A stretch of DNA of 64,000 nt, from assembly GCA_043228905.1 (NCBI GenBank), contig JBHGNT010000022.1:7998001-8062000 (forward strand), given 5' to 3'. The notes beneath the pieces were generated by a model. The model had not been told where the DNA came from. It searched no databases and saw only the letters and a list, made by a program, of their open reading frames with translations. The DNA is from Azolla caroliniana (Eukaryota > Plantae > Polypodiophyta). Positions 1 to 64,000 of this stretch are shown here, one piece after another; positions within the stretch are counted from its first letter, which is position 1; every line of letters starts with the position of its first letter. The position numbers and the translations under genes were made by a program.

Positions 1-1030
1 TTGGTTGAAAAGGTGCATTTGTGTGTCGAACAAGCGCTTGCGCAAATAATGGGTGCTTGGGACATGAACCGACTCTCCTGCTTTTAAAGGGCTCTTGTGT
101 AATGGAGGAGTTTTTATGGATTCCAAGGAAACTCATGTTTTAGGTGCTCATGTAAAGAATGTGTGCGTGGGACATGAATCAATGCTCATGTTGAAGGTCC
201 AAAAGCGTTCATGGAATGAATCCACAATTGTGCATTGAATCTACAATAATAGATTGAACCCACAAAGGGTACTCTTGGGGATTCCACCAAGAGCCTTTTG
301 TGGAAAAAATCTACGAAACATGAATCAATGCCCCGACCCCACCCCCCTGCTACTTGTTGATGAGTAGCAAAGAAGAGGTTGGTTGGCGACTATTGCTACA
401 TCCATTGTGCCTCTATCACCGACCGATGCTAACATCACTTCTTGTTGCAGGTTATGTCACCCCTCACATTTATACACACAATGTATATGCACACTTCCAT
501 ATTTTGATAGATACATATATACATATACATAAATACATACACATCCATATATACCTACTTACATACACACACAAGTACACACGCACTAACATTGTATTTA
601 CTCAGACATACCTTGCACATTATCATTTATATGAACATTTACATAGACACACATACACAAAAATACTCTCATATACTTATGCAATCTTAAACCCATCCAT
701 TTACTAAAGCACCCCTAGACACTTGTCATTCCAATGGATGGATTATTGACATTGATGAGTTGTAATTTTAAAACAATGAGTGATTAATGCAAAGCAACAA
801 ATAGTTGGAAAGGACGAGTTGTTATTCTACTAATTCTCATTGGAGCCCCCTTGGCCTTCTCCAAATCCGGCGCCAATTTGATGGAATTAATTACAAAGCA
901 ACTATTATTATTACGTGGCTTCAAGAGCATTTACCAATCCTAGGCTAAACCTAGATTCGATACCACATTTAGGTTTCCAACAATTAATGCTCTTTTCAAT
1001 TCTTACCTTTCCCCCCCAAAGTTCTAACTT

Positions 1031-1270
1031 TTTTCTTTCTCTTTTTTTGTTATACTACTTTAACATTTTTTATTATCTTTTGGCTTGCCCGAACGCTACA
1101 ACTCACACGAAGTCATGTTTTATTAGCAGTACATAGTCCATCAGGGGGTGTACCGAATGGTACGAGTGAGATACATGCACAAGACCTTTTTAGGTACCAC
1201 ATGTATGTTGGTGCGAGGAGACTCGAACCTCCAACCTAGCGGTTGGAGTGTCCCCCCTTTACCATTACAT
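1031..1270 (-). mobile_element. tRNA-derived SINE
   Basis: Minus strand reads ATGTAATGGTAAAGG (A-box-like) ... GGTTCGAGTCTCC (B-box) ... A-rich tail. Flanked by the 17-bp direct repeat CCCCAAAGTTCTAACTT at 1014-1030 and 1271-1287. Confidence 0.85.
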
Positions 1271-3016
1271 CCCCAAAGTTCTAACTTCTATGTCACTTTC
1301 CTGTAAAACCCTAAATCCCCTACTGCCTAAAGTTCTAATGTTCTTACTCACCTTTCCTTCCTTTGTCACACTCACAAAGCATAATGCATTCGTGTTTTCT
1401 TGAACATTTTCACACACTGATACTTATCATTTGTGGATCCTTAATTACATGCAAATGTTATTTCTATACGCACAATCAAGTTCACATATACAAAATGTTT
1501 ACAATCAAGTAAATGTTTACAATTACCTCTATACAGAAATGTACATCAAAGCATGTGTCTACCTGCATGCAATTTCTATATATACATTTTTACCCATACA
1601 CTTTACATAATAATTATAAAGGATTTAAACTCACAAGTATAATTATTATGTAAAGATATGAATTTACGATGAGTAAGGTTCACATGCTAAAAAGGAAAGA
1701 AAATGATAAAATATTGTACATGCCAAAAAGCTAAATCAATGAATATTTCTATTGTACGCCGAAGCACTCCCTTGCTTTCTCAACTCATAGCATCTCAACC
1801 TACGTGGTCTTCCCATCCTGCAATCTCATCAAAGCACTTGGATATAGAATTTGCAGATGACACAGCGGTTTACTTGCAAGGGGACTTGGCAAACCTACAA
1901 AAGCTCGAAAGTGGGTTAGTCGTGTTTTGCAAGAGATCCAATGCCATGATCAATTGGCACAAATCTTGTACAATATGGTTTTCTTATGAAACACATCCTG
2001 CATGGCACCCACATCCCGCTTTCAAATGGATCAATCAAGGAGCGAGCACCAAATATTTGGGTTTCGAAATTGGTTTCAACATACCACCGGAGACTATGAT
2101 TGCACCCATTATCCATTCCATTCGACAAAAGTTGATACATTGGAGTTCGAAAAAGCTGCCGCTAGCGGGTCGCATCATAGTGGCAATCCAGGCACTACTC
2201 GCAACAACATGGTACAGTCAATCTCCAAGGAAAGTATACATCAGATTCAACGACTGGTACGCAACTACATTTGGTCTGGTAAGGAAGATCATGTAACTCG
2301 CGCCAAGGTGGTGTGGCCTATACTCACAACACCTAAGTCAAGAGGGGGATTGGGTCTTATTGATCCCCTCTCACAATCAAAAGCCTTGCCAAATTTGTGG
2401 TGTGAGGACTCCTACCAGGAAATGACTATTGGAAAATGCTATTGCGGTTACATTTTGCGTACTTTAGGCCACGAAAAGGTGTCAATTGGGCCCCCCAAAT
2501 GGCTTGGATTCTAAACATGGATCGCAAACCTAGTTTCTCCCGCCAATTGGAGGATAGATTCAGTGCATCAATGTAGAAGGCATGGTGTGACATTAGACGA
2601 GGGCTCAAGTGCGTTCAACCGAGTTCCGAACCTGCCTAGCTCAATCAATATATCCTATGGAACCCATGTATCAAAAGATGAATTTAATCAACTACTTGGA
2701 TCAAGTAAGGGGTTGTCATGGGGTTACATTGCAGAAGGTCCAAGAAAAACTATAGAATGTTGGAGACGGTTTATGTCACTGCCACTACAAGATCAAGCCA
2801 ACATACTCAATGGAATCAAGGGCGGATGGACTATGAGATCGGAAATCATTAACGCTCTATTGATTAGGGAAGCTTCTACTCAAAGAACAACAATGGAGAA
2901 ATGGATAGGATACGAGGAGGGATCATTGATGCAAGAGCCGGCTGCTCCAAAGGTTTGGCACACATATCAAGTTCCTCACACAAATATCACCAAGTTTTGG
3001 CAGAAATCCTGGAAAC

Positions 3017-3610
3017 TGTTGGGAGACAGGTCCCTCCGGATGGGAAGGGAGAAGAACAGTGCCAACGAACAATCTCGGCTGAGGCCGGAACCGGATGAGG
3101 AGTACCCGGCTACGGAGAGCCGGATGGTGCAGACCCAGTGAGGAGTGCTCACCGGATGAAGCGACATATTCGTAAATATGTTTCTGAGTGCCCATCGTGG
3201 CTATATTTGTAAATAGCCGAAAAGTCATATTGGTATAAATATGACTTAGGGCAAACCTTTTTTTATGAGAGTGGTTGTTATTCTTGTTGGTGCAAGAAGA
3301 GAGACAACGCGTAACAGTGTATAGAGAATGAGAGGAAGAGGTTGCTGCCTCTGTTGTAACCGCCGCCTGTGGCGAAGATCGTGAGCACGAGGTCGTTGCC
3401 TCCGTGAACTCACTGTTGTACATTCTAACATAGTGATAGTTTGCAGCCCGTGGGCTGCCGTGGTTTTTCCCTTAGTTTGGGTTTTCCACGTAAACATCCT
3501 GTGTCATTTTTCTCTTCTTTGTGTCGTGCATTTATTTCCCGTTTTCTGTGTATGATTTTAAGCTCGGTTGTGGCCGAGCATTGCGCATAAGGAGCGTTTA
3601 GTTCCCGTCA
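3017..3610 (+). mobile_element. solo LTR of the copia family at 21056-26396
   Basis: TG...CA ends; TSD GAAAC at 3012-3016 and 3611-3615; clearly similar to the reverse complement of LTRs 21056-21632 and 25735-26396. Confidence 0.9.
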
Positions 3611-4238
3611 GAAACAACAACACACAAGGCGAATTACCACGTTCCAATGGCTATTAAGACATAAGTCACTACTTGTGGGAACCTTAGCTCTCGTAATTGT
3701 GTAGAGTGTCCAAATGCAGTAGAATCAATGTGACACACTCAATGGGACTGCCCAATGTCCCATCGAATATGGCGGGGGGTTGACCGCTTGTTGTAATTAT
3801 GCTAGGTGCAAGGCTCAATCAAGTGGGGAAATATATATTGGCTATTATGACAGATATCAACATCATGAGGAGGGGATGACTTTGGTGATAAAAGCACAAG
3901 AGGTTTTTTTGTCCACCATCGCCAATGTCCACTCAACTCCTCTTAATGACAAATCTCAAGTTGTGTTGGAATTGGTCATCCCAATAACTCTTTGGATTCT
4001 TTGGTAACAGTGGTGTAGACGGGTCTTCTCCAACCAAACCGCGCATCCAACAATGTTACCGCAAGAGATATGGAGTGAAATTGTAGCCACTCTAAAGAGC
4101 CAATATGATGGCCACAAGGGCGGCACTGATGGAGTTGAAAGACAATGAATAGCCTTCATCCAACAATGGTCGTCCTCTCCCTTTATTGAGTCAGTGGGCA
4201 TCCACATAAGATGGAACTATCGCGTCCCTACAAGGATT

Positions 4239-7200
4239 TGTTGTTCGGTCAACAATTGCTATTTAGCCGACACAGTATAAGATGAACGTTCGTATCGAAT
4301 GTTCTATCAAGAAGTTGTGGTTAGACAAGTAGATACGAATTATCTGTAACTTATCGGTGACAACAAACACCGAGATCGTGACTTATGTAATATAGTTTAG
4401 ACAGAAATAAATAGATGACAAGAAGCACTCCGTACACAGAGATTTCCTAACCAAACTCCTGGCCGATGTAAAATGTCGAATTCGAATTCTTGGAGAAGAA
4501 GAGTCCATCGTGCTAACTTGCCAGTTAACTCTTGTTTCGAGACCAAATAAAGGAGAGCCGAATGATCAACATGAAATGTAAACTTTTTCCCCAAAAGATA
4601 GTGTCGAAACTTATTGACACTACAGATCATTCCTAAAGGTTCCCTCTCAATGGTAGAGTAATTTCTTTCTGCTCTCGAGAGTTTCCAACTAGCATAGTAA
4701 ATTGGCATGTACCAATTCGGTTTGGTTAACTGCATTAATGCACTTCTGATTGCGATGTCCGATGCGTCGACAAAAACATGGAATGGCTTATTCCAATCAG
4801 GTGGTTGAACAACTGGAACTTTGGACAACATTTTCTTCAGACAATCATATGCGTCGTATTCCACACTTGTCCACTAAAAAGGAACTTTGTGTACTGTTGT
4901 ATGTAAGGGAATGGTGATATCCGCAAGATATCTTATCATTCGGTTGTGCCATCTTATCTGCCCCAAAAACCAACTGAGAGCTTTAGAATTTGTGGGTGCC
5001 GGTGCTTCGAGTATGGCTTTTTAACCTTGTCAGAGTCCACTGCAATTCCTTCCTGACTGACAATATGGCCTAATAATGTGCCACTAGTGAGCTCGAATGC
5101 ACATTTAGCTGGATTTAAACTAAGTCGTCCTTCCCAACATTTCTCCAAACATAGTCGTAAATGCTCAAAATGTTTGGTTTTCCAACTATAAACAACAAAA
5201 TCATCCAAGAATACTTGGATAAATGCAGGAATGTAATTCCCAAATATTTCCTGTATCACTCTCTGAAATGTCTCCGGAGCGGTCTTCAAGCCAAACATCA
5301 TTACTACTGCAACAAACACTCCCCATTCTGTAACAAAAGCTGTCTTTTCTTGATCTTCCGGATTCATCCGAACCTGATTATAACCACTAAAACCATCTAG
5401 GAAACTATATACTTCACGGCCAACTACCGCATCCAATATACCATCCGTAAATGGTAATGGAAACGCATCCGTAATGGTAGCCGCATTTAGTTTCTGGTAG
5501 TCGACACATACCCGAATTTTGCCATTCTTTTTCGGAACCACGACGATTGGACTTAACCATGTAGATTTTTTCACCGGACGAATAAACCGTACTTTCAAAA
5601 GTTTATCTATTTCTTCTTTAAATTTAATAGCATAATTAGGATTTAATCGGTACCTGCATTGTTGAACCGGCTTTGCATCCTTATGCAAGTTGATTTGATG
5701 TTGACAAAAACCTAGATCTAGTCCCTTCATATCTTCAAAAGACCAGGCAAAGACATCCTTATATTGCTTTAATAATGTGGTTAACCTTTGTTTGTCTGCT
5801 TCTATCATATCCTTAGCAATGAGTACTATTTTGAACTCATTGTCCTGATCTTCTTCTGCCAAATTTACTTCCTCCAATGCTGAAGCTTGAACTCGTTGGG
5901 ACACTTTCATCTCTCTATCGGTAGCTTCTTGCTAGAGTCGTATTTCCTTCATTGCTTGCTCATGTATTGGCAATTCCTCCTGGGAATCCACATATGACGT
6001 CAAGGCTCGTAAAATATCTACTTCGAACAAAGGAATGATTTTCGGATTATCATCAAAATACTGATTTTCTTCGACCTCGTCTAATCCTTCCATCATATTG
6101 ACGGACTCCGCATACACAGGCAAACACTGTTTGCTTGTCGCAACCTTGTTCTGTGTCGAAACCCGGATTTTCGTTTTGCCTTTTTCTGAATGTTAGTTGA
6201 TTCTGATTCCAATTCTGCTTGATGTTAGCAGTTTTTAACCACGGTCGTCCTAATAACAAAGGATATGCACCAGGAGCTTCCAAATGAAGAATAACTGCAG
6301 ATATCAGAAAACTATGACCAACCAATACCACCTCTAATTGGCGGAGTAAACCAATTGGTCGTACCGTAGTGGTATCCGCCATTCTGAGCCAAAATGGGCA
6401 ACCTTCCCATTTAGTAATGTCCAACCTATCACAGGTGGTTTTATTAATGACACTCACTCCTGAGCCCCCATCGATAATCGTATTTTCAATTTCTTGACCT
6501 TGAATTATTACCTTAATTGATGGATTTTGCTCATCCATGATTGAAGGGTTGGTGCTCGGTTGACTATAGTTTATCGATACTTGTTCTGACCCCTTTTGGG
6601 TAATCAATGTCACCACTTTTTCGGTAAATCTAGGCATCAACTTGAGTAATCCGGTCAGTGGTAATGACACTTGGCATTCTGCCAAGAGCTTCCAAGCTTC
6701 CTCTTGTTCTGGTACAGGAATCACTCCTGGTAATTCAGTAGCTTGGTCAATGTCATTGTCTTGGAGCATCCGGTTTACATTATTTCTGTTTGCTTCCTCT
6801 ACCCATTCCTTAGCTGCTTTCCAGACTACTTCCTGAATCTCCCACTCGGATTGTTTACTTTTGCTTCTAGTGGTTACTTGTTGTATTTCCGATATAACCA
6901 TATTAACCGCCGATCCTTTCCCTTTAGCAGGGCACTGATTAGCATAATGACAAGTTTGATGGCAAATATAGCAAGTAGGAACAAACGTTCCACTTCCCTC
7001 GCCTTGCTCAAACTGACTAGTTCCATCATTTTGCATAAACTGTTGACCATCATTCAGCGATTACTGAAACTGTCGTGAGGCTTTCGGTTTGTAAATTTTT
7101 TTGGTTTTATATCGGTTCTATTTAAACCGACCTCCATTTTGCTGTTGCTGATGCATATTCGATGATACCGAGAATTCTTGATTTTGATGAAAATTATTTT

Positions 7201-8867
7201 GTTGAAAATCTTGATTGTACTGAAAATTACTTTGTTGGAAAGACTGATTATTTTGTTGAAAAGCTGGATTTTGCTGGAATTTATTTTGCTGAAAGGTTTG
7301 ATTGTTTTGAAAATTATTTTGTTGAGCTTGTGGGAGACTATTTTGTTGCTATCCATTATTGAACGAATTCTGTTTATTGTGGTACCCATTTTCCAGAAAC
7401 ATTTGTCTTACCGGAGCCATCGTTTTATTAAGCAAGTTATACTCACATTGCTCGACCGAATGAAGTTTAGAATGACATATTGTGCAATGTGTTCATAGAC
7501 TACACTCGATCGTGGAATGATCAGTATTTAAACAAGTAGTACACTGAACTGCTTGTCGAAATTGTAACTCCTCCATTGTTGGCAGTGTACGATTTAGTGT
7601 TGACATATCCATACTCCGTACATTTATCGGTTGTCGGCCCATAGCGATTGCCTTATCAATCACTTGCTCGATATTCTGATTCCGGAAATCAAACACCTTT
7701 AGTATTGTTCGTAATGGTTCCCGAATTGCTTCAAGGAATACATCCTTCAATTCATCGTCCGGAATAGGCCTACAAATTTGCAGTTGCAAATTCTGAAAAC
7801 GAATCACGAATTGAGACACTGTTTCCTGCTACTCCTAATACAACGCATAAAATTGCTCTATCAAGTCTTTTTGAGGTATTTGACGATCAAATAACTGTAG
7901 AAATTTACTGTTCAATTGTTCAAATGTTTCGAACCCACAGAGACCATTTTGCGCAAACCAATTAGCGGAATAACCCTCCAATGACAAAACGAACTCAGCA
8001 ATCTTTGACTTATCTTCGGCTGCCGCCGACAGTCTCTAAGCTCCATGGTTAATCTCCCATGTTGTTAGAAAATCCCTCACATGCGCTTCTGCATAAGCTC
8101 CCTCGTGGAACTTTGAGTACGGATAAGGAATATTGTCCTCACTCCAGATATTGTAAAATGATACCTCTTCCGACTGATTTTCATCGGAAGACTGGCTATC
8201 AGTTAAATCAGGAAGTACGGACCACCTTCTACTTGTTTCCTGCTGTAATCCCTCAGCCGATTCTATCTCTAGCGTCTTTGTAACAGAACGTGTACAAGGA
8301 CGTTTACAACCGACTGGTGTATTCGGACTAGACGACATCCATTCTTCTTGTTCTCTGCTATGAGCAGATGTAACCGGGCATGCCAAAATTACACTATTTT
8401 GTTCAGTCGACAGTTGCTATTTGGCCGACACAGTATAAGACGAACGTTTGTATCGAACGTTCTATCAAGAAGTTGTGGTTAGACGAGTAGATACGAATTA
8501 TCTTTAACTTATCGGTGATAACAGACACCGAGATCGTGACTTATGTAATATAGTTTAGATAGAAATAAATAGATGACAAGAAGCACTCCGTACACAGAGA
8601 TTTCCTAACCAAACTTTATATTACTAAATACAACGATAGATTTTTACAATGCCTTCGGTTCCTTTTATAGGTAACCTGAAGGTCTTTTCTCATCAAGAAA
8701 TACTACTGCTTATACTTAACAAGAATTAGAAAACTTCGTAACTAACTATGTCCTATTCGGCTATTTGCTGAGTCATCGATCCGAACTGTCGATCCGAACT
8801 GTCGATCCGACTTTGAACATCTTTCCGATTCCGACGCATCCAAGTAATAGGATTTGTCCAAGTAATA
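4239..8867 (-). mobile_element. Ty3/gypsy LTR retrotransposon, integrase deleted
   Basis: 5' LTR ~8398-8867; partial 3' LTR 4239-4457; TSD GGATT (4234-4238, 8868-8872); PBS TGGCATGCCCGGT (tRNA-Arg-like). Frameshifted gag/CCHC, protease (IDGGSG), RT (FLDD) and RNase H ORFs; RNase H is fused directly to LTR sequence at ~4457. Confidence 0.9.
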
Positions 8868-9991
8868 GGATTTGTACATAATAATCTCATTTGTAAAATT
8901 TTATAACTAATGGAAGAAGTTTTTCTTTTGGAAAGAAATAAAAATAAAAAATCAATGAATATTAATAAGATAATACATTCATACACGGGAGGGGTAATAA
9001 TTCATGACATTATGTTGAGAGAAAGGGGTATGTGGTGCAATATTCACATGGCTTCCATCAATGGATTATGTCCTCCACACATGTATTAGTATATAAAGAC
9101 ACATAGGTCCTCTCATTTAACATCTTATCCACAAACAATGTAAATTCAATTTCCTTCACTACTTTTTAAGCATTCCATATGGTGGAGAATGATAAACATT
9201 GACACCTTAAGATTACGACTTTTCACATACTCTTACTGTTCCCAAGTACCATAATTCTCATAAACATTGCCTCCACTTTCTCCCCCAAAAAATGTCTCCA
9301 AGAAGGGACAATAGAATATATATGATAATTCCTTCAGAAGACACAACTTGAGTGTAACCACAATGGTCGATTTCCATACTATTTATACTCATTGCTTTCA
9401 ATGTATATACAATTTTATAAATATGAATCATTATTCCAATGAATTCGTAGTTGTACTTATTGTGTTTAAAATTCGTAATACTACTAAATTCAACGAAGTC
9501 ACTCCTTTGTCCAGACTAATATGGACAACTACACCTCTAGTGTTAAGTTTATGGGGTTATTTGTTGTGCTTAATTTTTTCATGACTATTGAATTCAATGG
9601 AGTCAATCCTACGTCAGTGCTACATTGAACAACATATCACACTTGACTACTATGTGCTCGAGAGTCGAATACTGATGCAGGCCAGTCTTAATATAGATAT
9701 TCATATCACTATATGGAAGAATGTGAAAACGGATACTCAAGTCGGTCCCCAATTGTAGCTTTGGACAACATTTAACGTCACCATGTAGATGTACCTTCAT
9801 TTCTTTTAAAACAGATATCATGATGTGGAGATTATTACTTCCATGTTGAAACACACTACTACTCTCAGTTCGGTTTGGCAATAACCGATGTTACAATGTA
9901 GCTATATCACTCGATTCAATGCCCAAATTACTTTCCATCCCAATCACCCCAAAGCATGTCTCCTGGAAGCATCTCTCTTTGCTAATCATCC

Positions 9992-10138
9992 CACATACCA
10001 ATTAGAATTAGAATTTTTATCGTCCATAAAGAGGCCAATTGGAGTGAATTCACATGGGAAAATTCACATACCAATTAGAATTAGAATTTGTATCGTCCAT
10101 AAAGAGGCCAAATGGAGTGAATTCCCATGGGAAAATTT
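9992..10138. repeat. two-copy ~74-bp tandem duplication upstream of the UGT start
   Basis: CACATACCAATTAGAATTAGAATTT..TATCGTCCATAAAGAGGCCAA..GGAGTGAATTC.CATGGG occurs at 9992 and 10066. Confidence 0.85.
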
Positions 10139-10257
10139 GTGACACAAGTACACTCAATGAACTAGCCGAAGTGCGAAGAGGATTAAGGGTTCTCTAACAA
10201 ATAAATACCCCATAAGTTGTGAGTGAGAACCATAATTTAACACCTTCAAAGAGAGCC

Positions 10258-10792
10258 ATGGTACTAGAGCTGGTCACGCCGGCGGCCCCCCGGAAGCCGC
10301 ACGTGCTACTTTTCCCGTTCCCAGAACAAGGCCACATCAATCCTCTCTTAGACATAGCCTTCCGGTTAAGCACACCCGGCATATTGTCCACGTTTCTAAT
10401 GCCTGCCCATTTCGCTACCCACCATGGCGAATCGGCACCCGAGGAAAACCTCCAGTTTGCCGCCTTAGACCTCCCGCCCGAGACCACCCATAAGTTGTTG
10501 GCCTGCGTAGGCTCGTGGAAGGCAACCTCTGAGATCTTGGCAACTCACTTCCTGGGTCCTCTCCGGAGCTTCATTCTCTCCTCCGCCAAGGCAAGTAGTG
10601 GCTACCATGACCTTCTTCCGCCCCCCCCTATTTCTTGCCTCATTTCAGACACTTTCATGCCATGGACGGTTGATCTGGCCAGTGATCTTGGCATCCCTCA
10701 TGTGGAGATGTGGACAGGCTCTGCATCCACTTATGTGTTCGGCTCCTCCATATTACAACTCATCTCAATGGGCATCTTACCCTTCAAACAAG

Positions 10793-10828
<36 letters not shown>

Positions 10829-11548
10829 TACATTTCATCCCATCTTCTATACATACATACTCAATTCTGATTCTTCTCCATCAGGCACACACGATTTCCC
10901 GCTGGACTTTGTGCCCGGCATCTTGACATCTAGATTGAGCCATCTCCCTATCCACACCCTCACAAACGAGGATCTCACTCGCCCAACTGAACAAGCCATA
11001 TTTTGATCTTTCGCACACGGCCGGCCCGATCCCAAATGGGTCCTCGTGAATTCCTTGCACGAGCTCAAGGCCGGGGCCATCGAAGCCTTGAGAGCGAAGA
11101 ATGTGAAAATCATGGCCATCGGCCCAACTCTAGGTGTGAGTCTTTGCAAGGACCTTGTGGATGAGACTCAACTCCAATGCTTGCGGTGGCTCGATTCTCG
11201 TGAAGAGAAATCGGTTGTGTATGTGGCATTTGGGTCGTTGGGATTCTTATCCGCGGAGGAGATACAAGAGGTAGCGGCCACATTGGAGGCAGTCGGCTGG
11301 CCATTCCTATGGGTGATTCACCAAGGATTGGCTACTGAATCGCTCCCGGAGAATTTCCGCCCCGGTCTCCTTCCAACGAAGAAAGGCCTCATAGTATCGT
11401 GGGCACCTCAAAGGCAAGTGTTAGAACACCGATCAATTGGAGCTTTTGTGACCCATTGCGGGTGGAATTCCTCGTTAGAGAGCCAGTGGAATGGGGTTCC
11501 GATGGTCGGGTGCCCTCGTATGGCGGAGCAAAACACGAACTTGTGGCT
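10258..11548 (+). pseudogene. family-1 UDP-glycosyltransferase pseudogene
   Basis: N-terminal PHVLLFPFPEQGHINP; GT-AG intron ~10792-10884 containing (CT)n; in-frame TGA at 11004-11006; full PSPG box WAPQRQVLEHRSIGAFVTHCGWNSSLES...AEQ; C-terminus replaced by LINE sequence after ~11548. Confidence 0.9.
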
Positions 11549-11569
11549 CAACCACACGATGGTCGGGTA

Positions 11570-12591
11570 CAACCACACGAGTGATAACACCTTAATCTCT
11601 CATGAGAACCGCAATAAAGTAATACGCCAAGAAATATGGCAAATTTACACTCGGTGTAAATGGATCCCCCACTAGAGCCACTCCCATCTAAAATGTCGTA
11701 CTATAAGAAACACTTCATGCACTTCTCTGAGTTAGGTTTTATCACACGGCCAAAATATCTAGATGTATTCTTACCACATGCACTAAGGGTTGCCATTGGA
11801 CAACTTAGAATATCATCTCACCAACTTTAGATTGAAAATGGCCGTACTAGTGGAGTCCCTAGGGAGGAAAGGATATGTAGGTCATGTCACATAGAGATAG
11901 AGGATGAGTACCACTTTACATGCAAGTGTCCAACCTATGCCGAGATAAGGGCAAAATACCAAGACATACTTGGTCCGTCTCCCACCCTCCCCAAACTATT
12001 AGATACTCTAGATATAAAGAAATTAGGCAAATACATTCTAGAGCTAAACCAACACAGAGAGAATAAATTACAAAATGTTGACAATAATGTTGCTAATGAT
12101 CACGAACATGTAACAAATGCAGTTTTTCAGGAACCTGAGGAGACAACGAATGCCGACACACTTGCACCACTCGGCCTTTCCATTGATGAGGCAGAAAACC
12201 AGAGAAGAACCAGACGTCCTCGGGTGCCGGGTTTCAAAGCAACTCAACGTGATGTGGAAGCAATATTGAAAATAAGGGAACGTGAGCTACACCGCCTAGA
12301 AGCCATGGCTAGGGCACTCTCTACATTGGAACCCACATCAAGACCCTTTGACCCCCCACTTCTTTTCGAGAGGCTTGGGTGGAAATAAAATTAGGCTTAG
12401 TGTATAGTCACTTTCGACTATACTACATATTGTACACTACTAGAACTCTTTTAGTTTAAGTTCTATTTTTTTTACTTAATTTTTTTTTTAGTTATGATGA
12501 CTGGATAAATACTCTATTGTTGTAAACCAATTGTCTCATGGGCCAAATTTGGCCTTAGAAGACGTTAATACATCTTTCTTTCTTCTTCTTT
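11570..12591 (+). mobile_element. 3' fragment of a non-LTR retrotransposon (RTE-X/L2-like C-terminal CCHC region)
   Basis: Translates to LRISSHQL*IENGR..PREERICRSC..EDEYHFTCKCPTY..IR; ends in (TTC/TTTC)n. A second short copy of the same 3' end lies at ~12825-12880. Confidence 0.7.
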
Positions 12592-12939
12592 CTACCCCTA
12601 AATAAAAGTGTGGGTGATAGGTATTGTATTTATCCAAACCTTACCCTCACTATTAGAGCAACGTGCTAAATGTTTCTTCAAAACGTATAGTATTGTGTGG
12701 TTCATTGGTTAGGTCATCCATGGAAATCCCCACATTCCGAACTCTTCTCTTATTAATCTACTATTCTCTCTCTCTCTCTCTCTTTCTCTAAGACGAGAAA
12801 ACACTCAAGATGTAATCTCTTATTTGGTCTTATAGGCCATTTTGGCCTCTTAAAAGACGTTAATATATCTTTCTTTCTTTCTCTCCCTCTCTCCCTTTTC
12901 GGTGAAAACACACAATTATATTAATAAATGTGTGTAAAA

Positions 12940-15860
12940 AACACTACTTACAATGGGTGTGACCATGAATTATGGTCACCCACTAACTACACTACACTAC
13001 ATGGGTAATGGAACATGTTGAATTGCCAGTAGGCAAGACGAACATTCCCTCGAGGAAAGGATTTCCACTTGCTCCAATAAAGAAAATTGTCACATTAGTA
13101 CTCCCTTCAACTTTCGTAGATATGCTTTTACTCCATGTCTACCATCGAATACAAAAGTGTTGCGCATATTCCAATTATGACGCAATCCCCAATATCTCCA
13201 AAATAGAAAAACAATCTCCATCTCTGAGTTTGGGTCCACCTGTGTAAATTGTGCAAACACCCACTGTCTAGGTGTCAAATAACACCGTGATAAATCTTGC
13301 CAAATTTGAGAAATGTAACTCCAAATCTGAGAAGCAATCAGGCATTGTATAAATTGATGAGTACTATCTTCCATTTGAATAGTGCAAAAAAAGCAATTAC
13401 CCATTGCTAGTCCACGACGCTTTAGAGCTAATCCCAAAGCCAATCCTCGAATCAAAACTCTCCAAATGAAGACCTTTGCTACAAGTGGCAATTAAGAATG
13501 CCAACTATGTTATAAGATTTGCCACCACCCATAATTAGATTTGTGTAATCTCCATTCTTCTTCAACCTTAGATGATAACCATCCAAGAGACTCAATAGAG
13601 CAATGATACAAAAGATTAGTAGTCACTTGCATCAATGGAATATTTCATAGCTGTTGCCAAATAAACCTATAATTAGGCGGAATGCGTAATAATTGTCGTG
13701 CTTCAACAAACTCCAAAATTCTTTGAGATGGAGCCTCACCTATATCTCCCACCTCTTTGACCCCCTAACGAAACAAATGATTAAATTGAGAGCGTAATCT
13801 CTCCTTTCCTGGCCAACATAATAACCGAGAAGACACAAGTAACTCTTTTTGCAAAGAATTACAATGCTCTCTACTAGATGATGGTTTCCATACACATAAC
13901 AAGGGTGCTTCTTGCCATGAGGTAACCAAGTGTTCAACACATGTAGAGCCCGGAATCCTAAGTGAAAGACATCCATTTAGTAATTGCCACCATGAACCCT
14001 TAATTGTTGTCCTCCCATGTGTTAAACCCTTGTTCTCAATGAAATATTGAACAATAGATATACATGGTTGTGAGTTTGAACACATGTCTTGTAATAATGA
14101 ACATCTACGAGCCATCATATGCTTAGATAAGTTCAATACTCCAGCTCCCCCCAAGCGCATAAGAGTTGCTAGATGATTCCATGCAACCCAAGTGATTCCC
14201 ATCTTATCCCTTTTCTTCCACAACAAATATCGAAGAGGTCGCAAAATAGAATGCAAAGCCTTCTTTGTGCACGGCAGCAATGGCAAGTAATATAATATCA
14301 TAGGTTCCATAATACATTGTACAACCTTAAAACGTACATGAAATGGCCAAGATTGTGATTTCCAATACATGAACTTATCCCTCAACTTACTAGACATCCA
14401 TTCAATCAATTGACCATTTCCAACATTCATTCCTAATGGATAGCCCAAGTGTCGAAAAATAGAGCCTTTCTTCACCACGGATCCTTGCCATCCTAAACAT
14501 TCCAAATCCCTTTCAGTACATGATATGAGACTAGACTTCCTCCAATTAATATGTAATCCGGAAGCCAATGAAAATTGGTTCCATACAAGCATCCCCTTTT
14601 CAAGATTTTCTTGTGAGGCTTGTAGAAACATGAAAGAATCATCAGCCAAAGCTTGTGCAACTAGTTTCCCTCCAGACGGAAAGTGTAGACCCACAATATC
14701 ACCACTTGTTGTGCCAAGCCTTGATAGCATCACTAACAAGGGATGAGTAACAATAGCAAACAACAACGGGCTAATAGGGCATCCTTGACGAACTGATCTT
14801 GTAAGTGCAATATCTTATGTAAATCCTCCCTTAAGTATGACTTGAGACACCGCATCTTGTCCTAATAAAAATATGAGGCGAGACGTACAAGGTCCAAAGC
14901 CCATTGTATGCATTAACCCAAAAACAAAGGACCAATTAACATGATCATAAGCTTTCTCCAAATCTAATTGCACCATAATCAATTCTTGATGAGTGTTTCG
15001 AGCATAATCCATAGTCATTTGAACATTCAACACATTATGCAATATATTCCTACCTGCAATAAAACCATATTGGGCGGGATGTATCAACCTTGGCAAATAC
15101 TTTTGTAATCTATTTACCAAGATCTTTGGAAATATCTTATACAACCCCCCCATCAAAGAAATAGGTCTCCATTGATGAAATGACTCTAGAGATGCCACCT
15201 TTGGTACTAATTTAATTAGACCAACCTTCCAAGCTTTAGGCATACGACCAGAATCCCAAGAATGTTGAAACATCAAAGTTAAGGGCCCCTTTAAAATGTG
15301 TGAATATCGCTTAAAAACTTCATTTGTCAAGCCATCCCAACCAGGGCTCTTACCACTAGTAAGATGCCTTAAAACTTTGTCCACCTCATCCTAAGTGAAA
15401 TCCGCATCCAATTCATGACTAATGAGGTCATGCACAATACATCCAATCACATCATAAAATTCATGACGTGCTCTACTCACCTCATTTGTCATCAACAATT
15501 GTGGGCCAATCAACTCCTTAAAGTAATGAACACATATGTCAATTATTTTAGTAGGATCCACTATCCATTCATCACCTTGCTTCACATGTACCACATTAGA
15601 TCGAGTATAAGTAGGATGTAACACTTAGAAAAACAAATGGGATTGGCATTGATTATCTATGAGCCCATGCCTCAATTGTCGCATCTTCGCATAACAATAA
15701 CTTTGGCATTGCAATTGAGAAATAATAACATGCAATTGACTTTGGATATCCAAAAACTCCTCATCTAAAGGTGCACCTATCAATAATGCATTACACCTAG
15801 AGAGAACTTGTGAGAATTTTAGAAGAAGACCTCTTCTTCGTTGAGCATTAGTTACTACAT
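12940..15860 (-). mobile_element. 5'-truncated L1/Tx1-like LINE ORF2 (RT, zf-RVT), degenerate
   Basis: GKSPGWDG, WRPISL, QYGFIAGR, LDLEKAYD, VRQGCP, LADD and C-terminal CFFC..H...C across broken ORFs; ends approximate. Confidence 0.85.
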
Positions 15861-16250
15861 CCATACGATAAACGATCTTAATATTTCGTAATAACACGTT
15901 CGCGTTCACAAGTGGAAGGATCGCGCGTAAATGGAAGGATAAGGGAAATTTTAGGGGTTTTTCAATGATTTTACAAAACACATTGATACCAGTATCATAC
16001 ATGTTCAAACATACTATGAAAAAGGTTAAAAATCCACTATTTTCGTGATTTAGAAGTAACTAAAAAAAGACGAATTTCAAAAAGATACATTCTCAATTTA
16101 TATCACAAACTTCACAACCAATGTTATTTTATAAGAAACAATTTTTTAGAAATCATAAGAATTCAAAACACATGATTTTATATTACTCGATTTGTTACAA
16201 GCGGAATGTAGTTACACTTAATAGCCAAATATACATTCATGATCACTCCT

Positions 16251-19031
16251 TTACGGAGAATCACTACTATAACTAATATACAATGACGATTCCTCCTCAT
16301 CATCCTCGGATGTACCAATCAGTGCATTATCTTCGTCATAAACCAAATGGTTTGACTCTAGATTATATGTAGCAGATCTCGTTTGCCTTTGACTCGAGCC
16401 ACCTTGTAGACCTAGTAATTTTTCTTTTATTATATCTATTGTTGACTTCCTTAATTGTCCGGCTTTTGTAAGTGTGAAGTCGTACACGATGATATCCACA
16501 TCAGAGATATCAAGGGTCGAGGTGTTACGAATGTTTCGCTTCCTCTTCCTACCTCCCCTTCTTGTTTGGCATTCAATCATCTCCAATGTATACTTACCTG
16601 TAAAAGCATTTGCACTTCTAGTGTTGTACCAATGAACATTTATAGACTTGATCGTGTTTTCTATTTCATGCATTAGCACTTCTAGAATTTTACCAACCCA
16701 AAATTGGTGGCCATGTGAGTTCTCATCAGCCGGCGTTGCAATCAACATCCCCGCGGTGAGTTCTTGCAAATTTCCTTGCCATCTAGCTTTGGCTGCTTTG
16801 GTCATCCTTGGTCCCACATAAATGTCTCTTTGTTGTGGATGGACCAAGCTGTCATTAATTGCATTTACTAGTTGCTCCGGACTTCTATTTACGCGATCAT
16901 GTTGCAACGACCATGTGAATGGCGTTTCCAAATTCCAATTATCAACAGATACACAATTGTCTATAATTTCTTTCTGATCACTATAAAATACATCCCACCA
17001 TGACGTGTCTTGTTGTGCGGCATATTTCTTGGCGGCCTCAATATGCTTTCTTTTTTCTTCTAAGGCTTGGAGCCATGACCGTTTTTGTTCTGATACCAAG
17101 TCGCTCTGCAACTGTCCTTTCTTCTCAATTGGCATTTGCTTAGCTCCATGGACAATTGTACTCGACATACAAAGTAACAACTGGCAACCACCTTCAGGTT
17201 CCCATGTTGTAGAAGATGAATATTGTTTGGCATACAAAAGTGTAGAACCACTTATTCCATTTTTCTTTATCAAAAAAATGTGATTGAAACTTATATTGTT
17301 TAACTGAGCAAGCACTTTAACATTCCCACCACCCCCATCTAATATATATCTCTTAAAGTCATATACCTCCTTCAAGTGTAACACTTTTGGGCGTAGTGTA
17401 TAAGCATCACAAATGACATCAAATAGTTTAGGTAAAGTGAAAGCATCATGCCGAGACAACTGTCTGGAGAATGTGCTAAACATCTGATCTATATGGTCAT
17501 GTGTGTGACCAACCAAAAGGAAATTGACTTTCACTTTCCTAAACAATTCTAGGTTTACCAACATACTTAGATAGGCAAATACAGTTGAATTTTTGTTCTC
17601 TCTAGCAGTATTGTCCAATTGATTGTATAGAACAGGGGGGAAAGGTTGTCCCCAAGACATCAAAACTCGGTGAATCACTGTAACTGTTAGGTTAGGGTCA
17701 TTGTGAACATTGGGGTAAGTAATGAAGACGTGAGGTCGAACAGACCTATTATAAGCCAAGCATCCCACCAAGTGCATTTGAACAAGGCACTCATCATTGA
17801 CATCTTTGGGGAGCCTCCGCATATGCGGCAAGCATGTCTTCTTCTGGTCCATGCCATCTATCATTAAGCACATGTATTGTTCGGGCCTCTTCAAACACTT
17901 CTCTCTATGATGCATCGCCTTCCTTCGTTCTAAGGATTGTGCCTCACGATGCTCTTGTAGTAACTTCTTACTCGTATCCTTTTCCATTGATGTCTTTGCA
18001 CCTTTAGCCAAAATTTTAAGATTTGCACAAATGGAGCAATACCCCATACGTACTTTACGAGGAATAATAACATTTGAAAACCGAGCTCTCCATAATCTTG
18101 TGAATTGGCTATATGTGATCGACTTATTACGTGAGCCCAGCATATCAGATCGATAGACATCATAAACTTCCCGACGTGTATAATTATCAGAAAGATGCAT
18201 CCTACCTGTAGTGGGCATTATTTCACAATTTAACTGAAAGTAAGTTTTCATCCAGCCAATAGCTAGTCTTCCAATTGCACCTTTCATACTTGGAACCTCT
18301 TTACAATTGAGCATCTGATCCCCGCTAAGTAGACCTTGTTGTACTCTATGTAGCCGCATGTTACTAACACATAACGCAATTTTGAATGCAACTCTACATA
18401 TCTGTTGCGCATGGAAGATATAATACTCGAATGATACTTTGATCCCCGTACATTTGTCAGATACTAGTTGCATATGTGACCCGAGGTAAGTGTCTTGCTC
18501 ATCATCGGTCATCGAAAAATAGTATTGCCTTAATTCTCGCAACTTTGATTTTCCAATCATAGACATACAACCACGGGCACAACATATTTTGTTGACATCA
18601 AATCCAATCTGTTTATCTGATGTCACCAAGCTAAATCTAGCTAGACGAATTCTTCGTGGGATTCTTCTAATATGCATAGGGCTCCCAGATTTCTCTTCCT
18701 GCATAGAGGTTGGTGTAACATTGTTACAGTCTAATTCTTTGCTGTGACCATCGCCAATGTTATTCAAGGTTTCCTGGGCACTTCCTTCATTCTCGGTATC
18801 TTTATTAATATCGTTTTCTTCAATAGAGAACTCTTCACATGTGTCATTATGTACATTCCCTGTAGATGAGCTCAGACAATATTCTTCGATAGAATATGGT
18901 GAGTCGGTCGACAGACAATATTCTTCAATCGAATATGGTGACTCTGATGCCAAACAATACTCTTCAGTAGAAAACGATGGGTCTGATGACAAACAATATT
19001 CTTCAATCGAGAACGGTGAATCTTCACTCAT
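16251..19031 (-). CDS. DDE transposase, Sola1-like/DUF7869-type, 926 aa, intact ORF
   Basis: Cys clusters (CC...C, C..AF, CSIC), LMIDGMDQ, QLDNTARENKN, FLLVGHTHDHIDQMFS; lies inside the TIRs; C-terminal SH3-like barrel (FWVGKI...VHWY) and acidic tail. Confidence 0.85.
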   Translation of the reverse strand: MSEDSPFSIEEYCLSSDPSFSTEEYCLASESPYSIEEYCLSTDSPYSIEEYCLSSSTGNVHNDTCEEFSIEENDINKDTENEGSAQETLNNIGDGHSKELDCNNVTPTSMQEEKSGSPMHIRRIPRRIRLARFSLVTSDKQIGFDVNKICCARGCMSMIGKSKLRELRQYYFSMTDDEQDTYLGSHMQLVSDKCTGIKVSFEYYIFHAQQICRVAFKIALCVSNMRLHRVQQGLLSGDQMLNCKEVPSMKGAIGRLAIGWMKTYFQLNCEIMPTTGRMHLSDNYTRREVYDVYRSDMLGSRNKSITYSQFTRLWRARFSNVIIPRKVRMGYCSICANLKILAKGAKTSMEKDTSKKLLQEHREAQSLERRKAMHHREKCLKRPEQYMCLMIDGMDQKKTCLPHMRRLPKDVNDECLVQMHLVGCLAYNRSVRPHVFITYPNVHNDPNLTVTVIHRVLMSWGQPFPPVLYNQLDNTARENKNSTVFAYLSMLVNLELFRKVKVNFLLVGHTHDHIDQMFSTFSRQLSRHDAFTLPKLFDVICDAYTLRPKVLHLKEVYDFKRYILDGGGGNVKVLAQLNNISFNHIFLIKKNGISGSTLLYAKQYSSSTTWEPEGGCQLLLCMSSTIVHGAKQMPIEKKGQLQSDLVSEQKRSWLQALEEKRKHIEAAKKYAAQQDTSWWDVFYSDQKEIIDNCVSVDNWNLETPFTWSLQHDRVNRSPEQLVNAINDSLVHPQQRDIYVGPRMTKAAKARWQGNLQELTAGMLIATPADENSHGHQFWVGKILEVLMHEIENTIKSINVHWYNTRSANAFTGKYTLEMIECQTRRGGRKRKRNIRNTSTLDISDVDIIVYDFTLTKAGQLRKSTIDIIKEKLLGLQGGSSQRQTRSATYNLESNHLVYDEDNALIGTSEDDEEESSLYISYSSDSP

Positions 19032-19883
19032 GGCTTAAGGTCTAGATAGGGCTCTCTAAGTTATGGGCTTAGGGGAAAGAAAAAAACTAATAAGCTCCTC
19101 TCTAAACATATACTCCTCTCTAAACATAAACTTCTCTCTAAACAAAAGCCAAATCAATAGAATGTCTATATTATGTAATATTCTATTAATACAATACATC
19201 AAAAAATTATTTTTAATAAAGTAATTGTACTTAAAATATCAATTATTATATAAACTAGATCTATATAAAGTTAAATCAAGTAAAATATAAAACTAATCAT
19301 TAACAAGCCATGAATCTGTTGGATTAATGTTAAAATCATTGGCTAATTAATGGCACCCATTTTGATATAGAACGTCTCACTCATTGGTTCTTTAATGCTC
19401 ACCATTTTAAATATTAGACTTATCAATCATTGGTTAATTTATGCCCACATCTTTAATACACAACATTTGAGAGTCATAAAAATTGTTGGTTTTAGTAATC
19501 AATCATTGGTACATTCATGAACCTCTATCATTGTCTCATTCATAACCTTTGAAGTCATTGTAGGTTGTTATGACTATAAAAGATTGATCAATATGGTAGT
19601 TTGACTTTGTAATCATTAATACAATCATAAGTTTCTCTAGTTAATGTGGCTATGGTTACCAACTAACTATCCTCAAAGTTACCAACCTTGGTTAAGGTGA
19701 CTATGGTTACTTTAACCAATGTGTTCAATCCCTATAAATAGGAAGACCTCGTCATATTTCACTCACCAAAGCGTACAGAGCGTACAGAGCACACAGAACG
19801 TAGAGAGCACACAGAGCACACAAAGCACACAAAGCACAAAGCACGAAAGCGCGATCTCCGCCTCCACTTCCACACGATCAAAC
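19032..19883. promoter_or_regulatory. probable bidirectional promoter between transposase and ParB-MTase gene
   Basis: Divergent ATGs at 19031 (-) and 19884 (+); TATAAATA at 19733; repeated TCATTGG (inverse CCAAT) near 19337, 19381, 19428 and 19503; short tandem repeats in both putative 5' UTRs. Confidence 0.55.
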
Positions 19884-19968
19884 ATGTCTTCAAAGAGAAT
19901 CGAGCGCGAGGACTCCAGGTAGGCCTCTGACACTGTGGACATTTTTGTAAATATGTTTCGTTTCTCAA

Positions 19969-20198
19969 GAACTCGATACGCCGTATCGAGTTCATGTATA
20001 CAATACAAATATTTATACATGAACTCGATACGGCGTATCGAGTTCATAATTTAATTTTGCTTTTTATACAGGAACTCGATACGCCGTATCGAGTTCATGT
20101 TTAAAGTGTAGGTTTTAGACTGGAACTCGATACGCCGTATCGAGTTCCTGTTTAAAGTTTAGGTTTTAAATACGAACTCGATACGCCGTATCGAGTTC
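19969..20198. repeat. array of five perfect 25-bp palindromes GAACTCGATACG(C/G)CGTATCGAGTTC
   Basis: Copies start at 19969, 20021, 20072, 20123 and 20174, separated by 26-27 bp AT-rich spacers, inside intron 1 of the ParB-MTase gene. Confidence 0.95.
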
Positions 20199-21055
20199 CT
20201 GTATATAAGAAGGCTTTGAGAGAGAAAAATTGTATTTTTGGGGTAACAAATAATTTTGGGATGGAAAAGTTATCAAATTGTCTCGCAAAATCAGTCTTTT
20301 TATGTTGGCTTTCCTTACTTTAAAAAAAAAACATGCTCTAATTATAGGTGTTTTATGACCTACTTTAGCTTAAAATAGTAGAAAATGATCCACAAATTGC
20401 CTTTACGATAGCAAATTCTCGTCAATATAGGTTTGGAATCTATATAAGTCATACCTACTATTTAAAAGAATATATAACCCTTTTTACTTATTACGATATA
20501 TATTTTCTAGGTTGAATAGCCCTGCCTATAATAGATTTTTGAATATAGGACTGCTCTTGGGAACTGTTCTTCATGTTAATATACAACCTTAATCTACATG
20601 ACTACCTAACTTATGTTTTTGCATATACTTTCTTAAATAGGTCGTTTGAAAACCTGTCGGACCGACCGGTGAAGAAAATAAAGCTTCGCATACAAGGTTC
20701 TCCAATCGAAGCCCAGACCAAGGTAGCTCCTGAGACCATGAAGAGAGGAAAAAAGCTTCTCTTTAACGAAGAGACAAAATCTCAGCCACATAGTGATGTT
20801 AGCCAAAAGAAACTTGTCGCCGCTACTGGAGGTGAAGACCTTCTTGACCGAGATCTAACGGACAAGGAATGGTGTATGCAATATGTCGACTCAAAGAAAA
20901 AAGTCGTATTGTATACAGCAAAGAAGAAGGGTGAGGGGCAACTTGGAAAGGAAACCCCATTTATGTATGGCCGTATTCTACGATTTGACTACAAAGATGT
21001 AGATTCGGCCAACATACTGGGAATGATAGAGTGCTCCAAGGGGGTACGTAAAGTG

Positions 21056-24000
21056 TGTTGAGAACTCGACGTTCCTTATGTCCGACGCTCGGCCACAACC
21101 AAGATTCTTTACATACACAGAAAAACAGGTAATGAAACGCGACACAAAAGAGGAGAAATGGTGCACAGGAGGTATACGTGGAAAACCCCAAAAAATAGGG
21201 GAAAAACCACGGCAGCCCACAAGCTGCAAACTGTCACTATGCAGAAATATACAACAGTGAGATCGCTGAGGCAACGACCTCGTGCTCTCAGATCTTCGCC
21301 ACAGGTGGCGGTTACAACAGAGGCAACGACCTCGTCTCTCTCTCTCTCTCTGTACAGTTACGTGCTCTGATTTCTTCTTGCTCCAACAACAAAGAATCAC
21401 AACACCACACACACACTCCTCTCTCTCTCAAAACAAAACTAAAAGTTTGCCCTAAGTCATATTTATACTAATATGACTTTTCGGCTATTTACAAATGTAG
21501 CCTCGATGGGCTCCATCCGGCTCTCCGCAGTCGGGTACTCCCCGTCCGGCTCATACCGTTTCGGCCTCGGCCGAGTTTGTTCGTCGGTACTGTTCTTCTC
21601 CCTTCCCATCCGGAGGGACCTGTCTACCAACAAACTCCCCCTTCACTCCGGCATGGGGTGTCCTTCCAGCCCGATCCTCTTCCGGCATGCGTCCAGCTTG
21701 TCGAGTGTCAGCACTTTGGTCAGCATATCCGACCCGTTCTCGGCCGTGTGGATCTTCGCCAATGCGAACTCCTGGTCTTCTACCCTTTCCCGGATCCAAT
21801 GATACCTCCGCTGGATATGCTTCGTCCGGGAATGGTAGGCCGCATTCTTAGCAAGGTGGATGGCACTTTGACTGTCACAGTAGAGTCGGTATTCCTCTTG
21901 CCGGATACCGAGCTCTCCGATGAAGTCCTTCATCCATAATATTTCCTTGCCGGCTTCTACAGCCGCCATGTACTCCGCCTCTGTGGTTGACAATGCAACC
22001 GTCTTCTGCAGCCTGGACTGCCACGAAATAGCTCCCCCTGCATATGTCATCACATACCCGGATGTAGACCGGCTGGTATCCACATCAGCCGACATGTCTG
22101 AATCGGTGAAACCGTCCAGTTGAGGTTTTCCGGTGCCGAATCGGAGACACATAGTTGAAGTGCCCTTCAAATACCGGAGTATCCACTTGACCGCATTCCA
22201 ATGCTCCTTGCCGGGATTACTCATGAACCGGCTCACCACTCCGACTGCGTATCCAATGTCCGGTCGGGTACAAACCATTGCGTACATCAAGCTCCCGACG
22301 GCAGAGGCATATGGAATCTTCATCATATCTGCCTTCTCTCCTTTTGTCTTCGGGCTTTGCTTGCCGGACAACTTGCAGTTTGCCGGAAGTGTCGATCCGA
22401 CCGGTTTTGCATCTGACATGTTGAACCGGTGAAGCACCTTTGTCACATACTTCTCCTGTGACAGCCATAGTTGCTTCACTGACCGGTCCCGAATGATGTG
22501 CATCCCCAACATCTGTCTTGCCGGACCCAAGTCCTTCATTGAGAAGGTCCGGTTGAGAGCCTTCTTCAGCATCCGTATTTTTCCTTGGTCTCATCCGACG
22601 ATCAACATGTCATCCACGTACAGGAGGAGTATCATGAAGTCCCCTCCTTCGAACTTCTTCACAAACACGCAGTGATCGGCCTGCGTCTTGTGGTACCCTT
22701 GATCGGTCATGAAGGAGTCGAACTTCCGATACCATTGCCGGGGAGCCTGCTTCAGTCCGTATGGGCTCTTCTTCAACCGGCATACCAGGTGCTCCTTCCC
22801 TTTCTCCACAAATCCTTCCGGTTGCTGCATGTAGATCTCCTCTTCGAGGTCGCCGTGAAGGAATGCCGTCTTCACGTCCAGCTGCTCTACCTCGAGATCC
22901 ATGCTTGCTGCTATACTCAGCACCGTCCGGATGGAGGTCATCTTTACTACCGGGGCGAATATTTCGTCGAAGTCCACGCCCTTCTTCTGTTGGAACCCCT
23001 TCACCACGATCCTGGCTTTGTATCTCGGGGGGTTGCCGGCATCTCCCGGTTTCAACTTGAATACCCACTTGTTTCGGAGTGCCCGCTTTCCTTTCGGCAG
23101 CTCCACCAATTCGTACGTATGGTTCTCATGCAGGGAATCCATCTCATCCTGCATGGCACTTAACCATTTTCGGCTGTGGGTGTCAACCTTTGCTTCTTCG
23201 AAGCTTTCCGGCTCCCCCTCATCGGTCAGCAGGACATGCTCTGCATCCGGAAATCTCTGGGGCGCCCTTCTCTCTCTAAGAGGATATCTACGTCTTCGGG
23301 CTTCGGTAATCGGTTCCTCCATTTGCTCTTCATCCGAATCCGATTCGGGGTCTTGACCGGTTCCGGTCTCAGCTTCCTCTACTTCTTCTTCTGCCGGTTC
23401 GGTATCCTCACCGTAACCGGCTGGTTCCTCGAGTGCTAACCGGTCTCTTGCCGGTTGGGTCTGCTCATTGTAGAATCTATCCTTACCGGTCGACTCGGAG
23501 TTCATTATCTTCTTCTCCGACTCCCAGTCGGCGAGCGTCTTGTCCTCCCTGAAGATAATATCTCGACTCCGGAATACCTTCTTGTCGACCGGGTCCCACA
23601 CTCGGTAGCCGAACTCATCGTCACCGTAACCGAGGAATATGCATGGTCGGGTCTTTGGATCTAGCTTTCCTCTCCGGTCTTTTGCTACATGCACGTACGC
23701 GAGACACCCGAACACCCTCAGATGCCGGTAGGACACTTCCTTACCGGTCCATACTCTCTGTGGCGTGTCTCCGTCCAAGGGTACTGAGGGTGATCTGTTT
23801 ATCACATATGTCGCCGTCGATAGTGCCTCAACCCAAAACTTCTTGGGTAGTTTTGCATGCGCTAGCATACTCCGGACCCTCTCCATTATGGTCCGGTTCA
23901 TCCTCTCGGCCAGTCCATTTAGTTCCAGCGTCTTCGGCACGGTAAATTCGAGCCGGATTCCCTTCGAGCGGCAGTACTCCTCGAACTACCCCCGGTACTC

Positions 24001-26396
24001 ACCTCTGTTATCTGCTCGAACCGCCTTCAGCTTCCGACCGGTTTCTCTTTCCATTCTCGCGTGGAGCTCTTTGAAGACGGATAACACCTGATCCTTTGTC
24101 TTCAGCGGTGTGGCCCACAGCTTCCGGCTGTGGTCATCTATGAACGTCACGAAGTACTGCGCTCCGGCATGTGACTTCGTGTCTACTTGACAAACATCCG
24201 TATGCACCAACTCCAGTGGTGCATTACGTCTCATCGGTGGCCTTGGTCGGAAGGAGGTCCGGTTCTGCTTACCGGCCAGACAATCAGTGCACTTCTCTAA
24301 ATGCACGTTCTTCACTGGGATGAGGTTGTCGTCTGCAAGCCTCTTCATCCCCTTCTCACTCATGTGACATAGCCTCTTGTGCCACAGCTCACCGGCAGTG
24401 TCGGAAGCCACGTTCACTTCTTCCGGACATAACCGGGTATTCATCAAGTACAGTGTGTTTACCTTCCGGGCCCGAGCCACAATCAGGCTCCCTTTGCTGA
24501 ACTTCATGACACCGTTCCGGATGCTACCCGTGTAGCCTTCATCATCTAGCCGACCGACTGATATCAGGTTCAGACGAACTTTCGGAACGTGTCGGACATC
24601 TTTCAACAGCAATTTGCATCCGGTTGGTGTTGTCAGCCACACGTCTCCTATGCCGACAATTCGGCATGTTCCTTCATTCCCCATCCGGACACAGCCGTGA
24701 TCACCGGCTGAGTAGGATGAGAAGCATTTCCGGTCCGGGGTAAGGTGGAACGACGCTCCGGAGTCTACCACCCAGGTCATCTCATCGCCGGCATGGTTTA
24801 TCTCACTCTCCTCGGTGATGAGCATCAACTCCTCTTCACTTGCCGCAATTGCCGTCGTTCCCTTCCGGTCCGGCCCCCTCCGGTCTTTACCGTTCCGGTC
24901 TGTACCGTTCCGGTTCGGGGTTTGCTTCGAATCGGTACCGTCGGTTTCCTTGTCTTTACGGAAATGCCGACAGTTCTTTTGGAAGTGTCCCGGCTTGCCG
25001 CAATAGAAGCAAGTAGGCCTCCCCCTTGACTTTGATCGTGTCCCCGACTTCTCCCAGTTCTGGGGACTACGGTTTCTATGTCTTCCGCGTTCCGATTCGG
25101 TAAGGAGCGCTTTGGAGTCGGAGCTCGTATCTTTGTCTTTCCGACGAGCCTCCTCATCTAGCAAGCTCGACTTTACTCTTGCTAGGGATAACCGTTTTCC
25201 TTCCGGCCCGGCGTTGCCCAAAGTAACAACTAATGTCTCCCAGCTATCCGGGAGGGAACCGAGCAGGAGTAGCGCTAGGAGCTCATCGGCAAGAGGTACT
25301 TCCAATGACGTTGCCTGGTGGATCAGCCCCTGGAAGGCATTCATATGCTCCGCCATGCTGTGGCCATCTTGGTACCGGAGTCTTACAAGCTTCCGGAATA
25401 CCGACGCCTGATTGACAGCATTTTTGTTCTGGAACATCATGCCGATCTTCTCCCAGAGCTCATGAGCCTTGCTCTCTTCATTGAAGTTGTTGTACAGGCT
25501 CATGTCGATGAAGCACCGTATATACGCCGTTGTCTTCATGTGCATCACCTCCCATATCGCGGCGTCGATTTTGTCTGGTCTCTTGTCCCCGAACTGAACC
25601 GGCAGCCAGAGGTCTTTAACCACGAGCATGTCCCTCATCTTCGACTTCCACACTGAATAGTTGGAGCCGGTGAGCTTGAACATGCCGCCAAACGATTCGT
25701 CCATTTTCTGTGTCGATTTTGCTCTGATACCGCTTGTTGAGAACTCGACGTTCCTTATGTCCGACGCTCGGCCACAACCGAGATTCTTTACATACACAGA
25801 AAAACAGGTAATGAAACGCGACACAAAAGAGGAGAAATGGTGCACAGGAGGTATACGTGGAAAACCCCAAAAAATAGGGGAAAAACCACGGCAGCCCACA
25901 AGCTGCAAACTGTCACTATGCAGAAATATACAACAGTGAGATCGCTGAGGCAACGACCTCGTGCTCTCATATCTTCGCCACAGGCGGCGGTTACAACAGA
26001 GGCAACGACCTCGTCTCTCTCTCTCTCTCTGTACAGTTACGTGCTCTGATTTCTTCTTGCTCCAACAATAAAGAATCACAACACCACACACACACTCCTC
26101 TCTCTCTCAAAAAAAAACTAAAAGTTTGCCCTAAGTCATATTTATACTAATGACTTTTCGGCTATTTACAAATGTAGCCTCGATGGGCTCCATCCGGCTC
26201 TCCGCAGTCGGGTACTCCCCGTCCGGCTCTCCGCAATCGGGTACTCCCCGTCCGGCTTTCCGCAGTCGGGTACTCCTCATCCGGCTTTCCGCAGTCGGGT
26301 TCTCCCCATCCGGTTCATACCGTTTCGGCCTCAGCCGAGTTTGTTCGTCGGTACTGTTCTTCTCCCTTCCCATCCGGAGGGACCTGTCTACCAACA
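21056..26396 (-). mobile_element. full-length Ty1/copia retrotransposon (young, two frameshifts)
   Basis: LTRs 21056-21632 and 25735-26396; TSD AAGTG; PBS CGGTATCAGAGC (tRNA-iMet type); PPT AAGGGGGAG; gag-CCHC-protease(DSGA)-integrase-RT(YVDD)-RNase H split over three ORFs. Confidence 0.95.
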
Positions 26397-29300
26397 AAGT
26401 GTTCCTTTCAGAAGACCTTTTAGTAAAAGAATCTTGTAGGCCAGAAGTGTTCAAAAAAGCACTTGATAGCTCACAAAACCTTATTGTTACCTTGAGGCCT
26501 TATATACAAGGCCATGTAACTCTAAGAGATGAAGTGCCCTCCCCATTGAAGCCAACAAAAAAGGTTTCCAAAGTCCAGTCAAGACCAGCAAAGAAGAAGA
26601 CAACGAAAATGTCGGATACGGATTCAACAAGTGAAAATGAAGAGGAGGATAATAAGGGGACGCCAGGAGCTGAGCTGGCCTCGGGTGTTTTGTCATCCGA
26701 GCAGAATAAAATAAGGAGAGAGTTAATGCAACGGAAGCTGGTCAGGAAAGGGCAAGTATTTAATTTACCTATAACACACATCCATCGGCCCCCTATTGAT
26801 GAAAAAACAGGTCGAAGACCACTTGAGATTAGAGAGCCTCACCGAATGCATGTTCAAAATCTCAAGAAAAAAATGAAAATTAATCCTCATGCCACTGTGG
26901 TGCCTTTTATTGTTATGGTAGATCCTGAAGAATGTGAAACCATTGAAGATTTTGATATTAGAAAACATGATCAATATAATTATTTTGTCATTGGTGGATC
27001 GCATTCAGCAGAGGCACGTCGGCAACTTGTGAGAGAACATCCAACGACTTTCTTCTTCAAGTATGCCGAGTGCAAAATTTATGTTGGGCTCACCACCGAA
27101 GAGGCTAAGTTGTTGGCATGGGACCATAATAATGATAATGACTATAGGCAGAAAATGTCATCCATTGAGCGTATACGGTTCTTCTACCACGAGTATTTAG
27201 ATGTGAAACAAAAGTTTGGTGTGAAGTTACATCTAGGCCTTCGACGTCAATGTTTGCATGAAGTCGGCATTGTGGTAGATGATAATGTTAGGTCCGATGG
27301 TCTTCGAAAGTATGAGTCTTGGTTTCAATTGGCGTTTAGAGATGGAGAAGTATGGAACCTACAAGATCAAATCTTCTCAATGTGGGAGAATAAGGAGGTA
27401 AAGGGTCAATGACAAAAGAAATGTAGGGTTGACCCTCAACTAGAGTTAAAGTCACAAGCCGCCAAGAAAATTGACTTGACAATTGAAGAAGCGGCAGATG
27501 ACATGAAGTTGTCTCTATGGAGAGCGATGCAAGGTATTATGGACGAGCAGCTTCTTGTGTCGGTTTTGTCAAGGGTTGTGGCGAAAGATTTAAGCCTTGA
27601 AGAAATGGTCACTGAGTTCAATAAGTAAGTCCCTCAAATACTGAAATTGTAGTCTATCTAGTGTAATTCAAAGTTCTAATCTTGATTTCTAATTTTACAG
27701 TCATAAGGTGTACATGAAGATCCAAGAAGTTATGATGAAACAACTTGGATGTATAACTTGGGAACAAGTGACCGAGGATTATCCTCTAACGTCTTCGTAT
27801 AAGGCGTTATCAGAGTATTTTATTGCATTCAAGGATTGGGTTAGTATTCATGTTTTTTCATTACCCTTTCATCATATGTAGAGCTTGTATAATAATACCT
27901 GATGTCCTATTGCTTCTATTAGAAACCATGTCGAGGCAAGAAACAAGGAGAAGTTAAGGATATACACGATTTCCCTACATCCTTCCTTGCACATCTCGAA
28001 CGAGCCAGAAAAGAAAAGGATTGTCGCTTAGTCAAGGCGTACGAAATGGAGGAAGATGGCTCCTTTAAAAAATTTAGCCACAAAAAAGATATTACAAGAG
28101 ATCTTTACTATAATGTGGTTTGCGGTGATGTCATCGACTTGATCCAGAAGGTGCCAAAGAAGGAATATACGCTAATGATTGTGGATATTCCTTACGGATT
28201 TTGAATGGCTGGGTCATCATACGACGATGAACCGTTTAGGTTTAAACAATTGGAGAAGATGGTCAAGGATTTCGTTGAGCTAAAGACCGCATCCTTGTGG
28301 CGAATAGTTGTCTTTCATAGTATGGACCAAGGGTACTCGGTAGCTCAAGCTTTGAGATCTCGTTGCCATTGCATCGAGAACCTTGCATGGTAAGGATTAT
28401 TTATAGGTGTCTTTCACTATATTGCATTTCTTAAGGTTGTTGAATCTATTCTTAACTCGATGTATTATTTTTTATAAGATCAAGACCAATGTAAATAGAG
28501 GGCCAACTTTTCGGTTCGTTAATGCCATTGAATACATAACGGTTGGCTACTTCGATGAAATTAAGAAACAGAGAATCAAAGAGCATTCTAATGAAGTGGG
28601 AGGTTCAAATCTATTAGTATATCCAGCAGTGACTCGGAAATTGCGACATGTCACCACGACAGAACGGGGACTTGTCAACCCATACCAAAAACCTCAACGA
28701 CTCATGATGCGCTTGATCGAGATGTTTTCTGTCGAAGGAGACTGGATATTAGATCTCTTTTCTGGCACAGGTATTCCTCGAACTAGGGTAACGATTTTGA
28801 GATAACCAATCACTTTTTTTTCGTTTGACAACTAAATCTTCTTGTTACTTACATCACAGGAACTACGTTAGCATGTGCATTGAAGTTGTTTAGAAATACA
28901 GTTGCATTGGAGAAGGACGAGGACCAAGTTATATTTATTAATATGCGGATTAAGGCTTTGTGGGAGTGCCCAGACCAGGATGAGGAGGTCGGTGCAAAGA
29001 ACCTCGCCAATACAGAAAGGTTTCAACCTGCTTCGCGAGAGCCTATTCCTCTGTTAGCCGGCGAACCGGGGGAGCTAATAGAGCTTGATGATGAGCTTAT
29101 AGAAGATATTTCGTTGGCTCGGCTAATAGGGGAAACCAATGCATGTATAGCCGAAGACAGTTCTACACAAGATGATGAAGAAAATGACGTTGATGAATTG
29201 ATTGCTATGTAATAGACTCTATGAAGAATATGACACTGACGATTTGTTAAGATTTCACATTATTAATACAAATATTGGGTTTTACCTAGTGGATTCTATT

Positions 29301-30326
29301 CTTTATAATCTTCTATATGTTTCAATTTTATTTTTATATACTTGATTAGTAGATTTATGACATTGGTTTCACCACGTGCATAGCTGACTACCAAACTTAT
29401 GGAGAAACATGAACTAGTTTAAATGGAGGCTGATTTTGGTCCAAGCTAACCTTAACAGAACATGGCCCTATAATTGTTGCCATGGCTGTCCATGTTGTTA
29501 TTATGGATCTTTGTCTTCTATTGTTAAAACTATTATGTTTCTATTCCATTGCTGCTTAGATTGTGTAGTGTGTTGATAATGGTTCCAGTTGCGTTATCGT
29601 TCAGAGTTTGATCTTGTGTGAATCACCTAAGCAATAGAGTAGACCAATTTTAAATACATGTACGAAAGTCTAATAGGTTTGTTATTTCCACGACATTATC
29701 CTAAAGTTCACTGCCTTACATTGTGCACAATTATATACACATATGGTTTGATCTCATATGAACAAACTGAGGAATAGATTAGATCAACTTTAAATACAAG
29801 TATTGAATACTTTAATAAGTTAGTTGGAAGCAATCACTTATCCTAATGTGCACTATCCTACATTTTCCACAATTACATACATGCACGTATGGGTCAAAGT
29901 ATAAATTATATCTCATTTTATTAGTATGGATACAAGTACACCTCATATTTTTGTAAAACTTACCTAATTAATATAAGTCTTTAAGTTAGTGTTTCCCTTG
30001 TCACACAGTAGTGCCATATTGAGCCATAGTTGAACTTTATTATGCCTACATTAACTTATCAACATGTCTAAACTTACATGATTTCTAATGATCTCCACTC
30101 GTAGATCTATCATGTATTTTTATATTTGGAAATTCTCATCAAGTTGAGGAACATGTGATACTAGTGCATCCAATTTTTTTAGAGAGGGTGTATTTGCTTC
30201 GTTTTAAGAAGATTCTACAAGTGGAATGCGCAATCCTTCCACTTGTGAACGCGAACGTGTTTAATGTGATATCCCATGCTTTAACTCCTTTAAGATTCAC
30301 TTCTTGTGAAAAATTTACCAAAATTT

Positions 30327-30367
<41 letters not shown>

Positions 30368-30887
30368 TTTCTATTTTTCAGTCTTTAGTTGTAAAGTCAC
30401 AATTATATGATTAATAAATGTGTAGTGTTTTTTGGTGATCTCTATTTTCCTTTATTTGAAGAAAAGGCACAATTATGTTAATAAATGTGTGTAAAAGTGA
30501 TCACTATCGATGTTGGGCAAAGTTTTTTACCTCTACTGACAAATGTTCCCTACTTCTAATTAACCTAACTAGATTTTAAAAATTCTAACCGGCCATTTTC
30601 ATATGAGTAATCATATCATTCGGATCTTCTTGAAATTGAAAAAAATATTCATCACATTTAAAATCATATAACATGAACATTCATAGGAAAATTGGTAAAA
30701 TATTGATACCATTTATAACGAAGTTCACCATTTAAAAGAAAATTACTACACCATATTGAAACATCACGAATCATATTGAACGTTACATATCATAACAAAC
30801 ACGTTTGCGTTCAGAAGTGGACGGATCACACATTCGACTTTTAGATTCCTTTTATAATTGTGCAAATTTATGCAATATATAGAAAAC

Positions 30888-31042
30888 TTTTTCCAGCAAT
30901 GGTCGTCCTGTCCTTTTTTTGAGGTAGTGGGCATCCACATAAGATGGACCTATCGTGTCCCTATAGGGATTGGTATATAATAATCTCATATGTAAAAACT
31001 TCATAACTAATGGAAGGAGTTTTGTTTGGAATATATATATAT
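30888..31042 (+). mobile_element. very short 3'-end copy of the LINE at 1748-8948
   Basis: Matches 4160-4238 joined to 8873-8930, i.e. the state before the gypsy insertion; (AT)n tail; TSD ATATATAGAAAAC at 30875-30887 and 31043-31055. Confidence 0.8.
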
Positions 31043-34000
31043 ATATATAGAAAACATGTTACACCACTATCACATGTTCGTTAACCCATATAGAATTTGC
31101 TAAATTATTAATATTTGACAAGTTTCAAAGTAAAAAACAAGTACTTTGTTGAACCTTTTTAAAGTTGTTGATCTCCAAATACTAAATGTACTTAAAAGTA
31201 AGAATATGCCTATTGTTTATGAGTTTGCCAAAATTTAAACTTTCGAAATGTATTATGAAATATGCATAGTAGTTTGAAATGCTGGGGAAATCATGATCTC
31301 CAAATATAAGATGTAGTCAAGTATTGGACTATGAACATGGTCTAGATGACATTTGATCTCCAACTTTAACCATTGTGTGGAGGTGTAGGAAGAAGAAATG
31401 GAAGGTATACCTTTAGTTATTGATAATGTTGGGTGCAGTCAAATACTTAGTGAATGTTGCCGGATATAATAACTTAACCCAATGTTAGTAAGAAAGAAGC
31501 ATATAAATATAAGACCACACCCATACATATGTATTATATAATGGATATAGTTGGATAGTCATTATGGCACACCCAAAAGTAAAGTGAGTTCGATTGGTAG
31601 AACATATTCAATGATCAAAAGCATAATACGTAAAATTCGTGTTCATCTAACATAACATTCGTTTTCCTACGTTGGTAAACGAATGCGAATGTTATTTAAA
31701 CATTCTTGTGTTTTTTTTGTTTTTTTTCCCATATTTTTAATGTTTTTTTCCATTTTTAGGCTTATTTACCTCATAATAAATAGTTAATCCAAAAGTATGG
31801 TATTTATCATTCTTTGAGGGTGCTTTTCTTACGCGAATGATTGAAACATTCACAAATGCGAATGCACGTATGGTACGTATGGTTTATAATATGATCAAAA
31901 GTATACCTTAGATTAAAACGACAATAAGATTGAGATTTAATGTTACACGACGTCAATTATAACATGTAGCTCAAGTTATAACATCTATAGTAGCAACACA
32001 AGAGAAACAATATAAACAATTAATGCTACAATATAAACATCGATAGACATATTTAAAGAAAAAATATAAACATCGATCGCTTAGATTAAAATATCAATAT
32101 TACATCAGTGACTATTTTACATAGCTATTAAGATGTCTACATCATTATCATCTTCACCTCTTTGAGAACTCTCCTCACAAATTGCTTTAGTGGTATTGAC
32201 ACCAGACAGATTGTCAATCGTAGGGTCCTCTCGAAGGTCATCATCGAGATCAATCAGTTCCCTTAGTTCATCAGCTAATGGAGAAATCGGCTCATGGGAG
32301 GCCGTTTGAAATTGCTCGGTATCAACGATGTGTTTGGCCCCTACTTCCTCATCTTGGTCGGGACATTCCCATAAGGCTTTAATCCTCATGTTAATGAAAT
32401 TGACTTGTTCATCGTCTTTCTCTAGTGCAACCGTATTGCTAAAAAGCTTCAAAGCACATGTTGACGTGGTACCTATCATGAAAACATAATAATAAGTGCT
32501 TTAACCAAGTTACAGGGTTATTTTAATTGTGTAAACCATAGTATACATTATATAAAACTTTACCAGTGTCTGAGAATAAATCCAATATCCAATCTCCTTC
32601 ATTGGAGAACATTTCTAAAAGGTACATAATGAGTCGTTGAGGCTTCTACTATGAGTTGACAAGACCATGCTCAGTTGTGGTCACGTGTCACAATTTACGT
32701 GTAACTGCTGGATACACCAATAGATTCGAACCTCCGACCTCATTTGAATGCTCCTTGATTCGTTGTTTTTTAATGTCATCAAAATATCCTATAGTTATAT
32801 ATTCGATTGCATTCACAAATCTGAATGTTGGTCCTTTATTTACATTGGTTTTTATCCTGCACATGACAACGAAATAACCACGAGACATACGATATCAAGT
32901 TTAGCATGAATCAAATATTTCAAAATATAAATCAGGTAGTGGACATGTACCATGCTAGGTTCTCGATGCTGTGACAACGAGATCTCAACGCTTCTGCAAC
33001 AAAGTAGCCTTAGTCCATACTATGAAATATTACAATTCTCCACAAGGACATTGTCGTCATTTCTGCAAAATCTTTCACCATTTTCTCTAATTTCTTGAAC
33101 CTGAAAGGTTCGTCATCATATGTTGATCCTGCCATTCGAAAACCATATGGTATATTGGCAATCAACAACATGTAGTCTTTTCTTGGCAATTTCTCCTTCA
33201 TGTTGGCCACATCACCACAACATACATTGTAATATAAATAATGTGTGATGTCTTGCTTGTGGCTAAATTTTTTGAAGGTCTCGTCATTCTCCACATCGTA
33301 TGCTTTTACTAAACAATGGTCCTTTTCCTTCCTGGCCCTTTCGAGGTGAGCAAGAAACGATGTTGGGAAGTCATGGATGTCGTTTACTTCTCTCGGTTTC
33401 TCGTCTCGACATGGTTTCTAATGCGCAAAGGAAATAGATTTAAAAGAGTTACACAAAGAAAGATAATATGTTAATAATTAGGTAATTAAGTATGGGTTAA
33501 TTCGTACCTAATTATGTAATTAAGCAACAGAAGATTATGTGATGTGTGTGTATGTATGTGAGATTGTGAGAGTGTGAGAGGAAGAGAGAAAGAACACTTA
33601 TGAACAACGAGACAAGATGGGGGATGATTAACTATATTATAAAGCATCATCAAATACAAAAATACCCACAATGAGGTATATATACATCTCATGTGCAAAG
33701 GTGCACATGTGTGAGTAGAATATAGGTACAACGGTGTAAGTCCTATATTAAATGAACATGGGAGTGGAGGATCTACAATGTATCCCACTCAAGTACAAAA
33801 TCCTATTTAAGGCTTTAAGGTCAACACACTAACTAGATTCTATCAAGGTAACTACTAAGTTACGTGTGTTGACTAACTAACTAAATGTACTTGAAATTGA
33901 TATCTTAACCCGCCCCCTCAAGCTCAAGTGTGAGGCGTCTGACATCCGGTTTTGCTTTCGGCATTGTCCAGCTTCCGATGTTAGCTTCTGTTCGGCTTTC

Positions 34001-36068
34001 AACATCGACATTTTTGTGGCAGTTTCGATTCCTCCCCCTCAAGCCTGTAACGAAGTCTTGTAGCACGATGTCGGGGTAGTTGTGGTTCGTGCAGCGAAGT
34101 TGCAGGGACTAAGGTTAAAAGGAGTTGGCTATATATTTTATAAGGCTTGCGCACAATGTTAGAAAGATTAAGGATAGGTAGAACAAAAGTTAGAAGTAAT
34201 GTGCGAGCGACAGATGAGCATAGATAAGAGATAAGAGACAATGTATGATTAAAAAAGTGAAAATATATTATAAGAACAAGCTTTATATTACCAAAGTTAA
34301 CAAAGTTACATTGTCAATCACAAGATGCGACTTTTCTTTCGCTAAATTCTAGATTTGAACCCTTTGAATCCAACTTTAAACCACGAGCCTCTTCACCCAC
34401 AAGCTAACTTATTTGTTTGTTTATATTATTTTCTAACTTTCTCTTCCTTCCCCTTTTGTTTTCCTTTCCCCTCTTTTTATAAGTATTGCCATGCATATGG
34501 TAATGTGTAGGAGCATTGCATGCATGTAATGCATGAGTTACCTGTGATGCTTGATCACCATTTGGCGCACATGCATTGCATGTGATGCATGATAGCCATC
34601 ATGTTGATTTGAGCTCCCATGTATGAAAATATATATGTGATAAGTATAATGATAGATATAACCCTAAAACAAATAACCTAACTTAGTCGTGTATGCTTTG
34701 TGCTTAATATACAAGGTTGAGGGTTCAAGTCCTTCAATTTTACTTAATACAATATTTATGTTTATTCTTATATAGTCAAGCACATTCTTGACAACATTTT
34801 TATAAAAAAATAGCCTACCTTGGTGGTATATACATTGTGATTGGTTTATAAGGTTGTGGGTTCAAAAATTAACATTCCGAAGAAATCATGTTAATTTTTG
34901 ATCCATGATCTATCAAAGAAATATAAGGAATTTGTTGCTCCGCAATTTTTGTAGGCCCCTTTGTTGTTGCTATCACCTTCATGAATTGCAATATTATTTA
35001 TCTTCTTTACACTTGCAACATTGATGGTGTCACGATCTAGATCTTGGATTGTTGCTGAACACATTCTCATAACTTCTTCCGTGATGTGTTTTAAATCTGT
35101 CACGTCTTCTGTGTCCGAAGCAAGCTGGAAAGCTGGGTTTGTCTTCCCTTTTAATTTATCAGCTTCTTTCGACTCAGGAGCATCCTTTTCCATCTCACTT
35201 CTCTCTTGTTCTTGTGTCTCATGCCTTTTTGCCAGATTAACCTCCTCAGCTCTCTTTCGCTTCTCTTCCACTAGTACATCTTGTGCATTCACTTGGGCGA
35301 ATGCTGATAGTGCGTCTATTGGATCATTCCAACTAGTGAAGTGTCGTATTTCATCTCCCGCTCTTTTTAATTCATCCACTCAAACCTTCCCTTTTCTTGC
35401 ATACTCCATCAGACGCTGCCAAAAGTCAGATCCACCAGATGAGTCTTCTACATGCAACCCTAAGGTTGTCACGGATTCTATCGCTTGACTTGTTTCTCTC
35501 TCGACATCTTCCATTAGCTTTTTCATTCCACCTTTCCCGAAGTTGAGCTGGATTGGTTGTTTAGTCTTTGTCGAGTGAATCTTTCCATCTTGATAGAAGA
35601 TTTTATCATGATTAAGAGAATCCCTATGTTCTTGACAGTCTTTCTTTTGGTGGTCGACACTATCACACCACATACACCTTCAGACCATTCCACCTCCTTC
35701 CCTTGATGAAATTGAGCTTTGTCCCGATTCTAGCTTTGTCACTTTGATCTACAAGTCTTTCATGCCTTTCACCAATTCATGCAAGAGTGAATCTTCTATT
35801 TTCTTCTCTCTCGAGTCATTCCCCGTTTCGTCTCGCTTCTTCTCCGACAGCTCCATAAACCATAACTTTCTTTTACAAAAATGGGTGCAAGCCCTTTTCA
35901 CCTCCTCCCAATCTTCGGTAAGTCCACTAGGACTATTCTGATCTTCCAGAAGCATTCCCAAGTCTTTCCTGTCTTTAATATTAGTAGCTTGTAGAAAAAA
36001 TATTACTTTATCTGACATTATTATATTTCTATCCCTAACATTTAATTGCTCAAATCCTTCTGAAAACT

Positions 36069-39000
36069 TGTAAAAGAATAGCGTGCGGAAGCAAGTAGAA
36101 AACCGAACACAGAAACACAGGTTTAATGGAAAGCTTTACAGTACGTGGGAGAGACAGAGAAAGAGCAGAACAAGTTAGATCTATTACAAAACAATAATAG
36201 TTCTCTGTACATAAAACGTGCTCAACAACACTATTTATACAAGTCCTAAGAGGACTGATAGAAGTACTGTGTACTTCAATGCTCATACGAGCGTCTGGCA
36301 CTAACTATGAGACATTAAATACCTAGTACTCTAAGCTACTACTAGGCTTCCGGTTACTGTTTGATCCAGCTAACCGGCTCCCCAGCTCACCGGCTCAATT
36401 GCTCACCAGCTCGCCGATCCGTCTCACTGATCCGGCTTCATCCTTCCGGATGCCGATCCGGCTCAGGCTTATTCAGCTGATCCGCATCCGGTTGAGCTTG
36501 CCGCTCAACACTCGCCCTCAAGCTCAACTTGAGGTCGGATTGTAGTGTCAGTCTCCATGGTAGCCAGGCCTTCCACCTGGCTCCTTCAGGCGTCACTCCG
36601 CCTCAATCACACTCCTCATCCGGTCCGGTCCCGTTTGCCACGACCCTTCTGATTCTGCGAACATCGACCTCCTTGGTTAGCTTGTCTACTCAACAAGCCC
36701 AATTTAGCTCCCTCGCTGTTGTGACTTCGGCTCTTGCCGATTCACCGATTCCTTCGTGTTGGCGTCGACTTTCACTGCCTTCTCATCCTCTTGGCCTTGA
36801 ATTGATCCGGTTCTTCCGAATCCGTCTGTTGAACCGAATCGGTTGTTTACGATTCGTTCCAGCTCTTGTCCGAATTGGTCGCTCCCGATTCGTCTTCCGG
36901 TTCTACGCCCTTCACCACATCGAACCATGTCTAGGTCTTGGCGGTTCTTTCCTTCTTGACTCTGCCGCCGTTGCCGTTGGTTCCGACTAGTTCGGATGTG
37001 TCAACTTCCTTTGTTGACTCGGCTCCTTTCTTCTTCTTGTCTCTCCCCTTGTCGGTTCTTCCCTTATCGGCGCAATAGACAGTCTCTTTGCCTTTGTCCG
37101 TTCCGGTGTCTTTGCTAGTTCTCCCCCTCAAGTGTGGCATGTCGAGATGCTGAACACCAAGCATTTCAGTGAAGTGCTACAACTTGTTCGATCGAGCGGT
37201 TTGGTGAAGATGTCGGCAACTTGCCAATCCGTATGAACATACCGAAGTTCGACTTCACCACTCAGGACATGCTCATGCATGAAGTGGTAGTGCACTTCTA
37301 TTTGCTTTGTGAGAGCATGGAATATGGGGTTCTTTGCGAGTTGCATGCTGCTTATGTTGCCATAGTAGATCAGGATCGCGGTCGGCACCTCGATCGGCAG
37401 GTCTTGCAGCAGTCGCCGAAGCCAAATGGCTTCACAGGTGGCAATGGTAGCGCCCTGGTATTCAGCCTCGGTGCTCGAAAGGGCCACTATTGGATGCTTT
37501 TTGCTGCTCCATGCAACAGCTGTGCTACCAAGGGAAAACATATAGCCAGAGGTGGATCGACGATCCATTGCATCGCCGGCCCAATCGGCATCGGTGTAGG
37601 CGACTAGCTCTTCAGTTATACCATGCCGATATAACAGTCCCCGTTCCTTTGTGCCGCTCACATATCGCAAAATTCGATGCGCGCACAGAAGGTCCTCCAC
37701 GGTTGGCTTCTGAATATATTGGTTGATCACGCCAACTGGATAACTGATGTCGGGTCAGGCTTCAGACGATTTGTCGGAACCATTGCTCATCACAGGCTGG
37801 TCCGGAGTCGAGACAGAGCTTCTGGTTCTGGTCCAGGGGTGTAGAGATAGGTCGGCATTCCATCATGTCGAACTTGTATAGCATATTGAACACATAGTGT
37901 CTCTGTGAGAGCAATATGCCATCGGGGGTTCGTATCACCTCGATGCCAAGGAAATAGTGAAGGTCCCCCAGGTCCTTCATCTCAAATGCGTTCGACAAGT
38001 GGGACTTGACTCGGGTGATTTCATTGAGTCCGGCTCCGGTGATGACTAGATCATCAACATACAATAAGATGCAAACCGGACCGTCTGGACCTTGCCGGAT
38101 GAACAACGAAGAGTCAGACTTGGTGTTACCCGGACAAGTATGAATGTTTCGGTATCGGAAAGATGTTCAGAGTCGTAGTCGAAGTCAGATCGACAGTTCA
38201 GATCGATGACTCAGCAAATAGCCGAATAGGACATAGTTAGTTACAAAGTTTTGTAATTCTTGTTAAGTATAAGTAGTAGGATTTCTTGATGAGAAAAGAC
38301 CTTCAGGTTACCTATAAAAGGAACAGAAGGCATTGTAAAAATCTATCGTTGTATTTAGTAATATAAAGTTTGTTTAGAAAATCTCCGTGTACGGATTACT
38401 TCTTGTCATCTGTTAATTTCTGTCTAAGCTATATTACGTAAATCACGATCTTGGTGTCTGTATCACCGATAAGTTTACAACTAATTCGTATCTATTCGTC
38501 TAACCACAAGTTCTTGATAGAACGTTCGAAATGAACGTTCGTCTTATACTGTGTCGGCAAAAAACAGTAGGTGTACGAGGACGTTTACAACCGACTGGTG
38601 TATTCGGACCAGACGACATCCATTCGTCTTGTTCTCTGCTATGTGCAGATGTAACCGGGCGTGCCAAAATTATACTGTGTTGTTCGGTGGACACTTATTG
38701 TTTTTTGCCGACATAGTATAAGACGAACGTTCGTTTCAAATGTTCTTTCAAGAAGTTGTGGTTGGACGAATAGATACGAATTAGCTGTAAACTTATCGGT
38801 GATACAGACACCAAGATCGTGATTTACATAATATAGCTTAGATAGAAATAAACAGATGACAAGAAGTAATCTGTACACGGAGATTTCCTAAACAAACTTT
38901 ATATTACAAAATACAACGATACATTTTTACAATGCCTTTTGTTCCTTTTATAGGTAACCCGAAGGTCATTTCTCATCAAGAAATCCTACTACTTATACTT

Positions 39001-42000
39001 AACAAGAATTACAAAACTTCGTAACTAACTATGTCCTATTCGGCTATTTGCTGAGTCATCGATCCGAACTGTCGATCCGACTCTGACTCTGACTCCGAAC
39101 ATCTTTCTGATACCGACACATTCATACTTGTCTGGGTAACACTTGGAGGCCGCAAACCCCATCTTACGCAACCGGTGCATGATCTTCGCATTCCAAGGTC
39201 GGGGGGCTTGCTTCAGGCCATAAAGTGACTTCTTCAGCCGGCATACCGCCGACTTGTTCATCTTCGACAGGAAACCCGGGGGTTGGGTCATAAAGAGCTC
39301 TTCTTCAAGATCACCTTGAAGAAATGCATTCTTCATGTCCATCTGGTGAAGATGCCACCCCCTTGCCGCAACAACTACCATCACCACAGGAACCGTTGTC
39401 ATCTTCACTACCGGAGCGAAGGTGTCATCGTAGTCGATTCTGTGGTTCTACGCGTATCCCTTCACCACTAACCGGGCCTTGTACCGGTTAACCGAACCGT
39501 CGACATTGTACTTTACCTTGTATACCCACTTACATCCAATCGGTTTACAGTGTCGGGGAGGGTCAACTAGGTCCCATGTGTCGTTGGCATCAGGTGCCCG
39601 CATTTCTTACTCCATAGCGGCACGCCAATTAGTGTCCTTTGCCGCTTCTGCGTAGCTCTCCGGCTCACGCACTTCTGCCACCTTGGTCATGTACGCATAG
39701 TGATGTGCCATGTACTCATTGTACCCGTACTTCTGACGGTGTTCTTCTGATGGGAAGACCGGCGTAACTTATCGTTACCTGGTTTGAGGCCCTTCTTGGC
39801 CGGTGAGGTCTTTGTTGCCGAAGATCCACCCTCATCCTTTCCGGAGTCGGATTCGCCCCGATCTGACTCAACATTGCCATTTTCGTATTCCGGCATATTC
39901 TTCTTCCCCTTCTCTTTGCGCGTGAACCGTCTCCTCGGTTCCTTGTGCGGGGAGAGCACGGCAGAGCCTCCATTACTCGCCGGTTCGTCATCCGACTGGT
40001 CATCCTAACTGAACTGCTCATTCTGTCCACTTAACCAAAATGCGATCGGACTCTCTTCTAGAGTGCTGAGGTCTTCATCTTCTACCTGGACCGGTTCAAG
40101 CTCACTAGCCTCATCCTCCGGTATCGGGTCAGGGTCGGAAGTCGGAGCCGGTAAGGCATACCATGATGCCGTCTCATCAAACTCAACATCCCGGCTAACT
40201 CGAACCTACTTCGTCCGGGGGTTATAACACTTATACCCCTTTTGCTCATGCGAGTAATCGACCAGGATGCATTTCTCCGACTTTGCATCCAACTTCCTCC
40301 GCTTCTCATCGGGAACATGCACATATGCAATGCTACCGAATATCTGAAGGTGTCTCAAATTCGGCTTGCGCCCGAAATATAGCTCATGCGAGGACACCTT
40401 GTCACCGATCCGGTTTTGGATGTAGACGGCCTCCACCCAGTAGAAATGGGGCATGCTCTTCTCCTCCAGCATTGCCCTTGCCACGTCGACAATCGACCGG
40501 TTCTTCCTTTCGGCCACACCGTTTTGCTCCGGAGTGTATCTGCAGCTGAACTCTCTCCGAATTCTTTTTTGCTGTAGATAACTGTTGAATTGGCCGGAAA
40601 ACTATTCTTTTCCGCCATCTGACCGCATGCACTTGATCTTCCTCTCCGTTTCCCGTTCAACCTAGCTTTGCAGGTTCCGGAAACACTCGAAGACTTCGCT
40701 GTTCCACTCAATGAGGTAGATCCATGTGTTTCGGCTGTAGTCATCGATGAAGGAGACGAAATACCAACTCCCGCCAAGTCTAACGTTCTATGCCAGTCCC
40801 CATACATCCAAATGAATAAGGTCGAGCTTGTTACGACTACGGTTTCCGTCGGTGGGGAATGGAAGCCGGTTTTCCTTCCTGAGTTGGCAGGCTTCACACA
40901 CATGGGCCTTCCGGCCACTAATCTTCAACAAACCGAAAACAACTTGTTTCGGTTGCAAGTCTTGAAGCCTCCGGTAATTGACATGGCTGATCTGCTTGTG
41001 CCAGATATCAATATCCGATTCAATCTTCTGTCCTTTGGTGAACAAAGCAGTGTCGACGTCATTGGTGTCCAGGATAAACATCCTCCCGTCTCTACGCCCT
41101 TGTGCAATGATTTGGCCCTCTTCTTCGATGAAGCACTCGAGGTGCGTAAACCGCACCTGGATTCCCTGGTCGACAATCTGTCCAACTGACACCAGGTTCT
41201 TTGTGATAGTCGGAACATGTAATCTGGTCATCAACTTCCCCCTCTGTCTGACGTGGCTCAAAGGGACTTCTCCGATATGCACGATTGGGTGTGGAGTGTC
41301 GTCCCCGGTTTCGACAACTCCTAGTTGTTCCGGTTTCTCCAAGAAGGAGAACCACTGTCTCTGGCTCGTCATGTGATCTGGCACACCGGAATCAACGTAC
41401 CACGCTTCCTCCGATTTGGAAGTGGTCTTCTTCATCAAGTTAGCCTTGTGTTTCATCACCAAGGCTAGCCCTTTACTGACTTTCTTGGTTTTGGATCCTC
41501 CCGATCCTTCAGCGTAGTGCGAGTATTGCCGATTCTCTCTGCCGACCTTGCCGGATCCGGATTTGTCCAAATCGGCGTGCTTCTTCCAACACTCGCTTTC
41601 TCTATGGCCCTTTTTACCACAGTACCAACATTCCGTGTTAGCCTTTGCTTGCCGGCCTCCGGCGCTACCTTGACTCCCCCTACTTGTGGAGGGTCCGGAA
41701 CTGTTGTTGGCACATTCTTTGTGCCTTCGGTCCTGGTCTTGCCAGCCGCTTCCATTGCGAGGTGACCCGCCTCGTCCACCATGCCCACAGGGCCGATCCG
41801 CCTCCGTATACAGCATCCGGTTGTCGGTGGTTGCACTTGTTGACGCACCGGAGTGGTTCTCCTCTACAAGGAGCATTGACTGTAAGTTGAAAAATGACAG
41901 CGTATTCTCCCTTGTACATACCGCTGTTCGGAACGCTCCGAACTTTGACGCTAGGCCCCCAAGACAGATCTGCACCATCTCATCTTCCTCCACAGTGACG

Positions 42001-42934
42001 TTGATAGAGGCAAGTGAGTCACAGATCTCTTTAATTCGGGTCGTGTAATCGGCTACCGACATGTCCTTCTGTCGGACATTGCTCAACTCCTGTCGGAGTT
42101 GCAGCTTTCGGGCCGTAATGCTTGCCGCGAAAACCTTCTTCAGGTTTCCCCAAGCTTCTTTTGGCGTCTTGGCATCTCAGACATGGCTGAGCAGCTGGTC
42201 TCCGACACTGGACGCAAAGCAGTACATCACTTTGCTTGCCGCTTGTTCCCACACTGGGAAGTCCTTTTGTGCTGCATCCGGTGCTGTGTCGTTAGCTCCA
42301 TCGACATAGCTCCAGTAACCATGCCCAAGCAGGTACTGGTTCATCTTGTAAGACCAAGATGTGTAGTTGGATCTGTCGAGCTTCTCCACCGGGAGCGAGC
42401 TAGCCATTCCTCTGCCCATTTTGTTTTTCTTGTTCTTTACGAAGGTTAGGTTTTCTTCTTGAGCTAAGGTCAGCTGCAGAGGTTCTCAACCCTCACGCTC
42501 TGATACCATGTAAAAGAATAACGTACGGAAGCAAGTAGAAAACCGAACACAGAAACACAGGTTTAATGGAAAGCTTTACAGTACGCGGGAGAGACAAAGA
42601 AAGAGCATAACAAGTTAGATCTATTACAAAACAATAATAGTTCTCTGTACATAAAATGTGCTCAACAACACTATTTATACAAGTCCTAAGAGGATTGACA
42701 GAAGTATTGTGTACTTCAATGCTCATACGAGCGTCTGACACTAACTATGAGACATTAACTACCTAGTAGTCTAGGCTACTACTAGACTTCCGATTACTAT
42801 TTGATCCAGCTAACCGGCTCCCCAGCTCACCGGCTCGCCGATCCATTTCACCGATCCGGCTTCATCCTTCCGGATGCCGATCCGGCTCAGGCTTATTCAG
42901 GTGATCCGGATCCGGTTGAAATTGCCGCTCAACA
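36069..42934 (-). mobile_element. Ty1/copia element B nested in the gypsy-like gag
   Basis: LTRs 36069-36510 and 42509-42934; TSD AAACT; PBS TGGTATCAGAGC; gag, CCHC, protease, integrase, RT (YVDD) and RNase H fragments. Confidence 0.93.
38124..39141. mobile_element. inverted LTR-LTR (foldback) element from the gypsy family at 4239-8867
   Basis: ~445-bp arms (38124-~38568 and ~38696-39141) in inverted orientation, both starting TGTTACCC; central PBS/gag-start fragment; TSD CTTGG at 38119-38123 and 39142-39146. Confidence 0.9.
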
Positions 42935-43372
42935 AAACTCTTTTAACACTTCCAAACATGTAAATGTTTATTAAACTCTACCGAATCCATGAAAGCTCAC
43001 CTTGTCATCCTTGACATATCGTTGAGGTTGTATTCATTCAACAATGCTCTTTCGAAAGTCGCCCATGTCTGATGCTCTCTTTGTAGTTCCTGGATTCTTT
43101 CTTGTAGCCCAATCACAGTGACTCAACTAAAGCTATTAATTTTTACTGCTTCGTCGACACCTCGTTCAAGCATTTCCTCTTTGTAAATCTTCAGAAATCT
43201 TGTTAAATTCATACCTTCTAAGATCCCTACTCGTGCGAGAATATTTTCAATGGCTTTGTCAATGCTTGCCATCATCCTTTCTCCCGCATCATTTGTTCCA
43301 TCATCGTACACATAAGCCTCATTTGCTCCTCCATTTTTCCTTGTCGCCGCCTTACGTCAGGTTCACCAAATG

Positions 43373-44550
43373 TGTCGGGGTAGTTGTGGTTCGTGCGGCG
43401 AAGTCGCAGGGACTAAGGTTAAAAGGAGTTGGCTATATATTTTATAAGGCTTGCACACAATGTTACAAAGATTAAGGATAGGAAAAAAAAAGTTAGAAGT
43501 AATGTGCGAGCGACAGATGAGCATAGATAAGAGATAAGAGACAATGTATGATTATAAACAACGAAAATGTGGAGGATCTACAATGTATCCCACTCAAGTA
43601 CAAAATCCTATTTAAGACTTTAAGGTTAACACACTAACTAGATTCTATCAAGGTAACTACTAAGTTACGTGTGTTGACTAACTAAATCTACTTGAAATTG
43701 ATATCTCAACCCGCCCCCTCAAGCTCAAGTGTGAGGCGTCCGACATCCGGTTTTGCTTTCGGCATTGTCCAGCTTCCGATGTTAGCTTCTGTTCGGCTTT
43801 CAACATCAACATTTTTGTGGCAGGTTCGGTTCCTCCCCCTCAAGCCTGTAACGAAGTCTTGTAGCACGATGTCGGGGTAGTTGTGGTTCGTGCGTCGAAG
43901 TCGCAAGGACTAAGGTTAAAAGGAGTTGGCTATATATTTTATAAGGGTTGCGCACAATGTTAGAAAGATTAAGGATAGGTAGAACAAAAGTTAGAAGTAA
44001 TGTGCGAGCGACAGATGAGCATAGATAAGAGATAAGAGACAATGTATGATTATAAACAACGAAAATGTGGAGGATCTACAATGTATCCCACTCAAGTACA
44101 AAATCCTATTTAAGACTTTAAGGTTAACACACTAACTAGATTCTATCAAGGTAACTACTAAGTTACGTGTGTTGACTAACTAAATCTACTTGAAATTGAT
44201 ATCTCAACCCGCCCCCTCAAGCTCAAGTGTGAGGCGTCCGACATCCGGTTTTGCTTTCGGCATTGTCCAGCTTCCGATGTTAGCTTCTGTTCGGCTTTCA
44301 ACATCAACATTTTTGTGGCAGGTTCGGTTCCTCCCCCTCAAGCCTGTAACGAAGTCTTGTAGCACGATGTCGGGGTAGTTGTGGTTCGTGCGTCGAAGTC
44401 GCAAGGACTAAGGCTAAAAGGAGTTGGCTATATATTTTATAAGGGTTGCGCACAATGTTAGAAAGATTAAGGATAGGTAGAACAAAAGTTAGAAGTAATG
44501 TGCGAGCGACAGATGAGCATAGATAAGAGATAAGAGATAATGTATGATTT
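43373..44550. repeat. ~498-bp chimeric tandem repeat (gypsy LTR end + copia A LTR/PPT junction)
   Basis: Units start at 43373, 43870 and 44368; each duplicates sequence seen at ~33765-34250. Confidence 0.85.
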
Positions 44551-47500
44551 AGAAAGTGAAAATGTATTATAAGAACAAGCTTTATATTACCAAAGTTAAC
44601 AAAGTTACATTGTCCATCACAAGATGCGACTTTTCTTTCGTTGAATTCTAGATTTGAAGCCTTGAATCCAACTTTAAACCACGAGCCTCTTCACCCACAA
44701 GCTAACTTATTTGTTTGATTATATTATTTTCTAACTTTCTCTTCCCTCCCCTTTTGTTTTCCTTTCCCCTCTTTTTATAAGTATTGCCATGCATATGGTA
44801 ATGTGTAGGAGCATGGCATGCATGTAATGCATGAGTTACCTGTGATGCTTGATCACCATTTGGCGCACATGCATTGCATGTGATGCATGATAGCCATCAT
44901 GCTGATTTGAGCTCCCATGTATGAAAATATATATGTGATAATTATAATGATGGATATAACCCTATAGCAAATAACCTAGCTTAGTGGTGTATGCTTTGTG
45001 CTTGATATACCAGGTTGAGTGTTCAAGTCCCTCAATTTTACTTAATACAATATTTACATTTATTCTTATATAGTGAAGCAAATTCTTGACAACATTTGTA
45101 AAAACAAATAGCCTACCCTAGTGGTATATACATTGTGATTGGTTTATAAGGTTGTGTTTGAAATATTACTGAATTCAATATTTAAGTTTATTTTTATATC
45201 GTGAAGCAAATCCTTCATGACAACGAAATGGTCGAAGGCCAAGTGTTTGCGACTCGTCATCCATGATTTCCATCCCTCTGTGGTCACGAGCGGCTTCCGT
45301 AAAGCTTTCAGGTTGTTGTTCGGCCGCCCACCTCATCGTGATGGCCTAATGATGGGCCATATAGTCATTGTACCCGAACCGAGTGACTGGGTTCTTCTCT
45401 CAAGATGAGCAGTAGAGTTTTTTGTTTGCCCATGTGAGCACCTTCTTTACTCCGGGTGTTTGCATGATGGATACACCAAAGTCACTATCTAGTGAGCGAG
45501 CCGACACATCTGAATCACTGTTGTTTGGGTGGTCGACTTCGTACTCGGCCATCTTACCTTTGCCTTTGTCCAAGTTCGTACTTGGCCGTGACATGCTTGG
45601 AATGGTTGAAGGCGTGGGTGGGCTTGAATTGTCCTTTGGTAGATGACTTGTTCGAATATCTTCCTCTGAGTTCACGTTCAACTCTTCCTCGGTCGGGTCG
45701 GGTGGAGCCGAATTGGAGTCGAATTGGGCTTATACCATGATGTTGATTCGTCGAAGGGTTATAGAACTTGTATGCCTTCTTCTCGGACGAGTATCCTACA
45801 AGGATACATTTCTCTGACTTCATGTCGGGCTTCTGTCAGTTTTCGTTCAGGATGCGTACATTCGCAATGCGTCCGAACACCTTGAGGTGCGACAGGATTG
45901 GCTTCCTTCCATCAAGGAGCTCGTATGGAGTTAGCTCATGTACTCCATTAGTGGTGCAGTGATTCATGAGATAGACAACCGTGGATGCCGCTTCGGCCCA
46001 ATAGAAGTTCGACATGTGTTTCTCATCCGTCATGGCGCATGCTACCTCGAGTATGTGCCGATTCTTCCTTTTGGCGACTCCATTTTGTTGGGGTGTGTGT
46101 CGGCATGAGAATTCTCTCCGAATGCCTTCACCTTTGATGTAGAAGATGAATTTGTCGGAGAAGTACTCCTTGCCTCCATCCAATCGTAGGCATCTAATGT
46201 GCCAATCGGTGTCTTTTTCGACTTGGCCCTTGAGCTTTTGGACGTGGGATAACACTTCGTTGTTCTTCTTCATCCAGAAGATCCACGTGTAGCGGGAGTA
46301 GTTGTCGATGAAGGTGACGTAGTATCGGCATCCACCAATTGTTGGCATTTGAGCCGGTCCCCATACATCCGAATGTATGACGTCGAGGAGGCCTTTGGTT
46401 GCGTAGATTTCCTTCGGAAGTGGGAGTCGATGTTGTTTGCCGAGTTGACATGCGTCACACACTTGGTCAACTCGTTTCGACTTGAAGGCCGGAATTCCGA
46501 TGACGACTCCCTTTAATTGCATCACTCGAACCCGTTGGAGGTTTCTGTGGCCGATTCTTTTGGGTGACAACTAGATGTTGGTCTCGGTTTTGAGACCTTT
46601 GACATACATGGCCAATTTCACCTCGTTCGAATCGAGAATGAACACTCGACCGTCTCTCTGTCCTTTAGCTATGAGTCGACCATCTTTCTCGATGAACTTG
46701 CATGCCTTGCTCCACGATTTGGCTGAGCGAGACCAAATACTTTGTTATTGTGGGCACATGCAAGACATTCTTGATGCAATTGTTTTGGTTGTCATTGTCG
46801 AATGGAACATTGCCGATGTGCCGAATGGGATGTGTGGTGTTGCCTCCCGTCTCTATGTAGCCGGGTCGATCCAGCATTCTTAGTTCATGAAACCACTTTT
46901 GGTGTGACATCATATGAGGTGAGGCGCCGGAGTCAATGAACCACATATGACATCTTCCGAGTTGGAGGTGCGTGTGGAGTCTGAGGCCGTCATAGAGTTC
47001 ACTCTATGTCTCAATACAAATAGCCCACCGTAATATTCGTATTCGGAGTTGGTTGTGTAATTTGTGAGTTGTTGGCTTGTCGAAGCTGACTCACTTCTCT
47101 TCTTTCAACACTCCTCTTCACGGTGGCCAATTTTGCCGCAAGAGTTGCAAGTAGCGGGCCACGTTTTCCAACCTTAATCGGCATGGAAGCTCCCCCTTCG
47201 AGAAGAACATTTGTCCTTTCGATGTCTTGGTCTTGGTTCAGATGTGGTTCTCTTCAACCAATAGCATTGATTGAAGGTCGATGAATGAAGGAGGGTTTTC
47301 CGTCTCCGAGATTGCCATCCTCAACGAGTCGAATCGTTGAGCGAGGCCGCCCAAGAATACTTGAGCCATCTTGTCTTCGTCGACGTTTATGTTGATGGAA
47401 CCGAGAGAGTCGCAAATGCTCTTAATCTTGGCACTGTAGTCCAACACAAACATATCTTTTTGCCGAATGTTGTTCAAGTCTTGCCGAAGTTGAAGCTTTT

Positions 47501-48747
47501 GGGCGGTCGTGTTGGCGGTGAACATCTTCTTCAAGTTCTCCCATGCCTCTTTAGGCATCTTGGCATCTCAAATGTGGTTAAGCCTGTGATCGTGTTGTCA
47601 AGTTATACACATGTTGCCAAGAAATACAATGTTGAGTAGTCAACGTTCTTTGGGTCAGGTCAATTTTCTTGTGCTTCGTTGATGTAGCTCCAATACCCTT
47701 GGCCGACTAGGTATTGGTTGATCTTGTACTCCCAAGATGAATAATTGCTCCAGTTTAGCTTTTCACTAGGGAGCAAATTGCCTATTTGTGCGTTCATGTT
47801 GATTAGTGTCTTCTCTTCTATTTCTTCTTTGGTTTTTCTTCCTTCGATCCCGTACACGTGCTACGTAGCGGCACTATGGTAGCGGATAGCCGGATTTGTC
47901 GTCGTCTTGAACACACACTCATAGAGTCGGGTGGGCTTAGTGGATTTTCTAAACCACACACTCTAATACCATGTTAATAATTAGGTAATTAAGTACGGGT
48001 TAATTAGTACCTAATTATGTGATTAAGCAGCAAAAAATTATGTGATGTGTTTGTAAGTATGTGAGAGGAAAAGAGAAAGAACACTTTTGAACAATGAGAC
48101 ACGATGGGGGATGATTAACTATATTAAAAAGCATCATCAAATACACAAATACCCACAATGAGGTATATATACATCTCATGTGCAAAGGTGCACATGTGTG
48201 AGTAGAATATAGGTACAACTGTGTAAGTCCTATATTAAATGAACATGAGAGTGAAGGAGCTACAATGTAGCCCATTCAAGTACAAACTCCTATTTAAGGC
48301 TTTAAGGTCAACACACTAACTAGATTCTATCAAGGTAACTACTAAGTTACGTGTCTTGACTAACTAACTAAATCTAGTTTAGCTTGATATCTCAACATAA
48401 TATGATTCCCATATGCAAATAAGGAGAGAGATACTAACCCAATCCTTGAATGCGATGAAGTATTCTGATAGCGTCTTATAAGAAGACGTCAACATATATA
48501 TTCTTCAGTCACTTTGTCCCGTGTCCAGCAACCAAGTTACTTCATCATAACTTCTTGAATTTTTCATGTAGACCTTATGATTGTCAAAACATATCTACAC
48601 ATTAGAACATTTGAAATCCTTGTTGTATAATACATTTTAAGAAAATAAATGTAAGGACTTGTTGAACTCTGTCACCATCTCCTCAAGGCTCAATTCTTTG
48701 GCCACGATTGTAGACAAAATTGAAATGAGAAGTTGCTCATTGTTAAT

Positions 48748-49151
48748 TGTAAAAGAATACACGGGAAGCTTAACATACACAACCAACTAACAACAGATAA
48801 AAGACACGACACAAGGAAGGTAACGAAGGTTTAATGGAAAGCTTAATCAACACAGCGTACACGAGAGAGACAGAGAACAAAACACAGTAAACTCTATTCA
48901 AAATAATACTTTAAAACTCTGTACATAGGAAGTGCTAAGAGAGCACTTTTATACAAGTCCATACGGATTGTCAAAAGTACTGGCACATACTTCAATGCTC
49001 ATCAATGATCCCCTACACTAACTCCCAAAATATATTCCTCCACGGAATATCTATCCAATGGCCTCCTGGTTTACACACCGCTACGGCCTCTCGTTGCGCA
49101 CCCAGTCTACGCACTGGTTTACACACCTAATGTTGAGCTTGTATCTCAACA
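48748..49151 (-). mobile_element. solo LTR related to the copia B LTR
   Basis: TGTAAAAGAATA...CTCAACA; TSD TTAAT; interrupts exon 2 of MTase copy 2. Confidence 0.85.
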
Positions 49152-49478
49152 TTAATCCCCTGCATCACTCGCCTGAGAGACAAATTCTTATCATCGACTG
49201 CTTCTTGAATTGTTAGATCGATCTTTTTTGCAGTCGTGGACTTCAACTCTAATTATCGGTTGACTTTAGATTTCTTTTGCCTTTGACCCTTGACTTCCTT
49301 GTTCTCCCACATTGTAAATATTTGGTCCTCTAAGTCCCAAACTTCACCATCCCTAAAGGCAAGTTGGAGCCAGGACTCATATTTGCGAATACCATCTAAC
49401 TTCAGTGCGTCATTGACCACTATCCTGACTTCATGTAAACATTGACATCATCGTGCTGGGTATAGGTTGATGCCTTGA

Positions 49479-49899
49479 TATGGCAAGACTTGAAACCATA
49501 ACCTTATGTTATATGGGTCAAGCTCTGGACCATTACATTATCTATTGTAATACATAAAATATTATTTTCATTTAAGTTTTACTATAGAAAATTATTTTAT
49601 AATCTAGATTTCTCTTGAACATTCTAGAAGCTTTAGGACTATTCCTGAGAACACTATAAAAAGAGGCACAAGGCATTATTTCGAACCAAATTGGTTCAAC
49701 GCCAGTCTTAAGCCTCATAGCTATTTTGTACTTACTCTTCACATAATATATCATCTGTTATCATCATCCTCTCTCTCTCTCTCTCTCTCGCCTTCGCTAT
49801 CTCTCTCTCGTGAGTCTTACGCAGTCCGTCCTCTTAGTACTAATAGTACTTCCCTTCTCTAGTACTAATTCTCTCTCTCTTTTAGTACTAGTCCTGACA
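49479..49899. mobile_element. solo LTR (unassigned family)
   Basis: TA(TG)...GACA ends; TSD CTTGA at 49474-49478 and 49900-49904; TATA box and (CT)n inside. Confidence 0.7.
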
Positions 49900-52029
49900 C
49901 TTGACGAAGTGCGTGGTAGGATGTTCTTTGACAAGCTGCCTTTTTGTCTCAGTAGAGTGAGATCCCCCTATTACAAAGTAAATATATTGATCATGCTTTG
50001 TCACATCGAAGGCTTCTATGTCAGGACATTCCTCAGGATAAACCATTATGATAAATGGAACGACAGTGGCATGTGGATTTATCTTCATCTTTTTCTTGAG
50101 GTTTTGGACATGCAGTTTATGTGGTTCTTGAATCTGAAGTGGGCATTGTCCACTCTTCACGTCTATAGGTGGTCGATGGATGTGTGTAATCAATAGGTTG
50201 AACACTTGGCCTTTCCTTACAAGTTTCTTTTGCATAATTTATGTTCGAATTTTATTTTGCTTAGATGATAACACCCTAGAGGCTAGCTCTGCCCCTGGTG
50301 TTGAATGATTTTCTTCGTTATCTGTTCAACTTGAGTTCTCCGACTTCGACATCTTCGTCACCTTCTTTTTTGCAGGCCTCGAGTGAATGGCAACCGTTTT
50401 GGGTGGTGGTTTCTGTTTGAATGTGTTATCAAATTGTTAGAACTTTCAATTGCCTCCTTGAAGGATTCAGACCCATATGATTCTTTAATTGACCGATCTT
50501 CTGAAACATACATTTTGCTGACCCCCTTTTAACAACCTAAAAGTATTATTAAATTGTTAGAGTCGGGGTCTTCATAGTCTAAATGAAAAAGCCTCTTGTA
50601 ACTAAATGGGCGCTCATTTGCGAGTTGGTCATGCCCCTTGTTCCGTGCAATAAACAACACCACCTTTTTATTGGAGTTAATGTACTACATTGCCCGCTCA
50701 TAATCTGTCATATCCTTATCGTGCAATCTCTCCCCTCCTTCTGCAGGCACAAGTTTCTTTTGGCTCACTTCATCCGATGGTTGTCTTGTGAGGTCATCGT
50801 GAGAAAACAATTTCTTGGGCTTTTGAGAGAGTGTAGTCTTTTTGTGTTTGATTGTTTCTATTGGGGAGCTTTGGTATTTGCGTCAAATCTTCTTTACAAC
50901 TTGTCCATCTTGATTTTTGGTAGACCTAATGACAAAAAAATAGTTCTAACCGGTCAGAGCGTGGACCCCTATAATATTTTGAACATTTAGGTTTATATCA
51001 TGGTATTATTCTATCTAGTTTGTGTATGTATACAATTTCTAAAACCTCTCAGCATGGAAAACAGAAATACTATAGACTTATGTCTTCAAAGACTGATTCA
51101 CAACCTCAATTATAGCCAGAGCACTAAACAGTGGATTCATTAAAGGTTTTAGTGACCACGACTGACTTCTAACTAGTAGTTAGGGTCAAAGTTGCGTGTC
51201 TTATTTAAATGGACATATTGTAAAATAGCTGACTAAAAATCTAAATTTTGGGTCCATTTTGCTAAAGAAAAGATCCCAAATAGCCCAAAACTCCACATAA
51301 AGACATATAATGTACACTTGGTCTACATATCACCACTTTTTTCCACCATCTCGATACATTGTATTGAGTTGGTGTAAATAACCCTACTTTGTTTTTCAAC
51401 AAACTTTCTTCTTCATTAGTAGAAGTTCTTTATACATGACGAAATCATTAAGTTGAAAACATTACAATGGTTGTAGCCTTAATGACCTATAACAAATCTG
51501 AAAGAAGTACAGTGAAAAATTAAAAAGAATTCCATTGTTCATCCTATATATAATGAATGTGTAACAGAAACCCCTTTTTAGGCTGCTTCATCCAAACCTT
51601 GTTCAACAAAACCTTTCATGCCACTTAAAGTCAATGAATGACAGACATTACTTTATCACGTACAACATACTTGGGAAATGTCTGTTCTTCAACACCTGCT
51701 ATAGCTGCTGCATTTGTAGACAACAAACCTTCCATGATACACATGCACTTGGAATTCCTTCATCCTCACAACCATAATAACAACAGGGAATTGAATTGTG
51801 AAATCTTTACAAACTGCAGTATATCGTTAATTGATATCAATTTCTGGTACAACACAAGAATTCGTGCATTGTCATCATCGAGAATAGACTTGTATGAGAC
51901 CTCCCTACCATCAACCATCCATTTTATCACAAGAGGAGAACAATCCATCAATAGTCTGCTTTATCACAACTTTAATGGTGTCACATTAGTGATGTTGACG
52001 TTCGATTTATCACAAACTCAACAAAATAT

Positions 52030-52560
52030 GCTTCGACCCCCACACCATCTTCACTCATCCTTATCACACAAAAACAATTGCTTCATTTAGTCCACATCAA
52101 CCATCTCACCGATTACCGCCACGTTCCTGTACAAATAACAAACAAAATGAAACTAGAGTGTTTCCTCATCCCCTCATGATCGGCTTTGGCCCCCACACCA
52201 TCATCACTCATCCTCTCGTCATGTCAATATTAATATGCATCAATCCCTACCACCACACCAACGTCACTCGTCCTAATGAGCAACATAAATTCCTCACCTA
52301 CTTGTGATAATCTGCGTCAACCCCCACACCATCTTCACTCATCCTTATCCCAAATTTTTTCTTTTGCTTCATTAAGTCCACATCAACCATCTCGCCAATT
52401 ACCATCAAGTTCTTGAACAAATAACACCAAAATGAGTATAGAATGTTTCCTCATCCCCTCATATATCTAATTTTCCCCCCACACAATCATCACTCATCCT
52501 CTCGCTATGGCAATATGCTATAAAGACAAATAGCTACATAACAAAAACAACAAATAGGTC
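52030..52560. repeat. degenerate tandem repeats (CCCCACACCATC.TCACTCATCC units, ~285-bp higher-order period)
   Basis: Motif near 52037, 52190, 52321 and 52476; blocks 52037-52230 and 52321-52515 are homologous. Confidence 0.7.
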
Positions 52561-52959
52561 CTATTTGCTGCAATCCCTAAGAAACCTAAAATCTTCTTCA
52601 TTCAGTCCACATCGACATCTCGCTGACCATCTTACCATCTGCCGACTACCACCAACAACCTGTATAGTGTCGAGGAAATCCTCGTGTGTTCGCGAAATGA
52701 AGCAGGACCACCGGGGTCTTGGACCGGAAGAATTCGATGTTTTTAGCAACGTAAACGAGAAAGAATTGAAGATAGATAGATGGATGAAGACAGATAGAGA
52801 GAGATTGAGATAGAGATTGACCCCTTGACTTTAGTTTTACGAGACAAGATACATCACCATTAGGATAACTCAGATCTTTGATTAAAAGTTTTTTTTTTAC
52901 TTACATCACTTCCCCCCCTACACAAGCCCAACTATAGGCTTTTATAGGTCTCTCCATGC

Positions 52960-53037
52960 AAAAACCATGGGCTAAACCCACGGGCTAAAACCATGGGCTA
53001 AAACCATGAGCTGAAACCATGGGATAAAACCATGGTG
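52960..53037. repeat. six ~13-bp AAAACCATGGGCT repeats
   Basis: Seen directly; resembles the subterminal repeats of DNA transposons. Confidence 0.8.
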
Positions 53038-53070
53038 CCCACGGTTTCTATATGTTTGCTTCCTACAAAA

Positions 53071-53428
53071 TACTGAATATGAAAAGAAAATATACAAATT
53101 CTAAAGCACTCAGTATTGTCTTTAGTGGTAAGTTAATTTGTGTCCTATCTTGGAGGTGCAAGGTTCAAGCCTTGCTTCCACCCCTATGTATGCACTTAAA
53201 TGTTATTAGGCTTTAGTCTTATTTTTATAGTTACAATTGAGCGCACATCACACGTGCACATGTTTAACTTTTCATCTAGCTTTTCTTTTACGATTCTCAT
53301 TTCAGTCCTATTTACAACATGCTAGCACATGCGTGTGGCCTTCACCCCTTTCACACGTGCACATTGCACCTTCTCGATTTCGTTCGTTGCACACAATTTT
53401 CATACCGTTCTTGAAAATCTTCACGACA
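53071..53428 (-). repeat. ~360-bp repeat (probable LTR 5' part starting TGTCGTGAAG), inverted partner of 61228-61590
   Basis: Near-identical spurious ORFs at 53237 (+) and 61189 (-); both copies end at the same inner base. Confidence 0.75.
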
Positions 53429-54656
53429 TCCACCCCCACCAAACCGCATGTCCTCTAGTATATGCCAAGAAGAGAGACTTTGAGATTTCGGCTATGGTGA
53501 TTAGTACGATTCCTCCATTTCGAGCATGTCCATTCCCTTCACTAGAACCATTGTCGCCACCCAATCCACCATATCATTCGCTCATTCTTTGCTTTACCAT
53601 GACCAGTTGTCATGGCCCCTTGTTTTCCTTCCAAACATAATTGTTTAGGCTTTATACATGTTCCACCTTTGTCCCGATCGTCTGCTTGCTCAAGGCACTT
53701 TGACTTGTCACACATTTTTGTTTTGTGTCTTTCTCCCCAAGCCATTATCTGAATAATGACATTGACTACCCAAGTAGTACCTTTAAGTGCATGCCCGCTT
53801 TGAGATCCTTACGCGACCATGCTCTATATTTCTCACTTTGTCTAGTTTCATGATACAATCTCATGTTAGAGTTGACAATCTTCACACAAGTGTCTTTGCT
53901 AGATGTTTTGATCACATCCTTCGTATCCTGATGGCTCGCTTGGCCATCGTCATCCCTTGTCATACTTTGCTCAGACTCTTTGTTGTATGCATCAACTTTT
54001 GTTTCTATGCTTTGCTTGACCTCTTCCTCCCACATATAAGCTTCAACCCTTGCTTCTTCGTCATCATTGTCCTTGTCTTGGGTCTTACATTGGTAAAATA
54101 ATTATTTAAGATTATCTTAATGGATTGATATGGAAAGATAGATGTCTTCAAGAGATTTATAACGCATTTTACTACACATGAAACGGATAAACAAGTATCA
54201 AGTTATGTGAGTGTGAAGTTTTAGAAGATTGGGAAAAACAAAACTATGAGATATCCCATATAGATAGGACAACATTGGATGCCATAGTATATAAGGAGAG
54301 CCAGACCTATTACTTCACGTTTATGTGTGAAGCACAAAATGTTCAAGGTGGCTTGGGCTACACTGTGTGGATGATTGGCTCAGATGATTTTGGGTCACGG
54401 CTTGATCAGCCACGGTGTACAGCTCGGTTAGGACATGCTTGTCTACGGATGCGTACTCGGCTCGGTCGGGACATGTGAGTCTGCGGATGCGTACACAGCA
54501 CGGTCGGGATGCGCGCGCATGGAAACGGTGCATTGCTCAGTTGAGATACACGCACGCACGAACGCGTCTACGGTTTGGTTGCAATGCACGTACGGATTAT
54601 GCACGGGCTGAACTTTATGGATGATTGGATCATGTGGCCGAATTATACGAACGATC

Positions 54657-54770
54657 GCATGCAACTAAAAGTAAAGGCTAAGCAACTAAAAAAGGAGGCC
54701 ACGCAACTAAAAATAAAGGCCAAGCAACGAAAAATGGAGGCCATGCAACTAAAAGGGGACGCATGCAAAG
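54657..54770. repeat. 21-bp tandem repeat GCAACTAAAA..AA/GAGGCCA
   Basis: About five copies seen directly. Confidence 0.75.
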
Positions 54771-54872
54771 GAACATGGGAGGCTATGATCAACAAAAAAC
54801 TTTGTATATGTTCCACTCTTTTTTTTCTCTAGTTTTTTTTTCTCTTCTACTCTCTCTCATTCCTTGGGGAAA

Positions 54873-55080
54873 AATAATCTCTCATATTCATATCGGACCA
54901 CTACTTACATGGTTGTTGGCTCCTTTCTTTCAAGAATAATCTCTCATATTCTTATCGGACCACTCCTTACATGGTTGTTGGCTCCTTTCTTTCAAGAATA
55001 ATCTCTCATATTCATATCGGACCACTCCTTACATGGTTGTTGGCTCCTTTCTTTCAAGAATAATCTCTCATATTCATATC
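54873..55080. repeat. 62-bp tandem repeat, ~3.3 copies
   Basis: AATAATCTCTCATATTC.TATCGGACCACT.CTTACATGGTTGTTGGCTCCTTTCTTTCAAG repeated. Confidence 0.9.
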
Positions 55081-55269
55081 CAATCTGTTGTAACATGCTT
55101 ATAGACTTATAAAGAATCTATTTTCTTTTGCAAGAAACGAACGTTTTCTCCCACCTACTTGTCTTATGTTTAAATCTTGCTTGTGTTGTACGGGTGAGCA
55201 CTAATTCCTTCTAGTCCATAACCCCGACGGTTCCACCTCACGATTTGCTCATAGTGATGGATTTTCACG

Positions 55270-56990
55270 AAAAAGGATAGGCGTTAGGGATTGCATTATG
55301 CCGAAGGCTCAGGGCAAGCCGAAACGGGCCCAACCTTTGTGATGAAGCAGAAAGCCAACTCAATGGCGGTGAACACTTCAAGGTTGATTGAGGTGTGGTA
55401 TGTGGATTTGGGCACGTTGAGCCACATGAAGAATCACAAGGAGTGGTTCTCGACTCTGGAAAAGCCTAACCAGTCGAGGGTCGTCAAAACAGGTGATGAC
55501 ACCCCACACCTCATTGAACACATAGGAAATGTCCCTCTAAGCGATGTTGGCCAGAAGGGAATCATGAGGAATGTCTTGTATGTGCTCACAATCACCAAGA
55601 TTTTGGTGTCAGTCGGACAAATTATTGACCATGGCTTGCAAGTTTGATTTACTCATCTGGGGGCTTCATCGAAGGAGGCAAGATAATCACGCAAGGGCAC
55701 CAAGAAGGGAGGATGCTCATCCTCAAGACCAACAACGTAGGCACCGTTATGTTCACAAAAGGGTAGAAACTTGAATCGAGTATCGACATGTGGCAAAAGC
55801 GGTTCGACAATGTCAATTTCCCACGACTTCGAGAGATGTAGACGAAAAACATCGTTTTCGGCTTGCCGAAACTCAGTTGCCAAAAGGACCAAGTCTATGA
55901 AGCCTGCCAGTTAGCGAAGCATCACCAACTTCCATTCCCAAATGAAAGAAATTGGAGCCGAAACAAAATTGATTTAATCCATTCAGATGTATGGGGACCG
56001 GCGCAGAACGTGAGTATCGGTGGAAGTCGTATTTTTGTAACCTTCATCGATGACTACACTCGACACACTTGGGCGTGCTTGATCGAGAAGAAAATTGAAG
56101 TATTCTCCTACTTTTTGAAGGTGAAAATCCTTTCCGAACGGGAGACAGGTTGAAAGATCATGTGCCTAAGGTCCGATAGCGGGAAAGAGTACTTTTTCCG
56201 ACAAGTTTTCTAGCTATCTGCAAAAGGAAGGAATTCAACGCGAATTCTCCTACAGATACATGCCACAGCAGAACGGCGTGGCCGAAAGGAAGAATCGGAC
56301 GATCGAAGGAGCGGCTAGGGCAATGCTTGAAGAGAAGCATATGCCGAAGTTTTACTGGGCCGAAGCCCTCAAAACGGTGGTATACCTGCAGAATCAGACT
56401 TCTGCAAATGAAGGAGTGTCGCCACATGAGCTGTATTTTGGGAAGAAACAAAATTTGGCACACTGGAGGGTTTTCGGTAGCATTGCATATGTGCATGTGC
56501 CGAAAAAGAAGCGGAGGAAGCTAGATGCGAAAGCCGAGAACTGCATTCTTGTCGACTACTTGGAGGAGCAAAAGGGTTATAAGTGTTATGACCCCCAAAT
56601 GAAAGAGGTCAGAGTAAGCCGAAATGTCGTTTTCGACAAGTGAGCTAAGTGGGCCAAATGAGCGACTGGGTTGGATTGACCAGTTAGATGATGAGTAGGC
56701 CAACAGTGGAGTCTCGGTCATGCAAATCCCATGCCAAAAACCGAGGAGACAGTTTGAGCTCAAGGAGAACGGGAAGATGAAGCCATCAGAGTATGACACC
56801 GAGGCTGAAACGTCAGATTGAAGCGAATCCGACACAGCTAGACGCAAGGAGGGACCTCGAAAAATGAGGTCGAAATTGGTTGAGAGGGACATGAAATCGG
56901 CAAACCAGAAGTTACGTGGATCCACCCACCAAAAGAATCCTGTAGTTCGGTACAGGTATAATGAGTATATGGCACATCATTATGCATATA
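55270..56990 (+). mobile_element. degenerate copia fragment (protease-integrase), related to copia B
   Basis: WYVDLGT, IHSDVWGP, FIDDYTR, PQQNGVAERKNR; many stops. Confidence 0.85.
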
Positions 56991-57387
56991 TTATCATGAA
57001 CACGTGACCATTATGGCGTCACCCGAACTTGAACCTCGAACTTGTAATCCATAATTGAAAACCTCAACCATTAAGATAGATTTTTCTCAAATGAGAGGAT
57101 AAAAGCTACTTTTTGTAAAAATTCTAGATCATTCTAGAATGTTCTAGAGAAATCTCTAAGCTATTCTATAGGAACCTATAAATAAGGGCATACATGTATT
57201 CTCAAATCAATTTGAATCAACACCAATCTTTAGCTCCCGTTACTTATCTTGTATCCATTCTCTTTCTTTCTCTATCCTAATACACCCATTCTTCTCTTAG
57301 CATTTCGTTCCTTTCTTCTTATTTTCCCTTATATCCTTCTTCCATCACTCTATCTTTTATTCTTGGTTTTGACAGTTTGATTCGAAT

Positions 57388-57389
<2 letters not shown>

Positions 57390-57438
<49 letters not shown>

Positions 57439-60400
57439 GTTCACTCCAGCCATTGTTTTCTACGTTCTATAGCTCGTTGGAGAGGTCCTTCACAAATATT
57501 TCTAAAGAATGTTCATTTTCTGAATTCCGTTACTGTGGCGAGAAGTTATGAGCATTTTCATCCGCAAGCATCTTTGTCCCACGGTTCCTCAAACGCAAGG
57601 TAGATTTTGAGGTCCTAAATCGAGTGAACAGTACATTCTCTCTCCCTCCCTCTCTGTCTCTCTCTTCCCGTAGGGTTTGTCCCTACAATGGCAAACACTC
57701 GTAAAGCCTCTACAAAGTTCGGAGGTATGATTGATAATGAGCCGAGATCACCAACAAATCTCGATACCAATGCAATGGACAAAATGCTTATGGGTCACTT
57801 GATTTCTCTTCAAGAAACCATAAACAAGCAAGGTGAAGAGATTAGGACGTTAATGAAAGAGAATGCTAAGCTCCAAAATGTTGTCATTGAGAAGGAAAGT
57901 CTTAAGCAAGTGGTTGCAAAACATCAAGAAGAGATTCAAGAATGTAAAAGATCTTCGATGAAAACAAATGAGCGCCTTAACAAGATTGAGTTAAAGGAAG
58001 CATTAAAAGAAGAAAAATTGAACACGATGAGGCGGGATGTAAGTGAGATGAAAAATGTGTGTACAATGAAGTCATGGGCCGATGTATGTGGTGGGGATGT
58101 GGTATCAAACTCGTGTAATATGCATGTGATTCATCAAGAGAAGAATATAGAAAGCATAAATGTCCGAGAATTGAAAGAACATGAACAACAATCAAAGAAC
58201 ATTGTCGTTCGTGGGATTAAAGAAGAGAGTATGGAAACACCCGCATCCCTTGGAAAGGCCATTGGTGAATTTTTTAGCATGCATTATGGGATGTCAGATG
58301 TGAATGTATATGGGGCACACCGAGTTGGGAAACACGGTGTTACTCGCTCCGGAGAAAGGCCAATTGTATGCACAATGACAGATGATACAAAGCAGCGGAT
58401 CATACTCGAAAATAGTTGGGTATACCTCAAAGGTACGCAATGCTTTGTGAGTGAGGATCGTACTATCTCACAACAAAATGCTCGCCATAAAGCATATGAA
58501 GAAAGATTGAAAAATAAGGTTAAGGATGTGCCTGAAGATGGAAATGTAGACAAATAGGGACACGTGACTGATGAGACTAACCCACGCCTTTTACGACTAT
58601 GCTTTTGGAATTGCAATGGATACCCATGGAATGCGGGATTTGGCATAGAGGAGTTCACCGATAACTCGGATATCATACTTCTTTTTGAAACATGGGAGCA
58701 TGATACTCAAAGGATTCAAGGTTTAGGAATCTATAATGTGCACTCTTTGATATGGAAGAAAAATCCAATACAAAGAAGAAGACAAGGAGGGGTGGCATGT
58801 TTGATTAAGAAGGAAATAGAGAAATATGTGTCAATTATAAAAAATGATGAACCTAAATGCTACATATGGTTCAAAATAGAAACACCTAATGATTTGCCCA
58901 CTTTTGTAGTTGGATGTTACATTCCTCATAAAGATTCTAAGTTTTATGCTTGTTTGGATAAAGATCAACCTTTTGCCAATCTAGAAGATGATATTGCTTA
59001 TTTCAAATCCAAAGGGGAAGGTATTGTCTTTGGTGACATGAATGCTCATACAGAAGTTTCCAACTTGATTCACAAGAATCTTTCATGCCACATATCTCAA
59101 GGATGCAAGTGGATATGCAAATGTATAGCTGCTTTTCTAGCGATGAAAAAGATCTGAACCAATTTGGGAAGTTACTCCTACAAATGTGCAATAGTACCAC
59201 ATTGCTTATTGCAAATGGTATTTCGTTATGGCCCAACACTAATGCTTTTACATGTAGAAAACACAATGGAAATAGTGTGATTGACTATGTGCTACTTTCC
59301 GAAAGTATTTTGGATCGTATACATAAATTCTCACTTGGTGAATGGACACCGGAATTTGATCATAGGCTTTTATGTATTGATCTCAAATGTATGCATAGGT
59401 TTGATTGTGAGATGGCTATTGAAGATAATAAACAACCGCACTTGAGCATGAACCTTAAGCGAGCGCCCATGTATTCCAAGATGTTTCAGGATATGTTATA
59501 AATGACAAAGATACAACACGGTGCCACACTAGAATGCAAATGGGAACCTTTCAAGAAAGTCATTCTCTCCTGTACAAACAAATGTTTTTCGCCCAACCGC
59601 ACATCTTGGAAATGCACCAAGAAACTTAGGGAAAACTGGTTTGATAAAGAATATTGTGAAGCTCACAAGTGCCTTATGGTTTTGGATGTAGTTAAGGATA
59701 AAGAGTATTACCAAAAGCATTTGCATGAGTATAAAAGCCTTATTCAAAGAAAGAGAAGAATATGGGAAGTTACTCAACAATTTATCCAAACGCGAGAGAA
59801 AGCACATGCATGTGCCAAATTTTGGGGAAATCTATAGGGGAAACGTATTGAGAGTTATGGTGACTTAACTCTTCACGACTTGTCTATGCATTGTAAGAAT
59901 TTACATGAGTTATCTCTTGCCGGAAAGATGATGTGTTATGGTTCTCTATCACATATGTCTCCCTTCTTTACAATTGAAGATATATGCATAGGACTTAAGA
60001 AATTGGCCTCTCGAAAGGCAAGCAATATTCAATGTATAAAAAGGCTGAAATGCTCAAATGGACAGGAAAGGAAGCACTTGTATGGATAAAAGATATGTTT
60101 AATGATGCATTGCAACAGGGTATGCCATACGATTGGACTACAAATTGGATCAAACCTTTACATAAAGGTGTAGATGTAAATAATGTAAACAACTATTGAA
60201 CCATCATGGTTGGATCATTAATGGAAAAACTGTTTGGATGTATAATGGAATCAAAGATTAGTGTATGGGCTGAAAAAAATGGTAATAGAGCTTATGGACA
60301 AGCTGGCTTTCGAAAACACCATAGCACCATTCATCACCTTGTCACCCTTCGAGTATTAATGGAGGAAAGTCGCCTTAGAGGTAAAGGTTTATATTGTTGC

Positions 60401-61227
60401 TTTGTAGACTTCAAGAAATCTTTCGATATGGTACCTCGTGAGCATCTTTTGGAGGCGAATGGAAGAACTTGAGGTTCCAAAGTGAATATATGCTTGCAAT
60501 TTCCCGAATTTATGAGAAGGTTATATGTTGTGTGCGCATGACAGATAAACTTTCAGATTCTTTCAAAAGCACTATTGGTGTTAAGCAAGGATGTCCACTG
60601 TCACCAACATTATTTGGTCTATGCATTGATGAATTGGAAGAAATGGTTACCAAGTTTGCAAAGGAAGAATGTGTTGAAGAAGTTGTCATTGGGAACATTG
60701 TTGTGATTATGCTTTTACTATATGCAGATGATTTAGTGCTTTTTGCAAATAATTTAGGAGATGCACAAAAGCTTATGAAGGCATTGGAAAAATTTGCATT
60801 CATACTAAATTAAGTGTCAATAGCTCTAAAACAAAGATTATGCTTGTGAAGAGCCAGAAAAGAGATAAACCATGCATTATGTACAACAATGAGCCACTTC
60901 AATGTGTGGAAAGCTTCAAATATCTTGGCCTTGAAGTTCCTTCAAATCATAGATGGAATGAATGTGCTACACGCCGCTTAGAGGCAGTTAAGCGAGCATA
61001 CTATGCATTTGACAACAAATGCAATCTTGGAGATATGAAGTGTTAGGTCCTCAAGAAATATCTTTTCGACACTTTGGTGACACCCGTTCTTCTCTATTGG
61101 GTGGAAGTATGGGGCGGTAACATTCCTAAATCTATGTGGAAAGAGTTTGAAAATGTCCAAAAACATTTTCTTACAATGTTTCTACAAGTTAAGAAACAAA
61201 CGCCCTACACCCTCCTCCTTCAGACGG
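57390..61227 (+). mobile_element. near-full-length LINE (ORF1 + APE endonuclease/RT ORF2), 3'-truncated and frameshifted
   Basis: FWNCNG, ETW, GGVA, GDMNA, IDY, DH endonuclease motifs; QAGFR, FVDFKKSFD, GVKQGCPLSP, LLYADD, FKYLG; stops at the repeat beginning 61228. Confidence 0.9.
57688..58557 (+). CDS. LINE ORF1-like protein (coiled coil + RRM-like), 289 aa
   Basis: Coiled-coil N-half, KNIVVRGIKE, AHRVG...RPIV, FVSEDRT; sits directly upstream of the endonuclease-RT ORF2. Confidence 0.75.
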   Translation: MANTRKASTKFGGMIDNEPRSPTNLDTNAMDKMLMGHLISLQETINKQGEEIRTLMKENAKLQNVVIEKESLKQVVAKHQEEIQECKRSSMKTNERLNKIELKEALKEEKLNTMRRDVSEMKNVCTMKSWADVCGGDVVSNSCNMHVIHQEKNIESINVRELKEHEQQSKNIVVRGIKEESMETPASLGKAIGEFFSMHYGMSDVNVYGAHRVGKHGVTRSGERPIVCTMTDDTKQRIILENSWVYLKGTQCFVSEDRTISQQNARHKAYEERLKNKVKDVPEDGNVDK

Positions 61228-61590
61228 TGTCGTGAAGATTTTCGGCAACGGTATGAAAATTGTGTGCAACGAACGAAATAGAGAACATGCAATGTGGACA
61301 TGTGAAAGGGGTGAACGCCACACGCATATGCTAGCATGTTGTAAATAGGATTGAAATGAGAATCGTAAAAGAAAAGCTAGATGTAAAGTTAAATATGTGC
61401 ACGTGTGATGTGCGCTCAATTGTCAATATGAAAATAAGACTAAAGCCTAGTAACATCTAAGTGCATACATAGGGTTTAGGGTTTAGGGTTTAGAGGGTTT
61501 AGGGTTTAGGGTTTATTTAGAATTTGTACTTACCACTAAAGCCACTACTAACTACTTTAGAATTTGTATATTTTCTTTTTCATATTTAGT
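61228..61590 (+). repeat. inverted partner of 53071-53428, containing interstitial telomeric repeats
   Basis: Aligns to the reverse complement of 53071-53428 except for the (TTTAGGG)n tract at 61470-61515. Confidence 0.8.
61470..61515 (+). repeat. interstitial plant telomere repeat (TTTAGGG)~6
   Basis: TAGGGTTTAGGGTTTAGGGTTTAGAGGGTTTAGGGTTTAGGGTTTA. Confidence 0.95.
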
Positions 61591-64000
61591 AACACCGGGA
61601 CATTTGAAACAGGTAATATGTCGCATTTTAAGAACTATCCGTCAAAAAAAGACACAAAATAGGTCGATTGACAAAAAGGGGTGCCGCATGCGTAAAGGAT
61701 TTTCAAAAATGACCCAAAAATATATTGATTTTAAGCATGTCCAAAATTGTAGGTCTTTCAAAAAATGCCTAAATAATAGACATGCCAAACTTACAAAAGA
61801 ATGTACAAAATGACTACCACCTATATTTATACATATTCGTTAACTGACATTTTGATGTACAATTCAATATCTACAGATCAGGTGTCAAACTATCGCTTTC
61901 CAAGTCTATGCCATCATTTTTAGACCCATCCGATGAACTAGAAGAGCTTTGTGAGGTATCATCCTCATCATCACTGGCAACCAATGCATTGTCTTCATCC
62001 AATTGCAATCCAACATCACCATGGTTATGAGACATGCTTCTTGTTTGTCTTTGTGTAGTGGTTGGAGCCGCATTTGGGATCTTCTCTTTTAATATCTTGA
62101 TTGTGGTTTGTCTTAGATGGCTTGTTTTGGTCAAGGAGAAGTCATACACTAGTATGTCAACATTATCCAATGTAAGAACAGACGTGCTTGGTAGATTCTT
62201 TCTTCTTCGCTTTCTACTTGTGCCTTCAACATCCTTAACCATCTCTAAAGAGTACTTTCCAGAGAATGGATTTGGTGAAGAGGTGTGATACCAATGAACC
62301 ACAATGGACTTAACTTGATTGCCTGATTCATCCTTCATTATATCCAAAATTTTAGCAATCCAAAATGGATGGCCCAACTCATCATCCCCAGCTAATGTTG
62401 CAACTAACATCCCAACTTGTAGTTCATGCAAATTGCCTTGCCATCTTGCCTCTGCAGTACGCGATATTCTTGGTCCCACATAAATATCTCTCTGTCGTGG
62501 GCGAACTAGATTATTGAGTTCAACATTACCAATTAATTGATGGTTAGCAGGTGAAACTATTGACGGCATACCAATGTTCCATGTGAAAGCATTTTGGATT
62601 GGCCATACTCCGGCAATGTAGTTGTTTAAAATTGTATGTTGATGGTTAAAGAAGGTATCCCACCATTGAACATCTTGATCACCAGCATACTTCTTGGTGC
62701 GCTCAATATTTCTTTGTTTCTCTTCAAGGCATCGCATCCAATATATCTTTTTCTCATCAATTGAGTTGCTATGAACCATTTTTTTATGGTCATCATACGG
62801 CATTTGTTCTGCACCATGGATTTCTGTATTTGGAAAATAAAGTAAGAACCTACAACCCTCTTGTGGCTCCCATTGTGAACTAGATGAGTATTGTTTTGCA
62901 TACAACATCGTCGTGTTGTGGCTCATATCACTTCGTTTTATGAGGAAGACATGGTTAAAACTTATATTATTCAAAGGTGCAAGAACCCTACCTTGAGCCC
63001 CATCACCATCCATGCAGAAGCGTTTAAAATCATACACTTCATTCAACTGATGTACTTCGGGCTTCGGGGTATAAGCTTCACTGATCAACATTGTTAGCGT
63101 AGGAAGCGTGAAAGCATCACATCGTGCTAATTTCTTTGAGAACCTACTAAACATTTGATCTATATGATCATGGGTATGACCAACTAGTAAGAAGTTAACC
63201 TTAATCTTCTTAAATAAACCCTTCTCTACTAGCATGCTTAAGTAACCGAAAACAGTCGAGTTTTTGTTTTCTCTAGCTGTATTGTCAAGTTGCACATATA
63301 GAACAGGCGAGAGTATACCTGGCCAAGACTGCAACACTCTTTGCATGACTGTAACTGTAAGATTAGGGTTGTTGTGGATATTAGGATAAGTTAAGAATAC
63401 TTGAGGCCTTATTGTCTGACAATATGACAAGCAACCTACTAAATGCATTTGTACAAGGCATTCATCTCCAATATCCTTTGGCAACCTTTGAAAGTGTGGC
63501 AAACAAGTCTTCTTCTGATCGATGCCATCAATAATCATACACATATACCTTTCAGGTGATTGGAGAGCTTTTCGTCGGTGGTGCATAGCTTTAGAACGTT
63601 CCAATGCTTGACTCTCACGGTGTTCTTTCAATAGATTCTTGTAATTCTTTATTTCATCATCTGATTTCCCACCCTTTGCCATACTCTTTAAACTTGCACA
63701 TATTGAACAAACACCCATTCGAACTTTACGCGGTATAACCACATTGTTAAATTGTAACCTCCATAATCGATTGAAATGTCGATACTATATGTAAGGTACA
63801 CCTTGTGACAACATGTCGTCTTTATATTCTTGATACACCTCACGGCGAGTGAAATTATCAGACAAGTGCAATCTCCCAGTAGTGGGCATAATATCACATT
63901 GCTTTGAGAAATATATCTCCATCCAATTAATAGAATGACGCCCTATAAGACCCTTACTACCAGAGGAATTCATATCAAAAGGTATAAACGATCCCTTCAC
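61591..64000 (-). mobile_element. third Sola-like element (distinct subfamily), runs off the window
   Basis: Starts AACACCGGGAC exactly where the host repeat homology breaks; transposase stop 280 bp inside, similar to copy 1 (358 bp). Confidence 0.7.
61871..64000 (-). CDS. Sola-like/DUF7869 DDE transposase (partial, in-frame stop near 63785)
   Basis: MPTTGRLHLSDN, IDGIDQKKTCLPH, QLDNTARENKN, GHTHDHIDQMFS, FWIAKI...VHWY; clear paralogue of 16251-19031. Confidence 0.85.

What the first reader, a model, noticed from the sequence alone, without database searches (positions are those of the whole stretch)
15893..30261. Plant DNA transposon carrying its own ParB-fused, prokaryote-type DNA amino-methyltransferase
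Seen: TIRs and a 4-bp TSD enclose an intact DDE transposase and a divergently oriented, intron-containing gene. Its spliced product has a ParB/Srx-like N-domain and a beta-class MTase (catalytic DIPY before SAM-binding FxGxG, plus W.K and HPxQKP-like motifs). Established: 4-bp TSDs and DN..N.N/GHT motifs fit Sola-type transposases; beta-class N6A/N4C MTases are bacterial/phage enzymes; ParB-MTase fusions occur in prophage loci; eukaryotic N4C MTases in bdelloid rotifers and Marchantia came by horizontal transfer. Inference: a two-gene mobile system that writes 6mA or 4mC, perhaps to mark its own ends, regulate transposition or counter host 5mC silencing. I know of no description of Sola-type elements with such cargo.
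Basis: partly seen in the sequence, partly recalled or inferred. Interest (0 to 1): 0.97.

Follow-up and report, generated by a model that had tools for sequence, protein, structure and literature searches.

The report
Fern transposon carrying ParB-methylase and palindromes
This is a real, many-copy jumping gene, likely from a fern, whose family keeps a strongly conserved bacterial-type DNA methylase gene and an evenly spaced row of palindromes that the protein likely binds to mark its own DNA; the design is already published for a brown alga, and the methylase gene of this copy is broken.

Summary
34-bp TIRs and a TAAT duplication enclose a 926-codon Sola1-like transposase and a divergent seven-exon, 974-codon gene with a ParB-fold domain and a beta-class amino-methyltransferase (DIPY before DLFSGTG). 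The finding omitted two things. First, this copy's cargo is dead: a 5.3-kb copia insertion, two stop codons and a lost splice acceptor. Second, intron 1 holds five palindromes 51-52 bp apart. In related contigs, 11 of 11 long loci carry both genes divergently, and the catalytic motifs are invariant in 31 of 31 stop-free copies (dN/dS about 0.03). The palindrome recurs in 21 of 24 loci with symmetric changes and spacings phased to the helical turn. The novelty claim fails: Ectocarpus Sola1-1_Ec32 was published with the same ParB-methyltransferase cargo and the same self-marking idea (PMC12477816), and ParB-like cargo beside inverted-repeat arrays was reported in red algae. I found no paper on a land-plant version or on this site. 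Best reading: a dimeric protein binds its own array and writes 6mA locally; binding, activity, target base and effect are untested. This scan already reported the family on other pieces of this genome and in other genomes. New member of a known kind.

The parts
15889..15892 (.). Left target-site duplication TAAT
   Evidence: the empty site with one TAAT is seen in 10 contigs of run X8 (loose end before 30262, 25 of 30 letters match the left flank printed, counted by eye)
15893..15926 (+). Left TIR (34 bp, begins AACAC)
   Evidence: related TIRs matched in 17 of 80 loci
16251..19031 (-). Sola1-like transposase ORF, 926 aa; motifs DGMD (aa 392), LDN (472), GHTHDHID (508); open frame but 13 private changes at otherwise invariant columns
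   Evidence: Sola1 profile compared by eye
19032..19883 (.). Spacer between the two divergent start codons, the likely shared promoter region; holds 4 copies of a 22-nt repeat with an ATCATTGG-like core and 9-nt tandem repeats
   Evidence: D10, D7; promoter role inferred from position
19884..19918 (+). Cargo gene exon 1 (predicted; its intron was not tested for conservation)
   Evidence: ATG, GT donor, frame joins exon 2
19969..20198 (.). Array of five palindromes (core TCGATAC-N3-GTATCGA at 19973, 20025, 20076, 20127, 20178), 51-52 bp apart, in predicted intron 1
20641..21055 (+). Cargo exon 2, 5' part (N-terminal region), cut by the copia insertion
   Evidence: contigs of four runs continue from 21056 straight into the 26402 sequence (loose ends)
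21056..26396 (-). Nested copia LTR retrotransposon, 5-bp duplication AAGTG, LTRs 21056-21632 and 25735-26396 (6 mismatches in 575 aligned bases); not part of the family's structure
   Evidence: the copia label rests on recalled gene order and motifs of the ORFs
26402..27624 (+). Cargo exon 2, 3' part: ParB/Srx-fold domain (about aa 255-400, GGSH at 348) and helical region; premature TGA at 27410
27701..27839 (+). Cargo exon (helical linker)
27923..28389 (+). Cargo exon with catalytic motif IV DIPY (28184); premature TGA at 28202
28478..28770 (+). Cargo exon with W-x-K, PYQKP and start of motif I (DLFSGT); its acceptor reads AA in this copy and AG in 31 of 31 related copies
28860..29212 (+). 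Last cargo exon: end of motif I, EKD, acidic tail, stop
30228..30261 (-). Right TIR
   Evidence: 45 contigs of X2 leave the stretch at 30261 with unlike flanks (agreement 0.4)
30262..30265 (.). Right target-site duplication TAAT

Best explanation
This is a decayed copy of a many-copy, Sola1-like cut-and-paste transposon family, likely of a fern, whose conserved second gene encodes a ParB-fold, beta-class amino-methyltransferase that likely binds, as a predicted dimer, the helically phased palindromes in its own first intron and likely writes N6-methyladenine on the element's own DNA, which would help keep the two divergent genes expressed against host 5mC silencing. Shown: element anatomy, mobility, linkage of the two genes, purifying selection, invariant catalytic motifs, ParB fold, conserved and phased palindromes, and the lesions of this copy. 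Inferred: that the protein is an active enzyme, that it binds the array, that the base is adenine, and that the outcome is activation. This copy could be served only in trans by intact copies.
For: Linkage: 11 of 11 loci with 2.5 kb or more upstream of exon 2 carry a divergent transposase, down to 51% identity. L028 is a complete 7,724-bp element with its own 4-bp duplication, TGTT. Selection: codon-model dN/dS 0.024 (ParB), 0.034 (helical), 0.032 (MTase) over 31 stop-free loci, against 0.079 for the transposase core over 13 sequences; pairwise medians 0.038, 0.036, 0.049 and 0.086. DIPY, PYQKP, DLFSGT, EKD and GGSH are invariant in 31 of 31; 195 of 195 splice sites tested are kept. Folds: the window's ParB region (pLDDT 85) matches Noc and ParB best (E 9e-5 to 8e-4) and PadC and KorB (Z 9.7, rmsd 3.0, 99 aligned; Z 9.0, rmsd 2.4, 94 aligned). 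The full-length homologue P0059 matches the N6-adenine enzymes CcrM, M.BceJIV and M1.HpyAVI best (E 5.5e-12 to 6.6e-10). Array: present upstream of exon 2 in 21 of 24 loci; 137 of 145 sites lie there; 0 in 20 shuffles. A position outside the search pattern varies (T 17, C 14, G 10) yet stays symmetric in 40 of 41 loci. The 106 spacings cluster at 31-32, 40-41, 50-52, 63, 72 and 102-105 bp, best period 10.2-10.3. Dimer model of the L002 ParB region: 0.56 against a best control of 0.00, contacts agreeing 44% or more, pLDDT 71 or more; the mark was reached by 21 of 30 solved pairs and 0 of 23 single chains (microbes), 17 of 29 and 0 of 30 (eukaryotes), and ParB dimers are solved, so the pass may come from memory. 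D-first motifs mark N6A enzymes and SPPY marks N4C enzymes (PMC8885841).
Against: Nothing here measures methylation, DNA binding or expression. The ParB phosphate motif GxxR, needed for nucleotide binding (PMC12704722), reads GGSHS here, so a CTP clamp is doubtful. The fit of a helix-turn-helix is weak: the wide structural search aligns mostly the N-domain. This copy shows host-type decay: 10 of 21 listed private transitions are at CG sites, which are few (77 CpG in 3,012 nt), so copies likely do get 5mC-methylated. DIPY is not the canonical DPPY, and the bdelloid N4C enzyme also matches the fold (E 9e-9). Some distant homologues lack motif IV in their gene models (P0071 Riccia, P0165 Ptychodera), so binding rather than catalysis may be the core role. 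The related loci are assembled contigs, many likely consensus of repeats, and dS is large, so dN/dS values are approximate. L039 has a transposase fragment downstream of the cargo gene instead.
Confidence: 0.5

Rival explanations
1. Same protein and same array, but the array is an operator: binding and methylation damp the cargo gene and the transposase, limiting transposition to a level that the host tolerates.
For: The array lies inside the cargo's own first intron, under 1.2 kb from both start codons. KorB, a plasmid repressor, is among the best structural matches. Phased sites suit a cooperative repressor complex (inference).
Against: The family reached many copies (5,534-8,974 contigs laid per run on a 5.4-kb stretch that includes 190 bases of repeated flank; not a copy number). 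A repressor would not need an invariant catalytic site.
Confidence: 0.2
2. The enzyme writes N4-methylcytosine on the CpG-rich palindromes, blocking host 5mC at those cytosines.
For: The invariant half-site letters CGAT hold a CpG in 41 of 41 loci. Beta-class folds include N4C enzymes (8s9o and 1boo). The closest bacterial relatives of the bdelloid N4C enzyme recognise TCGA, which is the half-site core in 32 of 41 loci.
Against: Motif IV begins with D in 31 of 31 copies, not S. The best sequence and fold matches are N6-adenine enzymes.
Confidence: 0.13
3. The array serves another factor (the transposase, a host protein, or intron RNA hairpins), and the cargo protein acts elsewhere, for example at element ends, genome-wide or on RNA.
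For: No direct link between protein and array was tested. Palindromes keep symmetry for hairpins too. Many related contigs break at the array, so its full extent is often unseen.
Against: Spacing at whole helical turns across subfamilies fits double-stranded DNA binding better than RNA hairpins. ParB proteins bind inverted repeats, and ParB-like cargo sits beside such arrays in red algal elements. Rfam gives no match.
Confidence: 0.14
4. The gene is a passively captured passenger with no role for the element.
For: All cargo copies seen in this window are broken; 9 of 41 near-full loci carry stops.
Against: dN/dS about 0.03, lower than the transposase; invariant motifs and splice sites; the gene and transposase trees share their well-supported clades.
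Confidence: 0.03

Closest known systems
Sola1-1_Ec32 of the brown alga Ectocarpus (PMC12477816; passages, reference entries and supplement rows seen, figures not seen)
   Same: Sola1 element with 4-bp duplication; accessory gene on the strand opposite the transposase; 1,104-aa product with a ParB-like domain and an N4C/N6A methyltransferase; proposed to bind and modify its own element. Termini AACCG there, AACAC here. Its best transposase match is the moss element Sola1-1_PPa.
   Different: Land plant (likely fern) host; 9.0 kb without the nested copia (7.7 kb in L028) against 21.5 kb; 34-bp TIR against 282 bp; many subfamilies. The passages seen report no palindrome array, selection test or fold. 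Sequence homology to the Ectocarpus protein was not tested (sequence not fetched).
Plavaka (EnSpm) accessory genes PAG2 and PAG3 of red algae (bioRxiv 10.1101/2025.02.11.637652; passages seen, supplements closed)
   Same: Transposon cargo with PF01555 methylase and ParB-like domain; tandem arrays of inverted repeats beside the ParB-like gene, proposed as its binding sites.
   Different: Two separate genes there (methylase-SET; ParB-oxygenase) on another superfamily; one fused gene on Sola1 here.
VANDAL/VANC anti-silencing system of eudicots (seen only as described in the passage)
   Same: Transposon accessory protein that binds its own element to counter silencing.
   Different: VANC induces hypomethylation; here a bacterial-type writer is predicted. 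No homology was tested.
Eukaryotic 4mC writers: bdelloid N4CMT (PMC8885841) and Marchantia DN4MT1 (bioRxiv 10.1101/2021.02.12.428880); passages seen
   Same: Permuted beta-class amino-methyltransferase of bacterial type in a eukaryote.
   Different: Those are host genes with SPPY/TSPPY motifs and no ParB domain in the passages seen; this one is transposon cargo with DIPY.
ParB-fused 'chlorophyte-type Dam' family and phage ParB-terminase-locus methyltransferases (PMC4738411; passages seen)
   Same: ParB-type domain fused to an amino-methyltransferase in eukaryotes, traced to phage loci.
   Different: That family is placed in the M.EcoKI/M.TaqI-like group, while this one has the permuted beta order. 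The ParB region here hits no PHROGs or NCBIfam family, so descent from phage fusions is not shown.

Membership tests
Sola superfamily (Sola1) | 4-bp target-site duplication | tested here: met
   TAAT/TAAT in the window, TGTT/TGTT in L028; not seen at L067. Feature from PMC10741241.
Sola superfamily (Sola1) | Terminal inverted repeats | tested here: met
   34 bp; termini AACAC against AACCG in Sola1-1_Ec32.
Sola superfamily (Sola1) | Sola1-type DDD transposase core | tested here: inconclusive
   By eye against two parts of the published Sola1 profile (PMC5751038 supplement): the second motif fits (profile D-n-c-a-g-q-N-k-n; here DNTARENKN); the first fits with two extra residues (profile D-l-q-k-v-l-s-l-P; here DGMDQKKTCLP). 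The third motif was not compared and no profile score was run. Pfam gives only DUF7869.
Sola1 elements with ParB-methyltransferase cargo (Sola1-1_Ec32 type) | Accessory gene opposite the transposase, inside the TIRs, encoding ParB-like plus N4C/N6A methyltransferase domains | tested here: met
   against the passage
Sola1 elements with ParB-methyltransferase cargo (Sola1-1_Ec32 type) | Common descent of the cargo with the Ectocarpus protein | not tested
   The Ectocarpus sequence was not fetched; none of the 10 hits looked up by name was a brown alga.
Beta-class amino-methyltransferases (PF01555) | Catalytic motif IV before SAM-binding motif I | tested here: met
   DIPY at 692, DLFSGTG at 852; invariant in 31 of 31
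Beta-class amino-methyltransferases (PF01555) | Profile and fold match | tested here: met
   Window exon 35.8 bits, cut-off 26.7. The fold was tested on homologue P0059 (29% identical to the model over aa 270-888), not on the window's own split domain.
Beta-class amino-methyltransferases (PF01555) | SAM-dependent methylation of DNA | not testable with these tools
   needs an assay
N4-cytosine methyltransferases (N4CMT, DN4MT1 type) | SPPY catalytic motif | tested here: not met
   DIPY in 31 of 31; rule
ParB/Noc CTPase clamps | ParB/Srx fold | tested here: met
ParB/Noc CTPase clamps | Box II GxxR phosphate-binding motif | tested here: not met
   GGSHS in fern-type copies, GG-x-H-(S/T) in most distant relatives; motif
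ParB/Noc CTPase clamps | Central helix-turn-helix that reads a palindromic site | tested here: inconclusive
   A helical domain follows the ParB fold. Foldseek alignments to Noc and ParB run 190-245 columns at high rmsd; the wide search aligns mainly the N-domain.

The most novel reading that the evidence does not exclude
A vascular-plant transposon family encodes its own parS/ParB-like address system: a dimeric ParB-fold reader loads on a helically phased palindrome array inside the element and a fused bacterial-type writer lays down 6mA there, an element-private epigenetic mark that opposes host 5mC silencing. It would be a defined enzymatic source of locus-specific DNA amino-methylation in land plants, with the binding site now named (CGATRC-N3-GYATCG).
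Probability: 0.35. Interest if true: 0.85.

Novelty: new member of a known kind. Interest (0 to 1): 0.52.

Why it matters
The idea that transposons bind and chemically mark their own DNA with ParB-methyltransferase cargo is in print for algae but, in the passages seen, rests on domain predictions alone. This family supplies what a test needs: many subfamilies, an invariant catalytic motif under strong selection, and a specific 17-bp candidate site in a phased array. If the mark is real, it would be a transposon-borne source of 6mA or 4mC in a land plant and a second route, beside VANDAL/VANC, by which elements act on their own chromatin. It could also give a compact, site-targeted DNA writer.

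Tried and rejected
No whole genome is held for this window, so copy number, the share of intact copies and TIR-bounded counts could not be measured; run depths are not copy numbers. Expression: no RNA holder listed; the one run guessed to be RNA laid nothing; neither is evidence. Prokaryotic or viral close relatives of the ParB region: 34 and 61 pattern matches, none confirmed. Phage records match only the methyltransferase part of P0059, weakly (301 records, none covering 80% of the query). No tree against phage enzymes was built, so origin is open. Pfam, PHROGs and NCBIfam do not recognise the ParB region; the Atlas gave one ParB_N cluster at rank 25 (score 0.92, family on 35% of members), a lead only. 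The profile from alignment A1 was swollen by the long Chara protein (1,156 positions), so its hit counts are not used; hits were rechecked by BLASTP. Protection of array CpGs from deamination: all 20 core CpGs are intact in the window, but against a background of roughly 6-7% per cytosine (my estimate) this is not significant; dropped. Covariation of site type with the protein's helical region: inspected by eye, no clear pattern; L032 and L033 mix two site types in one array. A first exon model had wrong offsets and was corrected. Rfam: no match over 19000-20700. Bao et al. 2009 and the journal version of the Bostrychia paper are not held; Iyer et al. 2011 was seen only as a reference entry, and it may already list green-lineage cases. 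Literature searches for a land-plant description or for this palindrome; none found in the listings, but subscription journals and Repbase are not covered, and bioRxiv supplements are closed.
Full report
Observation. The element runs 15893-30261. It has 34-bp TIRs and TAAT on both sides. The minus strand carries one 926-aa ORF that matches DUF7869. A 5.3-kb LTR retrotransposon (21056-26396, duplication AAGTG, LTRs differing at 6 of 575 aligned bases) splits exon 2; without it the element is 9,023 bp. The cargo also has TGA at 27410 and 28202 and an AA acceptor before 28478. These lesions are private. In runs X2 and X8 nearly all depth at 28202 and all listed depth at 28477 shows the functional letter (40 of 91 rows shown, 27410 not among them, but homologues have a residue there). 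Contigs of all four runs laid continue across the copia site without it. The transposase frame is open but differs at 13 of 297 otherwise invariant columns, so it may be decayed too.

Mobility. In run X2, 45 contigs leave the stretch exactly at the right TIR with unlike flanks. In X8, 10 contigs join the left flank directly to a single TAAT and the right flank, which is the empty site (flank compared). The window itself holds two more relatives: a broken cargo gene on the minus strand (50927-32120, split by about 15 kb of insertions, TIR at 30798) and a transposase at 63955-61976, 57% identical. The nearest named relatives are from Ceratopteris richardii (64% for the ParB region, 54% for the transposase) and Adiantum nelumboides, so the host is likely a fern.

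Family. A metagenome scan gave 132 relatives among 539 pattern matches; the best 80 were kept. All 11 loci with at least 2.5 kb upstream of exon 2 carry a divergent transposase, at 51-70% identity (loci whose match starts after residue 100 were left out of this count). L039 departs, with a transposase fragment downstream. L028 is a complete 7,724-bp element with a TGTT duplication. Of 41 loci covering over 85% of the core, 32 have no stop; 31 were used further (L011 lacks the last exon). In these, DIPY, PYQKP, DLFSGT, EKD and GGSH are invariant and 195 of 195 tested splice sites are kept (intron 1 and one acceptor not tested). Codon-model dN/dS is 0.024 for the ParB domain, 0.034 for the helical region, 0.032 for the methyltransferase and 0.097 for the N-terminus, against 0.079 for the transposase core. 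Pairwise estimates agree. Many contigs are likely repeat consensus and dS is large, so the values are approximate. Trees of the two genes from 12 sequences share their well-supported clades and differ at weak nodes. More distant ParB-plus-methyltransferase proteins occur in Ginkgo, Chara, Riccia, an amoebozoan transcriptome and an acorn worm; their genomic context was not examined.

Folds. The window's residues 247-486 fold with pLDDT 85 and match Noc and ParB first, and PadC, KorB, a pNOB8-like ParB, SerK and sulfiredoxin in the wide search (Z 9.7 to 7.6). The methyltransferase is split over three exons, so it was folded through homologue P0059 (pLDDT 79), which matches CcrM, M.BceJIV and M1.HpyAVI first and N4C enzymes lower; sequence searches agree. 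The ParB GxxR motif (PMC12704722) is replaced by GGSHS. A two-copy model of the L002 ParB region scored 0.56 against a best control of 0.00, with contacts agreeing at 44% or more and pLDDT 71 or more; the mark was reached by 21 of 30 solved pairs and 0 of 23 single chains in microbes, 17 of 29 and 0 of 30 in eukaryotes, and solved ParB dimers may explain the pass.

The array. Intron 1 holds five palindromes, 51-52 bp apart. The pattern YCGATRC-N3-GYATCGR, defined after seeing the loci, occurs 145 times in 330,552 bases of loci, 137 of them within 1.5 kb upstream of exon 2, and never in 20 shuffles; 21 of 24 loci with 700 bases or more of upstream DNA have it. With one site per locus, C-G-A-T and the inner C are fixed by the pattern, while a flanking position outside the pattern is T, C or G and still symmetric in 40 of 41. 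The 106 spacings from 25 loci peak at a period of 10.2-10.3 bp among periods of 9-13 tried; the 28 distinct values alone gave a phase score that none of 20,000 random draws reached (period chosen after inspection, and related arrays are not independent). This points to a protein that binds several sites on one face of the helix.

Mechanism. Shown: a mobile two-gene unit whose cargo is selected harder than its transposase, with an invariant catalytic motif, a ParB fold and a conserved phased array. Inferred: the cargo protein binds the array as a dimer and methylates nearby DNA. The D-first motif favours adenine (PMC8885841). The array lies within 1.2 kb of both start codons, so the likely effect is on the element's own expression; activation against host silencing is my lead reading (0.5), repression the main rival (0.2). 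Against full escape from silencing, this copy's private transitions are rich in CG sites (10 of 21 listed).

Prior knowledge. PMC12477816 (passages, references and supplement rows seen) describes Sola1-1_Ec32: 21.5 kb, 4-bp duplication, a 1,104-aa ParB-like plus N4C/N6A methyltransferase gene opposite the transposase, proposed to bind and modify its own element. The Bostrychia preprint (passages seen) reports methylase and ParB-like cargo genes on Plavaka elements with inverted-repeat arrays beside the ParB-like gene. PMC4738411 (passages) lists ParB-fused methyltransferases in chlorophytes and chytrids. Sola1 is listed for moss (passages). Searches listed no paper on a land-plant version or on this site. 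This scan's index holds 10 notes with these words in at least 3 genomes, three of the eight shown from this genome; they are unchecked and are not counted as support.

Verdict. Real feature, correctly described in outline, broken in this copy, and a new member of a recently described kind. Its value lies in making an untested published idea testable with a named site and a conserved enzyme. Interest 0.52.

Noticed in passing
window 30798-50927 (minus strand): Second, diverged copy of the cargo gene (46-85% identity by segment, many stops, DIPY changed to NIPY) with a TIR at 30798, split by about 15 kb of nested insertions; no transposase, array or second TIR found for it in the window.
   Followed up: partly
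window 61591-64000: Third family member: transposase 63955-61976 (57% identity, one stop) with a likely TIR of another subfamily near 61591; it runs off the window.
   Followed up: partly
window 18873-19023: 39-nt tandem repeats encode an acidic (S-x-E-E-Y-C-L) repeat at the transposase N-terminus (D6).
   Followed up: no
window 19331-19519: Four copies of a 22-nt repeat with an ATCATTGG-like core, 45-76 bp apart, in the spacer between the divergent genes; CCAAT-box-like on the reverse strand (label recalled) (D10).
   Followed up: no
window 29606-29881: Two diverged copies of a unit of about 140 bp between the cargo stop and the right TIR (D11 and D12).
   Followed up: no
L011:5225-5450: A palindrome array of another subfamily's type lies downstream of the cargo gene, perhaps a nested or neighbouring element.
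   Followed up: no
L039:4033-6332: Transposase fragment and TIR downstream of the cargo gene on the same strand, unlike the usual layout; nested element or misassembly.
   Followed up: no
window 10216-11675: ORFs that look like a UDP-glycosyltransferase gene (HCGWNS motif; family label recalled, no search run).
   Followed up: no
window 61470-61515: Short run of TTTAGGG-like repeats, the plant telomere unit (label recalled), just outside the third element's end.
   Followed up: no
window 13765-15390 and 15700-15892: The element sits next to reverse-transcriptase-like ORFs (LINE-like; label recalled), and its left flank is itself a many-copy repeat in the runs.
   Followed up: partly
proteins P0071, P0165, P0144, P0137: Distant homologues (Riccia, Ptychodera, an unnamed one, Clastostelium) keep the ParB-like and methyltransferase-like parts but show no (D/N/S)-x-P-(Y/W/F) motif in their models; pseudo-enzymes or gene-model gaps.
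   Followed up: partly
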